Below are positions 1-64,000 of a DNA stretch of 64,000 nucleotides, piece after piece. How positions within the stretch are numbered: position 1 is the first letter of the stretch; every line of letters starts with the position of its first letter. Source of the stretch: Deltaproteobacteria bacterium (GTDB lineage: Bacteria > Myxococcota > Kuafuiibacteriia > Kuafuiibacteriales > Kuafuiibacteriaceae). A model generated the notes under the pieces. The model did no database searches, was not told the DNA's origin, and worked only from the letters and a program-made list of their open reading frames with translations. A program made the translations under genes and the position numbers. The DNA is taken from the NCBI GenBank assembly GCA_016703535.1, contig JADJBV010000001.1, forward strand, positions 6,382,270-6,446,269, given 5' to 3'.

Positions 1-2377
1 GGAGCTCCGGCTTCACCTCGCCCAGGGCACCGGCGATGTCCTTGGCCTTGCCGACCAACATCTTCTGCGCGAAGCCCGCACCTTCACTCGCCGCGGTCGG
101 GAACTCGAACTGCTGCTGGATCGCTCGGAGCAACACCTCGTAGGCGTAGGGACGTTCGGTCAAGGCCTCGAGGACTCGGCGAGCCTCCACCAGGGTCTCG
201 GCGTCGTTGACCCGCAGCTCCCGCAAGAAGCGGAACCAGTGATCGGCGAACTTCTCCAGGTAGAGGTCCCGGAAGTGTTCGGCCAACTTTCGATCGTCCT
301 CGTATTCGCCCAAAACCCAGGCGTCTACGCCCTCGGGCGTTTCGCCCAACTTGGAGCGCACCAACTTCCAACCCGCCCGTGAATACAGGCCCGGCACCGC
401 GTATCCGGCGGTCAAGGCGCCATGAGCCCGGCCCCCCAACAGCTCCCTCAAGGTCACCGGTTGTGAACCTTGGGCGGCCTCGGCCACCAGCCGGTGGTAT
501 TCGGCGTCCCGCTCCTTCAGCGACTTCCTGGCGCTTTCGATGATCCCGTCGTCCGGGTTGGCCCAGCGGGCCGCGCCGCTCTGCACCAACGACAAATAAC
601 GGGCGATCAACTTGGACAGGACGGCCTGCTCCTTGGCCACCTCGGGGTGCAGCTGCTTCTTCCACTGCTCCAACAAGACCGGGGTCGCGAAGGCCACCTC
701 CAGGTGTTCCCGTTGGGTGGTCAACATCAGGTAGGTCTTGAGCAGGTCGTAGTCGGCGACCACGTTTTGGGCACCGCCGGTGCTGACCATGTCGGTCAAC
801 GTCGCCTCCAGCTCCAAGGCGGTGGGGTCGACAAACACTCGCTTCAGCTGGGCGGCGTAGAAGCGGGACAAGGGCGGCAACAAGGTGGGCCCTACAAAAA
901 AGCCGGCGCCGTACCCGATCGGCAAGTTGGCTTGCAAAACCTCGAGCTGGGCGATCGAGTCACCGACCCCGGCCAAGGCGGTCAACCCAGCGATCACCTC
1001 GGTGGGCTGATCGCTGTCTTGGCCTTTGGTGGCTTCGGCCCGGGCCACAACCTCTTGGGTGAGGGCCTGGTTGTTGATGGTCCCGGCGATGGACAAGCCG
1101 AGCACCAAGAGGCCCACCGCGACCCCGGCGATCAATCCACCCACCTGGACCCGGGCCCGCCGTTGACGGCCCAAGACCGAAAGACCGCCGCGGCCAACGT
1201 CGGCGAAGGCGACCTTGCCGTAGAGATCGTGGAGGAAGTAGCCCTTGGTTTCGGCGGGCTTCTCGACCGGGACCTTGACCGGCACCAACCCAAAACCGCG
1301 CCGCACCTCGGCCAAGACCCGATCGATGGTCCGCCCGTCTTGGTGAGCGCTGGTGAAGTACACGCCCCCCAGCGGCGATCGTTCCCCGTAGCTGTTGGGT
1401 TGGAGCAAGACCCGCAGGAAACGCTGCAAGGGAACTTGCGTGGCGCGGAGCTGCGAAGGGAGTTGATAGGCCCGCCCCCGCTCCTTGGGCTGGCACTCCA
1501 CCAGCCGAGCCCGAACGTGTTCGTGGAGCCGTTGGTAGAGGTGTTGGTAGGCCTCGGGCAAGGTGGCCTCGGGATCTCCTTCGGGCACGGCGAAGCCCAA
1601 GGTCTGTCCTCGAGTGGCGCCGGCCAACCCCGAGAAGGCCTCGACGAAGCCCGGCAAGACGTCGCTCTTGCAAAAGACCAGATACACCGGCGGCAGGCGC
1701 TCCAACCCGGCGATGCTTTCGTGGAGCTGACGTCGCAGCCGGGTGGCCAAGGCATCGGCGGCCTCTGGCGCCCCCAACAGGTCCCCCAGCGGCACACACA
1801 ACAGGATGTTCTCCACCGGGACCGCGGCCTTGCGCAGGACGGTCAACACCTCCAACCACTCGTCGTGATCCGGGCCGTCCTCCCGTTGGCCGTAGCGACC
1901 GGCGGTGTCGACCACCACGCCGTTTTTGGCGAACCACCACTCGATGTCGGTGGTGGGATCTTCGGGCTTGGCTTCGCCCAAGGTGGTCAGCTGAAAGTCG
2001 AGGCGGGAGCGGCGCAGGATCGAGGTCTTGCCCACGCCGCTGGGGCCGATCATCAAGGTCCAAGGCAAACGGTGGAGGCCCGGGCCTTGGGCGCCGGCGG
2101 TTTTGGAGGAGGCCAAGGCCACGCCGACCTTTTGCAACTTGGCTTGCAAACGTGCCTTCACCTCGGGCGCCACCACCCGAGCCGACGAAGGTTGGTCGGC
2201 CCGTTTGGCCTTTTGGCTCTTGATGATCCGAAAAACGACGAAGCCGAGGTACGGCAACAGCAATAACGCCGCCACGCCAAGCTGCACGCCGGACGACAGC
2301 CCAAGGCCCGCGCCGAAGACGAACAACGCCGCCACCAGGGCCACCAACACCAACCCCACGATGATCAACAACACCAT
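1..2377 (-). CDS. tssM: Type VI secretion membrane-complex protein TssM (IcmF-like), N-terminal part; gene continues beyond window start
   Basis: Minus frame from ATG 2375-2377 reads MVLLIIVGL... (hydrophobic N-terminus). Walker A LMIGPSGVGKTS is encoded at about 2011-2046. A sampled stretch (about 1502-1558) reads PEAYQHLYQRLHEHVRARL with GC-rich third positions. It sits immediately downstream of tssL. It is absent from the ORF track only because there is no stop in the window. Confidence 0.65.
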   Translation of the reverse strand, partial: MVLLIIVGLVLVALVAALFVFGAGLGLSSGVQLGVAALLLLPYLGFVVFRIIKSQKAKRADQPSSARVVAPEVKARLQAKLQKVGVALASSKTAGAQGPGLHRLPWTLMIGPSGVGKTSILRRSRLDFQLTTLGEAKPEDPTTDIEWWFAKNGVVVDTAGRYGQREDGPDHDEWLEVLTVLRKAAVPVENILLCVPLGDLLGAPEAADALATRLRRQLHESIAGLERLPPVYLVFCKSDVLPGFVEAFSGLAGATRGQTLGFAVPEGDPEATLPEAYQHLYQRLHEHVRARLVECQPKERGRAYQLPSQLRATQVPLQRFLRVLLQPNSYGERSPLGGVYFTSAHQDGRTIDRVLAEVRRGFGLVPVKVPVEKPAETKGYFLHDLYGKVAFADVGRGGLSVLGRQRRARVQVGGLIAGVAVGLLVLGLSIAGTINNQALTQEVVARAEATKGQDSDQPTEVIAGLTALAGVGDSIAQLEVLQANLPIGYGAGFFVGPTLLPPLSRFYAAQLKRVFVDPTALELEATLTDMVSTGGAQNVVADYDLLKTYLMLTTQREHLEVAFATPVLLEQWKKQLHPEVAKEQAVLSKLIARYLSLVQSGAARWANPDDGIIESARKSLKERDAEYHRLVAEAAQGSQPVTLRELLGGRAHGALTAGYAVPGLYSRAGWKLVRSKLGETPEGVDAWVLGEYEDDRKLAEHFRDLYLEKFADHWFRFLRELRVNDAETLVEARRVLEALTERPYAYEVLLRAIQQQFEFPTAASEGAGFAQKMLVGKAKDIAGALGEVKPEL

Positions 2378-2381
2378 GGGT

Positions 2382-3038
2382 TCAGCTCCGCACCGCGCCG
2401 ATCCGCTCGGCAGCGTTGGCCGCGGACTGCCGGGTGTAGGCCAATAGGCCGAGGCCGATCAAAAGCGAAAGGCCCAACACCGACAGGCCGATCACCAGGC
2501 CCGGGAAGGGGCGCCGCCGCCCACCCCCTTGGAGCCGAGGCACCCCGTCGGGCGAAAGTTCCTCGCCCCCCGAGACCTCCAGGCCGGCCAAAGTTGCGGC
2601 CATGATCCGAGGCAACTCTTCGGACTTGCCGATCCGGTGGCGACCCAAAAACCCAAGGCCCAAGCAGAGGTGATAAACCTCCAACACGCCGGGGGATCGT
2701 TGGCGCACCACCTCCAGCCGTTCGTAGAAGCGTACGCCGGCCATCCGCTCGTTGTAGAGCTCGGCCTGAAGTGGCCTCGAGGCCCACTCCAACTTGCCGC
2801 TCCACTGGCTGAACTGGATCACCTCGTCGATGAGGGCGGTCAGCGCGTATCGCGCGTCGTCGATGTCCCCCGGGCTGTGGCCGGCTCGGCGCGCCTCCTG
2901 CTGAAACCGCTCCAGCGCCGCTTTGATCTTGAGGTTGGCGGTGGGGGCGTCGGGCAACTCACTGTGGCCCTCGGCGATCTGCGAGGCGCAGAGCAGGAGC
3001 TCTTGCGCCAGCTCGGCCAGCGGCACCGGCGCGTTCAT
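2382..3038 (-). CDS. tssL: T6SS membrane protein TssL (DotU family), 218 aa, C-terminal TM helix
   Basis: DotU-like core motif RYALTALIDEVI and a single C-terminal TM. Synteny tssJ-tssK-tssL-tssM. Confidence 0.75.
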   Translation of the reverse strand: MNAPVPLAELAQELLLCASQIAEGHSELPDAPTANLKIKAALERFQQEARRAGHSPGDIDDARYALTALIDEVIQFSQWSGKLEWASRPLQAELYNERMAGVRFYERLEVVRQRSPGVLEVYHLCLGLGFLGRHRIGKSEELPRIMAATLAGLEVSGGEELSPDGVPRLQGGGRRRPFPGLVIGLSVLGLSLLIGLGLLAYTRQSAANAAERIGAVRS

Positions 3039-3039
3039 C

Positions 3040-4380
3040 TCAGAGCTCCACGGCCAACAGCTCCAGCTTCACCTGCTGGGGCTTGAGCGGCTGGAAGATG
3101 GCGATGGTCCCGCTCTTCAGGATGTCCTGCCAGTGGGAGCCCGCCTGGCCAAAACGCAGGTACACGTTGTCCGGCTTCACCGGGATGGCGGTCGGGGGCG
3201 AAAGATCCACCTGGAGCTCCAGGCCCGGCACCGCCGCGTGGACCACGTTGGTGATCTGCTCGTAGGAGCTGACCCGCACGTAAAGCGGCAACTCTTGGCG
3301 CAGCGTGTTCTCCGGGATCTCGCCGCTGGCCACCAGGTAGAGCTGGGACTTCTTCAACAAGGTCTGATCCAAACCCCGGGCCAAGAACAAACCGGGCTGA
3401 GGTTGTTCGAGGGGCAGCGACTTGTATTGCTGCGCGATCACCGTCGCCAACAACTCCGACAGCTGATCGAAGATCGGATAAAGGGACTCGGCCAGCTGCA
3501 GGTGTTCGTAGCGCGGCAGATCTTTGGGCTTACGTTGGGGCTCGAAGGTGGCCAGGCGCCCGACCAGCTCCGTCAACGTCAGGTACAAGCGCTCCGGGTG
3601 GGCCCGGCCGGTCGACGCCAAGTGCTGAAGCACCGGCACCGACGCGTTCAGCGTGTAGAGGTACCAAAACGTCACCATGTCGACCGAGCCGAACTCGACC
3701 AAGGAGGTGCTGCGGCCTCGATACCGTCCGGCCAAGGCGGTTTGTTTGGCGGCGGCCAAGGTCACCAACCCCGACAAACGCCGGGTCAAGGCTTGGCTGG
3801 CGGTGGTGGACAAACACGGCGGCACATAACGTTCCGACACCACCAAGGCGCCCGCTTCGTTGACCTCCAGCTCGGCCAACTTGAGGGTCACGTAGTTGGC
3901 CCGGTCTTCGGAGCCGAGGAGGAGCTGCACGTTGGGTCGCACCAGCTCCAGCTCCGCGTCTTCGGCGGTGCCGTACGCGTCGGGGGTGGGGTGAGTGACC
4001 CGCACCAAACGAGCGCCAGCGGCCCCGGGTTCACCGGCATAACTCGAGCTGCCTCGGGTCGCGTTGCTGGGCACCGCCAAATAAACTTCGGCCTTGGGAC
4101 CCCCACCACTCAAGGCGCCGTTGGCCATCACCACCGCCGCTTTGCTCGGGTGATCGGGGCCGATCTGCACCAAAAGACCGTCGGGCATCACCGCGGTCAA
4201 CCGCCGCACCTCGTAGAGCCCCCGGGTCAAGGCGTCGGGCGCGATCTCCAGCTCGGCCACTCCGAAGCCGTGAGGATGGAGCGCGCCCAGGCGTTGATCG
4301 ACCTCCTCCTCGAAGTGGCGTTCCAGCGCCTGAAAGTGTTGGGGCATCATGTAGAGCCCCTCTTTCCACATCGGCTTCAT
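3040..4380 (-). CDS. tssK: T6SS baseplate protein TssK (ImpJ/VasE), 446 aa
   Basis: N-terminus MKPMWKEGLYMMPQHFQALERHFEE matches the TssK consensus (W.EG.fL.PQHFQQ). Size is typical. It is 2 nt from the tssL start. Confidence 0.8.
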   Translation of the reverse strand: MKPMWKEGLYMMPQHFQALERHFEEEVDQRLGALHPHGFGVAELEIAPDALTRGLYEVRRLTAVMPDGLLVQIGPDHPSKAAVVMANGALSGGGPKAEVYLAVPSNATRGSSSYAGEPGAAGARLVRVTHPTPDAYGTAEDAELELVRPNVQLLLGSEDRANYVTLKLAELEVNEAGALVVSERYVPPCLSTTASQALTRRLSGLVTLAAAKQTALAGRYRGRSTSLVEFGSVDMVTFWYLYTLNASVPVLQHLASTGRAHPERLYLTLTELVGRLATFEPQRKPKDLPRYEHLQLAESLYPIFDQLSELLATVIAQQYKSLPLEQPQPGLFLARGLDQTLLKKSQLYLVASGEIPENTLRQELPLYVRVSSYEQITNVVHAAVPGLELQVDLSPPTAIPVKPDNVYLRFGQAGSHWQDILKSGTIAIFQPLKPQQVKLELLAVEL

Positions 4381-4390
4381 CGAGCGGCTC

Positions 4391-4906
4391 CTATTCGGCG
4401 GCGGGCTTGAGTGGCTCGGCGATCACTCGGTTGTCGGCGAGCTGAGCGCGGATCTGGGTGTGGAGTGACTCGGGCGTACAAGCGTCGACCGCCGGGCGCA
4501 CGTCCACCACCTTCTTCCACTGGTTGCCATCGTACTGACGGAAGATCCCGACGATCGCTACGAAGGCCAGCTCCGGAGAGCCGACCACGGTCTCGATCTT
4601 TTCTTCCGCCGGAAACACGGTGAAGGTCACCGTCTTGATCAAGGTCGGGCCCAGGGCTTCGGTGCCGCTGCGCCACAAGGTGTTGAAGTCGAGCTCGTCG
4701 AACTTGTCGGTGGACTTGAGCAAATAAGCCCGCACCTCGACCGGCAAAGACTGGCCCTCGGGGCTGAGGTTCAGCACTTCACCCGCTTTGACGAAGAGCT
4801 CGAGGGGGATCTCTTTACACTTCTCCGGCCCGGGGAAGAGCGAACGATACAGGCTGCAGCCCGGCAACAAGGCCAAGATCAGGAGCCAAACACTACGCGA
4901 CATCAT
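4391..4906 (-). CDS. tssJ: T6SS outer-membrane lipoprotein TssJ-like, 171 aa
   Basis: Lipobox LLPGCS, size about 170 aa, position upstream of tssK. Confidence 0.65.
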   Translation of the reverse strand: MMSRSVWLLILALLPGCSLYRSLFPGPEKCKEIPLELFVKAGEVLNLSPEGQSLPVEVRAYLLKSTDKFDELDFNTLWRSGTEALGPTLIKTVTFTVFPAEEKIETVVGSPELAFVAIVGIFRQYDGNQWKKVVDVRPAVDACTPESLHTQIRAQLADNRVIAEPLKPAAE

Positions 4907-7119
4907 GGTACCCGGAACACCAGTCGGACCGAGCCGACCCGAACCTCTTGCCCGTCGCGCAAGGTGGCGAGGCCCACCGGCTTACCGCCGAACTCGAGCC
5001 CGGCCTCGGCGCCCAGGTCGGCGATCTGACAGACCTGGCCATCCAGACGCGCCGCGGCGTGGATCCCGCCGACGCCCGGGCCCCGGACCATCACTTCGGC
5101 CCGAGGGTGAGCGCCGATCGAGCTGGTGACGCCGTTTTCCAGCGGCACGTGGGCGCCATCGTCAGGGCCACCGACCACCACCAGGTACGGTTGTCGCCCG
5201 GGGGAGTCCATGCGGAAGCGGGTCGCGATCTTCACCAAAAGTTCGGTGTCGCCCACGTGGATCCGTTCGTCATCCTTCAACACCCGCCGCCGCTCTTGGC
5301 CGTCGTCGCCGCGGGTGACCATCACCCACCGGCCCAGGCCGTCGAGATCAAAACGGGCCGACGAAGGACGGCTGGTGGCCGAACCGACGCGGAAGTCACC
5401 GCCATCGCCCACGACATAACCGGGCCGCAAGACCAAGGTGGTCCGTGGTCCGTCGTGGAGCGGCAACAACCAAGCGGCCACGTCCACCGACTCGACTTCG
5501 CTGGCGCTGAGGACCTGGGTCTTCTTCGACAGAGGGTCGACGGTGGACTGCTCCGAGCTCGGCGCCGAAAGAGGTGCGCCGCCCAAGTTGGGCAAGGCCA
5601 CCGGCGGCAACGAAGGCTTGGCGCTCAAGCTGCCCATGGTGCTGATCACGGGCTCGGGGGCTTTGGCGTCCCCTTTGGCGATCCGCAAAAACTGGGTTGG
5701 CGATGGCAAGGCCAGCTCGTTGTTGGCGTCGGGCGAACGAGGGCCCGGTGGCGGTCGGGTCTCGGCTTCACTCTCTTCCAGGGAGGGCTGCTCGAGGTGA
5801 GCGGGAGGCATCGACAAGGTCGGGATGATCTCGTCGTCGTCTTTGACTACCGGCTTGGGCGCGGGGGCTTTGACCTCGACCTTGGCGGCGGCTTTGGGGT
5901 CGGGCTTGGCGGCGTTGGGAGCCGGTTTTTTGGGGACCCCCCGCACCTCCACCTTGCCCTCGGCTCGCCCCTCCGCGGCTCGGGACGGGGTGATCTGCAT
6001 GCCCTTGATCATGCCCGTGTGCTCGAGGGAAGCGGGGGCCGCGCTTTTCATGTCTTGCAAGACAGCTTGCGCGCTGGCGACCTGACGGCGCCGGGCTTGG
6101 GTCATCAGCACCACGCCGCCCGCGAGGAACAAGAGGCCACCGGCGATGGCCAACACCAAACCCCAGTGAGCAAAGCCCGGCGGCTCCACCAAGGGCAGAT
6201 CGATCTGGACCGCGTCGGTGGCCAGATCGGCGCCGGCCTCGATCTGAAAATCGGTCACCTTGCCGGTGAAGAGTTGGGGCAGGTCGTACTCCAACACCCG
6301 CTGGTGCCGCAGCTCGTCGGCCAAGGCCACCAGGGCCGCCTTCATGTCGGGCACGTTGGTGCTGGGCCGCATGGTGCCGCCGCTGCGTTTGCTGAGTTCG
6401 GTCAAGGTGCGCAGCGGGGTGTCGTCGATGGGCGCGTAACCGACCGCGTGGATCCGGATGCCTCGGCTGGCCGCGTCGCCGCCCAACTTGGTGAAGGCCC
6501 CAAACTTGAGCTCGGCGGCCAGGCCATCGGAGACCACCACCAAAACCCGGCGTTCTGGCAAGTTGGCTTGCGAAAGTTGAGCGAGGCCGTCCCGGACCCC
6601 GTCGGGGAGCTCCAGCTCGATCGCATCTTCTTTGATCTGGAGCGCCTGCAGGGCGTCGCGGGCCGCCTTGACCGAGGTCGGCTTGAGTTCGCTGATCACG
6701 CCGTCGGCGTAGGCGATCAGGCCCACTTGGGAGCTGGGAGGCACCAGATCCAAGAGCTGCAGGAGCCCCGCCTTCAATTCGGCGAAGGCCGATCCAAAGA
6801 TCGGCGAACACTGGATCACCATGGTCAACGCCATGGGCTCCCCCAACTTGCCGAAGGTCTCGACCTGGGCGGCGTTGGGCAGGCGTTGGCCGTTGACCAA
6901 CAACTGATAGGGACGGGGAGTGGCCGGCGGGATCACCAAGCCGTTTTCATCGAGGTCGCTGAGGTAGATCCGAACCTTGGTCGGGGGTGAGGTCGCGATC
7001 CGCTCGATGCGCAGCGTGGGCTTTTGGGTCGAGGGACCGGCGGCCCCGACGGCGGGCCACAAGAGGCTCAACAAGAGGAGGCCGACCCCGAGGGTCGAGC
7101 GGCCGAGCGGGGCGCCCAT
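4903..7119 (-). CDS. Signal-peptide protein with N-terminal vWA-like domain, central TM/Pro-Ala-Lys-rich linker and C-terminal FHA domain (T6SS-associated, Fha/TagH-like role?)
   Basis: Start chosen at ATG 7117-7119 (MGAPLGRSTLGVGLLLLSLLWPAVGAAG signal); a GGAGG lies about 17 nt upstream. vWA-like strand RRVLVVVSDG. C-terminal FHA-like ...GQEVRVGSVRLVFRVP. Stop overlaps the tssJ start (ATGA at 4903-4906). Confidence 0.6.
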   Translation of the reverse strand: MGAPLGRSTLGVGLLLLSLLWPAVGAAGPSTQKPTLRIERIATSPPTKVRIYLSDLDENGLVIPPATPRPYQLLVNGQRLPNAAQVETFGKLGEPMALTMVIQCSPIFGSAFAELKAGLLQLLDLVPPSSQVGLIAYADGVISELKPTSVKAARDALQALQIKEDAIELELPDGVRDGLAQLSQANLPERRVLVVVSDGLAAELKFGAFTKLGGDAASRGIRIHAVGYAPIDDTPLRTLTELSKRSGGTMRPSTNVPDMKAALVALADELRHQRVLEYDLPQLFTGKVTDFQIEAGADLATDAVQIDLPLVEPPGFAHWGLVLAIAGGLLFLAGGVVLMTQARRRQVASAQAVLQDMKSAAPASLEHTGMIKGMQITPSRAAEGRAEGKVEVRGVPKKPAPNAAKPDPKAAAKVEVKAPAPKPVVKDDDEIIPTLSMPPAHLEQPSLEESEAETRPPPGPRSPDANNELALPSPTQFLRIAKGDAKAPEPVISTMGSLSAKPSLPPVALPNLGGAPLSAPSSEQSTVDPLSKKTQVLSASEVESVDVAAWLLPLHDGPRTTLVLRPGYVVGDGGDFRVGSATSRPSSARFDLDGLGRWVMVTRGDDGQERRRVLKDDERIHVGDTELLVKIATRFRMDSPGRQPYLVVVGGPDDGAHVPLENGVTSSIGAHPRAEVMVRGPGVGGIHAAARLDGQVCQIADLGAEAGLEFGGKPVGLATLRDGQEVRVGSVRLVFRVP

Positions 7120-7255
7120 TCGGGCCCTTTTATCAGCCTCCTCGGTCCGCCGCACAACCCCGGTCCATCGCCCGGTCGGGGCCTGGACAATTCCTCCTGA
7201 AAGGCTAGACTTCCCGCACCGTTTGGGCCGGCTTTCGGCCCGACGCACCACGCGC
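7120..7255. promoter_or_regulatory. Divergent intergenic/promoter region between the vWA-FHA gene (-) and the PP2C-FHA gene (+)
   Basis: 136-bp non-coding gap between divergently oriented start codons. Confidence 0.35.
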
Positions 7256-8319
<1,064 letters not shown>

Positions 8320-8320
<1 letters not shown>

Positions 8321-9303
8321 TGCGCGCCGCCGTTTGGTTGCTTTTGGCTTGGCCTTCGGTCGCGGGGGCCGAACCCAGCCTACGTTTGTTGGCCGTGGAT
8401 CCGTCGGCCTGTGCGCGTGACGGCGTGGTGAAGGTGGAGCTGGAGGAGCTGGAGCTGGAGGGCGAGGTCCGAGACTTTCCCGCCAACACCTTCCGCTTGG
8501 TCCTCGACGAGTTGACCTTGGGGCAAGAGGCGGTGCACGCGCAGACCCTGGCCCAGTCGGAGGTGCCGCTGTCGATCGCGGTGGTGCTGCAGGCCGACCT
8601 TACTTATCGGCCTGACTTCGAGCGCCTGACCCAACTCACCCGTACTTTCTTGCGCGCCTTGCCCGCTCGAACTCAAGTGGGGGTGTGGACGTACGGCGAC
8701 GCGGTGATCGCCCGGGCCCAAGGCACCACGCCGGATCTGGCCGCCGACAGCATCGCCCAGATCTTTGCGGTGGATCGGGTGGGGAGTTCCGCGCTGCAAG
8801 CCTGGCAACAAGCCTTCACAGCCCTGCGAGCGGCGCCGGGCCGGCGCTTTTTGATCACGGTGGCCGACGGCAAAAACGAGGCCCCCGACCGAGCCGCGAT
8901 CCGCGCGTTCGGGGATCAGCTGGCCGCCGCCGGAATCTTGTTTCATCCCCTCGCCTACTCTCCCGCCGACGATCGGGAGCCGATGCTCCACCTGGGTGAG
9001 TTGGCCAAACGATCGGGCGGCACTTTTCGCTTAGGCACCAGCCTAAGTGATCTCGAGGCCCAGCTCGCCAACCTGAGCGCCCAGCTGGAGCGCCGCTGGA
9101 TCTTGAGTTTTTTGGTGCCGGATCGGTGTGCCCAGCCCCACCAACTCCAGGTTGGCCATGGCGCACTGCGCTCCGAGCCCCGGCCTTTGCCGGCGGTGGT
9201 GCCGCCGCCGCCGCCGGTGGGGATCTACGTGGGGGTCGGGGTGGGCGTGTTGGCGCTGGGAGCCGTGGGATTTTTGGTGCACCGGCGCAGGCGGATGGGG
9301 TGA
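8320..9303 (+). CDS. Secreted vWA-like domain protein with C-terminal TM anchor, 327 aa
   Basis: Signal peptide MRAAVWLLLAWPSVAGA; vWA-like core (RRFLITVADGKNE); C-terminal TM VGIYVGVGVGVLALGAVGFLV + RRRR. Its start overlaps the PP2C stop by 1 nt (TGATG at 8318-8322). Confidence 0.55.
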
Positions 9304-10562
9304 ACGTGGGAGCACCCCATCACCTCACCGATCGAGTCATCGCCGGCTACCGCACGGTGGCCATCGGGACCTTCAACTTCTTGCTGCTCTTTGGGCTGGT
9401 GAACGCCATCGCCCACGCGATCTTGGTCTCGCCGGCGCCCCATCCGGAGGGAGGTCACTTCCTGTCGGCGGGGGCGGCGCTGACGGAGCGCACGGAACTG
9501 TTGCGTGGACGTTATCCGGGGCGAAGTGACGCCGAAATCCGCACCTTGATCGAGACGCCCCAGGTGATGGCCCATCCCAAGCTTGAGTTTATCGGGAGGC
9601 CGGGCACCTCGGGCTTCTACACCGTCGGCGCCGACGGGGTGCGCAGCAACGGAGCGCAGGAGTCGTCCCGAGCCCTCGATGACGCGGTGTGGGTCTTCGG
9701 TGGGTCCACGGCCTTCGGGCACGGCGTGGCCAACGAGGACACCATCGCCGCGGCGCTGGAGCGGCTCGATCCTTCGCGCCGATACTTGAACCTGGGCGTT
9801 CAAGGTTACCACCTGAACCTTGAGTTGGATCGGCTGGTGCATTTGCTCAAGCAAGGCCACCGCCCCCGCCACGTCATCTTCATCGACGGCCTCAACGACG
9901 CCATCGCCTGCCGGGCGAGCAACTTCGCGCCCGAGGACCTGCCCTTCTTCGTCGCCAACGCCTACGGTCACCAGTACAACATCGCCCACGAGGTGCTGCC
10001 CAAGGGGTTGGGGTGGTTCCTGCGGCAGCTCCCGGTCACCAAGCTGATTCGGCGGGAGTGGGCCGCGGGGAAGGCACAAGAAGAACCCAGGGATCCCGGG
10101 TACACCGATCCCCACGATCCGTCGTCACTCTACGTGCGAGATCCGCTGCTCCACTACGAGCTCAACCAGGCGCGAGTTCGGGAGCCCAGCGCCACCCCAA
10201 GCGACGTCGAGAAGTTTCGACGCTACTATCGCGCCAACCTCGAGCTGCTGCGGGGGCTGGAGAAGGGCTTCGGCTTCCGAGGTGACGTCTTCTTTCAGCC
10301 CAACGGCCTGCTCAACCTGGAGACCGGCTTCGTCTTGGATCCCAGCCAGTACCAGACGAGTGAACTCTACCGGAGCCTCGAGGCCATGCAGGCGGCGATC
10401 AAAACCGACCTCGCCGCCGGCCGCTTGCCCGGCATGGTCGATCTGAGCGAGGCGGATCGGAGCTGCCGCGACTGCTACGTCGACGCGGTCCACTACGACC
10501 GGCGCCTGGCCGAGGTCCTGGCTCAACACATCCTCACCACCACCTCCTCGATCGGTCGCTGA
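9300..10562 (+). CDS. Membrane-anchored SGNH/GDSL-type hydrolase (esterase/acyl-hydrolase)
   Basis: N-terminal TM (TVAIGTFNFLLLFGLVNAIAHAILV). SGNH blocks FGGSTAFG (block I, Ser), IDGLNDAIA (GxND) and DAVHYD (DxxH). GTG start at 9300 overlaps the upstream stop (GTGA); alternative GTG at 9306. Confidence 0.55.
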   Translation: MNVGAPHHLTDRVIAGYRTVAIGTFNFLLLFGLVNAIAHAILVSPAPHPEGGHFLSAGAALTERTELLRGRYPGRSDAEIRTLIETPQVMAHPKLEFIGRPGTSGFYTVGADGVRSNGAQESSRALDDAVWVFGGSTAFGHGVANEDTIAAALERLDPSRRYLNLGVQGYHLNLELDRLVHLLKQGHRPRHVIFIDGLNDAIACRASNFAPEDLPFFVANAYGHQYNIAHEVLPKGLGWFLRQLPVTKLIRREWAAGKAQEEPRDPGYTDPHDPSSLYVRDPLLHYELNQARVREPSATPSDVEKFRRYYRANLELLRGLEKGFGFRGDVFFQPNGLLNLETGFVLDPSQYQTSELYRSLEAMQAAIKTDLAAGRLPGMVDLSEADRSCRDCYVDAVHYDRRLAEVLAQHILTTTSSIGR

Positions 10563-10662
10563 GGAGTTGGGCCCGGTGTCCCATGGGACTCGCCGGGATC
10601 AATCTCGCCTGATCGGCCCGCCCACCTTGACCCGCACTTCGAAGGCCCGTCAGCCTGGTGGG

Positions 10663-12033
10663 ATGGTGCGTCATGGTGTGGTGCTTGCGCTCCTCCTGAC
10701 CGCGGTGAATGCGGGGTGCGTCGCGCCGACGGAAGAACTTGGTCTTGGGGTCGGGATCGACGCCAACTTCGAGGCGAGGGACGCCGGCGACGATGGCGAT
10801 GATTCGTCCATTGCGCCTCGAGATGGCGGCGCCGACTTGGATGGGGCGGTGGGTCGGGACGCAGCCCCTCGAGATGTGGCGACGACCCCCATGGAGCGCA
10901 TGGCCTGCGGCTTGCCGCTCCCACCGGTGCAGTCGAACCCGACGTTTCCCGATCTGGCCGAGCTGAACATGGAGCTCCGCCCCGGCCTCGGCGCGACCTT
11001 TCGCGGACGACTCGTGGAGCCCGGGACCCTCTTCCGCATCTGGCTCGAGCTGGTGGACGAGTCGGGGAGGGTCGTCAAAGCCGAAGCGTCGGTGGAGCCT
11101 GATGAGTTCGAGCTCTTCGTTGGTGTCGACGCCTGCACCCAAAGCGGGGTGCGACGCCTCCAAGGCGTGATCCTCCGGGACTCCAACCAGCTCGAGACCA
11201 TGTTTCGGGATCTCGATGGGGATGGGGTCTTTGAAGTCATTCAGGACGGAGCCCCGCGCGGACAGCGGGATCTGGGCCGCTGGATCCTGAACTCTCCCAC
11301 GGCTTCGAGCGCTCACCCGATCCTGACGTCCATCACTTTGGCACCGTTGGACGCAGGCGAGGGCGTGGGTTTCGCCGCCAACGTCACCCTCTCGGGCGGG
11401 GAAGGTTGTGGCGCGGCTTCGGTCGTCTCCTTCGCCCGGGCCGTGAGCAACTATCCCTGCCAACCGGTGCTCCAGGGGGTCTCCAGCCTCGTCGGCGGTC
11501 GGGCCCGACCCGCCACGATGATGCGCCGCTGCATGGGCGGCGGCACCTGGACCATCGAGGGGCTGGCGCTCCGACCCAACTCCCATCCTTGGGATTTGGT
11601 GCCGATCGAAGATCCGAGTGGCTTGCTCCCAATCTCGATCGATCTGGGCGGGCCGGCTCCGTTCTCAGGTGTGCCTCAGGTCGAGGGCCTGACCTTCTCG
11701 AAGGAGTCGCGTTCGGACGGTACGGTCATCACGGTGGTCGGCGACTCCAACTTTCGCTGCCCCGCCTCCGGGAGCATCACCTTCAACCCTCTCGAGCCCA
11801 ACGCCCTCCCGGTCACCGGGATCGCCTCTTTGGGCGGCGGCGACTTCAGCGCCTGCCTCTTCATTCCGAAGAAGTGGTCGCCCAATCGCTTTGAGCTCTC
11901 CCAGATTCGGGTCCGCCCCGAGTACGGATGTGATCTGAACTTGGTGGCGCGTGGTGGGGTGCTGCAGGACCTCAGCCAACCCGGCTCCGGCTCCGAACTC
12001 CCGACGGCACTCCCGGTGATCACGACACCCTGA
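10663..12033 (+). CDS. Hypothetical lipoprotein (Asp/Gly-rich N-terminus), 456 aa
   Basis: ATG 10663, lipobox LLTAVNAGC; the antisense ORF 10534..11586 looks like GC artefact. Confidence 0.5.
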   Translation: MVRHGVVLALLLTAVNAGCVAPTEELGLGVGIDANFEARDAGDDGDDSSIAPRDGGADLDGAVGRDAAPRDVATTPMERMACGLPLPPVQSNPTFPDLAELNMELRPGLGATFRGRLVEPGTLFRIWLELVDESGRVVKAEASVEPDEFELFVGVDACTQSGVRRLQGVILRDSNQLETMFRDLDGDGVFEVIQDGAPRGQRDLGRWILNSPTASSAHPILTSITLAPLDAGEGVGFAANVTLSGGEGCGAASVVSFARAVSNYPCQPVLQGVSSLVGGRARPATMMRRCMGGGTWTIEGLALRPNSHPWDLVPIEDPSGLLPISIDLGGPAPFSGVPQVEGLTFSKESRSDGTVITVVGDSNFRCPASGSITFNPLEPNALPVTGIASLGGGDFSACLFIPKKWSPNRFELSQIRVRPEYGCDLNLVARGGVLQDLSQPGSGSELPTALPVITTP

Positions 12034-12100
12034 AGGCCCGGGCGTCTTCGGCACAAACTATTCGGCGCCGACGACAACCCGAAGGGCGTATTGGTCAGTA

Positions 12101-12529
12101 GTGATGCCCCTTGCATGTCGGTCCAAAGCCGCGCCCGTCGCGGAAACACTCAGGATCCTTGGAGGTGCATGGCCTGAGCGCGCGGCGAGGTCCTGGCTGA
12201 GGGCCGGGTTGGTGGCGGTCGGCGTGTTCATCGGGGCCGCGGGATGCCAGGACGCGGCGAGCGAACTGGAGGGCGATGCGGATGTGGGGGCTGGACAATG
12301 TTCGGATCCGCAGCCGACCTGCCGCCGCGGCAACGACACGCCCTCCATCTACTGCTGTGTGCAATCCGATCCTTGTGGGGTGTGCTTTGGGGACGGGGTG
12401 ACCGCCACGACCTGCGAGGGCGGCGCCTGGATCTGCGGGCCCAGCTTCCGGCTCGAGTCCCAGTGCAGCGGATGGGCGTGGCAAGGGGACGCGTCCGGTG
12501 CACCTCCAGAGTGCGACGGCGGGATGTAG
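12101..12529 (+). CDS. Small Cys-rich secreted/lipoprotein (142 aa), hypothetical
   Basis: Hydrophobic segment GLVAVGVFIGAAGC (lipobox-like) then a 12-Cys region; start codon uncertain. Confidence 0.35.
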   Translation: MMPLACRSKAAPVAETLRILGGAWPERAARSWLRAGLVAVGVFIGAAGCQDAASELEGDADVGAGQCSDPQPTCRRGNDTPSIYCCVQSDPCGVCFGDGVTATTCEGGAWICGPSFRLESQCSGWAWQGDASGAPPECDGGM

Positions 12530-12579
12530 CCCGGGCTCAAGTTGTTCGCGTAGGGCCCGGGGCGCTCGTCCCGGGAGCC

Positions 12580-15500
12580 TCAGTACCAGTTGCCCGCCAC
12601 GGAGCCAGGACAGCTCCCGCCGGTGGTCACTTGGCCCGCGGCCCCCACACCCCCACCGTATGGGTTGTTGGTGCCGAAGTGCCACCGATACTCGGGCGAG
12701 TTGCAGGTGCAGGTGGCGCCGGGGGTCACGGTGGTGAAGGTCCCGCCGCAGGCGCGACCGCAGTTGGTCACGTTGTAGTGTCGATTGCAGGCGTCGAGGG
12801 CCCGCTGGTAGGAGCTCGTGTCGACCGGGCTCTCGTTGTAGAAGAGGGTCCCGAGGCCGGTGCTGTGTTCGTAACCTCGGAGGCCACATCCGCCGCTCGA
12901 GTCCACCGGAGCCTCACGACCGTCGGCAATGCCGTTGAAGCAACGACCCTCGATCTTCTGCACCAAAGCCACGCCGGAAGGTCCGATCGCTTGGGTGGCG
13001 TTGCCGCCGAAGAGGTACATCTTCCCGTGCAGCGTCGTGTGGGCGAAGCGATCCAGCGGCGACAGTAGGGCGCTGTCTGGGCCGATCGGGGTCAAGGCCG
13101 CGCCGCTGACGACCGCTTCACTCTCGATGACCTTGGTGGGCTGGTCGGCCCGCCGACCGGCGACCAGGCTCAATTGATCCCGCACCACGAAGGCGGCGCC
13201 ATGAGAGAAGGTAAAGCGCGCCGAGCTGCGGCTCGTCCAGTTGTTGCTGACGAAGCTGAGCATGGTGTTGTGGGGCGTGCCTTGATCGTTGAGGCCGCCG
13301 ACCACTCGCACCACCCCGGCGTGGGTGAAGGCCGAGGCCCCGGTGCGGGCGCTCGGGAGCACCGGCGCGCTGCTCCAGGTGTTGGCCACGGTGTCGTAGA
13401 CCTCGACCGTCTGGAGCGCACCGCCGTTGTAGCCGCCGATCACCCAGATCTGGGTGCCCTTGACCGTCACGGCCGCGTCCCGACGCGCCACCTGCATCGG
13501 CGTGCGCGGGATCCACTGGTTGAGGATCGGATCGTAGGCCCGGACGGTGGCCACTGAGTTGCCGAAGCTGTCGGCGCCGCCGATGGCGTACACCAGGTCC
13601 CCGACCGCGGCCGCCACCAGGCCACTTTGATGGGTGCCGAGGGGCGGGAGGATCCGATAGACCTCGGTCTCGGGATCGAACTCCCAGGCGGTGAGTTCTT
13701 CGGAGAAGTTGCGCCCTCCGAAGAGATAAACGCGGCCGTTGAGGGTGGCGGCGGCCTGCATGAAGCGCGCAGCCGGAAGTTCGGCCAAACGCCGCACGTA
13801 GTCCTGCGAGAAGTTGAACTGGACGCTGGTGTCCACCGGGCCGGCGCTGGTCTGGCCGCCGAGCACCCAAAGCGCAGCGCGTTGGGTGTCGACGTCGTCG
13901 GTGTCGACCACGATCAGGCCGGAGCCGCTGTGACGAGCGGCCGGCATCGGGGTGCGTTCGCGCCAGGCGTCGTCTTCGATGAGGTACTCCTCGACCTTGG
14001 CGGTGGCCGCACCACCGGCGACGCGACCGCCGGCGATCACCAGCCCGCGATGCCCACCATTCACTACCCCGGCGTTGATCAACTTACCGCCGGCCGCGAA
14101 GGAGCGCGGCGTCGGGAGCGCGGCCCCCAAGCTCCAGCTGTTGGCGCCGACGTCATAGATGTCGACCTCGGGGATCGGGTTGCCTTGGGCGTCTTCACCG
14201 CCGGCGACGATGATCCGGTTGCCCTCCACCACCGCGTTGAACGCATAACGCGGTCGCGGGAGTTGAGCGACCTGGTTGGTCCAGGCGCCGGTGCCGAGGT
14301 TCAGGACCTCGTGGTTCGGGAGCACCACGCCGCCGTTGGTCTTGCCACCCAGGACGTGGACCGAGTTGCCGACCACGACCGCGCTGAGGCCGAAGCGGGT
14401 GCTGGGCATGGGCGCCAAGTTCTCCCAGGTCGCTTGGGCGTTGCTGAGATCGAGCCGCTCGACCCGACCGAGGGGCGTGCCGTTGTTTTCGCCGCCGATG
14501 GCGTAGAGTTGGTTGCCCGAAGCCGCGATCGCCAGCTGGGCCCGGCCGCCGCTCATCGAGGCCAAGGCGGTCCAGGTCGCGGTCCCGAGGTCGTAGGCGA
14601 AGGCGCCCGCCTGGGGCGCGAGGCCGTCGGAGCCGCCGACCATGATCACCCGGGTGCCGACTTGGGTGGCCGCGGTGTGGATCAGGCTCTCCGAGAGCAT
14701 GGGCGCTGGGCGCCAGCCATTGCCATGGCCGGTGATCTCGTAGCTGGCGTCCACCACGTTGGCTTGCCAGTTGCCGGCCCGGTCCCGGGCCCGAAGGCGC
14801 AGGGTCGTGTCGTCGAAGACCCGGATGTCCTTCACCGACTCGAAGCTCTCCGAGTCTTCGGTGGGCGTCGAACCGTCGGTGGTGAAGTACACGGTGGCCG
14901 GTTCATCGCTGGCCAGGCGCACGGTGACGCCATTCAGGAAGGTGCCGCCCGAGGGGCTGAGAGAGGTGTTGGGAGGCGTGATGTCGTAGACGATCCGGGC
15001 CTCGATGGTGGCGCTCCCCTGGCCCTGGTCCACACTCCGCACCACGTAGACGTTTTCGCCAGGGACCAGGTTCAAGGCCACAGTCCAGGTGGTGTCGGGG
15101 CTCTGGGGCACGGCCTCCAGGCCGTTGATCTCCACCGAGGCGCCGGCCGGTTTGGTGCCGCCGAGGCTCAACACGCCGACGTTGGTCGGGGTGGTGTACG
15201 GGTTGAGGGTCGGCGGCTCGATGCACCCGCCGATGGGGCTCACCTGGCAGGTGCCGGCCTGGCAGACGTCGTTGGTGCAGGCATTGCCGTCGCTGCAGCT
15301 CGCGACCTGGGGCTCTTGGGCGCAGCGGTTCCGCGAGAAGTCGAAGTAGTCTCGGGTGCAGGGGTTGCGGTCGTTGCAGAGCGCGGCGTCATCGATGGCC
15401 TCACACACGCCGGCGTTGCAGATCTGCCCGATCGGACAGGCGCCGGTCTGATTGTTTTGGGAGCAGCCGATGCCGGCGTCGGTGCAGACCCCGGCGACGC

Positions 15501-16632
15501 AGTCGAAGCCGGTGGCGCAGAGGCCGTTGGGGTTGGTCGTGGAGCACAAGGTCGAGTCGGGTCGGCAGCGGCCCTCCAGGCAGGTCTCCTGGGTGCCGCA
15601 GACCGGGCATCCCGTCGGGGCTTCACACACGCCGTTGGTGCAGATCTCCCCGGCCGGGCACAGGCCCGTAGGCTCGGCCACCGAGCAGAGATCGGCGGTC
15701 GGGACACACAACCCTTCCAAGCAGCTGTTGCCGCTTGGGCACAGGCCGGTGGGGCGGGTGCTCGAGCACAAGAGCGTGGCGTCGACACATTGGGCGTCGA
15801 GACAGGTCTGTCCGGTCACACATCGTCCGCTGGGGTTGGTGGCGCTGCAGAGGTCGGCGTTTTCGACGCAGGCACCCTCGAGGCAGGTTTCGCTCATCGG
15901 GCAAAGACCCGCGGGCAACGCCGGCGCGCAGAGCAAGGTGTCGTTGGTGCAGTTGCCGTCGAGGCAGGTGCGACCGGTGGCGCAGAGGCCGCCTGGGTTC
16001 GCGGCGCTGCAGAGATCGCCCATGGCCACGCAGGTGCCGTCGAGGCAACGTTCACCGCCGGCGCAGAAGCCCATCGGCTCCGCGGGCGAACAGGGATTGG
16101 GCGTGGCGCAGGCGCCGTTGGTGCAGCTGAGGCCGCCGCCACACAACCCGGTCGGGTTGGTGGTGCTGCACAGGTTGGCCTCGGGGACGCAGTTCCCTTC
16201 GAGGCAGGCTTCGGTGGTGAGCAGGCACAAGCCCTCTTGGTTGGTGCCGGAGCACAACAACGCGTCGCTGATGCACTGGCCGGCGCGGCAGCTGGTCCCA
16301 GCGTCACAACGCCCGGTCGGGTTGGCGACGCTGCACAGGGCGGTCGCGCTTTCGCAGACGCCCCCGCGGCAGGTCTCGTTCGGCGGGCAGAGGCCCGTGG
16401 TGTTGCTCGCGCTACAGAAGGCCGCGTCCTCGAAGCACTGGCCGCCGTAACACTGGTATCCGGCCGCGCAGAGCCCGGTGGGGGCGAGGGGGCCGCAGAG
16501 TTCAGGGCCCACGCCGCTGTCGGCCGGCGGAGTGCCCGAGTCGGCGGGACTTGGCCCGGGCCGCTCGCTTTCGCCGCAGGCGGCGAAAAAGACCAAGGCG
16601 AGTCCGGGGACCAAATGGCGAGCGCTGAGCAT
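12580..16632 (-). CDS. Giant lipoprotein (1350 aa): about 17 tandem Cys-rich about 20-aa modules, Kelch-type beta-propeller repeats, chitobiase/beta-hexosaminidase-C-like domain
   Basis: Lipobox LALVFFAACG. Repeats of the form LCSxxNPxGLCxxGxxCxxGxC. Kelch motifs (W..L..MP..R.....VVGN.IYV.GG). Also TVYFTTDGSTPT. Confidence 0.75.
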   Translation of the reverse strand: MLSARHLVPGLALVFFAACGESERPGPSPADSGTPPADSGVGPELCGPLAPTGLCAAGYQCYGGQCFEDAAFCSASNTTGLCPPNETCRGGVCESATALCSVANPTGRCDAGTSCRAGQCISDALLCSGTNQEGLCLLTTEACLEGNCVPEANLCSTTNPTGLCGGGLSCTNGACATPNPCSPAEPMGFCAGGERCLDGTCVAMGDLCSAANPGGLCATGRTCLDGNCTNDTLLCAPALPAGLCPMSETCLEGACVENADLCSATNPSGRCVTGQTCLDAQCVDATLLCSSTRPTGLCPSGNSCLEGLCVPTADLCSVAEPTGLCPAGEICTNGVCEAPTGCPVCGTQETCLEGRCRPDSTLCSTTNPNGLCATGFDCVAGVCTDAGIGCSQNNQTGACPIGQICNAGVCEAIDDAALCNDRNPCTRDYFDFSRNRCAQEPQVASCSDGNACTNDVCQAGTCQVSPIGGCIEPPTLNPYTTPTNVGVLSLGGTKPAGASVEINGLEAVPQSPDTTWTVALNLVPGENVYVVRSVDQGQGSATIEARIVYDITPPNTSLSPSGGTFLNGVTVRLASDEPATVYFTTDGSTPTEDSESFESVKDIRVFDDTTLRLRARDRAGNWQANVVDASYEITGHGNGWRPAPMLSESLIHTAATQVGTRVIMVGGSDGLAPQAGAFAYDLGTATWTALASMSGGRAQLAIAASGNQLYAIGGENNGTPLGRVERLDLSNAQATWENLAPMPSTRFGLSAVVVGNSVHVLGGKTNGGVVLPNHEVLNLGTGAWTNQVAQLPRPRYAFNAVVEGNRIIVAGGEDAQGNPIPEVDIYDVGANSWSLGAALPTPRSFAAGGKLINAGVVNGGHRGLVIAGGRVAGGAATAKVEEYLIEDDAWRERTPMPAARHSGSGLIVVDTDDVDTQRAALWVLGGQTSAGPVDTSVQFNFSQDYVRRLAELPAARFMQAAATLNGRVYLFGGRNFSEELTAWEFDPETEVYRILPPLGTHQSGLVAAAVGDLVYAIGGADSFGNSVATVRAYDPILNQWIPRTPMQVARRDAAVTVKGTQIWVIGGYNGGALQTVEVYDTVANTWSSAPVLPSARTGASAFTHAGVVRVVGGLNDQGTPHNTMLSFVSNNWTSRSSARFTFSHGAAFVVRDQLSLVAGRRADQPTKVIESEAVVSGAALTPIGPDSALLSPLDRFAHTTLHGKMYLFGGNATQAIGPSGVALVQKIEGRCFNGIADGREAPVDSSGGCGLRGYEHSTGLGTLFYNESPVDTSSYQRALDACNRHYNVTNCGRACGGTFTTVTPGATCTCNSPEYRWHFGTNNPYGGGVGAAGQVTTGGSCPGSVAGNWY
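15300..16450 (-). repeat. Intragenic tandem repeat block encoding the Cys-rich modules
   Basis: Recurrent nucleotide and peptide pattern inside the giant lipoprotein gene. Confidence 0.5.
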
Positions 16633-16968
16633 GGAGCCTCCGGTACGAGCTTACGTTGGGACCCGCGGAACCTTCCCACCCGGTGGTCCAGGTGAGCCCA
16701 AAGATCGCGCTGTTGGCCCGAGTTCTCGGGTCCCCTGGAGCACGACAGGGGCAGACCGGGGGGCTCCTCCCACCTGGTGCGAGTGAAGGCGCGGGACCAA
16801 ACGTGGAGCGAGGCGCGGACCGTCGGCCCAGCCCCCGGATGACAGGGCCGCCGCGCAAGGTGAAAACGGGAGTCCTCACCTTGGACGGAATGGCGCCTAC
16901 CCCGCCCGCGGCTTTGGCGCCTGCGGTGCGGGCGCGGTGGAGTCCGTGTACGGTCCGCGAACCAGCCA
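16633..16968. promoter_or_regulatory. Divergent promoter region (giant lipoprotein gene / FGE-domain gene)
   Basis: 336-bp gap between divergent starts. Confidence 0.3.
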
Positions 16969-18006
16969 ATGTCCAAGCCAAGGTTTTTGGGGTGGGTACC
17001 CCTGGTCTACTTGCTGAGTTCGGGCGGTTTCGCCCACGCCGAGTTCAACTCGTCGATCGGCAAACACAGCGACTGCAAGAAGCTCAAAGGCGCCGACCGA
17101 ACGCGCTGCACCCAGTGCCTCAACAGCGGCGAAGGCTTCTTCAACAAGGAACCCAAGACGGGCAAGTGGGTCTGCGGGATGACCAGCGACATGACGTCGG
17201 TCGCCGATCGGGAGCGGGGAGATCCTCCGCCGCCCCCCTTGAAGGCGATGCCGCCGCAGCAAAAGCAGTACGCCAAAATCGCCGCGGGCACGTTCCGGAT
17301 CGGCACGCCCGCGCCGGCGGATGGCTCGTACCGCTCGTCCTCGGAGTTGGACTCGGAGGTGACCATCACCCGGCCGTTCTTGATGAAGACCACCGAGGTG
17401 ACCAACGGCGAGTGGTACTTCGTGATGAAGAAGATGCCCAAGCGCTTCAAGGCGGGCTGCATGGACTGCCCGGCCACCCACATGTCCTGGCTCGACGCGG
17501 CCGCTTACCTCAACGCGCTCTCCAAGCTCGAGAAGCTCGAGACCTGTTACGTGATCCGCGGCGAAACCGTCGAGTGGAGGGGCCTCGACTGCAAAGGTTA
17601 TCGCCTGCCCACCGAAGCCGAGTGGGAGTACGCGGCCCGGGGCGGGACCACCGGTCCCACCCACGGAGAGATGGACGCCATCGCCTGGCACGCCGGCAAC
17701 AGCGACTCGAAGAAACACCCGGTCGGAGGCAAAGCGGCGAACGCGTACGGGCTCCACGACATGATGGGGAACGCCTCCGAGTGGACCTGGGATGTGTACA
17801 AAGAGGCCGCCTTCGAAAATCCTCAGACGGATCCGATCATCGGTGGCCTGAAGATGACCGACATCTACGAGGACCGAGTGGTCCGCGGCGTCGATTTTAT
17901 GGCGGCCCCCGCGAGCGCCAGCGTCGCCTTCCGCAACACCCAGCTGGACGCGAACCAGGCCGGCGAGACGATCGGGTTCCGGCCGGTGCGAACCGTCAAG
18001 CCCTAG
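16969..18006 (+). CDS. Secreted formylglycine-generating-enzyme (FGE-sulfatase/SUMF1) domain protein, 345 aa
   Basis: Signal peptide; RLPTEAEWEYAARGG; HDMMGNASEWTWD (FGE-sulfatase domain hallmarks). Confidence 0.8.
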   Translation: MSKPRFLGWVPLVYLLSSGGFAHAEFNSSIGKHSDCKKLKGADRTRCTQCLNSGEGFFNKEPKTGKWVCGMTSDMTSVADRERGDPPPPPLKAMPPQQKQYAKIAAGTFRIGTPAPADGSYRSSSELDSEVTITRPFLMKTTEVTNGEWYFVMKKMPKRFKAGCMDCPATHMSWLDAAAYLNALSKLEKLETCYVIRGETVEWRGLDCKGYRLPTEAEWEYAARGGTTGPTHGEMDAIAWHAGNSDSKKHPVGGKAANAYGLHDMMGNASEWTWDVYKEAAFENPQTDPIIGGLKMTDIYEDRVVRGVDFMAAPASASVAFRNTQLDANQAGETIGFRPVRTVKP

Positions 18007-18062
18007 GCCGCCGCGCCGGGCCCGCCTTGCGTGACGCGGGTTCGGGTCTTAAGGTCGTGACG

Positions 18063-18815
18063 GTGACGCGAAGGCTGGCACCGCTGGTGATCTTTACCTT
18101 GGCCTTGGCTTGTGAAGACGCCGCCCAGCTGAGCGGCGTGGACGGCGGGCCCAACTTCGACGCCGCGCCTCGAGACCTGGGGAGCCTCCCGAGCGACGCC
18201 GCTTGGCCTGATGCAGCGCCAGCCCTCGACGACGCAGCGGCTTCGCAAGACGCCGAGCCGACGGACGCCGGGATCTCCGACACGGGTCCCGAACCCGACG
18301 CGGGCTCCAAGCTCGACGCCGGCCCGGGGGCGTGCCCAGACGGTCTCAACCAACTCCAGGCCCGGGACGAAAACTGCAACTTGGGAGGGCGCTTCGTCGC
18401 CTACGAATACACGCCGCAGCTGAGCTTCACCCTCGACCGGATCGAAGTGCCGACGGGCCTGAGCCGCTGGAACCTTCCGGCTCCACCTCCGGTCGCGCCT
18501 CCGGACATCGTCCCAGGTCAGCTGCTCGCCGAGGTCCGGGCCGACAGCAACGGCCTCCCCTCCTCGGTGGCCCTCACCTCCGGGCTGATCTCCATCGCGC
18601 CCGGGTATCAGTGGCAGTCGGTGCCCCTTTCGCCGCCGGTCGCGCTGGTCGCAGGGACTCGCTATTGGGTCGTCGTGAAGGCCCCCGAGGCCGACTGTTG
18701 GCTGGCGCTCACCGGAGTCCAGGTCCACTCCACGAGTTCGGATGCCCCGGACGGGCCCTGGAGCCAGCCGGGCTTCGAGAACTTTTGGCAGTTCAACTTC
18801 TGCGGCCGCCCGTGA
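18063..18815 (+). CDS. Hypothetical lipoprotein (about 250 aa)
   Basis: GTG 18063 preceded by AAGG about 8 nt upstream; lipobox FTLALAC. The upstream part of ORF 16656..18815 overlaps the FGE gene and is GC artefact. Confidence 0.5.
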   Translation: MTRRLAPLVIFTLALACEDAAQLSGVDGGPNFDAAPRDLGSLPSDAAWPDAAPALDDAAASQDAEPTDAGISDTGPEPDAGSKLDAGPGACPDGLNQLQARDENCNLGGRFVAYEYTPQLSFTLDRIEVPTGLSRWNLPAPPPVAPPDIVPGQLLAEVRADSNGLPSSVALTSGLISIAPGYQWQSVPLSPPVALVAGTRYWVVVKAPEADCWLALTGVQVHSTSSDAPDGPWSQPGFENFWQFNFCGRP

Positions 18816-18846
18816 AGGGTCGAGGGCAACGAGTGAGCCACCGGGA

Positions 18847-20205
18847 TCAGCGCGGACAAGGTACGGCGTCGTAGACCTCGGTCCCGTGAGACAAGGACAG
18901 CAGCAGGTGACGGCAGTCGGGGGTCTCGACGAAGCCGATGCCTTCGAAGTCTCCCGGCAAGAAGGTGGTCCCATCGTCCCGCCGCGCCTCGAGGATGGAG
19001 TGCAACTCCAGCGGGTTGAACCGGGAGAAGGCCGCGATGGTCAGGGCATATGGCTGAGGCACGGTGGTGAGGAAGATCAGCGATTGTCGATCGCAGCCAA
19101 GGTTCAGCCAGAACGCGCCTTGGCCGGGGGTGAGCGGAAAACCGACGCCTTCGCCGAGGAAGCCGGTGTCACCCGCCACCGTTGAGCTTCGCACCACCGC
19201 CACCGCGGCGAGGGTGTCGGAGCGGAAGATGAGGGTGCGGAGGTCGCCGAGCAGCACCGGGAAACGAAGGTGATCGGTGGCCTTGGAAAGGACCACCCGA
19301 GGGCGCACAAAAGGCGCGCCGAGCCGCGGGCGGGACGCGACCCAGATCTCGTTGATGGCGATACTCCCGGTGCGGACCTGAAAGAACAGCTCCAGGCCAT
19401 CGGCCCGGACCTGAGGGCGCTCCTGGGCGTAGTCGGCGGGGAGGCCCAGGTCGATCGGCTCGATGCTCCCCGGACGGATCGCGAGGTTCGGTTCGAGCTC
19501 CGCCCGGGCCAACTTCAGGTCCCCTGGGGGGCCGTAGCGATCCGTCGAGAAGTACAAGATCCACCGCCCGTCTTCGACCCCCACCGAAGTGACGGTGTCG
19601 TTGGCGCCCGGGGCAGCGAGGCCGAGCAGCGGGCCTCGGGAGCGATAACAAGCCTCGGCCCGCGGATCGGGCAGCAGGCAATCGTTGTGGGGATAAGGCT
19701 CCTTCAGCAGCGACGTTCGGGCGCAAGGGCAAGGCAACTTGCATTCCTCGGGGTTGGGGCTGAGCCCGTAACAACCGCCCGCGCCGAGGCAGGCGCCGCG
19801 TTCCGGCGCGGCGATGCGCACCGCCGCCAGCCGCAGTTCGGCGTCCGTGGCGTCGACGGGTGACCAGCGGGTGTCGACCTTCTCGAAGGTGGCCAGCCCC
19901 TCTGGGAGTGGTCGCCCATCGCCGCGAGGAAGTTGACCTTCCGGGAGGGCCAACTCACTCAAGGGTGCGCCCAGGTATCGCAAGTAGAGGGGGCCCGGCG
20001 GCGCGGCGAAAGGCGCCGGCCCTACCCCCTGATGCGCGATGACCACTGGGCCGTCCTCCGCCAGGACCACGATCAACATCGATCGGGCACCCGCGGGCGG
20101 GACGGGCCACTGTAGACCCTCGGCGGGGCTGCAGGCCGTGAAGCAAGCGGCGACGAGGGCCGAGACCCGCCGAGCGAGGCCCGGGAATGGACGAGGCCCG
20201 GTCAC
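18847..20205 (-). CDS. Hypothetical lipoprotein, 452 aa
   Basis: Lipobox LVAACFTAC; coherent composition. Confidence 0.5.
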   Translation of the reverse strand: MTGPRPFPGLARRVSALVAACFTACSPAEGLQWPVPPAGARSMLIVVLAEDGPVVIAHQGVGPAPFAAPPGPLYLRYLGAPLSELALPEGQLPRGDGRPLPEGLATFEKVDTRWSPVDATDAELRLAAVRIAAPERGACLGAGGCYGLSPNPEECKLPCPCARTSLLKEPYPHNDCLLPDPRAEACYRSRGPLLGLAAPGANDTVTSVGVEDGRWILYFSTDRYGPPGDLKLARAELEPNLAIRPGSIEPIDLGLPADYAQERPQVRADGLELFFQVRTGSIAINEIWVASRPRLGAPFVRPRVVLSKATDHLRFPVLLGDLRTLIFRSDTLAAVAVVRSSTVAGDTGFLGEGVGFPLTPGQGAFWLNLGCDRQSLIFLTTVPQPYALTIAAFSRFNPLELHSILEARRDDGTTFLPGDFEGIGFVETPDCRHLLLSLSHGTEVYDAVPCPR

Positions 20206-20325
20206 CCTCGGAAGCTACGTCGCCCCCTCGACCCCTGTCGAGGAGGTCGGTTCAGCGCGGGCCGGCGGAGCTCACGCATTCGCCGCTAGCGAGGGGCGAG
20301 CGATCGTGGTTAGGCAACTTCCTTC

Positions 20326-20727
20326 ATGAACGCGATCTACATGGCCCACTCCGGACTCCGCTACCTCGTCCTCCTGTCGGGGTTCATCACCCTGGCCCTG
20401 CTGTTGATCGGCCAACTCCAAGGCAAGGCCTTCGCGCCCATTCATCGGATCTCCAGCACCGCCTACGCGGGCCTGCTCCACCTGCAGGTCGTCCTGGGCA
20501 TCGTCTTGGTCGGGATGGGCCGCTTCTACCCGGCGCTGATCGGCCACCTGGCGATGATGTTGGCCGCCGCGGTCGGGCTCCAGTTCGCCCTCACCTTCAA
20601 CAAGAAGCGCGGGACCCCCAACCTCAAGCTCCCGCTGATCGCGGTCGCGGTGTCGCTGGTGTTGATCGCCGCGGGCGTGATGGCGATCGGCCGGGGCCTC
20701 TTTCAGAGCATCGCCTTCTCTTCTTGA
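20326..20727 (+). CDS. Small integral membrane protein (4 predicted TM), 133 aa
   Basis: Four hydrophobic helices; AT-richer codons than surrounding artefact ORFs. Confidence 0.55.
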   Translation: MNAIYMAHSGLRYLVLLSGFITLALLLIGQLQGKAFAPIHRISSTAYAGLLHLQVVLGIVLVGMGRFYPALIGHLAMMLAAAVGLQFALTFNKKRGTPNLKLPLIAVAVSLVLIAAGVMAIGRGLFQSIAFSS

Positions 20728-20777
20728 GGCCCGTGGGCTGCATTGACTCCGCCCAGGTAGTCCCTCAAGAAGTGGGG

Positions 20778-21890
20778 GTGCCCTCCCGCACCCTGCTGCT
20801 CCTCATCGTGTTGACGGTCGCCGGGCTGGCGGCGTGCGAAGACCCGGCCAGCGACGCGGGGCCTGACGCCGGCTTCGTCGACGCGGCACCGCTGGACGCC
20901 ACACCCGCGGATCGGGGGGTCCAGGACGCGGCGCCCGACTCAGGCGCGGACTCGGGGCCCAGTGACTCGGGGATCTTGGACGCCGATCCGGCCGACGCCG
21001 ATCCGGCCGACGCAGATCAGGCCGACGCCGATCCGACCGACGTTGATCCGGCCGACGTTGATCCCACGGACGCCGACCCTCCGGACACCGGCGCCCCCGA
21101 CACCGGCCTCAGGGACGACGCGGGTTGTCCGTTCCCCAGCGGCGCGATCGACGATCCCACGGCCGTCGGTCTGCCCTCGGGTGTGGTGTTGTGGCTCCGA
21201 GGCGAACGTGGCGTCGCTACCTTGCCCGACGGGATCTCAGTGTGTCGCTGGGAGGACGTCAGCGGCAACGGCCGACACTTCTTGCCCGCCACCGCCACCT
21301 TGCCCAGCTACCAAGCGGCCGCGGTCGGCGGCCGCCCGGCGGTGGTCTTCGTGACCAACTCGCGGCTCGAGCGGCCCGACGTGCTCGGCCTGGGCGCGAC
21401 CCAAGGCCGGGCCATCGCCGTTCGCTCCCAGATCGTGGACACCACCCGTCGTTTTGGATCGCTGCTGCAAGGCAACCGTGGCAACAACTGGGAGTACCTG
21501 GAGCTGGAGCAGAACACCTTCAACACCGTCGGCAGTCGGGTCGGCGTCTACTTGACGGCCAACGCCTACGACTCGGACGTGGCCACCTCCACCGCCGCCC
21601 GCACCCACGTCTACTCGATCACCACCATGGTCACCGGCACCACCCTCCCCGGCGCCTTGTCCTACGCGGTCGACGGCGTGGAGCGCACCTTGACCCGCAC
21701 CCCCGGCGGCAACGGCCCCAGCGGCCCGGGCAACAACCTGGTCTGGGACTTCAGCGGCGCCAACTTCACCTCGATCGGTGAGACTGCAACCCCCGGCTTC
21801 ACCGGCGGCGCCATCGGCGAAGTGTTGGTGTTCGACCACCCGCTGACCCCGCAGGAGCGAGCGGCCGTCGAAGCCCACCTGGGCCGCTGA
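20778..21890 (+). CDS. Lipoprotein with (D-P-A-D-A)n low-complexity linker and C-terminal concanavalin/LamG-like domain
   Basis: GTG 20778, lipobox LTVAGLAAC; DADPADADPADADQADADPTDVDPADVDPTDADPPD; C-terminus GEVLVFDHPLT. Confidence 0.5.
   Translation: MPSRTLLLLIVLTVAGLAACEDPASDAGPDAGFVDAAPLDATPADRGVQDAAPDSGADSGPSDSGILDADPADADPADADQADADPTDVDPADVDPTDADPPDTGAPDTGLRDDAGCPFPSGAIDDPTAVGLPSGVVLWLRGERGVATLPDGISVCRWEDVSGNGRHFLPATATLPSYQAAAVGGRPAVVFVTNSRLERPDVLGLGATQGRAIAVRSQIVDTTRRFGSLLQGNRGNNWEYLELEQNTFNTVGSRVGVYLTANAYDSDVATSTAARTHVYSITTMVTGTTLPGALSYAVDGVERTLTRTPGGNGPSGPGNNLVWDFSGANFTSIGETATPGFTGGAIGEVLVFDHPLTPQERAAVEAHLGR
20960..21075 (+). repeat. Tandem 15-bp-unit repeat (gatccggccgacgcc and variants) encoding (DPADA)n
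   Basis: Direct reading of nucleotides 20990-21070. Confidence 0.7.
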
Positions 21891-21962
21891 GCGCATCCGC
21901 TGGATCGACTGACGCGTGGGCCGGGAAATCTGCGCCTGGGCCGAGGCCGGACACGTAGAGCC

Positions 21963-23120
21963 ATGGGCCCGATGCTGTCGAACTTCAAAGGCGCTTGGTC
22001 CCTGCTTCCCCTGTTTTGGGCGGCCTGCACCGCGGACGCGGGCCTGCTCCAGGGCGGTGAGTCCCCAGACCAGGGGGCGGGGCGCGGCGGGGGTACCCAA
22101 GGGACCGATGGCGGCGCCGATCCGGACCTCGGGATCCCCTTCGACGCGGGCCTCGTGGTGGACGCCGGCGCGATAGCGGACGCCGGCTCACCCGCGGAGG
22201 TGGAGCAGGCCTTGGTGCGCGCCGAGTGCCGCTACGCCGCGAGGTGCCTTCGGCGCTTCTACTTCGACGCCTTCGGCGCCGATCCCGGCTGCCTCGAGTC
22301 GGGCGCTTACGGGTTGGGCCGAAGCGCCCGGGCGCGGATCGAGGCGGGTCGAGCGGTGGTCGATCCCGAGCAGCTGGCCGCCTGCCTCGCGGCGATGGAG
22401 TCCAGCGGCTGCGAAGAGACCACTCGAGCCCAAGCCTGCGATCGAGCCCTGGTGGGGACCGTGGCCCAAGGTGAAGGTTGCCTGAACTCGGCCGAGTGCG
22501 GCCCGGGCCTGCGGTGCTTCGGGATCAACTGCGGGACCTGCCAGCCGATGCTCCCCACCGGCGCTTCCTGCGACGCCAACGCGGGCGGCTGTGAAGGTTA
22601 TTGTTTCACCCAGATCGCGGGCACCCCCGGCTCCTGTCTGCCCAACCACCTGCTCGAGGGTGAGTTGTGCAGCGGGTCGTTCTCGGACTGCGAACCCCCG
22701 CTCCGCTGCGTTCGGATCAACGAAGACGAACGTCGTTGTCAGGCCGCGCCCGTGCCCGGAGCCGCCTGCAGCGACCTGGGCGGCGGCGCGAGCTGCGACT
22801 ACGGCCACGCCACCTGCAACAACGGCGTCTGCGAATGGCTGGTCTTCGTCGATCCCGGCGAACCCTGTGACCAGGATCGGCTCTGCCGCGGCAGCTGCTT
22901 CCAGGGCCTGTGCCGCGCCTACCCTCAGCTCGGTGAGGCATGCCCGGCCTTCTCCGGTGCCTGCGCGGGCGCCCTGGGCCGGTGCGGCAGCGACGGGATC
23001 TGCCGCCCCCGCCCCAAGGATGGCGAGCCCTGCCAAGGTTACGACAGCTGCGAACGTGGCCTGCTATGCGGCATCGACCCGCCCGTCTGCACTTCTCGCC
23101 CGTGGGAGACCTGCAACTGA
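21963..23120 (+). CDS. Cys-rich lipoprotein (about 40 Cys), hypothetical, 385 aa
   Basis: Lipobox LPLFWAACTA; regular Cys spacing; antisense ORF 22188..23036 rejected. Confidence 0.55.
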   Translation: MGPMLSNFKGAWSLLPLFWAACTADAGLLQGGESPDQGAGRGGGTQGTDGGADPDLGIPFDAGLVVDAGAIADAGSPAEVEQALVRAECRYAARCLRRFYFDAFGADPGCLESGAYGLGRSARARIEAGRAVVDPEQLAACLAAMESSGCEETTRAQACDRALVGTVAQGEGCLNSAECGPGLRCFGINCGTCQPMLPTGASCDANAGGCEGYCFTQIAGTPGSCLPNHLLEGELCSGSFSDCEPPLRCVRINEDERRCQAAPVPGAACSDLGGGASCDYGHATCNNGVCEWLVFVDPGEPCDQDRLCRGSCFQGLCRAYPQLGEACPAFSGACAGALGRCGSDGICRPRPKDGEPCQGYDSCERGLLCGIDPPVCTSRPWETCN

Positions 23121-23143
23121 ACTTGCACTCCCTCGGACGCGCA

Positions 23144-23794
23144 TCAGCGTAGCGCCGGTCCTTGACCTTCCGCGCCCTCCGGGCCCTGCTTCTTGCGGTC
23201 GCCGAACAACATGGCTCGGATGCCGGTGTGAGGCTCGGAGACCGTGATGGCCAGGTACACGTGGACGATGAGGAACATCGTGAAGACATAGGCCGTCACC
23301 GAGTGCCCGATCGCGACCGGGAGGAGCCCCGGCAGGCTGGCGACCTTCTCGGGAACCGATAACGGAAAGAGCAAGAGCAGGCCCGTGCCGATCTGCACCG
23401 GGAACATGAGGAAAACCGCCCCGATGTAAGAGACCTGCTGCAGCGGGTTGAAGCGACTGACGACCGTCGCCGGAAATGGGTGGTGCCCGCCCTGGAAGAT
23501 GTCCGAGAGATAATAACGAACCTGCCTGGCCGCGCGCCGAAAGAACGGGCGCCGGGGGACGTACTGCCTCCAGTGTCCCGTCCAGACCATACTCGCCAGG
23601 TAGAAGACATAGGCGAGTGTGCAGGCCACCCCCGTGGCGTTGTGACCCAGGACCGCCCAGCGAAAGTAGCCGCCGGCCCCGGCCTCGCCGTAGTGCAGCG
23701 CGAAGCCCGTCGCTACCAGGGCCAGAAACAGGAACGCGTTCACCCAGTGCCAGGCCCGCAGCCATCCTGGGAACATCGGCGTCGGCTTCTTCAT
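23144..23794 (-). CDS. Membrane b-type cytochrome subunit (Ni/Fe-hydrogenase/formate dehydrogenase-gamma/PhsC-like), 216 aa
   Basis: MFPGWLRAWHWVNAFLFLALVATGFALH; four TM with conserved His; ATGA overlap with the upstream multiheme gene. Confidence 0.7.
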   Translation of the reverse strand: MKKPTPMFPGWLRAWHWVNAFLFLALVATGFALHYGEAGAGGYFRWAVLGHNATGVACTLAYVFYLASMVWTGHWRQYVPRRPFFRRAARQVRYYLSDIFQGGHHPFPATVVSRFNPLQQVSYIGAVFLMFPVQIGTGLLLLFPLSVPEKVASLPGLLPVAIGHSVTAYVFTMFLIVHVYLAITVSEPHTGIRAMLFGDRKKQGPEGAEGQGPALR

Positions 23795-24762
23795 GGGTGA
23801 GGACCTCCCGGGCCGATTCCGCGCTTCCTACGCACCAAGGCGGCCGCGGTGCGCAACAGCGCGTGACCCAAGATGCCCAGGAAGGTCAGCGTGGCGAGCG
23901 ACATGCCTATCAAGTCGAGGGTCTGATTTCGTGTCGCGCCGATGACATAGGCCTCGTTCAAGATCGCCGCGTTCATGAACCCATACTTCTCTTGCTCGAC
24001 CGCGTGCGCGTAGCGATAGGTCTTGAACTTCAGCACCGACGCCTCTTGATGGCAGGACTCGCACTTCGAGAGCGCTTGGGCCTTGGGCAGGATACGATGG
24101 CTCCCCACGACGCCCTCGGAGTTCGTGTGGCAGTCGACGCAGCGGACCGAACGCCAGTGGAGGTCGCGGTTGGGCAGCCACTGATGGGCCGCGTCAAGAT
24201 CGGGGGGCGCGCGATGGGCGAAGGTCCGGAACTCGAGCTCAGAGCCGTGGCAGCGCAGGCATGCCTGGTTGTGCTCGAGGGACTCGTCGGGAGTCATGCC
24301 GAAACGGATCCGGTGGGGATCGTGGCACCGGGCGCAGGTGAACTGCACGCTCTTGGTGGAGTGTACGCTCTGATCGAACTCACGGATGATCCGGACGAGG
24401 TCGACCTTGTGGCCCCGTTCGGAGCCGGCGGGTGCGGGGGCCCGAGCCTCGAACTCAGCGAGCACGCGCTCGTCCAGGTGACAGTGCGCGCAGTCCACGG
24501 GACGAAGGTCCTCGTCCTCCTTGTCATGCGCGATGCTGACGTCCTCCACGTCGCCGTGACACGAGATGCAGCCATGGAGGGCATGGACGGAGGCCCGGTA
24601 GGCGACCAGATCGATCTTGGGCGCCCGCGCGTCGCCCGTGCCCGCGTGGCAGATGAAGCACTCGGAATCGCGCGCCGTCCTCGGGATCGGGTTGTCCGCG
24701 ACCGCAGAGGTGGGCCACCCCAGCCCGGCCGCGAGCAGCCCGAGGATCGTTATGGTTCTCAT
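23791..24762 (-). CDS. Heptaheme cytochrome c with signal peptide and C-terminal TM anchor
   Basis: Seven CxxCH motifs (CFICH, CISCH, CAHCH, CARCH, CLRCH, CVDCH, CESCH). ATG 24760-24762 with GGAGG 6 nt upstream. ATGA overlap with the 22-heme gene. Confidence 0.8.
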   Translation of the reverse strand: MRTITILGLLAAGLGWPTSAVADNPIPRTARDSECFICHAGTGDARAPKIDLVAYRASVHALHGCISCHGDVEDVSIAHDKEDEDLRPVDCAHCHLDERVLAEFEARAPAPAGSERGHKVDLVRIIREFDQSVHSTKSVQFTCARCHDPHRIRFGMTPDESLEHNQACLRCHGSELEFRTFAHRAPPDLDAAHQWLPNRDLHWRSVRCVDCHTNSEGVVGSHRILPKAQALSKCESCHQEASVLKFKTYRYAHAVEQEKYGFMNAAILNEAYVIGATRNQTLDLIGMSLATLTFLGILGHALLRTAAALVRRKRGIGPGGPHP

Positions 24763-26270
24763 CGACCGCCTCCGCCGCTCGTGAAGGGGTGGCAGCCGTG
24801 ACAGGTCTGCGCCCCTGGCTCGTGCGTCCGTTGCGGCTCGTGGCACGCCCCCACGCAGCTGGCGCGGTCAAAGGCCGTAGCCTGGTCGTGGAAGCGATGG
24901 CAGTCCGCACAGACCCCGTGCTTAGGGATCATGTGGAGGGACGGCAGTGGCGGAGCATGACACTTCGTGCAGGGCTGCGGAGCCGCCGGGCCCTTGGGGC
25001 CGTGCGCTCGATGGCAGTCCGCGCAGGCCCGGGCGGGCTCGCTGTGTGGCCCAAGGCCCTGCTGAGCGTGGCATTCGACGCAGGTCTTCTTTAGCGCACC
25101 GTCGTGGGTCTGGTGGCAGTCCGCGCAGACGTCGTGGCCACGAGGCGCGCTGGTGTGTTCGGTCGGATGACACTTGGCGCAGGCTGGCGGCCGCAGGGCC
25201 GGGTCGTGGGCCTGGAGGTGGCAGGTGGTGCAGCGCTCGTGCCCCTTCACCGTCTTCACGTGCACGGGGTCGAGGACCGAAGGCGCAGCCGAAAGTGCAT
25301 GGCAGCGAACACACAGATCCTCAGGGGGCACCGGAGTCCGGATCTTTCCCGGCGCGTGGCAGCTCGCGCAGGCGACACGACGGCCATGGAACGCGGTGTC
25401 TGAAGCGGCTTGGAGGTGGCAACTCGAGCAGGGCGCTGATCGTACGGTGCCGCCGCCCAGATGGATATTCTGGTGGGCGTCGTGGCAGTCCTTGCACGTC
25501 CCCGGCTGGGTGGCGCTGAGCACCTCCCGGGCGTGCCCAACCTGGTGGCAGCTTTCGCACGGACGAACCCCGGAGCCGGCCCCGTGGGGCTCGTGGCAGC
25601 TCACGCAGCGCGTGTGCCCGGGCAGCCTGAGCTTCTGCGCTTCGTGGCAGCCCTGGCAGCGCTCGGCCGCGTCCTCCTTCGTTCGGTGGCCGACGTGGCA
25701 CTCGATACACTGCGCCGGACCTTTCAACGCCGAGTTGTGCGCAGTGAAGCTGCTCTCGTGGCACCCGGCGCAGTCCCCGGGGCGCACCGCGGATTCGCCG
25801 TGCGGCGTATGGCACGCCTTGCAGGCCTCGGCCGCATGAACCGTGATGAGCGGCGCCTTGCTCGCCCAATCTTGTGCGGGAGCGCCCCGAGTCTGCTGCC
25901 CCTCTGCGGTGTGACAGCGAAGACAGCCCCACGGTGCCGCGGTCGTCGCGAGGAAGTCATGGCAGGTCAGACACTCTTTTGCGTCATCGCTGGCGGCGGC
26001 CCGGTGGACCGCCGACGCGCTCTTCTCGTGACAGCCGAGGCAACGCTGAGTCTTGGAGAGCACCTTGGCGCCCTCGATCCGGTGGCAGTCCGCGCAGACC
26101 GCCGGCTTCTCGGCGTTCAGGTGAGCCAGGTGGAGCGCACTCTGCAGGGCCTTGGCTTGCTCGGGGGTCGGCTCTTGGCCGGCGTCAGGGCTCGTCGCCG
26201 GGCGTTCCTGTGGGGTGCAGCTCCAGCCGAGACCCGCGAACAGGCAAGCGACGGCGAGCGATCTCAGCAT
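24759..26270 (-). CDS. Multiheme cytochrome c lipoprotein, 22 CxxCH + 1 CxxxCH motifs, 503 aa
   Basis: Lipobox VACLFAGLGWSC; heme motifs counted directly in the translation. Confidence 0.85.
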   Translation of the reverse strand: MLRSLAVACLFAGLGWSCTPQERPATSPDAGQEPTPEQAKALQSALHLAHLNAEKPAVCADCHRIEGAKVLSKTQRCLGCHEKSASAVHRAAASDDAKECLTCHDFLATTAAPWGCLRCHTAEGQQTRGAPAQDWASKAPLITVHAAEACKACHTPHGESAVRPGDCAGCHESSFTAHNSALKGPAQCIECHVGHRTKEDAAERCQGCHEAQKLRLPGHTRCVSCHEPHGAGSGVRPCESCHQVGHAREVLSATQPGTCKDCHDAHQNIHLGGGTVRSAPCSSCHLQAASDTAFHGRRVACASCHAPGKIRTPVPPEDLCVRCHALSAAPSVLDPVHVKTVKGHERCTTCHLQAHDPALRPPACAKCHPTEHTSAPRGHDVCADCHQTHDGALKKTCVECHAQQGLGPHSEPARACADCHRAHGPKGPAAPQPCTKCHAPPLPSLHMIPKHGVCADCHRFHDQATAFDRASCVGACHEPQRTHEPGAQTCHGCHPFTSGGGGR

Positions 26271-26438
26271 CGGCTGACGGCGACGCTACTTCGGCGCAGA
26301 GGGAATTCAAAACGCGGTCGTCGTGACCGCGGAGTAACCTACCAAGAGGTAACAATTTGCGGGGCTGCGCCTGTGGGGGTCGAGCGGAAGTATAGGGTCC
26401 AAACCCTACAGCAGACGAACCTGGGCATTTAGGGCAGC
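26271..26438. promoter_or_regulatory. Putative promoter region of the cytochrome operon (AT-richer: gaattcaaaacgcgg..., ggtaacaatttgcgg)
   Basis: Non-coding, locally lower GC, upstream of the first operon gene. Confidence 0.3.
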
Positions 26439-26636
26439 CTACTGGCGCGGGCGACGTCCGAGCAGCAGAGCAAACACGTCGGCCGAGCCGCCTTCGCTGA
26501 GGCCCGCCCGACCCCTCCACGCCGTCGGGTTCTCAAACGTCCCGAAGATCAGATCCCAAAGCGCGATGTCGCCGAAGTTGAGCGGCGCCCGATCACGATC
26601 GTGATGCAGCGCGTGGCTCTCGAGCGGATGGGTCAT
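26439..26636 (-). pseudogene. C-terminal remnant (65 aa) of a fatty-acid hydroxylase/sterol desaturase superfamily gene
   Basis: HALHHDRDRAPLNFGDIALWDLIFGT is the last His box plus the NFG...WD.LFGT tail of that family. The N-terminal about 200 aa are missing. The upstream neighbour ends 30 nt away. Confidence 0.55.
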
Positions 26637-26667
26637 GAATCGCAGCTATCGCTACCATCGACCCGGC

Positions 26668-27969
26668 CTATGGCCGAGCAGGCGCCCAGGCGAGGCCGTA
26701 AGGCAGGGCACCGTGGACCCCAAAGGCCGCCCGCACCCGCTGGTTGCCGTCCAAAAACAGGACCCGGTGGGCCTCGTCGAGCTCGGGCCACTCCATGCGT
26801 TCGAGCTGGTTGTCCAACACGTTCGGCGGAACGGCGTCGGTCCGAGCCCGGTTGCGTCGGTGGTAGTCGGCGAGGTCCAGGTGAAAGACCACCAAGGTGA
26901 CCAAAGTGCCGTAGTCGAAGCCCAAACCAGCGACCCGGGTCCGGAAGTCCTGGCGCAAGCTGGTGGCGTCCCACACCACCGGCCGTTGTTTTCGCAAGCT
27001 GGCTTTCAATCGCTCTCTGCCTTCGGCGAGGACCCGATCGTTGGCGCCCTGATCACCTCGGTCCGAGCCGAGTTCTTCCCGCAGATCGTCGAGAGAGAGG
27101 TGATCGAAGCCGGCCAGGTGTTTTTGCGCGAAGGTGGTCTTGCCCGAGCCGCTGGGGCCAACGGTGATCACCAGATCCGAACGGGCCTCTCGGGCCTGAA
27201 AACTCCGGGCCACCGCCTCTTCTAGGCTGTGGATCTCACCCCGCTCTAAGCTGCGCCGGGCCTCGGACAGCGCAAAATCGATCACTTGATCGCCGTGACC
27301 CGCGAGGGACTCCACCAGCCGCGCCCGCCAGCTCGGGTCCTGCTCGCCGTGCCGAACGAACGCGCCGTAGTCTTCGGCGAAGAGCCGATACAGATCGATC
27401 TTCTCGATGGCCTCGGCCCGATCCCGGCAGGTCCGGCCCCGCATGTCCGCCTGCTCGACCCAATAGAGGAGCTCCGGATCGGCCAGGCGGCTGACCCGCT
27501 GATAGGCCCCGGCGCTCCGCTCCTTCACCACCAAAAACTTGGGCTCGTGGTGATGGCCGACCAAACCCAACAACACCTCCAGGGACGGATACGGCAACTC
27601 CTCCAACAACCGCGGCGCCAAATAGGAACGCCCCGCGGCCTCGTGACCCCGGGCGACGATGCGCTCCACCCCCTTCAGCTCCTGGGGTCGGGTGCAGATC
27701 GGCTTGGCGATGTCGTGGAGCAGGGCCCCCAACACCAAGAGCAATCGGCCCTCCCCTTCCAGGTGGGCGGCCGGCCCCGCGAGGAGTTGGTAGGCCTCGT
27801 CCATCACCATCTGGGTGTGGATGTGCACGTCGCCTTCGGCGTGCCACTCCGGATCTTGCGGCGTCTCTCGAAAGCGCCGCAACAACGGCAGCCGATCGCC
27901 CAGGGCCTCGACGCACTCGTCGAGGTTCGGAGACGCACCCCGACGAATCTCATCAAAGAAGGTCTTCAT
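26668..27969 (-). CDS. HD-domain phosphohydrolase fused to a P-loop (polynucleotide-kinase-like) NTPase, 433 aa
   Basis: HD motif LLHDIAKP; Walker A VITVGPSGSGKTTF; start ATG 27967-27969 in ATGA overlap with the RNA ligase stop. Confidence 0.65.
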   Translation of the reverse strand: MKTFFDEIRRGASPNLDECVEALGDRLPLLRRFRETPQDPEWHAEGDVHIHTQMVMDEAYQLLAGPAAHLEGEGRLLLVLGALLHDIAKPICTRPQELKGVERIVARGHEAAGRSYLAPRLLEELPYPSLEVLLGLVGHHHEPKFLVVKERSAGAYQRVSRLADPELLYWVEQADMRGRTCRDRAEAIEKIDLYRLFAEDYGAFVRHGEQDPSWRARLVESLAGHGDQVIDFALSEARRSLERGEIHSLEEAVARSFQAREARSDLVITVGPSGSGKTTFAQKHLAGFDHLSLDDLREELGSDRGDQGANDRVLAEGRERLKASLRKQRPVVWDATSLRQDFRTRVAGLGFDYGTLVTLVVFHLDLADYHRRNRARTDAVPPNVLDNQLERMEWPELDEAHRVLFLDGNQRVRAAFGVHGALPYGLAWAPARP

Positions 27970-28610
27970 GACTTCTTCCCGGGTTCTCGCAGGCCGTTGG
28001 GCGTCACCACCCCGTGCATCCAATGATCGTCGGTCTGAACGTGACCGCGCCGCACCCACTTGGCCACGTGCTCCGAAAAGCGCGCGTACGGGAAGGCGCC
28101 GGCGCTGCGCACCACGTACCCTTCACAACGTTGGAGATCGAGCTTGAGGCTCCGGAGCCGGGCGTCGTCGTAGGGCCCTTCGTAGAGCGTCGGCACCAAC
28201 TCGAGGCCCAGCCGCATGGCCCAAGCCTTGGTCTCGGCCCACGACAAACAAGTGTTGGTCTCATCCCAGATCGAAAAGACAAAGAAGTAGCTGGCCAGAT
28301 CTTCGTACGCCACCGAATGCCGCGCGTAGAGATTTTCGCCGCAGACCCGAAACCCCGCCGGGATCTGGTAGCCGATCTCGCCCTGCAGCCGCTTCAGCCA
28401 ATCCCGGGACGGGTGGTGACGGCCATCCAGCGAGCGGGCGTGGAGCCCATCTTGGTAGAGGGTCGAGTTTTCGCCGTCGAGCTTTTCGGTGACCACCACC
28501 GGGGCCGACGACAAAGCCGCCGGGACCTCGGTGACCAGATCGTCGCTGCTGACCCCGGGAGACCAGGGCAGATGGGGCGTCCTAGGATACTTGAAGCGTT
28601 GGGTCGCCAT
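27966..28610 (-). CDS. ATP-dependent RNA ligase (PF09414 RNA_ligase family), 214 aa
   Basis: MATQRFKYPRTPHLPW...VVVTEKLDGENSTLY (nucleotidyltransferase motif I KxDG). ATG 28608-28610. Confidence 0.7.
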   Translation of the reverse strand: MATQRFKYPRTPHLPWSPGVSSDDLVTEVPAALSSAPVVVTEKLDGENSTLYQDGLHARSLDGRHHPSRDWLKRLQGEIGYQIPAGFRVCGENLYARHSVAYEDLASYFFVFSIWDETNTCLSWAETKAWAMRLGLELVPTLYEGPYDDARLRSLKLDLQRCEGYVVRSAGAFPYARFSEHVAKWVRRGHVQTDDHWMHGVVTPNGLREPGKKS

Positions 28611-28616
28611 GACCCA

Positions 28617-28623
28617 CCTCCTT
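28617..28623 (-). promoter_or_regulatory. Ribosome-binding site AAGGAGG of the RNA ligase gene
   Basis: Plus-strand cctcctt, 6 nt upstream of ATG. Confidence 0.6.
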
Positions 28624-28699
28624 TGGCGGAGCCCAAGGCCCACGCCATCCCGCGATAGAGCATCGAGCGCAGAGCGGCTCGAAGGAACCGGGACCGAGG

Positions 28700-29450
28700 A
28701 GATTACATGGCGGAGGCTCGGAGAGATAAATAGGCTAAGCCAAGGCTCCGAAGGAGGTCAACCAGAGTTGCAGGACTTCAAGCTTCAGCGGACCAGAGAC
28801 CAACGACGACGATGGGATAGCAACCGGGTGGACCAGATCCGAGCGCTGGAAACGGCCAAACCCCCGCAGATCCCGGTGGCCACCAACACCCGCCCTTCGA
28901 CCGGGCAAGGAGCCGCGCCTGCTGCCCGCGGAAGATGGCTTCCACGAAGACCCGCGCCATCGCCGCCAGGCCGTCTGCACGGACCGCCAACAACCCGACC
29001 AACTCCGAAGGCGGAGACAGAACGTACTGCCGAATCGGAACATCGGGGAACACACGCTCCACGAAGTGCGTCGCGACGTCGTCCATCCACCGCGCGCCGC
29101 AGCTCGGGCAGAGGCCGCGCCCTTTGGTCGCTCCGGCCATCCTGGCCTCTCGCGACACTTCCCGCGTCCTGTGGGTCGCACGAAAACGCCAGCGCCCGCT
29201 CCACTTGGCAGTCCGGGCAGCGCAGCCTGACGAAGCCCGCCTCGGGGACACCGCACACCAGGAACCGCTCCACTGCCCGGCCCACGAACTTGGGGATGGG
29301 GACCCCGGCCTCCTTGCTCTGCGCCACTAGCGCCGGCCACCAGCGCGTCACCAGTCGGTGCAGCACGCCCGAGCGCGGATCGCGAGCGGAGTAGCGCCGA
29401 GGACGATCCACGCCAGGCCCGTAGGCCAGCCGCGTGCCCAGCCCCGGTGC
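28700..29450 (-). mobile_element. IS91-family (Y2 rolling-circle) transposase remnant, copy 1: N-terminal Zn-finger part only, degraded
   Basis: ORF 28785..29411 carries FLVCGVPEAGFVRLRCPDCQVERALAFSC (Zn_Tnp_IS91-like) then loses the frame. It shares a near-identical segment with copy 2. Confidence 0.55.
28938..29100. repeat. Direct repeat A (about 165 bp), near-identical to 39548-39715
   Basis: cttcgaccgggcaagg.gccgcgc.tgctgcccgcggaagatggcttc.acgaagacccgcgccatcgcc...aacaacccgaccaactccgaaggcgg.gacagaacgtact seen in both copies. Confidence 0.75.
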
Positions 29451-29803
29451 TCATGGTTCGGACGAGATTCGTCCGGATTTCGCAGGACGTCCGGAATCCG
29501 GACGGACGCGGGTTACCGGTCGCGTGTGCAAGGGCGCGGCCTGCGGGCTCGGGAAGACCTGGGTCGGCCCACCGGCCCGCATCGAAAACGCGTGGCGCTG
29601 GCCGCTGATCGACGCGTCGCAGACCGCGCAAACCCACGCTTCGTCTGGGTCGTCGAAGCTGAGGGCCCCGGGCCGCTGCACCGCAGTGCCTCGCCCTGTG
29701 TTCGGCTGCGGCTCGAGGGCGAACATCGCTCGCCCTCGAGTCTACTCGGTTACTCGATCCCGGACAGCGCGCGCTGCGCCCGAGCCATGGCGAAGGGTAG
29801 CCC

Positions 29804-30166
29804 TTAGGGGACGAAGACCTCGACCCGATCGACCGCGCCGAAGGCCATCACCGAGGCTCCGCCCGGCACGTAGATCCGATCACCAATCGCCGCGGCGCCT
29901 GTCCCGTGCCGGCCGGTGGTCATCGGGCTCAAGCTTGACCACCGCTCGGTCTCAAAGCTCCAAGCCTCGACCGCGTCAAAGACCGCGCTGGCGGCGCCGG
30001 TGTTGCCTTCGCCGCCGAAGACGTAGAGCGCCTCGTTGAGGATCGCGGCGGCGGCGCCTCCTCGAGAGGTCGGCATCGGGGGCCCGGCGCTCCAGGTACC
30101 GGCGGTGGGATCGTAGAGGTCGAGCTGAGCGGTGTGCCCCGTGATGGGTCTCCTTCGGAAAAGGTT
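29804..30166 (-). pseudogene. 3' fragment (about 115 codons) of a Kelch-repeat protein gene truncated at its 5' side
   Basis: Frame reads ...RRRPITGHTAQLDLYDPTAGTWSAGPPMPTSRGGAAAAILNEALYVFGG...GDRIYVPGG. An in-frame stop is at 30167-30169, exactly where GC content drops. Confidence 0.6.
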
Positions 30167-38559: not shown

Positions 38560-39852
38560 AGGGATACCTCCCCTGGATGGCAGGACCTACTTGAACGCCG
38601 GTGAGGGGTCGAATGGGGGTCTGTGGTGGGGTTGAGGGGCGCTTCCTGGGGCGCAGGACGAGCCTCGGCCTCGCGAGGATGCTCGCCTTCAAGGCCCGGG
38701 GCGGAGCTGTGGTGCTCAGTTCGCGAGTGGGAGAGCTTGTTGCGGCCCGGGCGGGCCGGTGCTCTCCACCGGCACGAACTGGTTTCGACGCAAGGTCCTG
38801 GGGCAGCGGGGGCAGGAATGGCCGTTGACCTCGTAGACGCGGGCCAAGAGCTTCGCCCACGCTTCGCGATACGGCACTGGCGTTGCCGGCTCGAACTTCC
38901 GAGCCCCGAACCACGCGCCTTGCACCGCCACCCAGCCTGCTGGCACCACCTGCGGTCGAAGCCGCGCGGCCGGCGCCAGCACCCCGAAGGCGCGGATCTG
39001 ATGCTGCCGCGGGGGAGGCACCAGCCAGGCCAGGCGCCGGAGCAACGAGAGCGGATGCAGCAGCAGCTCCTGCTGCGTGGTGCGCGTCGGGCGGCGGAGC
39101 GTGAACCGCGCCTGCGCCTCGTCGATGAGCTCGAGCTGGGCCTCCGCGAACGGCGGCCGGGCGGCGTAGCGCACGAGCTGGGCGCGACCGGCGCGGTCGT
39201 CGGCGCCGACCCGCACGCTCGCGTTGACCTCGAAGCGACCTCGGAGCTTCTTCGGCTCCACACTGACGATCCCTACGGCGCACGGGCCGCCGTTGGCCAC
39301 CACGGGTCGTCGGGCCGGCCCTCGGCGCCCTCCTCGAGATACCCATGGCGACGCAGCCACCCCAAAAACCGAAGCTCCACCTCGTCCTCGAGGGCCCCAC
39401 GCTCTCCGGCCGAGGGGCCTTGGTCCTGGCGGAATTCTAGCGTGCCGACGTCCTCCTCCAAGTAGCCGCCGTCGAGCACCCGCACGTGCAGGTGCGGATA
39501 GACCGAAAGCGTCTTCGTGAACCGCTGCACGAACGCCACCGCCCCGCCCTTCGACCGGGCAAGGGGCCGCGCTGCTGCCCGCGGAAGATGGCTTCTACGA
39601 AGACCCGCGCCATCGCCTCCTGGGCGTCGGCACGGGCCGCCAACAACCCGACCAACTCCGAAGGCGGCGACAGAACGTACTACCGAATCGGAGGTAGGCG
39701 TCGATCTCGCCCGCCAGATCCTGGAGCGATCGGCAGGTGCCACGGCGGAGCAGCCGGTCGAGGTGAAAGACGCCGTCCATCAGGCGTCGCCTGCCGGCGA
39801 CTCGGGCGGATACCGGGGGGCGGTCCCGCTTGATTCGCTTCGTCTTGCTCAC
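38560..39852 (-). mobile_element. IS91-family transposase pseudogene, copy 2 (full length but split over three frames)
   Basis: N-terminus MSKTKRIKRDRPP... (39852). Middle AVAFVQRFTKTLSVYPHLHVRVLDGGYLEE (Y2_Tnp HPHxH motif) in a second frame. C-terminal-like WAKLLARVYEV...CPRC in a third frame. Confidence 0.6.
39548..39715. repeat. Direct repeat A', partner of 28938-29100
   Basis: See repeat A. Confidence 0.75.
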
Positions 39853-40009
39853 GCCAAGCTCCCAGCCATCCCTTGGGGGAAGCTCTTGTCATGAGACCCT
39901 GGGGCAGGAGCAATGTCGGGAACCCAGTTCGGTGGCCGAGTTGGGTCCAGGTACTCAGGATAGTTGGGCGGGCGCAGGTCCGCGGATCCAAGCGACCCAC
40001 TCCGTAGTG

Positions 40010-40350
40010 CCTTCGGCGGGTCCGGGGACCTCGACAAAGCGGTCTCGAGTCGGTGCGGGGACCTGCCTCGACCCGAGCTCGGCGTCTATCGACTGGGTTT
40101 TTGGGTCCGCCCAGGCGGCCGAGCCACTGTGGAGTCTGGGTGGAGGATAAAAGTGGAGGGCCGAGGACCCGTCGCGGCGTCTGAATTGAGTCCCGGGACC
40201 CGAAGAAGGCACTGCGGAGTGGCTTCGTTGGGTCCCGGGACCCAGGCCGGATCACCTCGACCCAACCGGGTTGGGTCCGGGGACTGCTTAAAACGCTGTG
40301 AGTCGACGGGTGTCCGGATTCGTCCGGATTCGTCCGGATTCGTCCGGACG
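40010..40350. repeat. Cluster of 14-bp palindromes GGGTCCCGGGACCC (and variants, x4) followed by (GTCCGGATTC)x3 tandem
   Basis: Read directly at 40018, 40186, 40225, 40272 and 40311-40345; related tccggatt/tccggaat motif at 29470-29500 beside IS copy 1. Confidence 0.65.
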
Positions 40351-40495
40351 ATTTGTCCGGCCGGACGAACGCCGGACGCCGCGGATCCCGAAGGTGCAGT
40401 GATTCCGCAGGAGGATGTCCGGCACGCGGCTTGAAGATGGGTTCGGCATGACCTCGGACACGGAGTCCGAGCTCCAACCTATGAGGAGATTGACC

Positions 40496-41359
40496 ATGTC
40501 GAACGAACTGGTGTCGCCCAGGTACTTCCAACTTCCGCCACTGGACGCCCCGGGGACCGTGGCGATGGCGACGAGCACCTTGGCATCGGCGCCGAAGGCA
40601 GCGCCGCCCGCGGTAAAGAAGGCCCTCAAGAAGGTGGCGTCAACGCTGGCCGAGATGAAGGAGGTGCTGGCGGGCGAGCCGATCGCGATGCCCGACGTGA
40701 GCCGGGCCGCCGACCTGTCCCTCGATCGTTCCTGGGGTGGCCTGAGCGGTCGGATCAGCAGCTACACTTTCCTGCCCGAAGACCTGTACCCCAAGGTGTC
40801 CACCGCGAATGAGTTGATGCGGACCCTGTTCCCCGATGGCTTGAGCTTCCTCAAGTTGCCCTACCGGCAGGAGTGGGCCGAGAGCGAAAGGCGCCTGGAG
40901 CGGATCGAGATGATGGGCTTGGAGGCCAAAATCCACGAGGTCGCTGGGCGTGATCACCTGGAGGAGGTGCGTCGGGCCCACCGGGTGTACGGCGAGGTCT
41001 TGGGCATCACCCGACCGAACCCTCTGGCTCAGGCCCCCGAACGCGCCGAGAAGCTGCGGGCGCTGCGCAAGGCTCTGAACCACTACGTGTTGAATCTGCT
41101 CGCTTGCCTGGACGAGGAAGATCCAGAGACCGAGGAGATGGTCCGGCGCGCCCTCCAGCCCATCGACGAGTTTCGCGCGGCGGCGCCCGGGCGGCGGTCG
41201 GCGAGTGACGACGACGGCCCGGAGACCGAAGTGCCCCCCGTCGCTTCACCCGTGGTGGCTTCACCGCCGCCTGTCGCGGTCGGCGGCGGCGCTGCGCCGA
41301 TCGCTCCCAGCCCGGCTCCGATCCCGGTGCGCTCGACCCCTACGGATGCCCCGAGCTGA
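40496..41359 (+). CDS. Hypothetical protein with Pro/Ala-rich C-terminus, 287 aa
   Basis: AGGAG 9 nt upstream of ATG 40496. Confidence 0.45.
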   Translation: MSNELVSPRYFQLPPLDAPGTVAMATSTLASAPKAAPPAVKKALKKVASTLAEMKEVLAGEPIAMPDVSRAADLSLDRSWGGLSGRISSYTFLPEDLYPKVSTANELMRTLFPDGLSFLKLPYRQEWAESERRLERIEMMGLEAKIHEVAGRDHLEEVRRAHRVYGEVLGITRPNPLAQAPERAEKLRALRKALNHYVLNLLACLDEEDPETEEMVRRALQPIDEFRAAAPGRRSASDDDGPETEVPPVASPVVASPPPVAVGGGAAPIAPSPAPIPVRSTPTDAPS

Positions 41360-41394
41360 GCACGGTGCGAAGCTCCCACCGGGCCGACGTAACT

Positions 41395-42075
41395 TCAGGG
41401 CTTACAGGCCTTCTGGCGGAGCGCTACCACCTTGGCCCCCGCTTCCTTGAGGGCCTGACGCCGCCCCTGCGCCGACTGCAGCAGCGCCTTGTCCTGGGTG
41501 TCGATGGCCTTCTGCAGATCCCGGAGCAGCTCGGCGTTGTCGTCGAGGAAGTCGGCGGTCGCCCGGTGCAACTCATCGCACGCTCTTGGCGAGGACAGCC
41601 CCTGGATCAGGCTCTTCAATCGCTCGGCTTCGTCGATCGCCGGCTGCATGCTCTGGCTGGCCTTCACGTCGGCGAAGGTGGCCGCCTCGCTCTTGCCGGT
41701 GTCCGCGGCGTCGTAGGCCTTGAGGTACTCGGCGATGGCCTTGGCCTCTTCTTCCGGTGAGAGGGGCGGCGGCGTCACGACCACCTGGGGCGGCGGCGGC
41801 GCGGCCTTCTGCTTGGCCATGGCGGCCCGGATGGTGTTCGCCGTGGCCTGAGCCTCCGCGTGTTGTTTGCACTCGGGGCCCACCGCCTCCAGGGCCGTCA
41901 ACACCGGCCCGAAGCGCGGGTCGCCCAAAGTCGGATCCAGGCTCGCTTGGCTGACTTCGTCGAGCTGGGCCATGGCGGCCTCGAACTCTTCGCAGTTTTT
42001 GGTGGGCGCGGGTTTGTTGCAGGCGAGCGCACCGGCAAGGGCCAGCGCGAGATACCTTGTGAGGTGCCGGGACAT
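41395..42075 (-). CDS. Hypothetical lipoprotein, 226 aa
   Basis: Lipobox LALAGALAC. Confidence 0.5.
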   Translation of the reverse strand: MSRHLTRYLALALAGALACNKPAPTKNCEEFEAAMAQLDEVSQASLDPTLGDPRFGPVLTALEAVGPECKQHAEAQATANTIRAAMAKQKAAPPPPQVVVTPPPLSPEEEAKAIAEYLKAYDAADTGKSEAATFADVKASQSMQPAIDEAERLKSLIQGLSSPRACDELHRATADFLDDNAELLRDLQKAIDTQDKALLQSAQGRRQALKEAGAKVVALRQKACKP

Positions 42076-42224
42076 GAACCGTTCCTACCCGACGTCCGAG
42101 GGCTGCACCAGTGGCGGGGGCGGGCGACATGTTCGTCCCTTGGACCGATTTGCGGTTGAAGAACCTGTGACAAAGGTCTGGGCTGCCTTGACCGGAACTC
42201 TGAGCCGGACGAGCGTGCCCCACC

Positions 42225-43226
42225 ATGAAAGCGGTTCAGATCTCCAAAGCCAACGGCCCCTTCGAGTTTGTCGAGCGGCCCATCCCCGAAGTTCGTCCTG
42301 GGACGGTGCGGGTGAAGGTCGAAGCCTGCGGCATTTGCCACAGCGATGCCTTCGTAAAATTTGCGGCCTTTCCGGGCATCACCTTGCCGCGGGTCCCGGG
42401 CCACGAGATCGCCGGGCGGGTCGATGCCGTGGGCGAAGGGGTCGTGCCCTGGAACGTGGGTGACCGCGTGGGGGTGGGTTGGCACGGGGGACATTGTTCG
42501 GTGTGCGAGCCGTGTCGGCGAGGGGACTTCGTCAACTGCAACAATGAGAAGATCACCGGGATCAGCCACGACGGCGGATATGCCGAGTATGTGGTGGTCC
42601 CCGCGGAGTCTCTTGCTCGGATCCCCGACGGCCTCAGCGCCGAAGAAGCCGCGCCGCTTTTGTGCGCGGGCGTCACCACCTACAACTCACTGCGCCAGAC
42701 CGGGGCGAGGGCCGGTGACACGGTCGCGGTCTTGGGCCTGGGCGGCCTCGGTCACCTCGGTGTCCAGTACGCGCACCACATGGGGTTCAGGACTGTGGCG
42801 TTGTCCCGAGGCGCCGACAAGGCGAAGCTTGCCCAGGAGCTCGGTGCGTCGATCTACATCGACACCGCCGCCGGGGATCCAGCCAAGGCGCTCCAGGACA
42901 TCGGCGGCGCCGACGTGATCCTCGCGACCGCCCCCAACGCCGACGCGATCAGCGCCATGTTCGGTGGGCTCAAAAAACGGGGCACCTTGATGGTGGTGGG
43001 CGCGACGATGGAGCCGCTCAAGATCCCGGCCTTGGGGCTCCTCAGCGGCAAAACGGTGCGAGGTTGGCCGAGCGGGAGCGCGATCGACTCGGAAGACACG
43101 ATGCGGTTCAGCGCGCTCGCGAAGATCAAGCCGTACCTCGAGCGCTTTCCGCTGGCGAAGGCCGAGGATGCCTTCAACAAGATGATGTCGAACCAGGTTC
43201 GCTTCCGCGCCGTCCTCGTCCCCTGA
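42225..43226 (+). CDS. adh: Zn-dependent alcohol dehydrogenase (MDR superfamily), 333 aa
   Basis: EACGICHSD; GHEIAGRV; Rossmann GLGGLGHLGVQ. Confidence 0.85.
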   Translation: MKAVQISKANGPFEFVERPIPEVRPGTVRVKVEACGICHSDAFVKFAAFPGITLPRVPGHEIAGRVDAVGEGVVPWNVGDRVGVGWHGGHCSVCEPCRRGDFVNCNNEKITGISHDGGYAEYVVVPAESLARIPDGLSAEEAAPLLCAGVTTYNSLRQTGARAGDTVAVLGLGGLGHLGVQYAHHMGFRTVALSRGADKAKLAQELGASIYIDTAAGDPAKALQDIGGADVILATAPNADAISAMFGGLKKRGTLMVVGATMEPLKIPALGLLSGKTVRGWPSGSAIDSEDTMRFSALAKIKPYLERFPLAKAEDAFNKMMSNQVRFRAVLVP

Positions 43227-43435
43227 TCTCCGCCGAATGAGCGCCGCACCCACGTCGTGCGCGCCGATCGGGACCCACGGACAGTCAATTCGGTCACTGA
43301 GTCCAGAGACTTGCACGGGCTCTTGCGTGCCGCGCAATAGCCTCGTGCGCCCAGGCTGACATCGTTTGTCGCCGGACCGCGAAAACCTCTTTGCCTTCGC
43401 GGAACCAAACGCCGGGGCAGAAAAGAGAAGAACCG

Positions 43436-44014
43436 ATGAACACCAACAAGAGCCTCGTCCACGCCTTTGTCCTTCAGCCCAATGGGCTCCGGGTCGGTCC
43501 CCGCCAAGAGGAGCGGATCGTCAAAGCGGCGGACCTCAACAACGACGGCCAGGTCAGCTACGCCACCGAAGTCGGCGGCGCCGGCTCCTACGTTCGAAAC
43601 CAGTACGTCCGCCCCGGTGCCAACCCCTGCCAGGGGCCTCGGCTCCAACAAGGCGTCAGCCCCGAAGACGTGGTTCGCGCCCTCGAGGCTCGAAAGGCCG
43701 TCATCACCACCATCGTCAGCCAGTTCGCGGATCAGACCTTCGATCAGGGACGGGCCACCGGGACCCCCGCCAACTACTTCGGAGGTTTCTTCAGCGCCTC
43801 GAAGCGGACCATCAAGGACGAGATCGAAGAGGTCGCGGGCAAGATGGGAACCGCGGGCAAGTTGAATCAACTGGCGAAGATGATCGAAGCCACCCCTCGC
43901 AACGCCGACGGGAAGATCGACTTCAAGATCTGGGACGCCGTGCTCTTTGGGAAACTCCAAGCCGAACTCGGCGTGCAGAAGTGGAACCTCTACGGGCGGA
44001 TGTCGGATTGCTGA
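43436..44014 (+). CDS. Small protein with two EF-hand-like loops, hypothetical
   Basis: DLNNDGQVSYATE and NADGKIDFKIWD; lower-GC codons. Confidence 0.4.
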   Translation: MNTNKSLVHAFVLQPNGLRVGPRQEERIVKAADLNNDGQVSYATEVGGAGSYVRNQYVRPGANPCQGPRLQQGVSPEDVVRALEARKAVITTIVSQFADQTFDQGRATGTPANYFGGFFSASKRTIKDEIEEVAGKMGTAGKLNQLAKMIEATPRNADGKIDFKIWDAVLFGKLQAELGVQKWNLYGRMSDC

Positions 44015-44037
44015 CTCGACCCACCGCCCCGCCGAAA

Positions 44038-44967
44038 TCAGAAGTCGGGGCGCAGGCGGATGGTGGCCAACTCTTTGGTGAGCATGCGCTTGAAGATCAT
44101 CGGGCCGATCCAGGTGTACGCGACGATCGCCAGCCAACCGTATTCGACGATCGGCACGTAGGCGGCGTCTTCGGCCAAGATGGTGACGGTGCGGTAGAGG
44201 GCGAAGCCGCCGAGCAACACCAACATGGAGCGGGCGTCGGGCAAGGTCTGCATCCAGGTGTTCCAGCGCCACCAAACGCCGATCACCGGGCTTTGGTGGG
44301 CCTTGATGGCGGCCAAGAGGTGGAGGGCGCCCCGATGGTTGGGGTAGTCGCGGAGGACCCAGGCGGCGTGGTCTTTGGCGCTTTCGGAGTCCTTCTTGCG
44401 CAGGTGCACGTGACCGAGGACCACCAAAGCGGCGGCGTGATCAGGCGATTGTTCGAGGGCCTCACGGCTGCGGGCCTCGGCGTCGGCCAAGTTGCCTTCG
44501 GCCAGATCGAGCTCTCCCAGGTCGGCGAGCACGTCGGGATCGTTGGGCTCGAGGTTGCGGGCCTTCTCCAAGGTGGCCCGGGCTTCGGCCCGGCGGCCTT
44601 GGGCCACGTAGATCTCGGCCAAGCTGCAGAGGTTGCCGGCGTCGATCGGATCCAGGCTGATGGCCCGCATGAGGTGCTCTTCGGCGGGGGCCCATCGGCG
44701 TCGATAGAACTCGGCCAGGCCGAGGGCCCGGTGGGCCAAGCTGGCTTCGGGGTCCAACTCGACCGCCCGCTGAGCCTCGACGGTGGCGGCGTGGACCCGG
44801 TTGCCGACGAGTAAGTTGAGGGCCAAGAGGGCGTGGGCCGCGGCGTGCTCCGGATCCAAAGCCAGGGCCTGCTTGAGCAACAAGATGGCGCCGTGGTGAT
44901 CGCCCATGGCCATCCGCTGGCCGGCCTGCAGGTACAGGCGATGAAAGTCCGGCGAAAGGAAGGTCAT
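44038..44967 (-). CDS. TPR-repeat protein with C-terminal membrane segment
   Basis: Multiple TPR-like helices, C-terminal hydrophobic region. Confidence 0.6.
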   Translation of the reverse strand: MTFLSPDFHRLYLQAGQRMAMGDHHGAILLLKQALALDPEHAAAHALLALNLLVGNRVHAATVEAQRAVELDPEASLAHRALGLAEFYRRRWAPAEEHLMRAISLDPIDAGNLCSLAEIYVAQGRRAEARATLEKARNLEPNDPDVLADLGELDLAEGNLADAEARSREALEQSPDHAAALVVLGHVHLRKKDSESAKDHAAWVLRDYPNHRGALHLLAAIKAHQSPVIGVWWRWNTWMQTLPDARSMLVLLGGFALYRTVTILAEDAAYVPIVEYGWLAIVAYTWIGPMIFKRMLTKELATIRLRPDF

Positions 44968-45449
44968 GACAACACCATCCGCAAGATCGGCGCGAAGGGC
45001 GCGAGGACATAACCTTTGACGAAGGTCGCGCCGATGGCCACCAAGGCTCCGTTCCGCACCAACCCACCGAAGTATTCATAGAGCTGAAAACTCCGGCTCT
45101 GCTGGTTGTGAAGCAGATAGTAGATCGCCAACTTGGTCAGCTGTACGGCCAACACCCCAAAGCGGACCACCCGCAAGTCCCAACCTTGTTCATCGACCCG
45201 CCAGGCCAGGTGGTTGACCAACACCAGCCCCGCCAACAACGCCAAGACGCCGTAGAACAACCACTCGAGCTCCTTGCGTCGGGTGGCGCTGCCGATGGCG
45301 ATGCTGTTGAGCACGAACCAAGGCCCGGCCAACCAGAAGCCGCCCAACATGCCGCCGAGCAAGATCCAGAAGGGGTTGACCGCCAGGTGCGAAAGTTTGC
45401 TCGGCTGGGGTTCGTCGATGATCCGGTAGTCGTGGGTGGCGCCGCTCAT
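44964..45449 (-). CDS. Integral membrane protein, 161 aa
   Basis: 4 TM; ATGA overlaps on both sides (operon with the AAA and TPR genes). Confidence 0.55.
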   Translation of the reverse strand: MSGATHDYRIIDEPQPSKLSHLAVNPFWILLGGMLGGFWLAGPWFVLNSIAIGSATRRKELEWLFYGVLALLAGLVLVNHLAWRVDEQGWDLRVVRFGVLAVQLTKLAIYYLLHNQQSRSFQLYEYFGGLVRNGALVAIGATFVKGYVLAPFAPILRMVLS

Positions 45450-46831
45450 GCCTTGCCGTGTTTCGCGAGGAACTCCAGCACCTCATCGTATTGGCCCGAC
45501 TCGTTGGCGTAACGGGCGTGGTTGCGGGCGGTGGTCAACCACTCGAGGGTGGTCGGCTTGACCTCGGCGGCGGCCTGCTTGAGTTGCTCCGTGCCGATGG
45601 GCACCTCTTTCCCGGCCTGAATCGTCGCCTCGATGGCCAGGTCGGCGGCGGTGTCGATCAGGTGTTCGAGATCTGCGCCGGAAAAGCCGCTGGTGCTCTT
45701 GGCCACCCAGTCGAGCTCGATCCCTGGCGCCACCGGGCGGCCCGCCAACTTGAGGGCCAAGATCGCCGCCCGGGCCGGGCGATCGGGCGGGGGCACGAAG
45801 AAGGTCCGATCGAAGCGGCCCGGGCGACGGAAGGCGGCGTCGACGGCCCAGGGGGTGTTGGTGGCGCCCAAGATCAAGACGCCGGTGTTCTGGCTGGCGA
45901 AGCCGTCCATCTCCGACAAAAACTGGGAGACCAACTTGGCGGTGTGGCCATCCCGGGCGAACTGACGTTTGCCGCCCAGGGCCTCGACCTCGTCGAAGAA
46001 GAGCACCGCCGGCTTGGCGGCCCGAGCCTTCTCGAAGAGGGCGTGGAGTTTCTGCTCCGACTCACCGATGTACATGTCGAGGACGTCGGAGATGGCCACG
46101 TTGAAGAACTTGGCCTGACACTCGCCGGCGGTGGCCCGGGCCAACATGGTCTTGCCGACGCCCGGGGGGCCGAACAACAAAATGCCGCCGCCGCTCTTAC
46201 GCTTGAAGCGTTCGAACAAGGAGGGCTTCTGAAAAGGGAGGATGATTCGCCGCCGGATCTGCTCCTTCAAAGGCTCGAGGCCTCCGACGTCGGCGAAGGT
46301 GACCTTTTGAGCCTCAGGTTGAAAGAGGGGCTTGAGTTCGGCCTCGGCGATCGCTTCATCTCGAGCCGAAACTTGGTACCGGGGACGACCGGCGCCGACG
46401 TCGTTGGTGACCCGCTCCCGGGCCCCCAGGGCTTTGGCCAACTCGGGATCGGCGAGCAAGGGGCTCTCGACGGTCGCGCCTTCGTAGGCCTCGCGCCCCT
46501 CGGTGATCCGATCCAGGGCCAGCAGGGCCATGGCCCGGGCCAGACGTTCGCCGGGGGAGCCGCCGCTGGCGACCTGGAGGGCCCGTTCGGGGGCCCCACC
46601 TTTGGCCAACGCTTCGCCGAGGACCCGGCGATCGCCCGGGAGCAGGCCATCCATCGGGAGTTCGGCGGGGATCAGCCGGGCCGCCTTCTCGAACTCACCG
46701 CGCTTCAGCCGTTCCCGGACGACCGTAAGCAACAAGGTGGTGTTGTGGGGCGTCGCGGCCAGGGCGGCCTCGAGTGACTCCAGGGTGACTTCGTCCACCC
46801 GCACATCCTGCCACCCCTTGGGACCGACCAA
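45446..46831 (-). CDS. AAA+ ATPase with N-terminal TPR-like region
   Basis: ILLFGPPGVGKTMLARA Walker A; ...VLFFDEVE Walker B. Confidence 0.75.
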   Translation of the reverse strand: MVGPKGWQDVRVDEVTLESLEAALAATPHNTTLLLTVVRERLKRGEFEKAARLIPAELPMDGLLPGDRRVLGEALAKGGAPERALQVASGGSPGERLARAMALLALDRITEGREAYEGATVESPLLADPELAKALGARERVTNDVGAGRPRYQVSARDEAIAEAELKPLFQPEAQKVTFADVGGLEPLKEQIRRRIILPFQKPSLFERFKRKSGGGILLFGPPGVGKTMLARATAGECQAKFFNVAISDVLDMYIGESEQKLHALFEKARAAKPAVLFFDEVEALGGKRQFARDGHTAKLVSQFLSEMDGFASQNTGVLILGATNTPWAVDAAFRRPGRFDRTFFVPPPDRPARAAILALKLAGRPVAPGIELDWVAKSTSGFSGADLEHLIDTAADLAIEATIQAGKEVPIGTEQLKQAAAEVKPTTLEWLTTARNHARYANESGQYDEVLEFLAKHGKA

Positions 46832-46905
46832 AACCCCGGGGTTCTTCGTTTGAGCGTCGAGGGATCGCCTTGCTCCGAACGAAGGATGTGCCGTAGCGTG
46901 GAGCG

Positions 46906-48270
46906 GTGACGACCCGCGTGTACGCCCCAGCGGCGTGCCTTTGCCTCGCCCTCCTCTCGGCGTGTGGCCGTAAGCCCTGCGACGATCCCGACGTCAACAA
47001 AGGTCCCGTGGTGCGCTTGGACGTCTCCTTGGAGACCTGCAACTTTACGCCGGTGGCGGTGCCCACCGGACCGGACCGGGTCAAAAAGCGCGAGGTGGTC
47101 CAGCTGAACGGCAAGGCCAGCACCGATCGGAACGGGGACTCGCTCGGCTTCGAGTGGACCATGATCGACAAGCCGGACCGCAGCCAAGCCGAGCTCGACG
47201 ATCCGAAGAGCGCCACGCCCCGCTTCGTGCCCGATCGGGCCGGGCGGTATGAGATCGATCTGCGGGTCAGCGACGGCGAACTCACCAGCGCGGTGGCCAC
47301 CTTCACGATGCGGGTCACCAACGAGGTGCCGATCGCCAACGCCGGCCTCGACTTCCCCTCGCCTTTGGGTGCACCCGCGACCCTCGATGGCAACGCCAGC
47401 ACCGACGCCGACGGCGACCCCTTGACCTATACCTGGACGGTGAAGTCGCGACCGGCGGGCAGCGCCGCCCGGCTGAGTGATCCCAACAGCGCCACACCCC
47501 AGCTGACCCCGGACCTCTACGGCGTCTATTTGCTCGGGCTGGTGGTCAACGACGGTGACGTGGACAGCGCCGAAGACCTGGTGCGGGTGGGGGGTGGCGT
47601 GGTGGGTCAACCGCCGGTGGCCAACGCCGGCGCCGATCTGACCGCTGTCTTGGGCAAGTGGACCCCGTTGAACGGCTCGGCCAGCTACGATCCCGAGGGG
47701 ACCCCGCTCCTCTACCAGTGGAGCATCGCCGAACAGCCGCTCCGCAGCTTGGAGATGGGCAGCTTCTCCGACCCAAAACTCGCAACGCCCAACTTCTTGC
47801 CCGCCAAAGAAGGCCGCTACCAAGTGGAGTTGGTCGTCGAAGATGACTTCTTCGGCAGCGCGCCCGATCGGGTGCAGGTCGACGTGGTGGTGGGCACCGG
47901 GGTGCTGAACGGCCCCTGTGAGCCCGATGGGTGCCCGATGTTCTCGATCTGCCAAAACGCGATCTGCGTGCCCCGGGGCGGCTGCGGCACCAAAACCGCC
48001 GCCGGCAGCGACATGCCCGAGACCCATCAGTTCGATCTGGGGCAGACCTCGGGGACCTTCGAGCTGATCTACGACACCTACTTTCAAGAAGACCTGATCC
48101 GGGTGCTCTACGAAGGGACCGAGATCTTCAGCAGTGGTTGTGTCGGCGAATCCAAGATGATCCGCATCCCCTACTCGGGGAGCACCACCACCGTGACCGT
48201 GGAGGTCGAGCCCAACTGCAACGGCGGCTCGGGGACCGCTTGGGAGTTTCAGGTCAACTGCCCGATGTAG
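46906..48270 (+). CDS. Lipoprotein with three PKD-like repeats and C-terminal Cys-rich domain
   Basis: Lipobox LALLSACG; LDGNASTDADGDPLTYTWT-type repeats. Confidence 0.65.
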   Translation: MTTRVYAPAACLCLALLSACGRKPCDDPDVNKGPVVRLDVSLETCNFTPVAVPTGPDRVKKREVVQLNGKASTDRNGDSLGFEWTMIDKPDRSQAELDDPKSATPRFVPDRAGRYEIDLRVSDGELTSAVATFTMRVTNEVPIANAGLDFPSPLGAPATLDGNASTDADGDPLTYTWTVKSRPAGSAARLSDPNSATPQLTPDLYGVYLLGLVVNDGDVDSAEDLVRVGGGVVGQPPVANAGADLTAVLGKWTPLNGSASYDPEGTPLLYQWSIAEQPLRSLEMGSFSDPKLATPNFLPAKEGRYQVELVVEDDFFGSAPDRVQVDVVVGTGVLNGPCEPDGCPMFSICQNAICVPRGGCGTKTAAGSDMPETHQFDLGQTSGTFELIYDTYFQEDLIRVLYEGTEIFSSGCVGESKMIRIPYSGSTTTVTVEVEPNCNGGSGTAWEFQVNCPM

Positions 48271-48293
48271 GGGGCGAGGGACTGGTGCCTCAA

Positions 48294-49217
48294 CTAGAAG
48301 TCGAAGTCTCGTTCGGTCTCTTCGACGTCCAGGATGTCGACGCTGGTGGGGTTCTCTCGATCTCTGGACTTTGAGGTGGGCCGCAGGGCGCTGGCGAGAT
48401 CGAGGCCGAAGAGCAAGGCGTCGGGGGCGACGAAGTTGAAGCTGACGAAGATCGCCGGCTGAAAGGCGTCCAGGAGGTTGAGCCGCAGCCCGGGCGTCAT
48501 TTGGACGGGCGGCGCCACGTCGCCGATCCCACCGAGGGCGGTCGCGCCGCTGAACTCCAAGTAAGGTTCGGCGACGCCCAAGTTGATCCCGGCCCGGGCC
48601 GCGCCGCCGAACAACATCACCAGGCCCTGATCGCCTCGGGGGAGAGAGATGGCCGGCACCAACCCCAGCTCTCCGCCCAGGGTCACCGCCCCGATGCTGG
48701 CCTCGACGTGGAGGCGGCCCCGAAAGGAGAGGGTCTGGGGGAGATAGAGTTGGACCTCATAACCTCGAAAAGCGCCGAACAAGAGGAGCGCAGCTTGGGT
48801 GGTCTCGCTGGAAGGTGCGGTCGGGAGATACGCGTCCAGACCTCCGCCGACCCGCAACACCAGCTCGGGGGTCTCGACCACCACGCCGCCGAAGGATGCG
48901 CCCAGGGCCAAATTGCCGATCACCAAACGAGCGTCGGACTCATAGCCGTTGGTGATCCCCAGAGGCAGCGCTCCGCTGAACACCAAGCCGGGCCGCGCCC
49001 TGACTTGAGCCCGGATCTCGGTCGACCAGGCAGAGGAAGAAGAAAAAGGGCCTTGGCCGTCGGCGAAGGTGGCCCGGGTGACCAGGTTGAAGCGCGTCAG
49101 CCCCGAGGGATCGAGCTGCTCGGTGGACCAAGGCGGCAGCGGCGGAAGGGGCGGCGCGTCGATCTGAGCCTGGATGTCGGCTTGAGCGGCGAGGAGCAGG
49201 GCAAAGGAGAACCACAT
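48294..49217 (-). CDS. Secreted hypothetical protein (beta-rich, Gly/Ala/Leu), 307 aa
   Basis: Signal peptide MWFSFALLLAAQA. Confidence 0.45.
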   Translation of the reverse strand: MWFSFALLLAAQADIQAQIDAPPLPPLPPWSTEQLDPSGLTRFNLVTRATFADGQGPFSSSSAWSTEIRAQVRARPGLVFSGALPLGITNGYESDARLVIGNLALGASFGGVVVETPELVLRVGGGLDAYLPTAPSSETTQAALLLFGAFRGYEVQLYLPQTLSFRGRLHVEASIGAVTLGGELGLVPAISLPRGDQGLVMLFGGAARAGINLGVAEPYLEFSGATALGGIGDVAPPVQMTPGLRLNLLDAFQPAIFVSFNFVAPDALLFGLDLASALRPTSKSRDRENPTSVDILDVEETERDFDF

Positions 49218-49323
49218 CGAGGAGGCCTCACAGGCTCCCCAAATCCGGGCGGGGGGTCAAGAGCTCCAGCCCCAGGGCGACCGAACGTCACCGGCCGGTG
49301 GCCGAGTCCGTATGGGCGGGCCC

Positions 49324-50226
49324 TCAGGCCCGGACGTCTTTGGCTTTGCCCAAGGTCTTGAGCCGCTTCAGGCGCATCGGATCTTGTTGGGACAAGAGCG
49401 GATCGGCCGAGTGGAGCTCGTAAGCCTTGGCGAAATAACGTTCGGCTTCGTCGGTCTTCTTGAGGGCCTGCAGGCACTCGGCGATCTCTTCGTTGATCAA
49501 GGCGTCGCTGAGCCGCAGCCGATCGAGTTCGGTCAGGAGGCCCTTTTGAAGCTCGAGGGCCTCGGGGATCTTGTTCATCAGGCGCAACACCCGGCCGCCG
49601 TAGGAGCGGGCCAGGACCACGTGCACCGCCAACCCCTGTTCCTTGAAGGCGCTTTCGGCTTGAGCGAAGGCGTCCATCGCTTTTTGAAGCTGGAGCAGCT
49701 CTAGGAAGTGCCACCCGAGGCGCACGTAGAGCACACCCCGCCAGTTGCGAGCCCGGGTGATGGTGGTGCGCTCCGCCGCCTCCAGCGCCTTGTTGGTCCA
49801 TTCGTGACGTTTTTTGGGGGTCTCGATCCGGGCCATCATGTCGGCGGCGTCGATCAAGAACGGGAGGTCGGCCTCTTCGGTGGCCAAGCGGAGCACCTCC
49901 ATGAAGCGCTCCCGAGCCTGGGCGGGTGACTTGGCCACCACCAGGGCCCGACCCCGCTCCAACAAGACTCGGAGCTTGGGCGCCAACGACTTGGCCGCCG
50001 GCAGGAGCTTTTCGGCCTCCAGCAAGGTGCGATCCGCCTCCCGCAACTTGCCTTGCAGCGACTCGGCCCGGGCGACCTGGGTCAAGATCTCGATGGCCCA
50101 CGACGGATCGCTGTGACCGGCGGCCCGCTCACTCTCCAGGATCCGCCGGAGCTCGACCTCGGCTTCTTTGGGATGGTGCAGGTCCCAAGGCAGAGCAACG
50201 TCGACAACTTCGCAGGGCAAGTCCAC
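49324..50226 (-). CDS. TPR-like helical repeat protein, 300 aa
   Basis: Helical repeat composition. Confidence 0.5.
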   Translation of the reverse strand: MDLPCEVVDVALPWDLHHPKEAEVELRRILESERAAGHSDPSWAIEILTQVARAESLQGKLREADRTLLEAEKLLPAAKSLAPKLRVLLERGRALVVAKSPAQARERFMEVLRLATEEADLPFLIDAADMMARIETPKKRHEWTNKALEAAERTTITRARNWRGVLYVRLGWHFLELLQLQKAMDAFAQAESAFKEQGLAVHVVLARSYGGRVLRLMNKIPEALELQKGLLTELDRLRLSDALINEEIAECLQALKKTDEAERYFAKAYELHSADPLLSQQDPMRLKRLKTLGKAKDVRA

Positions 50227-50319
50227 GGCCCAACTTCAGCCGTCGGGCCGTCAGAATGCAAGCGCTACGCGCACCGGGGGGGGGCGCCAGGTCCCGGCCT
50301 AGGGAAAAGCGGACACCCC

Positions 50320-52080
50320 TCAAGCGTCCAGGACGTCCCGGATCTTTCGGAACAACAGCTCCGGCGTCAGCGGCTTCTGCACGAAGGCCACTCCGGCCTC
50401 CAGGACGCCGTGGTGCAAGATCACGTCGTCGGTGTAGCCCGACATGAACAACACCGGCAACTTCGGGCGTTGGGTGCGGACCCGATCCGCCAGCTCCCGA
50501 CCGTTGAGGCCCGGCATGATCACGTCGGTCAGCAGCAGATCGAAGTTGCGCGCCGGATCGGCCACCAGACGCAGCGCCTCGTTGGGCCCGTTGACCGCTT
50601 GGACCTGGTAGCCGGCCTTGCCCAACATCGCCACCACCAGCCGACGCACCATCTCGTCGTCTTCGACCAAGAGGATCACCTCGTGGCCCCGGGCCTTGGG
50701 CAGGTCCCGGGTGGGCGAGGCGGCCGCGTCCGGCTGCCCCAAGGTGGCGGGCAAGTAGATCCGAATGGAGGTGCCGGTGCCGACCTCGCTGTAGAGCCAG
50801 ACGTTGCCGCCCAGCTGCTTGACGATTCCGAACACCGTGGAGAGGCCAAGCCCAGTGCCTTTGCCCCGGGCCTTGGTGGTGAAAAACGGCTCAAAGGCCC
50901 GAGCCTGGGTGGCCTTGTCCATGCCAAGGCCGGTGTCGCTCACCGCCAACATCACGTAGTCGCCAGGGGTCACGCCCAAGTGTTCCTTGGCGTACTCCTC
51001 GTCGAGGTACACGTTTTTGGTCTCGATGGTCAGGCGCCCGCCTTTGGGCATCGCGTCTCGGGCGTTGACCACCAGGTTCATCAACACCTGCTCCAGGTGG
51101 CCTTGATCCGCCTTGATCCGGGACAAGGGGCGCCCGAGCTGGAGTCGCAGCTCGATGTCTTCACCCAAAGTGCGCTCCAGGATCTGAGCGATGTTGTTCA
51201 CCACCACGTTCGGTTCGAGGACCTTCAGATCCAAGAGCTGCCGGCGGCTGAAGGCCAGCAGTTGTTTGGTCAGGTCAGCGGCCCGGAGCGCGGCCTTCTT
51301 CACCTGCTCCAGCTCGTTGCGGTAGGGCAACGCGGGCGGCGACTCCTCCAAGATCATCTCGCTGTAGCTGAGGATCACCGACAGCAAGTTGTTGAAGTCG
51401 TGGGAGACGCCACCCGCCAGGCGGCCGATCGCCTCGAGGCGTTGAGATTGTCGGAGTTGTTCTTCGGTGTTCTCCAGCGTCTCCATGGCATGGCGGAGCT
51501 CGGCGGTGCGGGCTTCGACCCGCTGCTCCAGCTCTTCCTTCAGCGTCATCAACTCCCGATTGACGACCTGGACCTCATGGGCTCGCCGGAGGATCTCGGC
51601 CTCCATCCGGCCGGCTTCGCTGCGCAGGGCTTCGGTGTCCCGGGCCGCCTCCACCCCTTCTGCCTTGAGTCGCACGAAGGTGGTGACGTCCTCGACCGCG
51701 TGGATCACGTAGGCCAACTCGTTGCTGGGGCCGTAGACCGGCGTGTTGATCGGGCTCCAGTACCGCACCTCGAAGCCGCCGCCTTCGGAGTCGGGCTTGC
51801 GGATGTCATACTTCTGCACGGGCATCGGGTCCGGCTTACGCAGGCGGATGGCCCGATCGATGGAAGCGCGAAGGTTGGCGACGCCCTCGGCCCCGACATC
51901 GTCCGGGTTGTCGGGGAATACTTCGAACAACTTTCGGCCGACGATCTCGCTTCGGTTGGTCATCGTCGCCTTCAGGTAAGCGTTGGTGACGGCGATGATG
52001 CGAAGTTCGGGATCCAAGATCAGGTAGCAGCCCGGGACGGCGTCGAGGATCTGGAGATAGTTGGGGCTTCCTTCCTGCAC
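50320..52080 (-). CDS. Hybrid sensor histidine kinase (PAS - HisKA - HATPase_c - receiver)
   Basis: H-box VSHDFNNLL; G-boxes; C-terminal receiver ILLVEDDEMVRR...DLLLTDVIMPGLNG. Confidence 0.85.
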   Translation of the reverse strand: MQEGSPNYLQILDAVPGCYLILDPELRIIAVTNAYLKATMTNRSEIVGRKLFEVFPDNPDDVGAEGVANLRASIDRAIRLRKPDPMPVQKYDIRKPDSEGGGFEVRYWSPINTPVYGPSNELAYVIHAVEDVTTFVRLKAEGVEAARDTEALRSEAGRMEAEILRRAHEVQVVNRELMTLKEELEQRVEARTAELRHAMETLENTEEQLRQSQRLEAIGRLAGGVSHDFNNLLSVILSYSEMILEESPPALPYRNELEQVKKAALRAADLTKQLLAFSRRQLLDLKVLEPNVVVNNIAQILERTLGEDIELRLQLGRPLSRIKADQGHLEQVLMNLVVNARDAMPKGGRLTIETKNVYLDEEYAKEHLGVTPGDYVMLAVSDTGLGMDKATQARAFEPFFTTKARGKGTGLGLSTVFGIVKQLGGNVWLYSEVGTGTSIRIYLPATLGQPDAAASPTRDLPKARGHEVILLVEDDEMVRRLVVAMLGKAGYQVQAVNGPNEALRLVADPARNFDLLLTDVIMPGLNGRELADRVRTQRPKLPVLFMSGYTDDVILHHGVLEAGVAFVQKPLTPELLFRKIRDVLDA

Positions 52081-52139
52081 TACACCCCGACCCTAGGGGG
52101 TGGCTGGAATAATGGAAAGGCCCTCAATTCACCTTCTTT

Positions 52140-55100
52140 TCAGCGACGCCGACGCAGCAGGAACAGGAGCCCGCAGAGGCCCACTCCGATGCCGCCGGTC
52201 GGACCCGAGGGGTGGGCGGTACATCCGCACCCTTCTTCGGTGGGCGGCCCCCCGCCCGCGTCGACGGGGGTGCCTTGATCGGCCGCGCCCGCGTCGGGCC
52301 CACCCGAGTCGGCCGTGGGTTGGGCGTCCGGGTTCGGTAGGCCCGCGTCGGTCGGCCCCATCGCAGCGATGCACTCATTGGGGCCTTGCTCGCAAGGCGC
52401 CTCGGGCGGAAGTGAGTCGTTATCCAACGACAACAGATAGGACAACAGCTCGGCTCGTTCTGAAACAGCCAAAGCCGGGATCGGGCCGTGTCGATCCAAC
52501 ACCTGCTCCAAGGTGGCCGCCGATCCGTCGTGCAGATAAGGCGCCCCATCCCACAAACCGCGTAGGGTCGGGGTGTCGAAGCCCACGCCGATCAAAGGTT
52601 GGCCCAGGCCTTGGCCGCTGCTGGGACGGATGGTCCCGACGTCGTGGCGCAGGTGATCGCTGAAGGTGGGGCCGCCGTGGCAGACCGCGCACCCGGCGTT
52701 GTTGAAGACCACCCGGCCCCGGCGAGCGTCGGCGCTGAGGCTCCCGTCTGCTTCCCGATGGGGGCTGGGCTCGAACGTCGTCAGGGTCGCGACGTAGGCG
52801 GCCAAGGCGTCGAGCTCAGCGGAGCGCCCCGCTTTGGGAGCCCCGAGGGGATCTTGGGTCGCGGCGAAGTCGGCGTCGCTCAAGTAGCCCTGGCCCCCGA
52901 AGGCCCCTCGGATGTCGTGCTCAAAATCCTGGAGTTCGTCGAAGTTGGCGGTCCAATGGACCCGGCCGTGGCCCACGCCCGCTCGGCCGTTGAGGCTGAT
53001 GGTGTTGCGGAGGCCTTCGCCCGCCTGCGTGAAGTCCCAGGTGCGCCCGTCGTGGCCCCCTTCGAAGTGGCAGGTGGCGCAAGAGAGGTAGCTGTCCCGG
53101 CTCATCCGGTGATCGGCGGCGTCGTGGAAGATGCGCTTGCCGGCCAAAACCACGGGGCTCAAGGGTTCGCTGGCGACGGTGGTGATGGTGGCGAGCTCAG
53201 GGGCGGCGTTGCGGGTGCCCCGGAGCAACCCGGCCACGTCGTAATAACTCACCGACCGGGACAAGAAGTTGAAGACCGCCAGCCGTTCACCGGCCGGATC
53301 GAGGGCCATCGCCTGGGGCCCGAGGCCCACGTCGAACTGAGAGACCCGTTCGTCTTTGGCCAGATCGAAGACGTCGATCCGGTGCACGCCGTGAGAGGCC
53401 ACGAACAAAAGATCGGCCAGGGGGCTGATCAAGGTCGTGAGGACCAGCTCTCGATCGTTGATGTCCAGGCGCCGATGGACCGCCGCCGACGCCGTCGCGA
53501 TCTCAAAGCGCGAGACCACGGTGCGGGCCCGGCTTTCGAAGGTCAGGGGGCGTCCATCCCGCACCAGGCCCCGGGCGATGTTGTCCTTTTTGCTGGCCAC
53601 GAAGCCGGTCACGCCGTCGGGGGCGATCTGGACCTCGGCCACGTAGTTGGGCACGCCGCGGCCGGTGGCCTCGGTGTCGGGCCCCGGGTCGAAGGGCAAA
53701 TGGACCACTTCACGCTGGGCCAAGTTCGAAGCGTCCAAGACGTGGACCTCTCCTTCGGTGTCGCCCGAGATGAAGCGGGTCACGTACAACTTGCCGTCGA
53801 ACCAGGTCAGGCCTCGGGCGGTCGGCGTGATCACCGAACTTGGTCCCAGGGATCCGTCGGCCTCGATCACCTGGACCTCGCCGGTGGCGTAGAGGCTGAC
53901 GTAACCTCGGCCATCGGGGGCAAAGACGATGGCGGTCGGGGCCGAGGCCCGGCGCAGCGGGATCGTGCGCAGCTCCGACCCGGTGTCGAGGTCGAGGATC
54001 ACCAAACGCGCGCCGCTGCGATCCACCACCCAAAGTTCGTCGCCCTTTTGCGCCAGACCTTCGGGCCGGCCGCCGATCGCCCGCTCCCAGATCACGCCGC
54101 CGTTCGGGTCCACCCGGCTGACCGAGCCGTGGTCCGGGTTGACGTTGAGGGTGTGGCCTTCCACCCAGATCAACTTGGAGGCGGTCCGGGCCGGGACGTT
54201 GACCAAAGGCCGGTGCACGATCTTCAGGCCGCTGCAGCTGGCAGCTCGGACCCCGTCATCGACGTTGAGGGTGATCGGGTGGCGCCCGGGCGGGAGGAAC
54301 ACGCTGGGGTTGGGCCCGCTCAAGGTGCGGCCGGCGACCCGCCACTGATAGTTGCCGCTTTGGGGGCCGGTGCCGCTCAAGGTGATGGTGCCGGTCAGGG
54401 CCGGGCTGAGATCCACCTCGCAGGGCAAGGGTTCGGGGACGATCACCACCGAATACATGCTCTGGGCCCCACTGGCGCCCAAGGCCGAGTTGCCACCCAG
54501 GTTGACCGGGCCGGCGGGGAAGTCGCGCCGATAGACGTCCAAGGTGGTGTCGGTGGTGACCACGGTTTCGCCGGTGGGCGTGAAGGTGCCGAGCCAGTTG
54601 GGGATCGACGAGGCCCGAGCGTCGTAGAGCACCGCAACCTCGGCGGGCGCCAACAGCTCGAAGGAGAGGAAGTTGGAGAGGAAGTTGATCCGGTCGACGT
54701 TGGCGGTTTGCAAGTAGGCTTGCCGTTCGTAGCGGGCCGGATATTGGGCCGTGAAGGTGTAGTCCCGATCGCTGTAAACCAACTTGCCTTCGCTGAAGAT
54801 CCCCAAGGCGTAGCTGCCCAAGGCCACGTTGACGTCGACGTTGATCACCGCCGCGGTCGGCGACTGGGCCACCGATCCATCGCCGGTGGTGATGGTGCCT
54901 TCGAAGCGAGGCGACGGGTTGCCGACCACGTCCCGCACCCCCACCGCCACGATCCGATAGGTGCGGTTGAGGCCGAGTTCGCTGACCGGCGCCAGGTTGA
55001 CCAACCCTTGTTGGACCGACAACCACGCGGGCACTGGGTTGCCGCCGTCGTCCTCCAACCAGAGGGTGCTGGGGTTCAAGCTGGCGGCGTCGATCTGATC

Positions 55101-56267
55101 CGAAAAGCTGAGGCCGATCCGGGTGCTCAAGGCCACCTCGGTGCTGCCGCTGGGCGGGTGCATCCACTCGACCACCGGCGGGTTGGTGTCGGGGGCCTCT
55201 TGGTGCGGGATGATCGCGGTGCCGACGCCGTGATCATCGCCGGCGATCACCAGGTTGCCGAGGACTGAGGCGAAGTCTTCGTCTCGATCGGTGCGGCCCG
55301 AGCTTCCATCGCCGATCTGGGTCGGTGGGTTGATCTGAAACTTCACATAGTTGTTGGAGAAGCCCGAGTGAAAGAACCCATCTTGGTAAGATCCGTAGCC
55401 GCCCGAGTTGAAGAAGAAGCCCACCGTGTCGAGATAGTTTATCCCGCCGTCGGGGGTGAGCTGATAGAAGTGGGCCCGGGGTGGGATGTTGCCCGAGATC
55501 AGGATCTTCCCGTCGCCGGCCAGGAGGTGGCTGTAGCCGGCCCGGGCGTTCACCTGTTGGAGCAGGCGCGGCTGATCGGGGATCGCCACGTCCAAGGTGG
55601 CCATCGCGCTGGACTGGCTCTCCATCACCACCGCCAGGTTGCCCAGCACGAACACTTGGGCCGGGCTGACGCCGCCGAGATCACCGGTGGGCACTTGGGC
55701 CAACAACGCCGGCGCCGCTGGATCTCGGACGTCGACCACGTAGAGGCCTTGATCGACGCCGGCCACGTAAAGATAGGGCGCCTGCCAGAACAACCACCAG
55801 TCGCCGCTGTAGTCGCCGAGGGCGATCCCGGGCAGCGGCGTGTAGCTCAGGCGTTGGATCGCGCGAGGGTTGGTGACGTCGTAGATCAGGACCCCAAGTT
55901 CACCTTGGGCGGCGAGCAAAAGTTGGTTGCCGTACCAGGCCAAAGAGAAGCCGTGGGCCTCCCGCAGGGCGTGGGTCTCAGGGTCGTCGTATTGGGCCAC
56001 CATCACCGGCGCCCGGGGGTTGGAGAGATCCCAAAACTCGAGGCCACCGTCGCTTTCGTCGCCGCCGCCATCGCTTGAATAGATGACCAGCAAGTAGCCC
56101 TGCACCAGGGCGACGTTGCCGTGGCCGTGGGGGCTTTCGATGTAGCCGATGGGGTTGAAGACCTCGCCCGAGCTGTAGTTGAGGTTGCCCAAGCCCGGGC
56201 CGACCTGGGCCTGGGCGGTGAGGCTCAAGGCGAGGAGCGGCAAGGCCAAACCAACGCGGGCGAACAT
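52140..56267 (-). CDS. Secreted 1375-aa protein: LVIVD-type beta-propeller repeats, Ig-like region, di-heme cytochrome c peroxidase (CCP/MauG-like) domain, MYXO-CTERM sorting tail
   Basis: Signal peptide; two CxxCH (CATCH, CAVCH) within a CCP-like region; C-terminus GCGCTAHPSGPTGGIGVGLCGLLFLLRRRR. Confidence 0.75.
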   Translation of the reverse strand: MFARVGLALPLLALSLTAQAQVGPGLGNLNYSSGEVFNPIGYIESPHGHGNVALVQGYLLVIYSSDGGGDESDGGLEFWDLSNPRAPVMVAQYDDPETHALREAHGFSLAWYGNQLLLAAQGELGVLIYDVTNPRAIQRLSYTPLPGIALGDYSGDWWLFWQAPYLYVAGVDQGLYVVDVRDPAAPALLAQVPTGDLGGVSPAQVFVLGNLAVVMESQSSAMATLDVAIPDQPRLLQQVNARAGYSHLLAGDGKILISGNIPPRAHFYQLTPDGGINYLDTVGFFFNSGGYGSYQDGFFHSGFSNNYVKFQINPPTQIGDGSSGRTDRDEDFASVLGNLVIAGDDHGVGTAIIPHQEAPDTNPPVVEWMHPPSGSTEVALSTRIGLSFSDQIDAASLNPSTLWLEDDGGNPVPAWLSVQQGLVNLAPVSELGLNRTYRIVAVGVRDVVGNPSPRFEGTITTGDGSVAQSPTAAVINVDVNVALGSYALGIFSEGKLVYSDRDYTFTAQYPARYERQAYLQTANVDRINFLSNFLSFELLAPAEVAVLYDARASSIPNWLGTFTPTGETVVTTDTTLDVYRRDFPAGPVNLGGNSALGASGAQSMYSVVIVPEPLPCEVDLSPALTGTITLSGTGPQSGNYQWRVAGRTLSGPNPSVFLPPGRHPITLNVDDGVRAASCSGLKIVHRPLVNVPARTASKLIWVEGHTLNVNPDHGSVSRVDPNGGVIWERAIGGRPEGLAQKGDELWVVDRSGARLVILDLDTGSELRTIPLRRASAPTAIVFAPDGRGYVSLYATGEVQVIEADGSLGPSSVITPTARGLTWFDGKLYVTRFISGDTEGEVHVLDASNLAQREVVHLPFDPGPDTEATGRGVPNYVAEVQIAPDGVTGFVASKKDNIARGLVRDGRPLTFESRARTVVSRFEIATASAAVHRRLDINDRELVLTTLISPLADLLFVASHGVHRIDVFDLAKDERVSQFDVGLGPQAMALDPAGERLAVFNFLSRSVSYYDVAGLLRGTRNAAPELATITTVASEPLSPVVLAGKRIFHDAADHRMSRDSYLSCATCHFEGGHDGRTWDFTQAGEGLRNTISLNGRAGVGHGRVHWTANFDELQDFEHDIRGAFGGQGYLSDADFAATQDPLGAPKAGRSAELDALAAYVATLTTFEPSPHREADGSLSADARRGRVVFNNAGCAVCHGGPTFSDHLRHDVGTIRPSSGQGLGQPLIGVGFDTPTLRGLWDGAPYLHDGSAATLEQVLDRHGPIPALAVSERAELLSYLLSLDNDSLPPEAPCEQGPNECIAAMGPTDAGLPNPDAQPTADSGGPDAGAADQGTPVDAGGGPPTEEGCGCTAHPSGPTGGIGVGLCGLLFLLRRRR

Positions 56268-56334
56268 GGCGAGCCTGTAGCCCGATCCCCCAGCCCGGGG
56301 GAACCGGGAGGCCGACGTATCCGCCGAAGCGGGT

Positions 56335-57096
56335 TCAGCGGCTCGGGGCTTGTCTCGACCACCAGGCTCGATAAGCGGCGACGGTGGGGAACTTCTGCTT
56401 GGTCAGGGCCCGCAGGGTGGGCAGGTACTCCTCACTCGTACCTCGGGCGCTTGCGCCTTCCGCGGCCCGCAACAGGCCTTCGGTCAACTTCGGCTCCGGG
56501 TGTTTGGCCAAGATCTGGAGCGCCCGGCTCTCCAACACCGGATCACCGGCCTCGAGGGCCTGGAGCAGGGCCGGGCCCGCCTTCACCTCGAGCCGGGGCA
56601 CCTCGAGGAGCCCGGTGGCCGCGGTCCGGGCCACCTCTTCGTCGGGGTAGGCCACCAACACCACCAGCCCCTCTTGGGCTTCTTTGGTTTGGGGACGGGC
56701 GGCCAAAAGCCGAGCGGCGAGTTGGAAGCTGCGGTCCTTGGGGCCCCTCTCGGAGAGGCGGGGCAACACGCCCGGGCTCAAGGTGGGGGCCGGGTTCAAG
56801 ACCTTGACCACCCAGGCGCCGGTCGCCGCCGCCGTCGCGCCGTAAGGTCGGGCCAACCACCATCCCAACAGGGCGTCGGTTTCGGCTTGGCCAGGCTCGA
56901 GGCCCGCCAGCTGAGGGATCAACTTCGGGGTCTGGGGGGCCGAGTCGAGTTCGGTCAGGCGCCGCAGGGCCGAGATCCGTTCGCCCCCCAACTCACCTTG
57001 GGCTTTTTGCAAGAGAACTTGCACTTCGGCGTCGGGGGCGGCCGAGGTTGGCGGGGAGGTGCCCATCAGGATCAGGAAAACCGGCCAAGGGCGCAT
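56335..57096 (-). CDS. Secreted HEAT/ARM-like repeat protein, 253 aa
   Basis: Signal peptide; helical repeats. Confidence 0.45.
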   Translation of the reverse strand: MRPWPVFLILMGTSPPTSAAPDAEVQVLLQKAQGELGGERISALRRLTELDSAPQTPKLIPQLAGLEPGQAETDALLGWWLARPYGATAAATGAWVVKVLNPAPTLSPGVLPRLSERGPKDRSFQLAARLLAARPQTKEAQEGLVVLVAYPDEEVARTAATGLLEVPRLEVKAGPALLQALEAGDPVLESRALQILAKHPEPKLTEGLLRAAEGASARGTSEEYLPTLRALTKQKFPTVAAYRAWWSRQAPSR

Positions 57097-57129
57097 CTTG
57101 CGTCTCTACCACACCGCCATGGGTTCCGT

Positions 57130-60100
57130 TCAGGGACCCACGCCGACCCCCACCCGCTGAGGCGGACGCGCCACGACCGGCGGGTCAGGCAACCGCGTGC
57201 GGAGCTGTTCGGTGATCTTGTCCTCGAGTGGCCCGAGGGTGAAGGTCATGAAGCTCCGGCCCGCCCGCCACTGGGTGGCGCCGGTGACCGTGCCGTCGTT
57301 GGTGATCGCCGAAAGCCCGGGTGTTCCCGCCAAGGCCGAGCGGTGGGTCAAGGTCGACTCGATCCCCGCCACGTAGCGGTTCATCAACAGCGCCTCGTTG
57401 GAGTCGGCGCCCAACTCGGTTACCACCCGATCGCGCCGGGCCCGTAGTTCGGTCAAGGCCGGGCTGCCGTCTCCCCCTTGCAGAGCCCGGGATCCCAAGC
57501 GGGCCAGGCCTTCGGCGTTGGGCATCGGTGAACGGGGGCGCATGTCGCTCAAGCGCGAGAGCACCGTGTGTTGTTCCCGGAGCCCCTCCCGCAGGCCTTG
57601 CAGGTGTTGGGTCTCGACCGGCAGTTGTCCGGCCGCGCTCAGCGCCTGTTGGTCGAGGCTCCGGGCCTGATCCACAAACTCACCACCTCGGCAGGCGTCG
57701 ATCACCCAGACCAAGTTGACGCCGTGATCCCGGGCGGTGCGGTTCAGCTGCTCGAGCTGCTCGGGGGTGATGTCGACCCGTTGCCCTCGTTCGTCGGTCA
57801 ACATCAGGCCCGAGACCTCGCGATCGCCGCGGGAGCCGAAGCTGCCGGTGTGGCCCGCGAAGTGGACCACCACGGTGCGCGGCCTGGTGCGACCTTCGGC
57901 GTCGAGCCGGGCCGCGGGGTCCCTCGGATCTCGGAGGATCTCGCCCTCGATGGCCCGCATCATGGTCTCGGGTGTGGGTCGGTGATGGACCTCGACCTGG
58001 CCCTCGGGGACGCCACCGTAACGACGGAACATGTCCGCGACCCGCTCGGAGCTGCGCTGAAACGAGGCCCGATCGCTGGCCGAACCCCGGCCCGAAAACG
58101 AAAGGACCTGGAGATCTCGACCTTCGGCCCGCGCCCCGGTCCGGGGATCGACCAAAAAGTCCTCGGTCTGGCCGTGGGCGACGCCGTTTTCCCGGGTGCG
58201 TTCGCCGCTGCGCAACAAGGTGGTCGCTCGGTAGTCGTCGATCTGGAACAAGGCGTTGAGCGGGATGGCGGGATCGGGCTGGTTGCCGGCGGCCCGATAG
58301 GCCTGCCGTGCCCGAGTGGAGGCCCGTTCACTCGCTTGGTATCCCGTGTCGAAGAAGACGCCGTATTGGTACCACTGGTTGCTGCTGGTCGCGCCGAGCC
58401 GTGCGTCGCTGATCAGATCTTGGGTGTTGGCCCGATCGCTGGTGGTCACCGCCCCCAGCTGGAAGGTGATGGCGGCGGAGCGGGTGTTGTTGGCCCGACC
58501 GTCCACCAAGGTGCGACGCACCGCCTCCAGATCCCGGTTGCGTTGACCCCGGGTGAAGTCGATGGGCCCTTCGCTGCTGGGCAAGCTCCCGTTTCGATCG
58601 AGTTGATCGAGGCGAGAGAAGGCCCGGACCGTCTCGTCAAAGTCGAGGCCTGGGTATCGTTCCCCAAAGGCCCGGCGGGCGGCGTCCAGATCTCCCGACG
58701 CCGGGATCAGGCCGGCCAGATCCGCCCGATCGATCGTGTATTCAGGGCCGGGACGACGACCGGTGCCGGGAGCCCGGAGGCGCACCGAATAGTCGCCACC
58801 ACCGTCCCGCACCGACTCGGCCGCCAACTGCAGTTCGGCGTGACGGGCTCCGCCGGGTCCACTCAGATCGAAGAGCTGGTGAATGCGCGAGCCAGCCCGG
58901 ATGTCGAGCTCGATGTTGGTCGGGGCCTGAAACACCTCGAGCTGTTGATCGATCTGCTGGAGGCGGTGGGTGAGCCGCTCCCGTTCGGGCAAGGAGGTGG
59001 CCGGATCCAGGAGTTGTCGCCGCACGCCCGTCCGTTCGCCCTGGAGTTGAGCCGCGGTGCCGCTGTCATCCCGCCGGACCCCGTCGCTGACGTTGGTCAA
59101 CAACCCCTCGAAGGAGGCCCGGGTCATGCCGGTTCGGCGCAACACGTCGTCGCGATAGGTTCGGTCCGAAAAGTAGCGCTGCAGCGAGATCTCGTTGGCG
59201 CCGGTGCCTCGGGCGGTGATCACCAAGGGCTCGCCGGTGCCCGTGTCTTGGGCCCGCAGGCGTAGGTTGTGGGCGTCGAAGGCCCGAACCACCGTCGCCT
59301 GATCCGCCTCTCGGGTGATGGTGCCCGCGGTGGGCTGGGGCAGGCTGATCTCCGCGCCGTTGGCGCCGAGCAGACGCTGGAGATCGTGGGTCGAGCTCAG
59401 GCGGGCCTCAAAGTCGGTGAGCAGCCGCTGGGCGTGGGCCGGGCTGGAGGCGTGCTGCAGCTGCTGAAACAGGCCGGTGCCGCCCAGCAAGTGAGCCCGC
59501 TCGGGCCCCAGCTGGCCGACCAAGGCGTAGGCCCGGGGCCTCAACTCGGCCGGCAGGTTCTCCACGGCCCGGGCGCTCTGCACCACGTCGACGGCGGAAT
59601 CAGCGGTGGCGGGCGTACGAAATCCGTCCCGAGCGAAGGCCTGGAAGATCGCGGTGCGGGTTTCGGCGTTGCCGGCCTCGTAGCCACTGCGCACCATGTC
59701 GGCGTTGTATTCGGCGTCGGTCGCTTCGCCCTCAGGCGGCACCGAGGGCGTAAACAAGGTCAACAGGTTGGCCCGTTCGGCGTCGGGGAGCTCGTTGAGC
59801 ATCCGCATCGCCTCGCCCCGGACCGCCGGCGGCTGGGCCAAGACGGTGCGGACCTCGGCCTGGGCCTGCTGCGAATAACCGTGGGCCCGCAAATACAACG
59901 CGGCCTCTTGGCCTTCGGCGGCGTTCATCGCCGGCAAGGTCCCGGCCCGGGTCTGTTCGGCCAACGCACCCCGGGCACCCTGCAGGTAGTCGTTTACCGC
60001 CCGGTTCCACTGGGTTTCGGTGGCCCGAGGAGGACGTTGGGCCTCCAACTGGCGCCGCAGTTCGGCCTCCCCCCGAGGCGAGGACAAGACCGACTGCATC

Positions 60101-61026
60101 ACCAACGCTTGATCGCCCGTCGCCGCCCGGCGCCCGACGTCTCGGAAGTGGGCGTCGTCGACTCGGCCGTTGAAGGTGACGGTGTCTGGGTTCCACGAGC
60201 TGCCAAAGGCCCGGGCGATCGCCGCCGCAGCTTCGGCCAAGGCCTCGCCGATCATCTCGAAGAAACCTGGGCCCTCGACCCGCTCCCCACGCAGGCCCTG
60301 GCGATCGCCGACGGTGGCCTCTCGGGCCGCGGCCGCTTCGGTGCCGCTGCGATCGAGGTGGCTGTCGACCACCTCACCGCCGGGTCCACCCAGGTGATAG
60401 GCCCGGGCGATCTCGCTGCCCGGGCGCAGGTCGATCTCGGTGCCGGGCGCTACGGTGCCGGAGTTGAGATCGTCGAGGAGCTCGTTGAGTTCGGCCGGAG
60501 CGATGCCGTGGCTGCGCAAGAAGTCTCGAAAACGGGCCGGGTCTTGATCGATCGCTTGACGGAGTTGTCCGGCGGTCAAGGTCTCATCGCCGATCCGAAA
60601 GCGCAGCTGCTGAGCCGCGCCGTTGCCGCTCTGCTCGAGGGAACGGCTGAGCAAGTCGCGGGTCAGGCCCAGTTGGCCGATGCTGCCGGTGTCGCCGCCC
60701 ACGCTCTGGATGCCAGCCCGTCGGCGCGCACCGACCCCGAGGTCCTCCCGCACGGCCACGTCGCCGGTGTGGGCCGGAGGTGGGGCTGGGGGGACCACCC
60801 CGCTGGCGCCGATCCCGCGGATCGGATCCCGGTTGCCCAGGGCGCAACCTTCACCCTCGGGGACCGCCTGGCCGATGGAGGCGCCGTTTTCGACCCGGTC
60901 GGCGTAGGCGTTCGGCCGGGGATCGGCCTCGGCCACCGGTTCACCACCCCCCACCTCGGACAACGGGGAAGGCCCGTCCGGGTTGGCCACGGGAAGGAGA
61001 TCACGGCGTCGTTCGACTGCACCCAC
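57130..61026 (-). CDS. 1298-aa protein with C-terminal caspase-like (peptidase C14/CHAT-like) domain
   Basis: VVVHFAGHTG (His) ... VNLVWVIDACRGGEF (Cys in a QACRG-like context). Confidence 0.6.
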   Translation of the reverse strand: MGAVERRRDLLPVANPDGPSPLSEVGGGEPVAEADPRPNAYADRVENGASIGQAVPEGEGCALGNRDPIRGIGASGVVPPAPPPAHTGDVAVREDLGVGARRRAGIQSVGGDTGSIGQLGLTRDLLSRSLEQSGNGAAQQLRFRIGDETLTAGQLRQAIDQDPARFRDFLRSHGIAPAELNELLDDLNSGTVAPGTEIDLRPGSEIARAYHLGGPGGEVVDSHLDRSGTEAAAAREATVGDRQGLRGERVEGPGFFEMIGEALAEAAAAIARAFGSSWNPDTVTFNGRVDDAHFRDVGRRAATGDQALVMQSVLSSPRGEAELRRQLEAQRPPRATETQWNRAVNDYLQGARGALAEQTRAGTLPAMNAAEGQEAALYLRAHGYSQQAQAEVRTVLAQPPAVRGEAMRMLNELPDAERANLLTLFTPSVPPEGEATDAEYNADMVRSGYEAGNAETRTAIFQAFARDGFRTPATADSAVDVVQSARAVENLPAELRPRAYALVGQLGPERAHLLGGTGLFQQLQHASSPAHAQRLLTDFEARLSSTHDLQRLLGANGAEISLPQPTAGTITREADQATVVRAFDAHNLRLRAQDTGTGEPLVITARGTGANEISLQRYFSDRTYRDDVLRRTGMTRASFEGLLTNVSDGVRRDDSGTAAQLQGERTGVRRQLLDPATSLPERERLTHRLQQIDQQLEVFQAPTNIELDIRAGSRIHQLFDLSGPGGARHAELQLAAESVRDGGGDYSVRLRAPGTGRRPGPEYTIDRADLAGLIPASGDLDAARRAFGERYPGLDFDETVRAFSRLDQLDRNGSLPSSEGPIDFTRGQRNRDLEAVRRTLVDGRANNTRSAAITFQLGAVTTSDRANTQDLISDARLGATSSNQWYQYGVFFDTGYQASERASTRARQAYRAAGNQPDPAIPLNALFQIDDYRATTLLRSGERTRENGVAHGQTEDFLVDPRTGARAEGRDLQVLSFSGRGSASDRASFQRSSERVADMFRRYGGVPEGQVEVHHRPTPETMMRAIEGEILRDPRDPAARLDAEGRTRPRTVVVHFAGHTGSFGSRGDREVSGLMLTDERGQRVDITPEQLEQLNRTARDHGVNLVWVIDACRGGEFVDQARSLDQQALSAAGQLPVETQHLQGLREGLREQHTVLSRLSDMRPRSPMPNAEGLARLGSRALQGGDGSPALTELRARRDRVVTELGADSNEALLMNRYVAGIESTLTHRSALAGTPGLSAITNDGTVTGATQWRAGRSFMTFTLGPLEDKITEQLRTRLPDPPVVARPPQRVGVGVGP

Positions 61027-61244
61027 CCTTCAAGGGATTGCACCGGTCATGCCAGGCCCAGTCCGGCCTTTCTGCCCTCGAAACGCGGCTCGGAGGGCTC
61101 GGCCGGGGCGTGACCAAGCAAGAGCTGCAGGTCAGGCGCGCAAGGTTGGCGGTGCTCCGGCGCACATGCCTCGCCGAGGGCCTTCGGGCACGATCCGGCC
61201 GCACCGTTGACGCCCAGCCTGGGATGAGCGAAACGCCGTCTCTC

Positions 61245-63167
61245 ATGTGCGGCATCGTCGGAGCGGTCGGCGCCATCGACGAGCGGGTGATCGCCGCCGT
61301 CAAGGCTGCGAACCAACGCATGGCCCACCGGGGCCCCGACGCCGAAGGGATCTGGAGCGACATCGGACCAGACGGGCGAGGGGTGGTCTTTGGCCACCGC
61401 CGTCTGGCGATCATCGATCTACGACCCGAGTCCAACCAGCCGATGGTCGAAGGCCGACAGGCCTTGGTCTTCAACGGCGAGATCTACAACTACCAAAGCC
61501 TTCGCAAGTCACTGCTGGAGCGGGGCCAGACCTTACGCACCGAAGGGGACACCGAGGTCTTGCTCCGTTCGGTCGAGCTCGACGGGCCGGCGGCTTTGGA
61601 TCGGCTCCGGGGCATGTTCGCCTTCGCCCAGTGGGATCGAGATCGCCGCCGGCTGCTCTTGGCCCGGGATCGGATCGGCGAAAAGCCCCTTTACCTGACG
61701 ACCATCGACGGTCCGGCGGGGCCGCTCCTCTTGTTCGCCTCCGAGGTGCGGGCCTTGTTGGCCACCGAGTTGGTGCCGCGGCGTTTGGACCCGGTGGGGC
61801 TCTCGGGCTTTTTGTGGAACGGCTTCGTGCCCGGCCCCAACACCTTGGTGCAGGGCATCCGTCGCTTGAGCGCCGGCACCTACGCCCAGGTGGAGTTGGC
61901 CGACGTGGGCCTCGAGGTCAGCGACCACCGCTACTGGCGTCTCCCGGCGGCCTCACCTCGGCCCGACGGTGATCGCTTGCTCGGGGAAGAGCTGCGGCGA
62001 GCGGTGGATCTGCAGCTGATGGCCGACGTGCCCTTGGGCGTGTTCCTCTCGGGCGGCATCGACTCGAGTTCGGTCGCGGCGTTGGCGGTGGCGGCCGGCC
62101 GGGGCCCGGTGCGGACCTTCAACCTCTCCTTCCCCGACGATCCGCTGGACGAGTCCCGCTACGCCAAGGCGGTGGCCCAAGGCCTCGGCACCGATCACAT
62201 CACCGTGCCCCTCGACGAAGGCGGGTTTGCAAGTCAACTTGACGCCGCCCTTTCGGCCCTGGATCAGCCGACCTTCGACGGCATCAATACTTACTTCGTC
62301 AGCCGAGCTGCTCGCGAAGCCGGAGTGACGGTGGCCTTGGCCGGCACCGGCGGCGACGAACTCTTCGGCGGCTACGCCAGCTTCGCCGATCTGCCCAAGC
62401 TGCGGCAGGCCTCGACCGCCACCCAGTTGTTGCCCAAACCTCTGCTGAAGTTGGCGGGGCAAGCGGTGGCCCGGGCCAAACTGGGGCCTTTTGGCGAGGT
62501 CCCGCCTCAGACCCGTTGGGGCAAGTTGGGTGAAGCCTTGGGCGCGGGCGGAGATCTGGTCGCCCTCTACCAACTCGCCTACGGGCTATTTTTGCCGGAC
62601 TTTTTGGCCGAACTTTCGGATCACGCGGGCCGCTTGCCGATCGGCCTGCCGCCGGCCCTCGAATCCCACGCCCGGGGTTTGGTCGAGGGTGCGCCCATCC
62701 TCCACGCGATCTCCTTGCTCGAGTTGACCTCCTTCACCGGCGAACGGCTCTTGCCCGACGGCGACGCGGCCAGCATGGCGGTGTCTTTGGAGGTGCGGGT
62801 GCCCCTCCTCGATCACCGGGTCATCGAGTCGGTGGCGGCGGTCGATCCCGAGCGGCGTTTTTTGCCGTCTCGCAAGAAGGCCCTCCTGCGGGAGTTGGCC
62901 TTGGGTAAGTTGGACCCGGCGATCTTCGATCGACCCAAGTCGGGCTTCGTGTTGCCGATCGAAGGTTGGTGCAAAAAGGGCCTGGCCCTCGAGGTCGGGC
63001 AGACCCTCTCGGATCCCCAGTTGGCCCAAAACGCCGGCCTACACCCCGAAACCGTGGGCCGACTGTGGCGGGCCTTTTCGGCGAACGCGCCCGGCCTCTA
63101 TTGGTCGCGAATCTGGGCCTTGTACGTCTTGCTCCGCTGGGTGCGCGAGCACAAGATGTCCGCATGA
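61245..63167 (+). CDS. asnB: Asparagine synthetase (glutamine-hydrolysing), AsnB family
   Basis: MCGIVGAVG class-II GATase N-terminus; SGGIDSS PP-loop; alternative ATG 61224. Confidence 0.85.
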   Translation: MCGIVGAVGAIDERVIAAVKAANQRMAHRGPDAEGIWSDIGPDGRGVVFGHRRLAIIDLRPESNQPMVEGRQALVFNGEIYNYQSLRKSLLERGQTLRTEGDTEVLLRSVELDGPAALDRLRGMFAFAQWDRDRRRLLLARDRIGEKPLYLTTIDGPAGPLLLFASEVRALLATELVPRRLDPVGLSGFLWNGFVPGPNTLVQGIRRLSAGTYAQVELADVGLEVSDHRYWRLPAASPRPDGDRLLGEELRRAVDLQLMADVPLGVFLSGGIDSSSVAALAVAAGRGPVRTFNLSFPDDPLDESRYAKAVAQGLGTDHITVPLDEGGFASQLDAALSALDQPTFDGINTYFVSRAAREAGVTVALAGTGGDELFGGYASFADLPKLRQASTATQLLPKPLLKLAGQAVARAKLGPFGEVPPQTRWGKLGEALGAGGDLVALYQLAYGLFLPDFLAELSDHAGRLPIGLPPALESHARGLVEGAPILHAISLLELTSFTGERLLPDGDAASMAVSLEVRVPLLDHRVIESVAAVDPERRFLPSRKKALLRELALGKLDPAIFDRPKSGFVLPIEGWCKKGLALEVGQTLSDPQLAQNAGLHPETVGRLWRAFSANAPGLYWSRIWALYVLLRWVREHKMSA

Positions 63168-64000
63168 GCGCCGCGCCGTCCCGCCGGTACTGCTTGATCA
63201 CCCCTTGCCGCGACGAGGCCGCTTACGCCCGTCGCTCCTTGGACAGCGTGGTCCGTCAGAGTGTGCCGCCGACCAAGTGGATCATCGTCGACGACGGCTC
63301 CACCGACGACACGCCCCAGATCTTGGCCGAATACGCGGCCCGTTTCCCGTTCATCCAGATCGTGACCCGCAAAGATCGCGGCAAACGGGCGGTGGGCCCG
63401 GGGGTGATCGACGCCTTCTACGCGGGTTGGGACCAGATCCGGCCCGCCGACTACGACTACGTCTGCAAGCTGGACCTCGATCTCGATCTACCGCCCCGAT
63501 ATTTCGAACGGCTGATGGAGTTGATGGAGGCCGATCCGCGCTTGGGTACGGTCAGCGGCAAGCCGTATTTTGAAGAGAACGGCGGCCTGGTCAGCGAAAA
63601 GTGCGGCGACGAGATGTCGGTCGGGATGACCAAGTTTTATCGAACTCGCTGCTTCGAGCAGATCGGCGGCTTCGTGCGCCAGGTGATGTGGGACGGCATC
63701 GACTGTCACCGGGCCCGGATGTTGGGCTGGAAGGCCGCTTCACTCGACGAATTGGAGCTCCGCTTCATCCACCTCCGGCCGATGGGTTCCTCCCAAAAGG
63801 GCATCTACACCGGCCGCATGCGCCACGGGTACGGCCAGTATTTTATGGGCACCGGCCTGCTCTACATGACGGCGAGTTCGGTCTTCCGCTTGACCCACCC
63901 GCCGGCCGTCACCGGCGCCGCCGCCATGTGGTGGGGCTACGCCAAGAGCCGCCTCAAAGGTGAGGCCCGCTACGACGACGAGGCCTTCCGTAAGTTTTTG
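63164..64000 (+). CDS. Family 2 glycosyltransferase, partial (runs off window)
   Basis: CLITPCRDEA...WIIVDDGSTDDT; ATGA overlap with the asnB stop. Confidence 0.7.
   Translation, partial: MSAAPSRRYCLITPCRDEAAYARRSLDSVVRQSVPPTKWIIVDDGSTDDTPQILAEYAARFPFIQIVTRKDRGKRAVGPGVIDAFYAGWDQIRPADYDYVCKLDLDLDLPPRYFERLMELMEADPRLGTVSGKPYFEENGGLVSEKCGDEMSVGMTKFYRTRCFEQIGGFVRQVMWDGIDCHRARMLGWKAASLDELELRFIHLRPMGSSQKGIYTGRMRHGYGQYFMGTGLLYMTASSVFRLTHPPAVTGAAAMWWGYAKSRLKGEARYDDEAFRKFL

Follow-up and report, generated by a model that had tools for sequence, protein, structure and literature searches.

Four type VI secretion system (T6SS) genes, tssM, tssL, tssK and tssJ, lie at the start of the window, the 64,000-nucleotide stretch of myxococcotal DNA that was analysed. 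The gene of a membrane protein, A, is found directly upstream on the same strand, and four further genes, B to E, run divergently from it (Table 1). The window end cuts tssM; in a 96.8%-identical strain (L013) its full-length product has 1130 residues and the gene is followed by tssF and then by genes unrelated to T6SS. The first-pass annotation had described a T6SS locus; the tssJKLM genes are present, but the locus is not complete, consisting only of a tssJKLM-tssF subcluster amid unrelated genes.

The models of A, B, C and D agree with independent JGI gene calls in the 96.8%-identical strain (738, 354, 327 and 420 residues), and their GC3 of 0.80-0.88 is of the coding type. All three gene overlaps proposed earlier were read in the sequence: ATGA between the stop of A and the start of tssJ, TGATG joining B and C, and GTGA joining C and D. 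The predicted lipoprotein E had no family match in profile searches and no homologue in the related loci L001-L012. It is kept in L013, while a different gene takes its place in L021, and it is not conserved.

Table 1. Features at the locus, in window coordinates (residue numbers are those of protein A).
Feature	Position	Strand	Evidence
tssM, 5' part (cut by window end)	1..2377	-	Pfam IcmF-related_N and IcmF-related
tssL (DotU)	2382..3038	-	Pfam DotU, E=2.8e-43
tssK	3040..4380	-	Pfam T6SS_VasE, E=1.9e-108
tssJ lipoprotein	4391..4906	-	Pfam T6SS-SciN, E=2.4e-23; lipobox LLPGC
A, 738-residue bitopic accessory protein	4903..7119	-	Pfam, AF2, Foldseek, hydrophobic segments
A 645-736, second FHA-fold domain (pseudo-FHA)	4912..5187	-	GarA match, Foldseek
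A 547-633, first, highly degenerate FHA-like beta domain	5221..5481	-	AF2 pLDDT about 80
A 360-545, Pro/Ala/Ser/Lys-rich disordered linker	5485..6042	-	pLDDT <50, composition
A 471-477, LPSPTQF short linear motif	5689..5709	-	
A 321-339, transmembrane helix, then cytoplasmic RRR	6103..6159	-	AF2, hydrophobic segments
A 35-307, periplasmic beta strands and vWA fold (97-279)	6199..7017	-	Pfam, AF2, Foldseek, alignment
A 1-28, signal peptide	7036..7119	-	Hydrophobic segment 10-28 ending AVGAAG
A/B divergent intergenic region	7120..7255	.	
Sigma-70-like site 5' of B	7184-7211	+	Consensus match only
B, PP2C phosphatase fused to FHA	7256..8320	+	Pfam, PDB matches
C, secreted vWA-like protein with C-terminal membrane anchor	8320..9303	+	Paralogue of A ectodomain
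D, N-terminally anchored SGNH hydrolase	9300..10562	+	Homologue alignment, AF2 and structure matches
E, predicted lipoprotein	10663..12033	+	Lipobox NAG-C

Conservation of the A/B pair and kinase search

The A/B pair is common to about 25-35 related lineages. The long-type A family forms about 25 clusters (30 matches at E<1e-30) and the B orthologues about 35, with a sharp score drop beyond. A is directly upstream of tssJ in the window and likewise in all related loci examined, whose contexts reach at most 10 kb to either side; this holds down to about 30% identity, with the two genes overlapping or closely spaced. B is next to A wherever the flank suffices (L001/2, L005-7, L008, L011, L012, L013, L017, L019, L020 and L021). 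A and B are conserved T6SS accessories.

Canonical TagH (FHA plus T6SS_FHA_C) adjoins A and B in six lineages. A is therefore an addition and not a stand-in for TagH. TagH of the sister loci keeps its GR/SxxH/N pocket, so a true phosphothreonine reader exists in the clade, and TagF is present in three related loci. In the window TagH is not adjacent to A or B; it may be absent from this lineage, which would remove the only canonical phosphothreonine reader.

A six-frame HRDxKxxN scan of the window found no Hanks kinase, and phmmer with the PknB kinase domain, a query checked against the PDB beforehand, gave no match with E<=10, either for the window or across L001-L016. Kinase families were likewise missing from the Pfam lists of related loci, and no kinase lies near A and B within these contexts of at most 10 kb on either side. 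The earlier remark that no kinase is in view thus holds for the window and 16 related loci, although it says little on the rest of the genome, since the locus is a tssJKLM-tssF subcluster only.

Domain architecture of proteins A to D

Protein A is a bitopic inner-membrane protein with its N-terminus outside, translationally coupled to tssJ. Since a signal peptide (residues 10-28), a transmembrane helix (321-339) and a following RRR are present, the start codon at 7119, on which the proposed topology depended, is correct. The periplasmic part is a beta-sandwich/vWA unit. In the AF2 model a Rossmann-type vWA fold spans 97-279 and a transmembrane helix starts at 316; residues 360-545 are disordered, and two beta domains follow (547-633 and 645-736). 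The Pfam VWA match exceeds the gathering score (E=1.4e-5), and Foldseek returned vWA and FHA matches at E 1e-11 to 1e-8, with ITIH1, ArnB, CMG2 and BatB for the vWA domain and GarA, OdhI and FhaA for the FHA part. In the alignment, the MIDAS sequence DxSxS is replaced by QCSPI in A and QADLT in C, and both vWA domains are predicted to lack the metal site. The linker is about 190 residues long here and about 200 to 376 among homologues.

The best Pfam match of the FHA part is Yop-YscD_cpl, which describes the FHA-like domain that the T3SS ring protein YscD has in the cytoplasm; both this profile and FHA score just under their gathering thresholds. The second domain matched the GarA FHA domain by phmmer (E=2.6e-11) and Foldseek (TM 0.86), with the pocket changes R to A, S to G and N to A. 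Across the family the pocket Arg is found in 0/26 members, Ser in 1/26 and Asn in 1/26, with His in all 26, while short paralogues of A outside T6SS retain K/S/H/S/N. Since Arg, Ser and Asn are lost across essentially all 26 members, the C-terminal domain is a pseudo-FHA. The first domain aligned to it in hhalign (probability 96%, E=1.5e-9) and gave weak matches to the FHA domains of FhaA and EmbR. With a pseudo-FHA preceded by a still more degenerate domain, A is not a canonical phosphothreonine reader. The order proposed earlier (periplasmic vWA, transmembrane segment and linker, C-terminal FHA) stands, but the one FHA domain gives way to two FHA-like domains with the phosphothreonine pocket erased.

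The linker motif of A fits the pattern [LI]P[SD]P[TED]x[FY], which occurs in 23 of the 26 long-type homologues against 0.18 expected from shuffling. It varies between LPSPTxF and LPDPE/DxF across the family, and a short AF2 helix (474-481) overlaps it. T534-Q535 (KTQVL) is invariant in the nearer subfamily, and the TQ motif is missing in more distant members. Like many FHA ligands, both TxxL/F motifs are hydrophobic at position +3.

[quoted passage not shown] Its PDB matches include tPphA, PstP and, among the closest solved structures, the P. aeruginosa T6SS phosphatase PppA. All five metal-ligand Asp residues are invariant in 35/35 orthologues, and the PP2C domain is predicted to be catalytically intact. 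In the FHA domain, Arg is found in 2/35 orthologues, Ser in 30/35 (Gly in the window copy) and Asn in 31/35. The FHA domains of both A and B are fusion partners, as proposed, but not with canonical pockets, that of A being erased and that of B being without Arg in 33/35.

Protein C had no match in a Pfam profile search. It shares 29% identity with residues 82-281 of A (E=5e-21) and matched the NCBIfam VWA model TIGR03436 at E=6e-7, under that model's cut-off. Together with a signal peptide and a C-terminal transmembrane segment followed by HRRRRMG, with no cytoplasmic domain, this confirms a second secreted vWA-like protein with a C-terminal anchor. C is present in L001, L005, L012, L013 and L021; an obligate A-C pair is unlikely, since L008 and L011 lack it.

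The sequence-profile matches of D were weak. Among its 22 homologues, Ser136, Asn199 and Asp395 are invariant and His398 is kept in at least 90%, and the AF2 model (pLDDT 83) matches SGNH/GDSL structures, the closest folds being the myxobacterial natural-product enzyme CgnD and lipases. An N-terminal signal anchor spans residues 25-43. D is confined to strains with at least 87% identity (L013, L021); since L005, with an A protein of 80% identity, and all loci more distant than that lack it, it lies outside the conserved module. One homologue of D, 39% identical, has unrelated genes around it. The membrane-anchored SGNH hydrolase is thus retained as an assignment, but as a lineage-specific neighbour.

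Relation to known systems and proposed role

The P. aeruginosa H1-T6SS threonine phosphorylation pathway (TagE/PpkA, TagG/PppA, TagH/Fha1, TagF) likewise places a PP2C, FHA proteins and a bitopic vWA protein near tssJKLM; the likeness extends to TagH and TagF in sister loci and to the PppA-like PP2C of B. However, no kinase is found here, A carries pseudo-FHA domains where PpkA has its kinase and is oriented oppositely, with its N-terminus outside, and the phosphatase is fused to FHA. The minimal set for such a pathway, tagE, tagG and tagH (PMC13584744), is not assembled here. The T6SSs of V. cholerae, E. coli O157 and Y. pestis have TagH without TagE or TagG (PMC13584744). They are kinase-less with FHA accessories, as here, but lack a phosphatase, whereas in this clade the phosphatase is conserved and predicted intact, and A comes in addition as a further membrane protein.

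FHA-fold modules at the cytoplasmic face are used for assembly by T3SS SctD/YscD/PrgH and by the T7SSb ATPase, where they are in tandem. YscD is not known to have the phosphothreonine-binding residues, and the firmicute T7SSb ATPase is usually called EssC. Under the name EccC, its tandem N-terminal FHA domains were reported to be needed for apparatus assembly (PMC13622651). A differs from these in its secretion system, C-terminal FHA position (inverted topology), vWA ectodomain and lack of ring-building motifs; the fold alone is related, not the sequence. Signalling clusters built from vWA, FHA and an FHA-fused PP2C are also found in the Deinococcus operon DRA0331-0334 (vWA / Ser-Thr kinase / FHA / FHA-PP2C; bioRxiv 10.64898/2026.01.23.701218) and in the Esr pathway of actinobacteria, which is tied to Esx secretion (PMC13622651) and also sits inside a secretion-system locus. 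Both contain an active kinase, and Esr also MoxR, whereas neither is found here, and vWA and FHA share one transmembrane chain in A. ArnB (PDB 8s05, vWA plus beta-sandwich) was the second-best Foldseek match of the A ectodomain (E=1.6e-10). With ArnA (FHA) it forms another FHA-vWA partnership in Sulfolobales, but these archaeal regulators are cytoplasmic, form two separate chains, depend on phosphorylation and have no link to secretion.

The best explanation, favoured tentatively from architecture and gene neighbourhood only, is that A serves the membrane complex as an adaptor, while B is a PppA-like phosphatase tethered there whose kinase acts in trans. At TssJLM, A would have both a structural and a regulatory part. 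The vWA ectodomain would make metal-independent periplasmic contacts with C and/or TssJ/TssM, and the pseudo-FHA pair and linker motif may dock cytoplasmic partners (TagH, the baseplate or TssL/M, or B) independently of phosphothreonine, as the FHA-like domains of other secretion-system membrane components do. B would be the PppA (TagG) equivalent, held at the complex by its FHA domain and undoing phosphorylation by a Ser/Thr kinase whose gene lies elsewhere in the organism's genome. D would be an unrelated recent neighbour.

It is somewhat unlikely that A is instead a phospho-acceptor, in the role that Fha1 or TssL has in threonine phosphorylation pathways already known, with an orphan kinase marking S473/T475 and/or T534, the mark recruiting TagH or the FHA of B, and B erasing it. 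The S/D and T/E/D swaps in the linker motif are the pattern expected where a phosphosite replaces an acidic residue, and the FHA-ligand-like +3 residues, the invariant T534-Q535 and the ever-present intact PP2C fit as well. However, each of the residues S, T and D can cap a helix N-terminus well and the AF2 helix begins at 474, so the swaps may be structural. Lineages with a constitutively acidic motif (L017, L019, L020) still keep B, whose substrate therefore cannot be the linker motif alone. In addition, the TQ motif is lost in distant members, the FHA of B lacks the canonical Arg and TagH is not adjacent in the window.

The ectodomains of A and C might also detect an envelope or cell-contact cue and trigger assembly through the pseudo-FHA pair. 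The periplasmic vWA domain of PpkA detects a cue with TagR, and the analogy to PpkA and RtkS (PMC13584744), the two paralogous ectodomains and the joining of periplasmic vWA and cytoplasmic output on one chain beside membrane-complex genes would suit such a sensor. This is nevertheless unlikely: a single helix followed by a ~190-residue disordered linker is ill suited to relaying conformational changes, neither protein keeps the MIDAS site, the neighbourhood holds no ligand or TagQRST-like partner, and C is dispensable in some lineages. The earlier proposal of a rewired control module or periplasmic sensing complex, the second alternative being the sensor just described, is sustained in part: A and B are conserved T6SS accessories, but A is not a canonical phosphothreonine reader.

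A very unlikely reading starts from two short paralogues of A (P0011, P0012) that overlap a 643-residue Amidase_2/M23 gene outside T6SS loci. On this view the ancestral unit would have paired a vWA-TM-FHA protein, by translational coupling, with a peptidoglycan hydrolase of the periplasm. Its recruitment would have served to open the sacculus where the membrane complex inserts, as with TagX or MltE, and D would fill the hydrolase slot in the window lineage. A 43%-identical orthologue of the amidase lies near C in T6SS loci L001 and L012, C is more similar to P0011/P0012 than to A and overlaps the anchored hydrolase D in the window, and peptidoglycan-remodelling accessories are known for T6SS (PMC13584744). 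However, the amidase gene is missing from the window and from L005, L008, L011, L017, L019 and L020; D is a predicted SGNH hydrolase, with the fold neighbours and unrelated homologue context given above; and the scheme explains C, not A or B. That A, B and C adjoin T6SS genes by chance and serve another process, as the unrelated genes flanking the tssJKLM(-tssF) subcluster might suggest, is extremely improbable, being contradicted by the conserved synteny of A with tssJ and of B alongside.

The A/B pair represents a previously undescribed, though not radical, variation on known T6SS regulation. Together with C, where a lineage has it, A and B would form an accessory module of the T6SS membrane complex that is specific to this clade of uncultured, Polyangia-like Myxococcota.

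Gene organization and protein architecture

The window has a GC content of about 0.66, and two divergent operons were delimited by codon-position GC: tssM to protein A on the minus strand, and proteins B to E on the plus strand (see the table). The tssJ, tssK, tssL and tssM genes were identified by strong Pfam matches. Gene overlaps, read in the sequence, are ATGA between A and tssJ, TGATG between B and C, and GTGA between C and D. Since the protein lengths are identical in independent JGI gene calls from a 96.8%-identical strain (L013), the start of A at position 7119, in front of a hydrophobic signal peptide, is supported. The first-pass annotation had proposed a T6SS locus with vWA and FHA fusion proteins at 4903-10562, and its genes, domains and overlaps were confirmed by Pfam, AF2, Foldseek and the sequence itself. 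Gene A is split into three called ORFs of 450, 122 and 126 aa in a contig of 98.7% identity, owing to frameshifts within the low-complexity linker that are either an assembly error or a real disruption.

Coordinates of genes and protein features (nucleotides of the window, unless residues or a related locus L are named)
Feature	Position	Strand	Content
tssM	cut at window start	-	
tssL	2382-3038	-	
tssK	3040-4380	-	
tssJ	4391-4906	-	
A	4903-7119	-	vWA and FHA-type domains
A, signal peptide	residues 10-28		hydropathy
A, ectodomain	residues 35-307		beta/Rossmann, AF2
A, long helix	from residue 316		AF2
A, single TM segment	residues 321-339		hydropathy; followed by RRR
A, disordered stretch	residues 360-545		AF2
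A, linker motif	residues 471-477 (5689-5709)		
A, first beta domain	residues 547-633		AF2
A, second beta domain	residues 645-736		AF2
B	7256-8320	+	PP2C and FHA
C	8320-9303	+	signal peptide, C-terminal anchor
D	9300-10562	+	N-terminal signal anchor
E	10663-12033	+	predicted lipoprotein without family match
Kelch-repeat protein	12580-16632 (L021 13342-17394)	-	1350 aa, with CHB_HEX_C
Cytochrome genes	23144-26285	-	cytochrome b561, then two multihaem c-type cytochromes (c3/c7/MtrC-like)
RNA-repair-like pair	26668-28757	-	HD + AAA_33 (polynucleotide-kinase-like) protein adjoining RNA_ligase-domain protein
Low-GC region	30000-38000		Methyltransf_34-like, DUF1848, ThiC-like radical SAM, SIR2_2, DUF488
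Histidine kinase and neighbours	50320-52092 and 52140-61029	-	hybrid PAS-HisKA-HATPase-REC; 1420-aa Big_5/LVIVD/dihaem-peroxidase-like protein and 1299-aa protein without family match
Gene A as three ORFs	L014 318-2537		
End of synteny with window	L013 1-1003		at window 12034
Short SP-vWA-TM-FHA and amidase genes	L003 10001-13329, L009 10001-13317		
Protein between amidase and C	L001 5351-6481, L012 2827-4002	+	376-391 aa, no family match

Protein A scored over the Pfam gathering threshold for VWA, while its best FHA-type match, Yop-YscD_cpl, was slightly under the gathering score. Its last 100 residues matched the FHA domain of GarA with E=2.6e-11. In the AF2 model, built from 11 sequences, Foldseek related the ectodomain to the vWA structures ITIH1, ArnB, CMG2 and BatB, and the last domain to GarA, OdhI and FhaA; profile-profile comparison identified the first beta domain as another degenerate FHA (probability 96%, E=1.5e-9). 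Given the signal peptide and the single TM segment with RRR after it, the vWA domain lies outside and the FHA pair inside. The vWA and FHA assignments of the first pass therefore hold; the binding sites of both domain types are lost. At the MIDAS position, A has QCSPI instead of DxSxS, with the Gln conserved in T6SS-type members, so metal-dependent vWA adhesion (DxSxS...T...D) was ruled out even though the vWA fold is present. Aligned to GarA, the phosphate ligands Arg/Ser/Asn are replaced by Ala/Gly/Ala, and in the long-type family (n=26) Arg is found in none, Ser in one and Asn in one, and the structural His is retained in 26/26. Since the pocket is lost family-wide, A carries pseudo-FHA domains, and a role as phosphothreonine reader was discarded.

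Protein B gave a Pfam PP2C_2 match with E=1.8e-20 and a strong FHA match, and among the phosphatases of known structure closest to it is PppA of the P. aeruginosa T6SS (PDB 6jkv, E=5e-19). The PP2C fold is intact, with all five metal-ligand Asp residues invariant in 35/35 orthologues, a set of about 35 clusters ended by a sharp score drop. Relative to the canonical Gly-Arg, Ser-x-x-His and Asn-Gly, the FHA pocket is partial: Arg in 2/35, Ser in 30/35 (Gly in the window copy), His in 35/35 and Asn in 31/35. From its intact metal ligands, B is predicted to be an active phosphatase; its FHA domain is atypical.

Protein C has no Pfam match. It shares 29% identity with the vWA region of A (E=5e-21) and matches the NCBIfam VWA model with E=6e-7, under the cut-off of the model. 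It aligned over its full length with short SP-vWA-TM-FHA proteins, ending right after the TM helix, and at the DxSxS position it reads QADLT, so that the MIDAS feature is missing from C as well. Protein D gave weak profile matches. Its motif blocks are GGST, NLGVQG, GLND and DAVH, and among 22 homologues S136, N199 and D395 are invariant and H398 nearly so (at least 90%). The AF2 model (pLDDT 83) matches SGNH/GDSL enzymes, namely TesA and GDSL esterases, with the myxobacterial CgnD as the best one; both the fold and the Ser/Gly/Asn/His blocks of an SGNH/GDSL hydrolase are present.

Conservation of the module and kinase search

With a word-indexed search, 12 relatives of A were recovered, including one labelled as a protein from a Polyangia MAG. 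This was an underestimate: exhaustive searching gave 30 clusters below E=1e-30 and 203 below E=1e-10, in three groups, long A-type proteins of 700-1040 aa (about 25 clusters), short vWA-TM-FHA proteins of 450-600 aa and C-type proteins of 330-400 aa. Genomic context was sampled by exact-protein look-ups, and an alignment-based locus search with six sequences gave one GTDB and one JGI locus. In every locus examined, A stands directly upstream of tssJ-tssK-tssL-tssM, a tight and old synteny, and B is beside A wherever the flank is present (L001/2, L005-7, L008, L011, L012, L013, L017, L019, L020, L021). All carriers found are uncultured.

The remaining T6SS genes, TagH and TagF are absent from the window outside tssJKLM in Pfam scans, and tblastn found no TagH, TagF or amidase homologue in it. 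Downstream of tssM, L013 has tssF and then unrelated genes, which indicates a split-off membrane-complex subcluster. A canonical TagH (FHA and T6SS_FHA_C, with GR/SxxH/N intact) adjoins B in L001, L008, L011, L017, L019 and L020, and TagF follows tssM in L001, L012 and L020, whereas no TagH is adjacent to the module in the window lineage (window, L013, L021, L005) or in L012. C is present in the window lineage, L001 and L012, and absent from L008 and L011.

The SGNH hydrolase D, first read as part of the module, proved to be a recent neighbour, restricted to strains of 87% identity or more (L013, L021). D and E were rejected as module members, since neither has homologues in L001-L012, D is absent from L005 despite an A of 80% identity, a D homologue at 39% identity lies in an unrelated neighbourhood, and E is already replaced in L021. 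Synteny with L013 ends at the position listed in the table, so the flank beyond the module is strain-variable. Just past the module lies a Kelch-repeat protein gene, also present in L021. Farther away, the cytochrome genes are possibly an extracellular or periplasmic electron-transfer unit, and the region at 30000-38000, with a GC of 0.565-0.62 against about 0.67, looks like an acquired islet, possibly of defence type. An RNA-repair-like pair and a hybrid histidine kinase with two large neighbours were also seen.

The view that no kinase accompanies these genes held up. The HRDxKxxN motif does not occur in the six frames of the window, and a phmmer probe with the PknB kinase domain, confirmed identical to PDB PknB, gave no match up to E=10 in the window and L001-L016. 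Kinase families were absent from the precomputed Pfam lists of the 22 fetched loci, from A and from the remainder of the window as scanned with Pfam.

Comparison with known secretion-system regulators

A resembles TagH in its position, overlapping the tssJ start. TagH proteins of sister loci have an N-terminal FHA with an intact pocket (GR, SxxH, N), and those of L001, L008 and L011 carry PF20232 (T6SS_FHA_C) and TIGR03354; A has no match to either model, and its FHA-fold domains are C-terminal. Because TagH is found together with A in six lineages, A is not a TagH orthologue, and its role as a TagH replacement was ruled out on the same ground. With TagE/PpkA, A shares a bitopic layout with a periplasmic vWA at the domain level, but the orientation is inverted, the vWA being N-terminal behind the signal peptide, and the Hanks-type Ser/Thr kinase domain is missing. 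Although B has the features of a PppA-type phosphatase, no cognate kinase was found in any locus examined.

The same domain vocabulary as in A and B is found in the vWA/kinase/FHA/FHA-PP2C operons of Deinococcus, of which the vWA, FHA and PP2C-FHA are present here and the kinase missing, and in the Esr pathway within Esx loci. The ArnA/ArnB pair shares this vocabulary, and its vWA subunit ranks second among the structural matches to the A ectodomain. As proposed for A, the FHA-fold modules of T3SS SctD dock partners without reading phosphothreonine; YscD has lost the phosphothreonine-binding residues. Tandem FHA domains of the T7SSb ATPase (called EccC in the source) dock in the way proposed for A (PMC13622651). 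According to a 2026 review of T6SS accessory genes, the minimal threonine phosphorylation pathway is tagE, tagG and tagH, and some species have tagH without tagE and tagG (PMC13584744). Its catalogue lists no vWA/FHA membrane accessory, no PP2C-FHA fusion and nothing like A, B or C, so a phosphatase without a kinase together with a vWA-TM-pseudoFHA protein is an uncatalogued combination (PMC13584744). The rewired control module suggested by the first-pass annotation was upheld in part: a conserved kinase-less T6SS accessory module exists, but its FHA domains are degenerate, and in most relatives it supplements TagH/TagF rather than replacing them.

Possible roles of the module

We tentatively favour, as a reading that could about as easily be wrong as right, that A serves the TssJLM complex as an adaptor with phospho-blind docking and that B is a tethered PppA equivalent. 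The ectodomain of A would make metal-independent contacts with C and/or TssJ/TssM, and the pseudo-FHA pair and linker helix would dock cytoplasmic partners. B would oppose a kinase encoded elsewhere; Myxococcota encode many Ser/Thr kinases. Three of the alternatives, namely a phospho-acceptor, a periplasmic sensor and a cell-wall unit, are compatible with the adaptor model.

That A is a phospho-acceptor scaffold is rather doubtful, and it bears on the linker, whose length ranges from about 200 to 376 aa across homologues. The motif [LI]P[SD]P[TED]x[FY] occurs there in 23/26 long-type proteins against 0.18 expected by shuffling, with two or three copies in some. It reads LPSPTxF in the subclade of the window and LPDPE/DxF in more distant members; every D/E locus seen has TagH, and S/T loci are mixed. 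The swap could mean a phosphosite standing in for acidic residues. A purely structural reading is equally open, since an AF2 short helix begins at residue 474 and any of S, T and D can cap the N-terminus of a helix well. Another candidate, KTQVL as a universal phosphosite, was rejected because it is missing from distant long-type members.

A periplasmic sensor formed by A and C is unlikely; it draws on the vWA folds of both proteins, which lack MIDAS. A cell-wall remodelling unit is more improbable still, and chance adjacency to T6SS genes is scarcely credible, being contradicted by the conserved synteny.

In non-T6SS loci of Polyangia MAGs (L003, L009), short SP-vWA-TM-FHA genes, whose FHA is near-canonical (K/S/H/S/N), overlap a gene for a 643-aa Amidase_2/M23 protein, and an orthologue at 43% identity lies inside the T6SS loci L001 and L012, near C. 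Since the short relatives are amidase-coupled and C is closer to them than to A, A and C appear to have derived from a single envelope-spanning family recruited to the T6SS. Between amidase and C, both T6SS loci encode a further protein (55-57% identity between loci), absent from the window.

A broader proposal, also unlikely, is that this Myxococcota T6SS clade has a checkpoint without a dedicated kinase. A would replace PpkA as trans-envelope organiser of membrane-complex assembly, and the linker motif of the window's subclade would have evolved from a constitutively acidic docking helix (LPDPEEF) to the phosphorylatable LPSPTQF, written by a housekeeping or orphan kinase and erased by B, the tethered PP2C-FHA. 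If true, it would be a natural case of a secretion-system docking site turned phospho-switch. As defined targets for experiments, the module supplies a short motif and a phosphatase, the practical limit being that its carriers are uncultured.

To our knowledge, post-translational control of the T6SS is understood almost wholly from Proteobacteria (PpkA, PppA, Fha, TagF). For the social predators of the phylum Myxococcota, the module would represent a different control solution, which retains the phosphatase and FHA proteins, has no kinase in the cluster and adds a new vWA/pseudo-FHA membrane protein. If A is a membrane-complex adaptor, the T6SS would join the T3SS and T7SS in using phospho-blind FHA folds for assembly.

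What the first reader, a model, noticed from the sequence alone, without database searches (positions are those of the whole stretch)
23144..26270. Tightly coupled operon of a 22-23-heme lipoprotein cytochrome c, a 7-heme membrane-anchored cytochrome c and a cytochrome b
All three junctions are ATGA overlaps. The first product is a lipoprotein with 22 CxxCH plus one CxxxCH in 503 aa (about one heme per 22 residues, a nanowire-like density). The second has seven hemes and a C-terminal TM helix. The third is a four-helix b-type quinol-interacting subunit. This is the architecture of a quinol-to-periplasm/extracellular electron conduit (as in metal-reducing Anaeromyxobacter/Geobacter), embedded here among lipoprotein genes. 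An AT-richer promoter-like region lies upstream (26271-26438).
Basis: partly seen in the sequence, partly recalled or inferred. Interest (0 to 1): 0.6.

Follow-up and report, generated by a model that had tools for sequence, protein, structure and literature searches.

The report
Membrane cytochrome operon with 23-haem wire
Three tightly coupled genes in an uncultured sludge myxobacterium encode a Geobacter-CbcBA-type membrane complex that moves electrons between the quinone pool and the periplasm, together with an undescribed lipid-anchored protein carrying 23 haems; it is a variant of a known respiratory module, not a new kind of system.

Summary
On the minus strand lie A (24759-26270, 503 aa, 22 CxxCH + 1 CxxxCH), B (23791-24762, 323 aa, 7 CxxCH, C-terminal membrane helix) and C (23144-23794, 216 aa, four-helix cytochrome b). 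There are two junctions, not three, and both are ATGA overlaps. No promoter consensus was found upstream.

B and C form the two-gene module known from Geobacter sulfurreducens as CbcA/CbcB, a quinol:cytochrome c oxidoreductase needed for extracellular respiration at low potential. The pair recurs next to the related cytochrome b genes in almost all of the 80 genomes sampled. The B family's best solved relative is the 7-haem chain 28pb (5.6e-22), which is probably CbcA.

A belongs to a small, unnamed, mostly myxobacterial family (119 cluster representatives at E<=1e-30 among 1.84 billion). It is built of tandem two-haem units, has enough conserved histidines for all-bis-His ligation, and is tethered by a lipid or an N-terminal helix. 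In relatives it sits directly upstream of several different quinol dehydrogenases, often beside MtrC-like and putative porin-cytochrome genes.

The likely role is a membrane-tethered relay from the quinol oxidase across the periplasm. No outer-membrane part is encoded in this window. All three genes are under purifying selection. This is a new variant of a known kind, of moderate interest.

The parts
24759..26270 (-). Gene A: 503-aa, 23-haem lipoprotein cytochrome c. The signal peptide ends at Cys18. A linker of about 40 residues follows, then haem motifs from residue 59 to 494. From residue 150 the protein is built of tandem two-haem units of 34-38 aa (CxxCHxxH ... CxxCH ... H).
   Evidence: The motif count is. 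All 23 motifs and 23 further His are invariant or at least 90% conserved in 43 family members. Pfam gives only generic c3/c7/paired-CxxCH hits. dN/dS is 0.25 against two relatives.
26217..26270 (-). Signal peptide and lipobox of A (MLRSLAVACLFAGLGWS-C18).
   Evidence: Cys at the end of the hydrophobic core is conserved in the nearest relatives. More distant members carry an uncleaved N-terminal membrane helix instead.
23791..24762 (-). Gene B: 323-aa, 7-haem cytochrome c of the CbcA type, with an N-terminal signal peptide and a C-terminal membrane anchor.
   Evidence: 7 CxxCH. Seven further invariant His (60, 79, 134, 150, 193, 202, 222) are candidates for bis-His ligation. The family profile hits PDB 28pb_A at 5.6e-22. 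B is 30-39% identical over its full length to the 7-haem ORFs next to cytochrome b in Caldithrix, Marinilabiliales, Bryobacterales and Thiobaca. It is identical to MBK6687917.1, annotated 'hypothetical protein'.
23833..23922 (-). C-terminal transmembrane helix of B (about residues 281-310), with invariant His300 and near-invariant Arg304 close to its cytoplasmic end, followed by RRKR.
   Evidence: Hydropathy profile. AlphaFold helix 280-313 with pLDDT 83-96. His300 is invariant in 39 sequences and the equivalent His is present in all 8 pairs taken from named genomes.
23144..23794 (-). Gene C: 216-aa, four-helix di-haem cytochrome b of the CbcB / HydC / FdnI / PhsC type. It is the presumed quinol/quinone site.
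   Evidence: PF01292 at 1.1e-21 over the full profile. It is PhsC-like at 123.8 bits, below the 204-bit cut-off. His16, 51, 164 and 178 are invariant and align with the His of FdnI chain 1kqf_C; from my recollection of the FdnI structure those are the four haem-b ligands H18, H57, H155 and H169. The protein is MBK6687916.1.
24759..24762 (-). ATGA stop/start overlap between A and B. GGAGG lies at 24769-24773.
23791..23794 (-). ATGA stop/start overlap between B and C. GGGAGG lies at 23804-23809.
26271..26437 (-). Intergenic leader/promoter region of the operon (60% GC), containing a hairpin with a T-run at 26313-26331. The promoter was not identified.
   Evidence: No sigma-70 or sigma-54 consensus. 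No Rfam family and no unusual RNA fold. The stretch 26295-26437 does not align with the 95%-identical relative L005.

Best explanation
The three genes form one translationally coupled operon for an inner-membrane electron-transfer chain of 32 haems.

- C is a four-helix, di-haem cytochrome b that exchanges electrons with the membrane quinone pool. In myxobacteria this is menaquinone, by established knowledge.
- B is anchored beside C by a C-terminal helix and carries seven bis-His c-haems in the periplasm. B and C together are a CbcA/CbcB-type quinol:cytochrome c oxidoreductase.
- A is a membrane-tethered cytochrome with 23 bis-His haems in tandem two-haem units. It takes electrons from B and relays or stores them across the periplasm, playing the part that the dodecahaem CbcC and the PpcA-type carriers play in Geobacter.

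Shown here: the gene structures, the haem and ligand motifs, the membrane segments, homology to the widespread 7-haem + cytochrome b module, and purifying selection.

Inferred: physical B-C and A-B contact, the direction of flow (most likely quinol to periplasm), low haem potentials, and the final acceptor.

A further inference concerns energy coupling. His300 and Arg304 of B lie near the cytoplasmic-side b-haem (His16/His178 of C). If the quinone site is there, as in FdnI, outward electron flow would be helped by the membrane potential. [quoted passage not shown]
For: Gene anatomy and coupling.

C:
- PF01292 over the full profile.
- PhsC-like, as CbcB homologues are usually annotated.
- Four invariant His that align with the FdnI His I recall as the haem ligands.

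B:
- 7 CxxCH plus 7 invariant distal His, and an invariant His in the C-terminal helix. This is the description of CbcA given by Joshi et al..
- The B-family profile hits the 7-haem PDB chain 28pb_A at 5.6e-22, ten orders of magnitude better than the next hit. A 2026 review reports a newly solved CbcA structure.

The B+C module:
- In nearly all of the 80 related cytochrome b loci from species-representative genomes, the b gene is directly preceded by a 7-haem ORF (typically about 290-350 aa) or by a 13-haem variant.
- These loci include Caldithrix and Marinilabiliales, which Joshi et al. name as cbcBA carriers.
- Fused c-b versions exist.

A:
- 23 motifs and 23 conserved extra His.
- Tandem two-haem units.
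- Family members sit directly upstream, mostly with 4-nt overlaps, of CbcAB, of fused multihaem-cytochrome b proteins and of an NrfCD-type module, and next to NrfH-like genes. They are often beside an OmcA/MtrC-family decahaem cytochrome (402 bits), an OmcB-like cytochrome, and a pair made of a protein of about 400-470 aa with no haem motif (where translated) and no family match and a cytochrome of about 350 aa carrying 12-13 haems where counted.

The operon as a unit:
- With the 62%-identical relative, only the three genes are shared.
- dN/dS is 0.17-0.34 for all three genes.
- In Geobacter, reduced CbcA passes electrons to CbcC and to PpcA-E in vitro.
Against: - No Geobacter CbcA or CbcB sequence could be fetched. 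The link rests on architecture, on transitive homology, and on a PDB entry whose identity as CbcA I infer (the review prints '2BPB', the hit is '28pb').
- The 28pb alignment covers only the first six haems.
- Joshi et al. describe three conserved His in CbcB. This family has four.
- No BccR-like regulator gene and no sigma-54 promoter is present.
- No promoter was found at all, and the 143 nt upstream have been replaced relative to a 95%-identical relative.
- No outer-membrane conduit, MtrC-like or porin-like gene is in the window, so the acceptor is unknown.
- A is not related to CbcC beyond generic multihaem similarity.
- The AlphaFold models are of moderate confidence (pLDDT about 75) and gave no structural matches.
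- The membrane to which A's lipid anchor is sorted cannot be predicted.
- There are no expression or biochemical data.
Confidence: 0.72

Rival explanations
1. Same complex, opposite direction. A collects electrons from outside or from the periplasm (reduced iron, humics, a partner cell) and B+C reduce the quinone pool, as proposed for CbcBA in the syntrophic sulfate reducer Seep-SRB2.
For: A published proposal has CbcBA running in reverse. Electron exchange between Geobacter CbcA and its partners is reversible in vitro. Nothing in the sequence fixes the direction.
Against: Bis-His multihaem chains are usually low-potential, and the review lists CbcA at -279 mV, which suits handing electrons on. 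Relatives of A sit in clusters with MtrC/OmcA-type cytochromes that are typical of outward transfer. No electron-donor-oxidising enzyme is nearby.
Confidence: 0.12
2. A is mainly a periplasmic electron store (a capacitor or redox buffer) that lets the cell keep oxidising quinol during the anoxic phases of activated sludge. It is not a wire to an outer-membrane conduit.
For: The window and the 17-21 kb loci read around the two relatives lack any adjacent outer-membrane conduit genes. A has 23 haems in one small protein. A capacitor role has been suggested for very haem-rich sludge cytochromes.
Against: Most other sampled family members are embedded in clusters of the putative porin-cytochrome and MtrC type, which argues for relay. 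The two roles are not exclusive. The rest of the 6.9 Mb genome was not examined.
Confidence: 0.12
3. B and C are the membrane anchor and electron-entry module of a periplasmic reductase (thiosulfate/polysulfide reductase, nitrite reductase or hydroxylamine oxidoreductase), and A is that enzyme or its donor.
For: C's best NCBIfam hit is the thiosulfate reductase cytochrome b subunit (8.3e-36), and cluster mates are annotated that way. B has weak NrfH and DmsE hits.
Against: All these hits lie far below the curated cut-offs (123.8 against 204 bits; 28.6 against 134 bits). There is no molybdopterin, Fe-S, NrfA or HAO gene in the operon or its flanks. A has no CxxCK, no Pfam or NCBIfam hit to a nitrite-reductase or hydroxylamine-oxidoreductase family, and enough conserved His for all haems to be six-coordinate, leaving no obvious open catalytic haem. 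B has 7 haems and a C-terminal anchor, whereas NrfH/NapC proteins have 4 haems and an N-terminal anchor.
Confidence: 0.03

Closest known systems
CbcBA (part of the Cbc5 cluster, GSU0593-GSU0594) of Geobacter sulfurreducens: inner-membrane quinol:cytochrome c oxidoreductase
   Same: A seven-haem periplasmic cytochrome with a C-terminal membrane helix that carries a conserved His. The gene lies immediately upstream of a four-helix, di-haem, 'thiosulfate-reductase-like' cytochrome b. The b subunit is the more conserved of the two (81% against 76% identity to the 62% relative). A very haem-rich cytochrome is encoded in the same cluster.
   Different: No sigma-54 promoter and no BccR-type regulator. 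The cytochrome b here has four invariant His, not the three reported. The large cytochrome lies upstream instead of downstream and is not related to CbcC. The region between haems 6 and 7 is much shorter than in 28pb. The host is an uncultured activated-sludge myxobacterium labelled 'Deltaproteobacteria bacterium'.
CbcC (GSU0592) and GSU1996: dodecahaem c7-type polymer cytochromes of Geobacter
   Same: A long chain of closely packed low-spin haems in a small protein, encoded beside CbcBA. CbcC accepts electrons from CbcA in vitro. The A-family profile hits GSU1996 (3ov0) at 2.4e-16 over almost its whole length.
   Different: A has 23 haems, not 12. Its repeat is a two-haem unit of 34-38 aa, not a three-haem c7 domain. 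It has no Met available for the His-Met haems that I recall for GSU1996. It is lipid-anchored rather than soluble. The similarity is no better than to HmcA or MtrA, so it is generic.
CbcL (GSU0274) type fused cytochrome b-c quinol oxidoreductases
   Same: In relatives (L087, L088, L090) the A-family gene is followed by one 714-760 aa protein with 11 c-haems and a PF01292 cytochrome b domain. This is the same functional pair as B+C in fused form.
   Different: In the window the two parts are separate genes of the CbcA/CbcB type. Joshi et al. report no sequence homology between CbcL and CbcB.
FdnI (formate dehydrogenase-N) and HyaC/HydC (NiFe hydrogenase) cytochrome b subunits
   Same: The same four-helix fold family. 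The C-family profile hits 4gd3 at 3.2e-9 and 1kqf_C at 4.9e-9, and the four invariant His align with the FdnI His I recall as the haem ligands. Joshi et al. note that a partner-subunit helix also contributes a His in the related NiFe hydrogenases.
   Different: The partner is a multihaem cytochrome, not a formate dehydrogenase or a hydrogenase. Electron flow is presumably from quinol outward rather than into quinone.
HmcA (16-haem) of Desulfovibrio and MtrA (10-haem) of Shewanella
   Same: These are the best solved-structure hits of the A-family profile (1z1n at 6.3e-22, 6r2q_A at 1.5e-16). They are elongated bis-His haem chains that link membrane complexes.
   Different: There is no HmcB-F and no MtrB/MtrC partner here. 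The haem count and repeat unit differ. The similarity is driven by the repeated CxxCH/His pattern.

Membership tests
CbcBA-type quinol:cytochrome c oxidoreductase (Geobacter GSU0594/GSU0593) | Periplasmic subunit with seven CxxCH haem sites | tested here: met
   7 CxxCH in B. They are invariant in 39 family members.
CbcBA-type quinol:cytochrome c oxidoreductase (Geobacter GSU0594/GSU0593) | C-terminal transmembrane helix on the c subunit, carrying a conserved His | tested here: met
   Hydrophobic segment at residues 281-310. AlphaFold helix 280-313. His300 is invariant. The feature is as described.
CbcBA-type quinol:cytochrome c oxidoreductase (Geobacter GSU0594/GSU0593) | Adjacent four-helix, di-haem cytochrome b (PF01292, 'thiosulfate reductase-like'), with gene order c then b | tested here: met
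.
CbcBA-type quinol:cytochrome c oxidoreductase (Geobacter GSU0594/GSU0593) | Sequence homology to the G. sulfurreducens proteins themselves | tested here: inconclusive
   The B-family profile hits 28pb_A (278 aa, 7 CxxCH) at 5.6e-22, and B alone hits it at 8.7e-9. That 28pb is CbcA is inferred from the review. No CbcB sequence was obtainable, and the top 80 loci of the genome scan contained no Geobacter.
CbcBA-type quinol:cytochrome c oxidoreductase (Geobacter GSU0594/GSU0593) | Homology to the pairs in taxa that the CbcBA paper lists as homologue carriers (Caldithrix, Marinilabiliales) | tested here: met
   C is 33-36% identical, with E about 1e-37 to 1e-38. B is 30-31% identical over its full length, with E from 1e-38 to 1e-47. 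The 7-haem + cytochrome b pairing is shown.
CbcBA-type quinol:cytochrome c oxidoreductase (Geobacter GSU0594/GSU0593) | Sigma-54 promoter and neighbouring BccR-type regulator (a feature of the operon in Geobacter, not of the proteins) | tested here: not met
   No -24/-12 match upstream of A. No regulator was found among the flanking genes.
CbcBA-type quinol:cytochrome c oxidoreductase (Geobacter GSU0594/GSU0593) | Required for respiration of acceptors below about -0.21 V | not testable with these tools
   This needs genetics and electrochemistry.
c7-type polymer cytochromes (GSU1996, CbcC/GSU0592) | Tandem three-haem c7 domains | tested here: not met
   The haem spacing and the unit alignment show two-haem units of 34-38 aa.
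c7-type polymer cytochromes (GSU1996, CbcC/GSU0592) | One His-Met haem per domain (from memory of the GSU1996 structure) | tested here: not met
   Only one internal Met (M447) in A. There are 23 conserved non-motif His for 23 haems.
NrfH/NapC/CymA quinol dehydrogenases | Four haems, an N-terminal membrane helix, and a score above the family cut-off | tested here: not met
   B scores 28.6 bits against a 134.2-bit cut-off. It has 7 haems and a C-terminal anchor.
NrfA nitrite reductase / hydroxylamine oxidoreductase | Catalytic haem (CxxCK or an open coordination site) and a family-level profile match | tested here: not met
   No CxxCK. No hit to a nitrite-reductase or hydroxylamine-oxidoreductase family in Pfam or NCBIfam. 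PDB hits to these enzymes are generic.
Thiosulfate reductase PhsABC | PhsC equivalog score plus PhsA (molybdopterin) and PhsB (Fe-S) genes | tested here: not met
   123.8 bits against a 204-bit cut-off. No such genes in the operon or its flanks.
Filament ('nanowire') cytochromes OmcS/OmcE/OmcZ | Sequence relationship to the filament subunits | tested here: not met
   Among the 60 best PDB hits of the A-family profile, the only candidate is 7lq5_A, listed as 'Cytochrome c', 258 aa; I recall this entry as OmcZ. It is marginal at 6.9e-4. I recognised no OmcS or OmcE entry among those hits.
Bacterial lipoproteins | Signal peptide ending in a lipobox Cys | tested here: inconclusive
   Cys18 follows a 14-residue hydrophobic core and is conserved in the nearest relatives, which have classical ASC, AGC or ACG boxes. 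The window's own box, GWSC, has an atypical Trp at -2. No dedicated predictor was available.

The most novel reading that the evidence does not exclude
The A family would be a hard-wired, membrane-tethered haem cable long enough to cross the periplasm. I estimate about 18-23 nm for 23-27 haems, by analogy with the 12-nm, 12-haem GSU1996. It would act as a universal adaptor in Myxococcota. It would plug into at least four unrelated quinol dehydrogenase types (CbcAB, fused b-c, NrfCD-type, NrfH-type) on one side and into outer-membrane porin-cytochrome/MtrC conduits on the other. It would thereby replace the diffusible periplasmic carriers used by Geobacter and Shewanella.
Probability: 0.2. Interest if true: 0.6.

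Novelty: new variant of a known kind. Interest (0 to 1): 0.38.

Why it matters
CbcBA has been proposed as a marker gene for extracellular electron transfer in uncultured bacteria. This window shows the module in an abundant type of wastewater myxobacterium, where its products are still annotated 'hypothetical protein' and 'cytochrome b/b6 domain-containing protein'.

The partner protein A defines a small, unnamed family of 21-29-haem cytochromes. Its gene neighbourhoods suggest it links whichever quinol dehydrogenase a myxobacterium has to its outer-membrane cytochromes.

If that is right, it gives a concrete and testable candidate for how electrons cross the periplasm in a phylum whose metal and electrode respiration is known mainly from Anaeromyxobacter. 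It would also improve predictions of iron- or humic-respiring capacity in sludge and soil metagenomes.

Tried and rejected
- **Single-sequence PDB searches.** Searches with A and with C found nothing. Only family profiles gave hits.
- **Genome scan.** The narrower alignment worked, but its 80 best loci held neither Geobacter nor the window's own lineage, so no direct comparison with GSU0593/GSU0594 was possible.
- **CbcA structure paper.** An attempt to read it failed, and searches for a preprint found nothing.
- **Promoter.** There was no sigma-70 match. The sigma-54 pattern occurred no more often than chance and not upstream of A.
- **Leader RNA.** No Rfam family and no unusual stability (z = -0.72).
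- **Repeats.** The upstream 175 nt are not repeated elsewhere in the window or in the loci fetched by then.
- **Rejected ideas.** A thiosulfate reductase, Nrf or HAO system; a c7-type polymer identity for A; a functional link to the flanking lipoprotein genes, which are not conserved with the operon; and a third coupled gene after C, where there is only a 26-codon ORF.

Full report
**1. What is in the sequence**

- **A** (24759-26270, 503 aa) has 22 CxxCH and one CxxxCH. Shuffling its own residues gives 0.47 CxxCH on average and never more than 5.
- **B**: the longest ORF begins at a GTG at 24846. The biologically sensible start is the ATG at 24762, which overlaps A's stop (ATGA) and is preceded by GGAGG. 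This gives 323 aa with 7 CxxCH, a signal peptide and a C-terminal hydrophobic helix.
- **C** (23144-23794, 216 aa) starts at a second ATGA overlap preceded by GGGAGG. It matches the prokaryotic cytochrome b561 family PF01292 over the whole profile (1.1e-21).

Two points need correcting. There are two junctions, not three. The region upstream of A (26271-26438) has 60% GC, but it has no sigma-70 or sigma-54 consensus, no Rfam match and no unusual fold. It does carry a terminator-like hairpin at 26331-26313.

The window comes from a 6.9 Mb MAG contig labelled 'Deltaproteobacteria bacterium'. B is MBK6687917.1, annotated 'hypothetical protein'. C is MBK6687916.1, annotated 'cytochrome b/b6 domain-containing protein'.

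**2. The operon is a discrete, selected unit**

- A relative with 94-96% protein identity (L005/L006, JGI metagenomes) and one with 62% identity in A (L001/L002) carry the same three genes with the same 4-nt overlaps.
- Against L002, only the operon itself aligns (window 26273-23192, 73% nucleotide identity).
- Against L005, the operon and the upstream RNA-ligase/HD-kinase genes are 95% identical. The downstream lipoprotein genes are different or rearranged, and the 143 nt directly upstream of A do not align.
- dN/dS is 0.17-0.34 for all three genes in both comparisons, so they are maintained by selection.
- Conservation rises from A (63%) to B (76%) to C (81%).

**3. B and C are a CbcA/CbcB-type module**

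Joshi, Chan and Bond (bioRxiv 10.1101/2021.04.15.440034) describe CbcBA of Geobacter sulfurreducens as follows:

- a four-helix di-haem cytochrome b (CbcB);
- a seven-haem cytochrome (CbcA) anchored by a C-terminal helix that holds a His;
- essential for respiration below about -0.21 V;
- homologues in other Deltaproteobacteria, Caldithrix, Bacteroidetes and others, where the b subunit is usually annotated 'thiosulfate reductase-like'.

Every one of these architectural features is present here.

*The cytochrome b.* C's best NCBIfam hit is the thiosulfate reductase b subunit, at 123.8 bits and well below the 204-bit cut-off. In 24 homologues His16, His51, His164 and His178 are invariant. They align with the His of formate dehydrogenase FdnI that I recall as its four haem-b ligands.

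*The seven-haem subunit.* In 39 B homologues the seven CxxCH, seven further His, and His300 and Arg304 near the cytoplasmic end of the anchor helix are invariant or nearly so.

*Distribution.* A scan of species-representative genomes found at least 501 loci encoding relatives of the cytochrome b. In nearly all of the 80 best, the b gene is directly preceded by a 7-haem ORF (typically about 290-350 aa). A subgroup has a 13-haem ORF of about 490 aa instead.

*Direct comparison.* B is 30-39% identical over its full length (E from 1e-33 to 1e-56) to these ORFs in Caldithrix, Carboxylicivirga, Saccharicrinis, Ancylomarina, Bryobacterales and Thiobaca. All of them end in a helix with the His. Fused c-b forms also exist, as the CbcBA paper noted.

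*Solved structures.* The B-family profile hits one PDB chain far above all others: 28pb_A, a 278-aa 'Cytochrome c' with seven CxxCH, at 5.6e-22. A 2026 review reports a newly solved CbcA structure (printed there as '2BPB') and cites Antunes et al. 2026. I infer that 28pb is that structure. I could not verify this, and I could not obtain Geobacter sequences.

*Differences from Geobacter.* There is no sigma-54 promoter and no BccR-like regulator. The b subunit has four rather than three conserved His. The segment between haems 6 and 7 is shorter.

**4. A is an undescribed multihaem family, not CbcC**

- All 23 motifs are conserved across 43 family members. In distant members the CxxxCH is a CxxCH. 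A further 23 non-motif His are invariant or at least 90% conserved, which is enough for bis-His ligation of every haem. There is only one internal Met.
- From residue 150 the protein is a tandem array of two-haem units of 34-38 aa, of the form CxxCHxxH...CxxCH...H. From the first haem motif to the C-terminus this is about 19 residues per haem.
- Pfam and NCBIfam give only generic c3/c7/paired-CxxCH hits.
- The family profile hits HmcA (6.3e-22), MtrA (1.5e-16) and GSU1996 (2.4e-16) about equally. The similarity is therefore generic and does not indicate a c7 polymer.
- An exhaustive search of 1.84 billion cluster representatives found only 407 relatives at E <= 1e-3 and 119 at E <= 1e-30. The window's clade is a single 50% cluster, and the next representative is 41% identical.
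- Most members have 25 or 27 haems and about 575 aa.
- The nearest relatives have a lipobox Cys. More distant ones have an uncleaved N-terminal helix. Membrane tethering is therefore a family trait.

**5. What the neighbourhoods of A's relatives say**

Nine further loci were read.

| Locus | Query protein | What sits beside the A-family gene |
|---|---|---|
| L087, L088, L090 | P0013, P0009, P0019 | Directly followed, with overlap, by a 714-760 aa protein with 11 c-haems fused to a PF01292 cytochrome b |
| L092 | P0024 | Directly followed, with overlap, by a 690-aa multihaem protein (no cytochrome b domain on record) |
| L089 | P0032 | Followed by a 4-haem cytochrome, a 4Fe-4S protein and an NrfD-type membrane protein |
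| L003, L091, L093 | P0054, P0116, P0090 | An NrfH-like gene lies within about 3 kb |

Six of these clusters (L003, L088, L090-L093) also contain a pair made of a protein of about 400-470 aa without any family match and a cytochrome of about 350 aa. In the three pairs translated (L003, L088, L090) the first protein has no haem motif and the cytochrome carries 12-13 haems. Five of the six also contain an OmcB-like or MtrC-like cytochrome, and L088 holds a true OmcA/MtrC-family decahaem cytochrome (402 bits against a 209-bit cut-off).

These look like complete envelope-spanning electron-transfer clusters, in which A lies between the outer-membrane parts and the quinol dehydrogenase. That the protein of about 400-470 aa is a porin is my inference and was not tested.

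In the window's own clade, only A and the CbcAB pair are together. No other multihaem gene lies in the 64 kb window.

**6. Mechanism**

The best-supported reading is a 32-haem chain. Quinol is oxidised at C. Electrons pass through two b-haems to the seven c-haems of B, and then to the 23 haems of the tethered A, which relays or stores them in the periplasm.

- Shown: the parts and their conserved ligands.
- Inferred: the subunit contacts, the direction of flow and the acceptor.

In Geobacter, reduced CbcA passes electrons reversibly to the dodecahaem CbcC and to PpcA-E, which gives a precedent for the A-B step. The position of His300/Arg304 of B near the cytoplasmic-side b-haem suggests a quinone site on that side, as in FdnI. 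In that case outward electron flow would draw on the membrane potential. This would fit CbcBA's reported low growth yield, but it is speculation.

Reverse operation and a capacitor role cannot be excluded. A reductase-anchor role is effectively excluded.

**7. Verdict**

The B+C pair is a new member of the known CbcBA family. The combination with a non-orthologous, lipid-anchored 23-haem partner encoded upstream makes the operon a new variant of a known kind. Interest is moderate. The more interesting question is whether the A family is a periplasm-spanning adaptor for interchangeable quinol dehydrogenases.

Noticed in passing
window 26438-26640 (-): This is the 3' third of a fatty-acid-hydroxylase-family gene, ending ...NFGDIALWDLIFGTFENP.... 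The 95%-identical relative L005 has the intact 242-aa gene (9103-9831). The window has lost about 620 nt of it, so this is a gene remnant immediately upstream of the cytochrome operon.
   Followed up: partly
window 26295-26437 (-), compared with L005 9833-9977: The 143 nt directly upstream of gene A do not align with L005, although both flanks are 95-96% identical. Each version has a different hairpin followed by a shared TTGAATT(C/T)CCT. The promoter/leader region seems to have been replaced.
   Followed up: partly
window 18856-23120, compared with L005 13230-18852: The lipoprotein genes downstream of the operon are highly variable. The convergent Cys-rich 385-aa ORF (21963-23120 +) has no counterpart in L005, which has an unrelated same-strand lipoprotein gene instead. 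The neighbouring genes are 72-80% identical and in a different order.
   Followed up: partly
window 26668-28643 (-): An RNA ligase (PF09414) and an HD + AAA_33 kinase-like protein form an overlapping gene pair, a likely RNA-repair pair. It is conserved with L005/L006.
   Followed up: no
window about 28785-38000: A weak IS91-type transposase zinc-finger fragment (28785-29411 -) is followed by a lower-GC island (56-64% against about 67%). The island encodes Methyltransf_34, DUF1848, a radical-SAM ThiC-like protein, a SIR2_2 protein (33723-35132 -) and a DUF488 protein. L005 has a type I restriction-modification system on the same side. This may be a variable defence or DNA-modification island.
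   Followed up: no
window 52140-56267 (-): A 1375-aa protein with Big_5 and LVIVD repeats and a C-terminal di-haem CCP_MauG/RoxA-like region (2 CxxCH). Apart from A and B, it is the only ORF of at least 80 aa in the window with more than one CxxCH motif.
   Followed up: no
L007-L086: The partners of the CbcAB-like pair vary by lineage. In many Bacteroidota, Gammaproteobacteria and other loci, an 8-haem ORF of about 720-740 aa follows the b gene. In some Bacteroidota and relatives a 19-haem ORF of about 930-1080 aa follows it. Ignavibacteria and Kapaibacteria have a 13-haem ORF of about 490 aa in place of the 7-haem one.
   Followed up: no
L088 812-3082: An OmcA/MtrC-family decahaem cytochrome (402 bits) in a myxobacterial MAG carries an N-terminal collagen-like repeat. 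A similar collagen hit occurs in L092 and L093.
   Followed up: no

Follow-up and report, generated by a model that had tools for sequence, protein, structure and literature searches.

A LigB(DdrP)-type ligase and HD-Pnk gene pair between a desaturase remnant and a strain-variable defense island in a Myxococcota-like genome

Two overlapping genes in a Myxococcota-like genome, one coding for a 214-amino-acid (aa) ligase and the other for a 433-aa fusion of an HD domain with a P-loop kinase, raise the question of which broken ends, in RNA or in DNA, their products would mend, and of how the pair came to lie next to a fragment of a desaturase gene. The original prediction described a cassette for RNA repair, possibly inserted at this site, with an HD domain standing in for the more usual phosphatases. 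The current analysis covered the 64-kb stretch of DNA around the locus (the window) and related loci in other organisms. Judging from the sequence comparisons, the pair probably forms a translationally coupled LigB(DdrP)/HD-Pnk operon that mends broken nucleic acid ends, with RNA, DNA, or both as the substrate. The cassette is of a kind already known: operons of a ligase and an HD-Pnk with overlapping open reading frames (ORFs), in which an HD domain serves as 3'-end phosphoesterase, were described from 2007 to 2018 in Deinococcus and Runella. The use of the HD domain is therefore less unusual than had been assumed, since HD-Pnk is a described family, including its overlapping upstream ligase ORF.

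Both genes, as well as the 65-aa ORF that follows them, are encoded on the minus strand, and direct reading of the DNA found every feature of the original prediction in its place (Table 1). The database matches of the three products exceed chance by a wide margin. The start codons of the ligase and HD-Pnk genes agree with the lengths and N-termini of their homologs in the respective alignments. Given that the stop codon of the former shares bases with the start codon of the latter, translational coupling of the two genes is implied. No sigma-70-like site was found upstream of the ligase gene, and a comparison of four ligase leader sequences for a shared operator or promoter gave no meaningful alignment. 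The hairpin located 3' of the 65-aa ORF is possibly the transcript end; it is a consensus match, and terminator-like sites are no more numerous here than expected from shuffled sequence.

Table 1. Features of the ligase/HD-Pnk locus (coordinates are those of the 64-kb window)
Feature	Coordinates	Strand	Remarks
GC-rich hairpin with a trailing T-run, terminator-like, 3' of the remnant	26313..26331	-	Consensus match only
Sterol desaturase/fatty acid hydroxylase 3' remnant, 65 aa	26439..26636	-	Pfam, tblastn
HD and P-loop kinase fusion (HD-Pnk), 433 aa	26668..27969	-	Homology to DR_B0098
P-loop polynucleotide 5'-OH kinase domain, C-terminal, ~aa 264-405	26755..27180	-	AAA_33, CthPnk
HD phosphoesterase domain, N-terminal, ~aa 36-179	27433..27864	-	Pfam HD
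ATGA overlap of the ligase TGA stop and the HD-Pnk ATG start	27966..27969	-	Plus strand reads tcat
Ligase ORF, ATG start, 214 aa	27966..28610	-	Stand-alone adenylyltransferase domain, LigB/DdrP (DR_B0100) type
Shine-Dalgarno sequence AAGGAGG	28617..28623	-	6 nt 5' of the ligase ATG; read in the sequence
IS91-type transposase N-terminus, frameshifted and truncated	28778..29411	-	Zn_Tnp_IS91, E = 1.8e-5; adjoins the 5' leader of the cassette

The ligase starts with MATQRFKYPRTPHLPWSPG and carries the motif VVVTEKLDGEN. It matches the Pfam family RNA_ligase (PF09414) with E = 4e-33 and 115 bits versus a cutoff of 27, and is 55% identical (E = 3e-85) to DR_B0100, the LigB/DdrP protein of Deinococcus radiodurans. 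All nucleotidyltransferase motifs can be recognized in it: motif I, K43-L-D45-G46-E47, with the K43 codon at positions 28482-28484; motif III, which includes E92; motif IV, E163-G164-x-x-x-R168; and motif V, K184-x-x-R187. Alignments of 20 and of 28 ligase sequences show K43, D45, G46, E92, E163-G164, R168, K184, and R187 to be invariant, which bears out the expected conservation of the motif I lysine. This lysine aligns with K40 of DR_B0100, the residue needed for the formation of the AMP adduct by that protein.

The AF2 model of the ligase (pLDDT 89.8) consists of a single compact domain, so that the protein is an adenylation domain only, without an OB fold or any other nucleic acid-binding domain. 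Its closest structural relatives are the nucleotidyltransferase domains of RNA ligases, with NgrRnl (Rnl5) as the top match, accompanied by T4 Rnl2 and the archaeal Rnl3, all ahead of DNA ligases; the likeness covers just the nucleotidyltransferase core, at a TM-score of ~0.5 and 15 to 19% sequence identity. A sequence search of PDB with the ligase produced no match at E < 0.01. Membership in the Rnl5 family was rejected, as the score against TIGR02306 was 19.7 bits versus a cutoff of 151; Rnl5 enzymes (DraRnl and NgrRnl) are ~340 aa long and, unlike this ligase, carry an N-terminal OB domain. The clade to which the ligase belongs is widespread, with ~2,000 representative clusters from many bacterial phyla.

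The second protein combines the sequence LLHDIAKP (H85 and D86) with GPSGSGKTT (K277), and the respective domains were recognized by Pfam as HD (aa 61-145, E = 3.7e-7) and AAA_33 (aa 266-393, E = 1.5e-26). Residues H51, H85-D86 (codons at positions 27712-27717), H109, H140, and D175 are the putative metal ligands of the HD domain. Except for H109, which is invariant in the alignment of 13 HD-Pnk sequences and at least 90% conserved in the one of 26, they are invariant in both alignments. Across HD-Pnk enzymes, the metals preferred by the phosphoesterase are Ni, Cu, and Co. The kinase domain contains the Walker A motif G271-P-S-G-S-G-K277-T (K277 codon at positions 27139-27141) and the further conserved residues D294, R297, R372, and R376, among which D294 and R376 do not vary in the alignments, nor does K277, and R372 is conserved to at least 90%. 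The AF2 model of the fusion has a pLDDT of 93.8, and the best 17 matches of its kinase domain in a fold search are all polynucleotide kinases, including CthPnk, PNKP, Trl1, and T4 Pnk. CthPnk was also recovered by sequence (PDB 4gp7, E = 1.8e-9).

Homologs of HD-Pnk are numerous (593 at E < 1e-5). DR_B0098 of D. radiodurans is 38% identical to it over the full length (aa 1-405, E = 3e-64); H85/D86 align with H81/D82 of that protein and R372 with its R371. DR_B0098 is a 5' kinase whose activity is strongly lowered by the R371K mutation; the 2007 study could not assign its phosphatase activity to the HD motif. A pattern scan based on the HD-Pnk alignment, in effect a generic HD-domain motif, returned, among the matches listed, only 18 distant HD proteins. 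The CCA-adding enzyme can be dismissed as an identity for the fusion, given that TIGR02692 touches only the HD segment at aa 41-118 and scores 16.9 bits versus a cutoff of 438.8.

The ligase gene is found directly upstream of the HD-Pnk gene in 13 of the 13 related loci examined, which come from Myxococcota-like bacteria, Persicimonas, cyanobacteria, Hahella, and Deinococcus. Their ends overlap or abut (-8 to +3 nt) in L001, L002, L003, L005, L024, L026, L038, L040, L041, and L043. Some other replicons carry them kilobases from each other, with a distance of ~8 kb in Vibrio and of ~62 kb in Pseudomonas amygdali.

A close relative, the ligB operon of D. radiodurans (DR_B0100, DR_B0099, and DR_B0098), has the same ligase-first gene order and a ligase of the same size class (210 to 214 aa), likewise an adenylation domain alone. 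Its middle gene, which codes for PARG, has no counterpart here, because an ATGA overlap leaves no place for a PARG/macro-domain gene between the two ORFs. That operon resides on a megaplasmid, whereas the present one is apparently chromosomal in a high-GC Myxococcota-like host. The operon of Runella slithyformis, by its published description, shares the HD-Pnk architecture and the overlapping upstream ORF of an ATP-dependent ligase (Munir & Shuman 2017, J Bacteriol 199:e00739-16; Munir et al. 2018, RNA 24:1144). The Runella HD-Pnk is described as a 2',3'-phosphoesterase and 5'-OH kinase. An upstream overlapping ligase ORF is frequent, albeit not obligatory, in the family. The Runella cluster consists of four genes, including those for the RNA 2'-phosphotransferase Tpt1 and an MTase-HIT fusion, neither of which adjoins the cassette here. 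The nearest methyltransferase gene (positions 30134-31222, PF11312) is on the opposite strand inside the variable island, and its product has no HIT domain. Given that neither the Runella Tpt1 and MTase-HIT genes nor the D. radiodurans PARG gene accompany the cassette, the pathway may differ in detail. The upstream neighbor here is the IS91 transposase remnant.

Other known systems share the general logic. The Pnkp/Hen1 system of the Clostridium thermocellum type heals and seals with a kinase homologous to the one described here (TM-score to CthPnk of up to 0.79 on the target). However, Pnkp unites kinase, metallophosphoesterase, and ligase in a single polypeptide that works with Hen1, whereas the present system has an HD phosphoesterase and a separate PF09414 ligase. 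Assignment to that system was rejected: TIGR04075 scored 57.9 bits versus a cutoff of 750, in the kinase part only, and no Hen1 gene is adjacent. In T4 Pnkp with Rnl1/Rnl2 and in the fungal and plant Trl1, too, breaks with 2',3'-cyclic phosphate and 5'-OH ends are handled by a 5' kinase together with a 3'-end phosphoesterase and an ATP-dependent ligase. Their 3'-end enzymes are a DxDxT acylphosphatase in T4 and a 2H cyclic phosphodiesterase in Trl1, in contrast to the HD domain here, and both Rnl1 and Rnl2 possess additional C-terminal domains, which are missing from this ligase.

The neighborhood bears on whether the cassette is an insertion. The 65-aa ORF is a genuine gene remnant, as it retains the last histidine box (HALHH) of a desaturase while the first two are missing. 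Two sterol desaturase family proteins, obtained by tblastn against plasmids, align with it when searched by tblastn against the window: one of 239 aa through its residues 179-231 (E = 2e-10) and one of 265 aa through its residues 184-244 (E = 5e-9). The N-terminal part of such a protein is absent throughout the 64 kb. The ORF matches just the last 28 positions of the Pfam FA_hydroxylase model, with E = 8.5e-4 and a score under the gathering threshold, and a word-indexed homolog search with it gave no match. The desaturase homology begins at position 26639, 29 nt from the stop codon of HD-Pnk. This cut, together with the mobile-element remnants on the 5' side, gives partial support to an insertion of the cassette. 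Its codon composition, on the other hand, is core-like (GC3 of 0.81-0.82), and the cassette is shared, along with the same desaturase remnant, by a 97.5% identical sister strain (contig L001) in which the adjacent island is different. Collinearity with L001 in blastn stops at position 28891, the end being placed at ~28891-28912, and in L001 a truncated tyrosine recombinase gene runs into the same shared tail.

Past this junction, at ~28.89 kb, starts the low-GC defense island (~30-38.5 kb, GC3 of 0.61-0.71), which differs between the two strains. The proposal of a single composite accessory region at 26.6-40.4 kb thus does not stand, as it lumps the core-like cassette with a separate island. 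In sum, the operon is compositionally native to the genome and sits between the 3' remnant of a desaturase gene and the edge of a strain-variable defense island. Within the 64-kb window, no tRNA genes or Rfam elements were found as integration targets or regulators, and direct or inverted repeats flanking the cassette amount to short matches at chance level. A metagenome scan for an empty site, using the neighboring 503-aa cytochrome, found one usable relative (L030, 61% identity), which has neither the cassette nor an upstream desaturase and so does not inform on an empty site. Another contig, L029 (86% identity), is too short for this comparison.

The characterized orthologs suggest how the two proteins would act together. 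The transition-metal center of the HD domain (H51, H85-D86, H109, H140, and D175) would first hydrolyze a 2',3'-cyclic phosphate, 3'-phosphate, or 2'-phosphate, leaving a 3'-OH. The kinase (K277, D294, R372, and R376) would then phosphorylate a 5'-OH with the gamma phosphate taken from an NTP, as has been shown for DR_B0098 and the Runella HD-Pnk. The last step is the least certain: the ligase would seal the ends through a Lys43-AMP intermediate, and, consisting of a nucleotidyltransferase domain only, it is likely to depend on a partner protein or on a nonstandard substrate. Ligase orthologs are not reported to seal standard 3'-OH/5'-PO4 DNA or RNA on their own.

The assignment as a healing-plus-sealing pair thus holds by homology to the studied enzymes DR_B0098 and DR_B0100, and three readings of its purpose were considered. 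The one that survives best, tentative as it is, assumes dedicated RNA repair: the cassette would restore tRNA or rRNA whose cleavage by ribotoxins or anticodon nucleases had left 2',3'-cyclic phosphate and 5'-OH ends, much as T4 Pnkp/Rnl1 or bacterial Pnkp/Hen1 do, and its position at the rim of a defense island would reflect a role in conflicts. The Pfam family and the fold of the ligase agree with this, as do the linkage of the Runella pair to Tpt1 and the described action of the HD-Pnk family on RNA 2',3'-cyclic phosphate ends. The neighboring island contributes genes for ThsA-like, PDC-M19, and DUF1848 proteins; the cassette itself, however, lies outside that island, with its core-like GC3 and its presence in both strains. 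A PADLOC search with both proteins gave no meaningful defense-system match, save for weak similarity of the HD domain to Cas3/Cas10. Ligase homologs with 49 to 53% identity are encoded by jumbo phages (such as XacN1, RsoM2USA, SCTP-2, and Caulobacter phages), but no healing enzyme is found beside the phage ligase copies in XacN1 or Phosso. RNA sealing by the Runella or Deinococcus ligase was not seen. The cassette keeps its healing and sealing homology, but RNA repair is not established as its role; the Deinococcus operon is radiation-induced and tied to DNA damage resistance.

The latter observations underlie the second, rather doubtful reading, which follows a proposal on the ligB operon of D. 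radiodurans. HD-Pnk would clean the 3'-phosphate and 5'-OH ends that oxidation or radiation leaves in damaged DNA, and the strand breaks would be sealed by the ligase, assisted by a helper protein. The DR_B0098 mutant is radiation-sensitive, DR_B0098 phosphorylates a 5'-OH DNA 25-mer, DNA ligase activity of DR_B0100 has been reported when DR_B0098 and PprA were present, and the literature names the HD-Pnk family a "DNA/RNA end-healing enzyme." Accounts of how the DR_B0100 mutant behaves disagree, though, and the ligase lacks an OB fold or DNA-binding domain and ranks with RNA ligases by its fold. Besides, a review of Deinococcus lists some species with LigB but without PprA and others with PprA but without LigB; since the two do not always co-occur, a PprA-dependent mechanism is not general.

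Even the sealing itself is in question. Two independent orthologs, the ligases of Runella and Deinococcus, self-adenylylate and do not seal standard substrates or ends. According to the third reading, which appears unlikely, the protein would be an adenylyltransferase that stops short of sealing and alters only a 5'-phosphate end or a different acceptor, for example by forming an App-capped end or by targeting an end that carries 2'-PO4 or is ADP-ribosylated, with HD-Pnk only readying the acceptor. The reduction of the ligase to a nucleotidyltransferase domain would fit such a role, and its relatives are linked to Tpt1, HIT, and PARG genes, whose products handle 2'-phosphate, AMP-blocked, and ADP-ribose-blocked ends; moreover, a second, divergent ligase paralog in three related operons hints at a division of labor. 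Motifs III, IV, and V, which are needed for steps 2 and 3 of the ligase reaction, are nevertheless strictly conserved, and coupling to a producer of ligatable 3'-OH/5'-PO4 ends is most simply read as sealing.

A broader proposal, improbable in our estimate, is that the ligase clade seals no ordinary 3'-OH/5'-PO4 breaks and, together with HD-Pnk, carries out an undescribed chemistry of end joining or end modification. Such chemistry may be a joining that requires a 2'-phosphate, may act on ADP-ribose- or AMP-blocked ends, or may depend on the second ligase paralog. If so, the whole family would share this trait, a question already raised in the literature and not specific to this window, and the position at the edge of the defense island would reflect a role in host-phage or toxin conflict.

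For the predicted end-mending operon itself, the locus contributes a further example, clean and reduced to the two genes, from a Myxococcota-like genome. The cassette occurs in five different neighborhoods among relatives that are 64 to 67% identical, and here it is bordered by a truncated gene and mobile-element remnants; both observations add evidence that the gene pair travels as an autonomous module. The finding also draws attention back to what this widespread ligase clade acts on in nature.

The pair of genes encoding the PF09414 ligase and HD-Pnk, a fusion of an HD phosphoesterase with a P-loop kinase, is an already known kind of system. As in the original prediction, the two genes, the ribosome-binding site, the ATGA overlap, and the diagnostic motifs are all present on the minus strand, and the Pfam matches agree: the RNA_ligase domain (PF09414) matches the 214-aa protein with an E value of 4e-33, and the HD and AAA_33 domains match the 433-aa fusion at aa 61 to 145 (E = 3.7e-7) and aa 266 to 393 (E = 1.5e-26), respectively. 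Longer, GTG-initiated versions of both open reading frames are possible; the lengths and N termini of the homologues favor the ATG starts.

Features of the ligase/HD-Pnk cassette and its surroundings (nucleotide positions in the window; residue numbers for the proteins)
Feature	Position	Strand	Description
Multiheme c-type cytochrome genes and Ni_hydr_CYTB-type cytochrome b	23064-26270	-	cytochromes of 503 aa and 351 aa with many CxxCH
Sterol desaturase 3' remnant	26439-26636	-	65 aa; Pfam FA_hydroxylase and tblastn
HD-Pnk ORF	26668-27969	-	433 aa; LLHDIAKP and GPSGSGKTT
ATGA overlap	27966-27969	-	ligase TGA stop/HD-Pnk ATG, read from sequence
Ligase ORF	27966-28610	-	214 aa; ATG start; begins MATQRFKYPRTPHLPWSPG; contains VVVTEKLDGEN
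Shine-Dalgarno AAGGAGG	28617-28623	-	6 nt before ligase ATG
IS91-type transposase N terminus	28778-29411	-	frameshifted and truncated; at junction ~28891-28912
Methyltransf_34 protein	30134-31222		island
DUF1848, DRT-associated model	31198-32142		island
ThiC-like radical SAM protein	32671-33747		island
ThsA-like SIR2/SLOG protein	33723-35132		island
PDC-M19B	35217-36050		island
PDC-M19A, with DUF488	36057-37304		island
Ligase motif I	K43, D45, G46, E47		invariant, 20- and 28-sequence alignments
Ligase R59	R59		invariant, 20- and 28-sequence alignments
Ligase motif III	E92		invariant, 20- and 28-sequence alignments
Ligase motif IV	E163, G164, R168		invariant, 20- and 28-sequence alignments
Ligase motif V	K184, R187		invariant, 20- and 28-sequence alignments
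HD ligands	H51, H85, D86, H140, D175		invariant in both HD-Pnk alignments
HD ligand	H109		invariant in one HD-Pnk alignment, at least 90% in the other
HD-Pnk P-loop	G271-K277		G271, S273, G274, G276, K277 invariant
HD-Pnk kinase	D294, R297, R376		invariant
HD-Pnk kinase	R372		at least 90% conserved

The ligase and HD-Pnk of Runella have exactly the same architecture as the window pair, in a cluster that includes Tpt1. In Deinococcus radiodurans, a tblastn search of the plasmids found an HD-Pnk homologue on megaplasmid MP1, in a region whose annotated products are a 210-aa “RNA ligase family protein,” a TIGR02452 protein, and a 413-aa “AAA family ATPase”; their location and relative order identify them as DR_B0100, DR_B0099, and DR_B0098, with the Rnl5 ligase DR_B0094 encoded nearby. 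The window ligase aligns with DR_B0100 without gaps (55% identity, E = 3e-85), its Lys43 corresponding to Lys40. HD-Pnk and DR_B0098 share 38% identity across residues 1 to 405 (E = 3e-64), with His85/Asp86 and Arg372 corresponding to His81/Asp82 and Arg371, respectively. DR_B0098 is a 5'-polynucleotide kinase whose activity is strongly impaired by the R371K substitution; its HD-dependent phosphatase activity was not settled in the same study. Schmier and Shuman (2018) gave this protein the name HD-Pnk and reported its contribution to resistance to ionizing radiation and mitomycin C. According to a review on Deinococcus, the operon is induced by radiation, and the DR_B0098 mutant is as radiation sensitive as the deletion of the whole operon.

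Conservation of the ligase motifs was judged in two alignments, of 20 and 28 sequences, and the motif I lysine singled out in the original prediction proved invariant in both. The AF2 model of the ligase (pLDDT 89.8) consists of one nucleotidyltransferase domain alone. The PDB folds that it matches best belong to the adenylyltransferase domains of NgrRnl (Rnl5), T4 Rnl2, and archaeal Rnl3, with TM-scores of ∼0.5 and 15 to 19% identity; DNA ligases rank lower. At the sequence level, no PDB chain matched the ligase at E < 0.01, so this clade has no solved representative. The DraRnl model TIGR02306 scores 19.7 bits against a cutoff of 151 in NCBIfam. With E < 1e-3 as the threshold, the ligase family contains 2,083 representative clusters (479 at E < 1e-30); clustering at 90% identity gives 2,412 at E < 1e-5. 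Members are carried by plasmids and chromids in Deinococcus, Actinomycetota, Bacillus cereus, Pseudomonas, Vibrio, and Rhodobacterales. Many of the top-scoring representatives are long (300 to 2,800 aa), with N- or C-terminal extensions fused to the ligase domain, including a recurrent class of ∼340 to 365 aa with this domain at residues ∼130 to 345; such long proteins could be eukaryotic or multidomain bacterial ones.

Among the proteins scored, 593 belong to the HD-Pnk family (E < 1e-5), and their sources include Myxococcota, cyanobacteria, Hahella, Persicimonas, and Enhygromyxa. In the AF2 model (pLDDT 93.8), the top 17 fold matches of the kinase domain are all polynucleotide kinases, such as CthPnk, mammalian PNKP, the fungal Trl1 kinase, and T4 Pnk, and CthPnk is also matched by sequence (E = 1.8e-9). 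Assignment to bacterial Pnkp was rejected (TIGR04075, 57.9 bits against an NCBIfam cutoff of 750). The possibility that the fusion is a housekeeping CCA-adding enzyme, raised at the outset, fared no better (TIGR02692, 16.9 bits against 438.8).

A PF09414 ligase of 206 to 216 aa is encoded directly upstream of HD-Pnk in all 13 related loci examined (L001 to L005, L024 from Persicimonas, L025 from Waterburya, L026 from Hahella, L038, L039, L040, L041/L042, and L043), with the gene ends mostly overlapping or abutting. The four of these with 64 to 67% identity and readable flanks (L002, L003, L041, and L043) have the two-gene form in a different neighborhood each, which, together with the window, makes five settings. 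The two genes are separated by ∼8 kb in Vibrio and by ∼62 kb in Pseudomonas amygdali. In three operons, one of Hahella ganghwensis and two on metagenomic or MAG contigs, HD-Pnk is followed directly by an overlapping gene for a second PF09414 ligase of divergent sequence (L026:7277-8050, L038:6314-7063, and L040:6301-6918). This second ligase shares 22 to 29% identity with the first one and retains the YPRT.H N terminus, the lysine of motif I, and motifs IV and V. The ligase-HD-Pnk-ligase arrangement goes unmentioned in the citing papers on HD-Pnk that were consulted. The window has no second ligase; the desaturase remnant occupies its position. Full-length ligase homologues (49 to 53% identity) are also encoded by jumbo phages, including XacN1 (AP018399.1), RsoM2USA (MG752970.1), SCTP-2 (MF360958.1), Caulobacter phages, and uncultured phages of 485 to 735 kb. 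In the two phages inspected, the ligase stands alone, with no recognizable healing enzyme beside it. The 462-kb uncultured phage LR756500.1 encodes a full-length distant homologue of HD-Pnk (23% identity).

The desaturase gene predicted to be truncated beside the cassette is indeed a fragment. Of the Pfam FA_hydroxylase domain, it covers just the final 28 positions (E = 8.5e-4, under the gathering score). In tblastn, it aligns with two proteins annotated as sterol desaturase family members, in each case within the C-terminal quarter: one from Legionella fallonii (residues 179 to 231 of 239) and one from Chondrinema litorale (residues 184 to 244 of 265). Searched back against the window, both full-length proteins matched the remnant alone (E = 2e-10 and 5e-9), and no N-terminal part was found in the whole 64 kb. 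Given this C-terminal-only match, the retention of the last histidine box (HALHH) without the first two, and the start of the homology at position 26639, this is a true 3' gene remnant. With 29 nt between that start and the stop codon of HD-Pnk, the breakpoint is within ∼30 nt of the cassette end. The sister strain has also conserved the cytochrome cluster immediately downstream of the remnant; the 503-aa cytochrome of this cluster has a counterpart with 61% identity in a more distant metagenomic relative.

The sister-strain contig (L001) is 97.5% identical to the window across positions 20439 to 28891, with collinearity lost ∼281 nt upstream of the start codon of the ligase. Identity declines toward this junction: the remnant has 99%, HD-Pnk 97.5%, the ligase 95%, and the leader 91%. 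Opposite the IS91-type transposase fragment of the window, the sister strain has a truncated tyrosine recombinase (L001:1752-2672) running into the identical shared tail. The junction looks like a recombination hot spot at the edge of a strain-variable island, with two different mobile-element genes cut at one point, ∼280 nt upstream of the ligase. The low-GC island itself (∼30000 to 38500; GC of 0.56 to 0.62 versus 0.68 to 0.71 in the flanks) has a defence-like gene set; at its position, the sister strain carries an SLFN_AlbA_2 gene.

Insertion of the cassette is favored by the break in the desaturase gene no more than 30 nt from the HD-Pnk stop, by the junction with its mobile-element remnants and the declining identity toward it, and by the occurrence of the pair in unrelated contexts. 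Against this idea, or limiting it, the cassette GC3 of 0.81 to 0.82 is that of most sampled core genes (0.81 to 0.88; the genes at 30 to 38.5 kb have 0.61 to 0.71), and the cassette and remnant are common to both strains, which differ in the island past 28.89 kb. No repeats flank the cassette, the window contains no tRNA, and no empty site was found among the relatives searched. Most likely, the cassette is an old recombination arrival that destroyed the desaturase gene, separate from the adjoining strain-variable defence island and older than it. The proposal of a single composite accessory region at 26.6 to 40.4 kb is therefore only partly right: the cassette was probably inserted, and it is distinct from the island in GC3 and in strain sharing.

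Judging by the biochemistry of its orthologues, HD-Pnk would turn 2',3'-cyclic-phosphate, 3'-phosphate, or 2'-phosphate ends into 3'-OH and 5'-OH ends into 5'-PO4. The metal preferences in the 2017 work of Munir and Shuman were reportedly Ni, Cu, and Co. The ligase would self-adenylylate at Lys43. Whether it would then seal the ends is uncertain, because two orthologues alone do not seal standard ends; the Runella ligase formed enzyme-AMP but left every 3'-OH/5'-PO4 substrate tested unligated. It is similarly uncertain whether the substrate is RNA or DNA. The nearest folds being those of RNA ligases, the ligase copies in jumbo phages, and the presence of Tpt1 in the Runella cluster point to RNA; the DNA-damage phenotypes of the Deinococcus mutants and the radiation induction of their operon point to DNA. 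What this ligase clade joins, a question that the window makes no more tractable, is a matter for the family as a whole and has already been posed in the literature.
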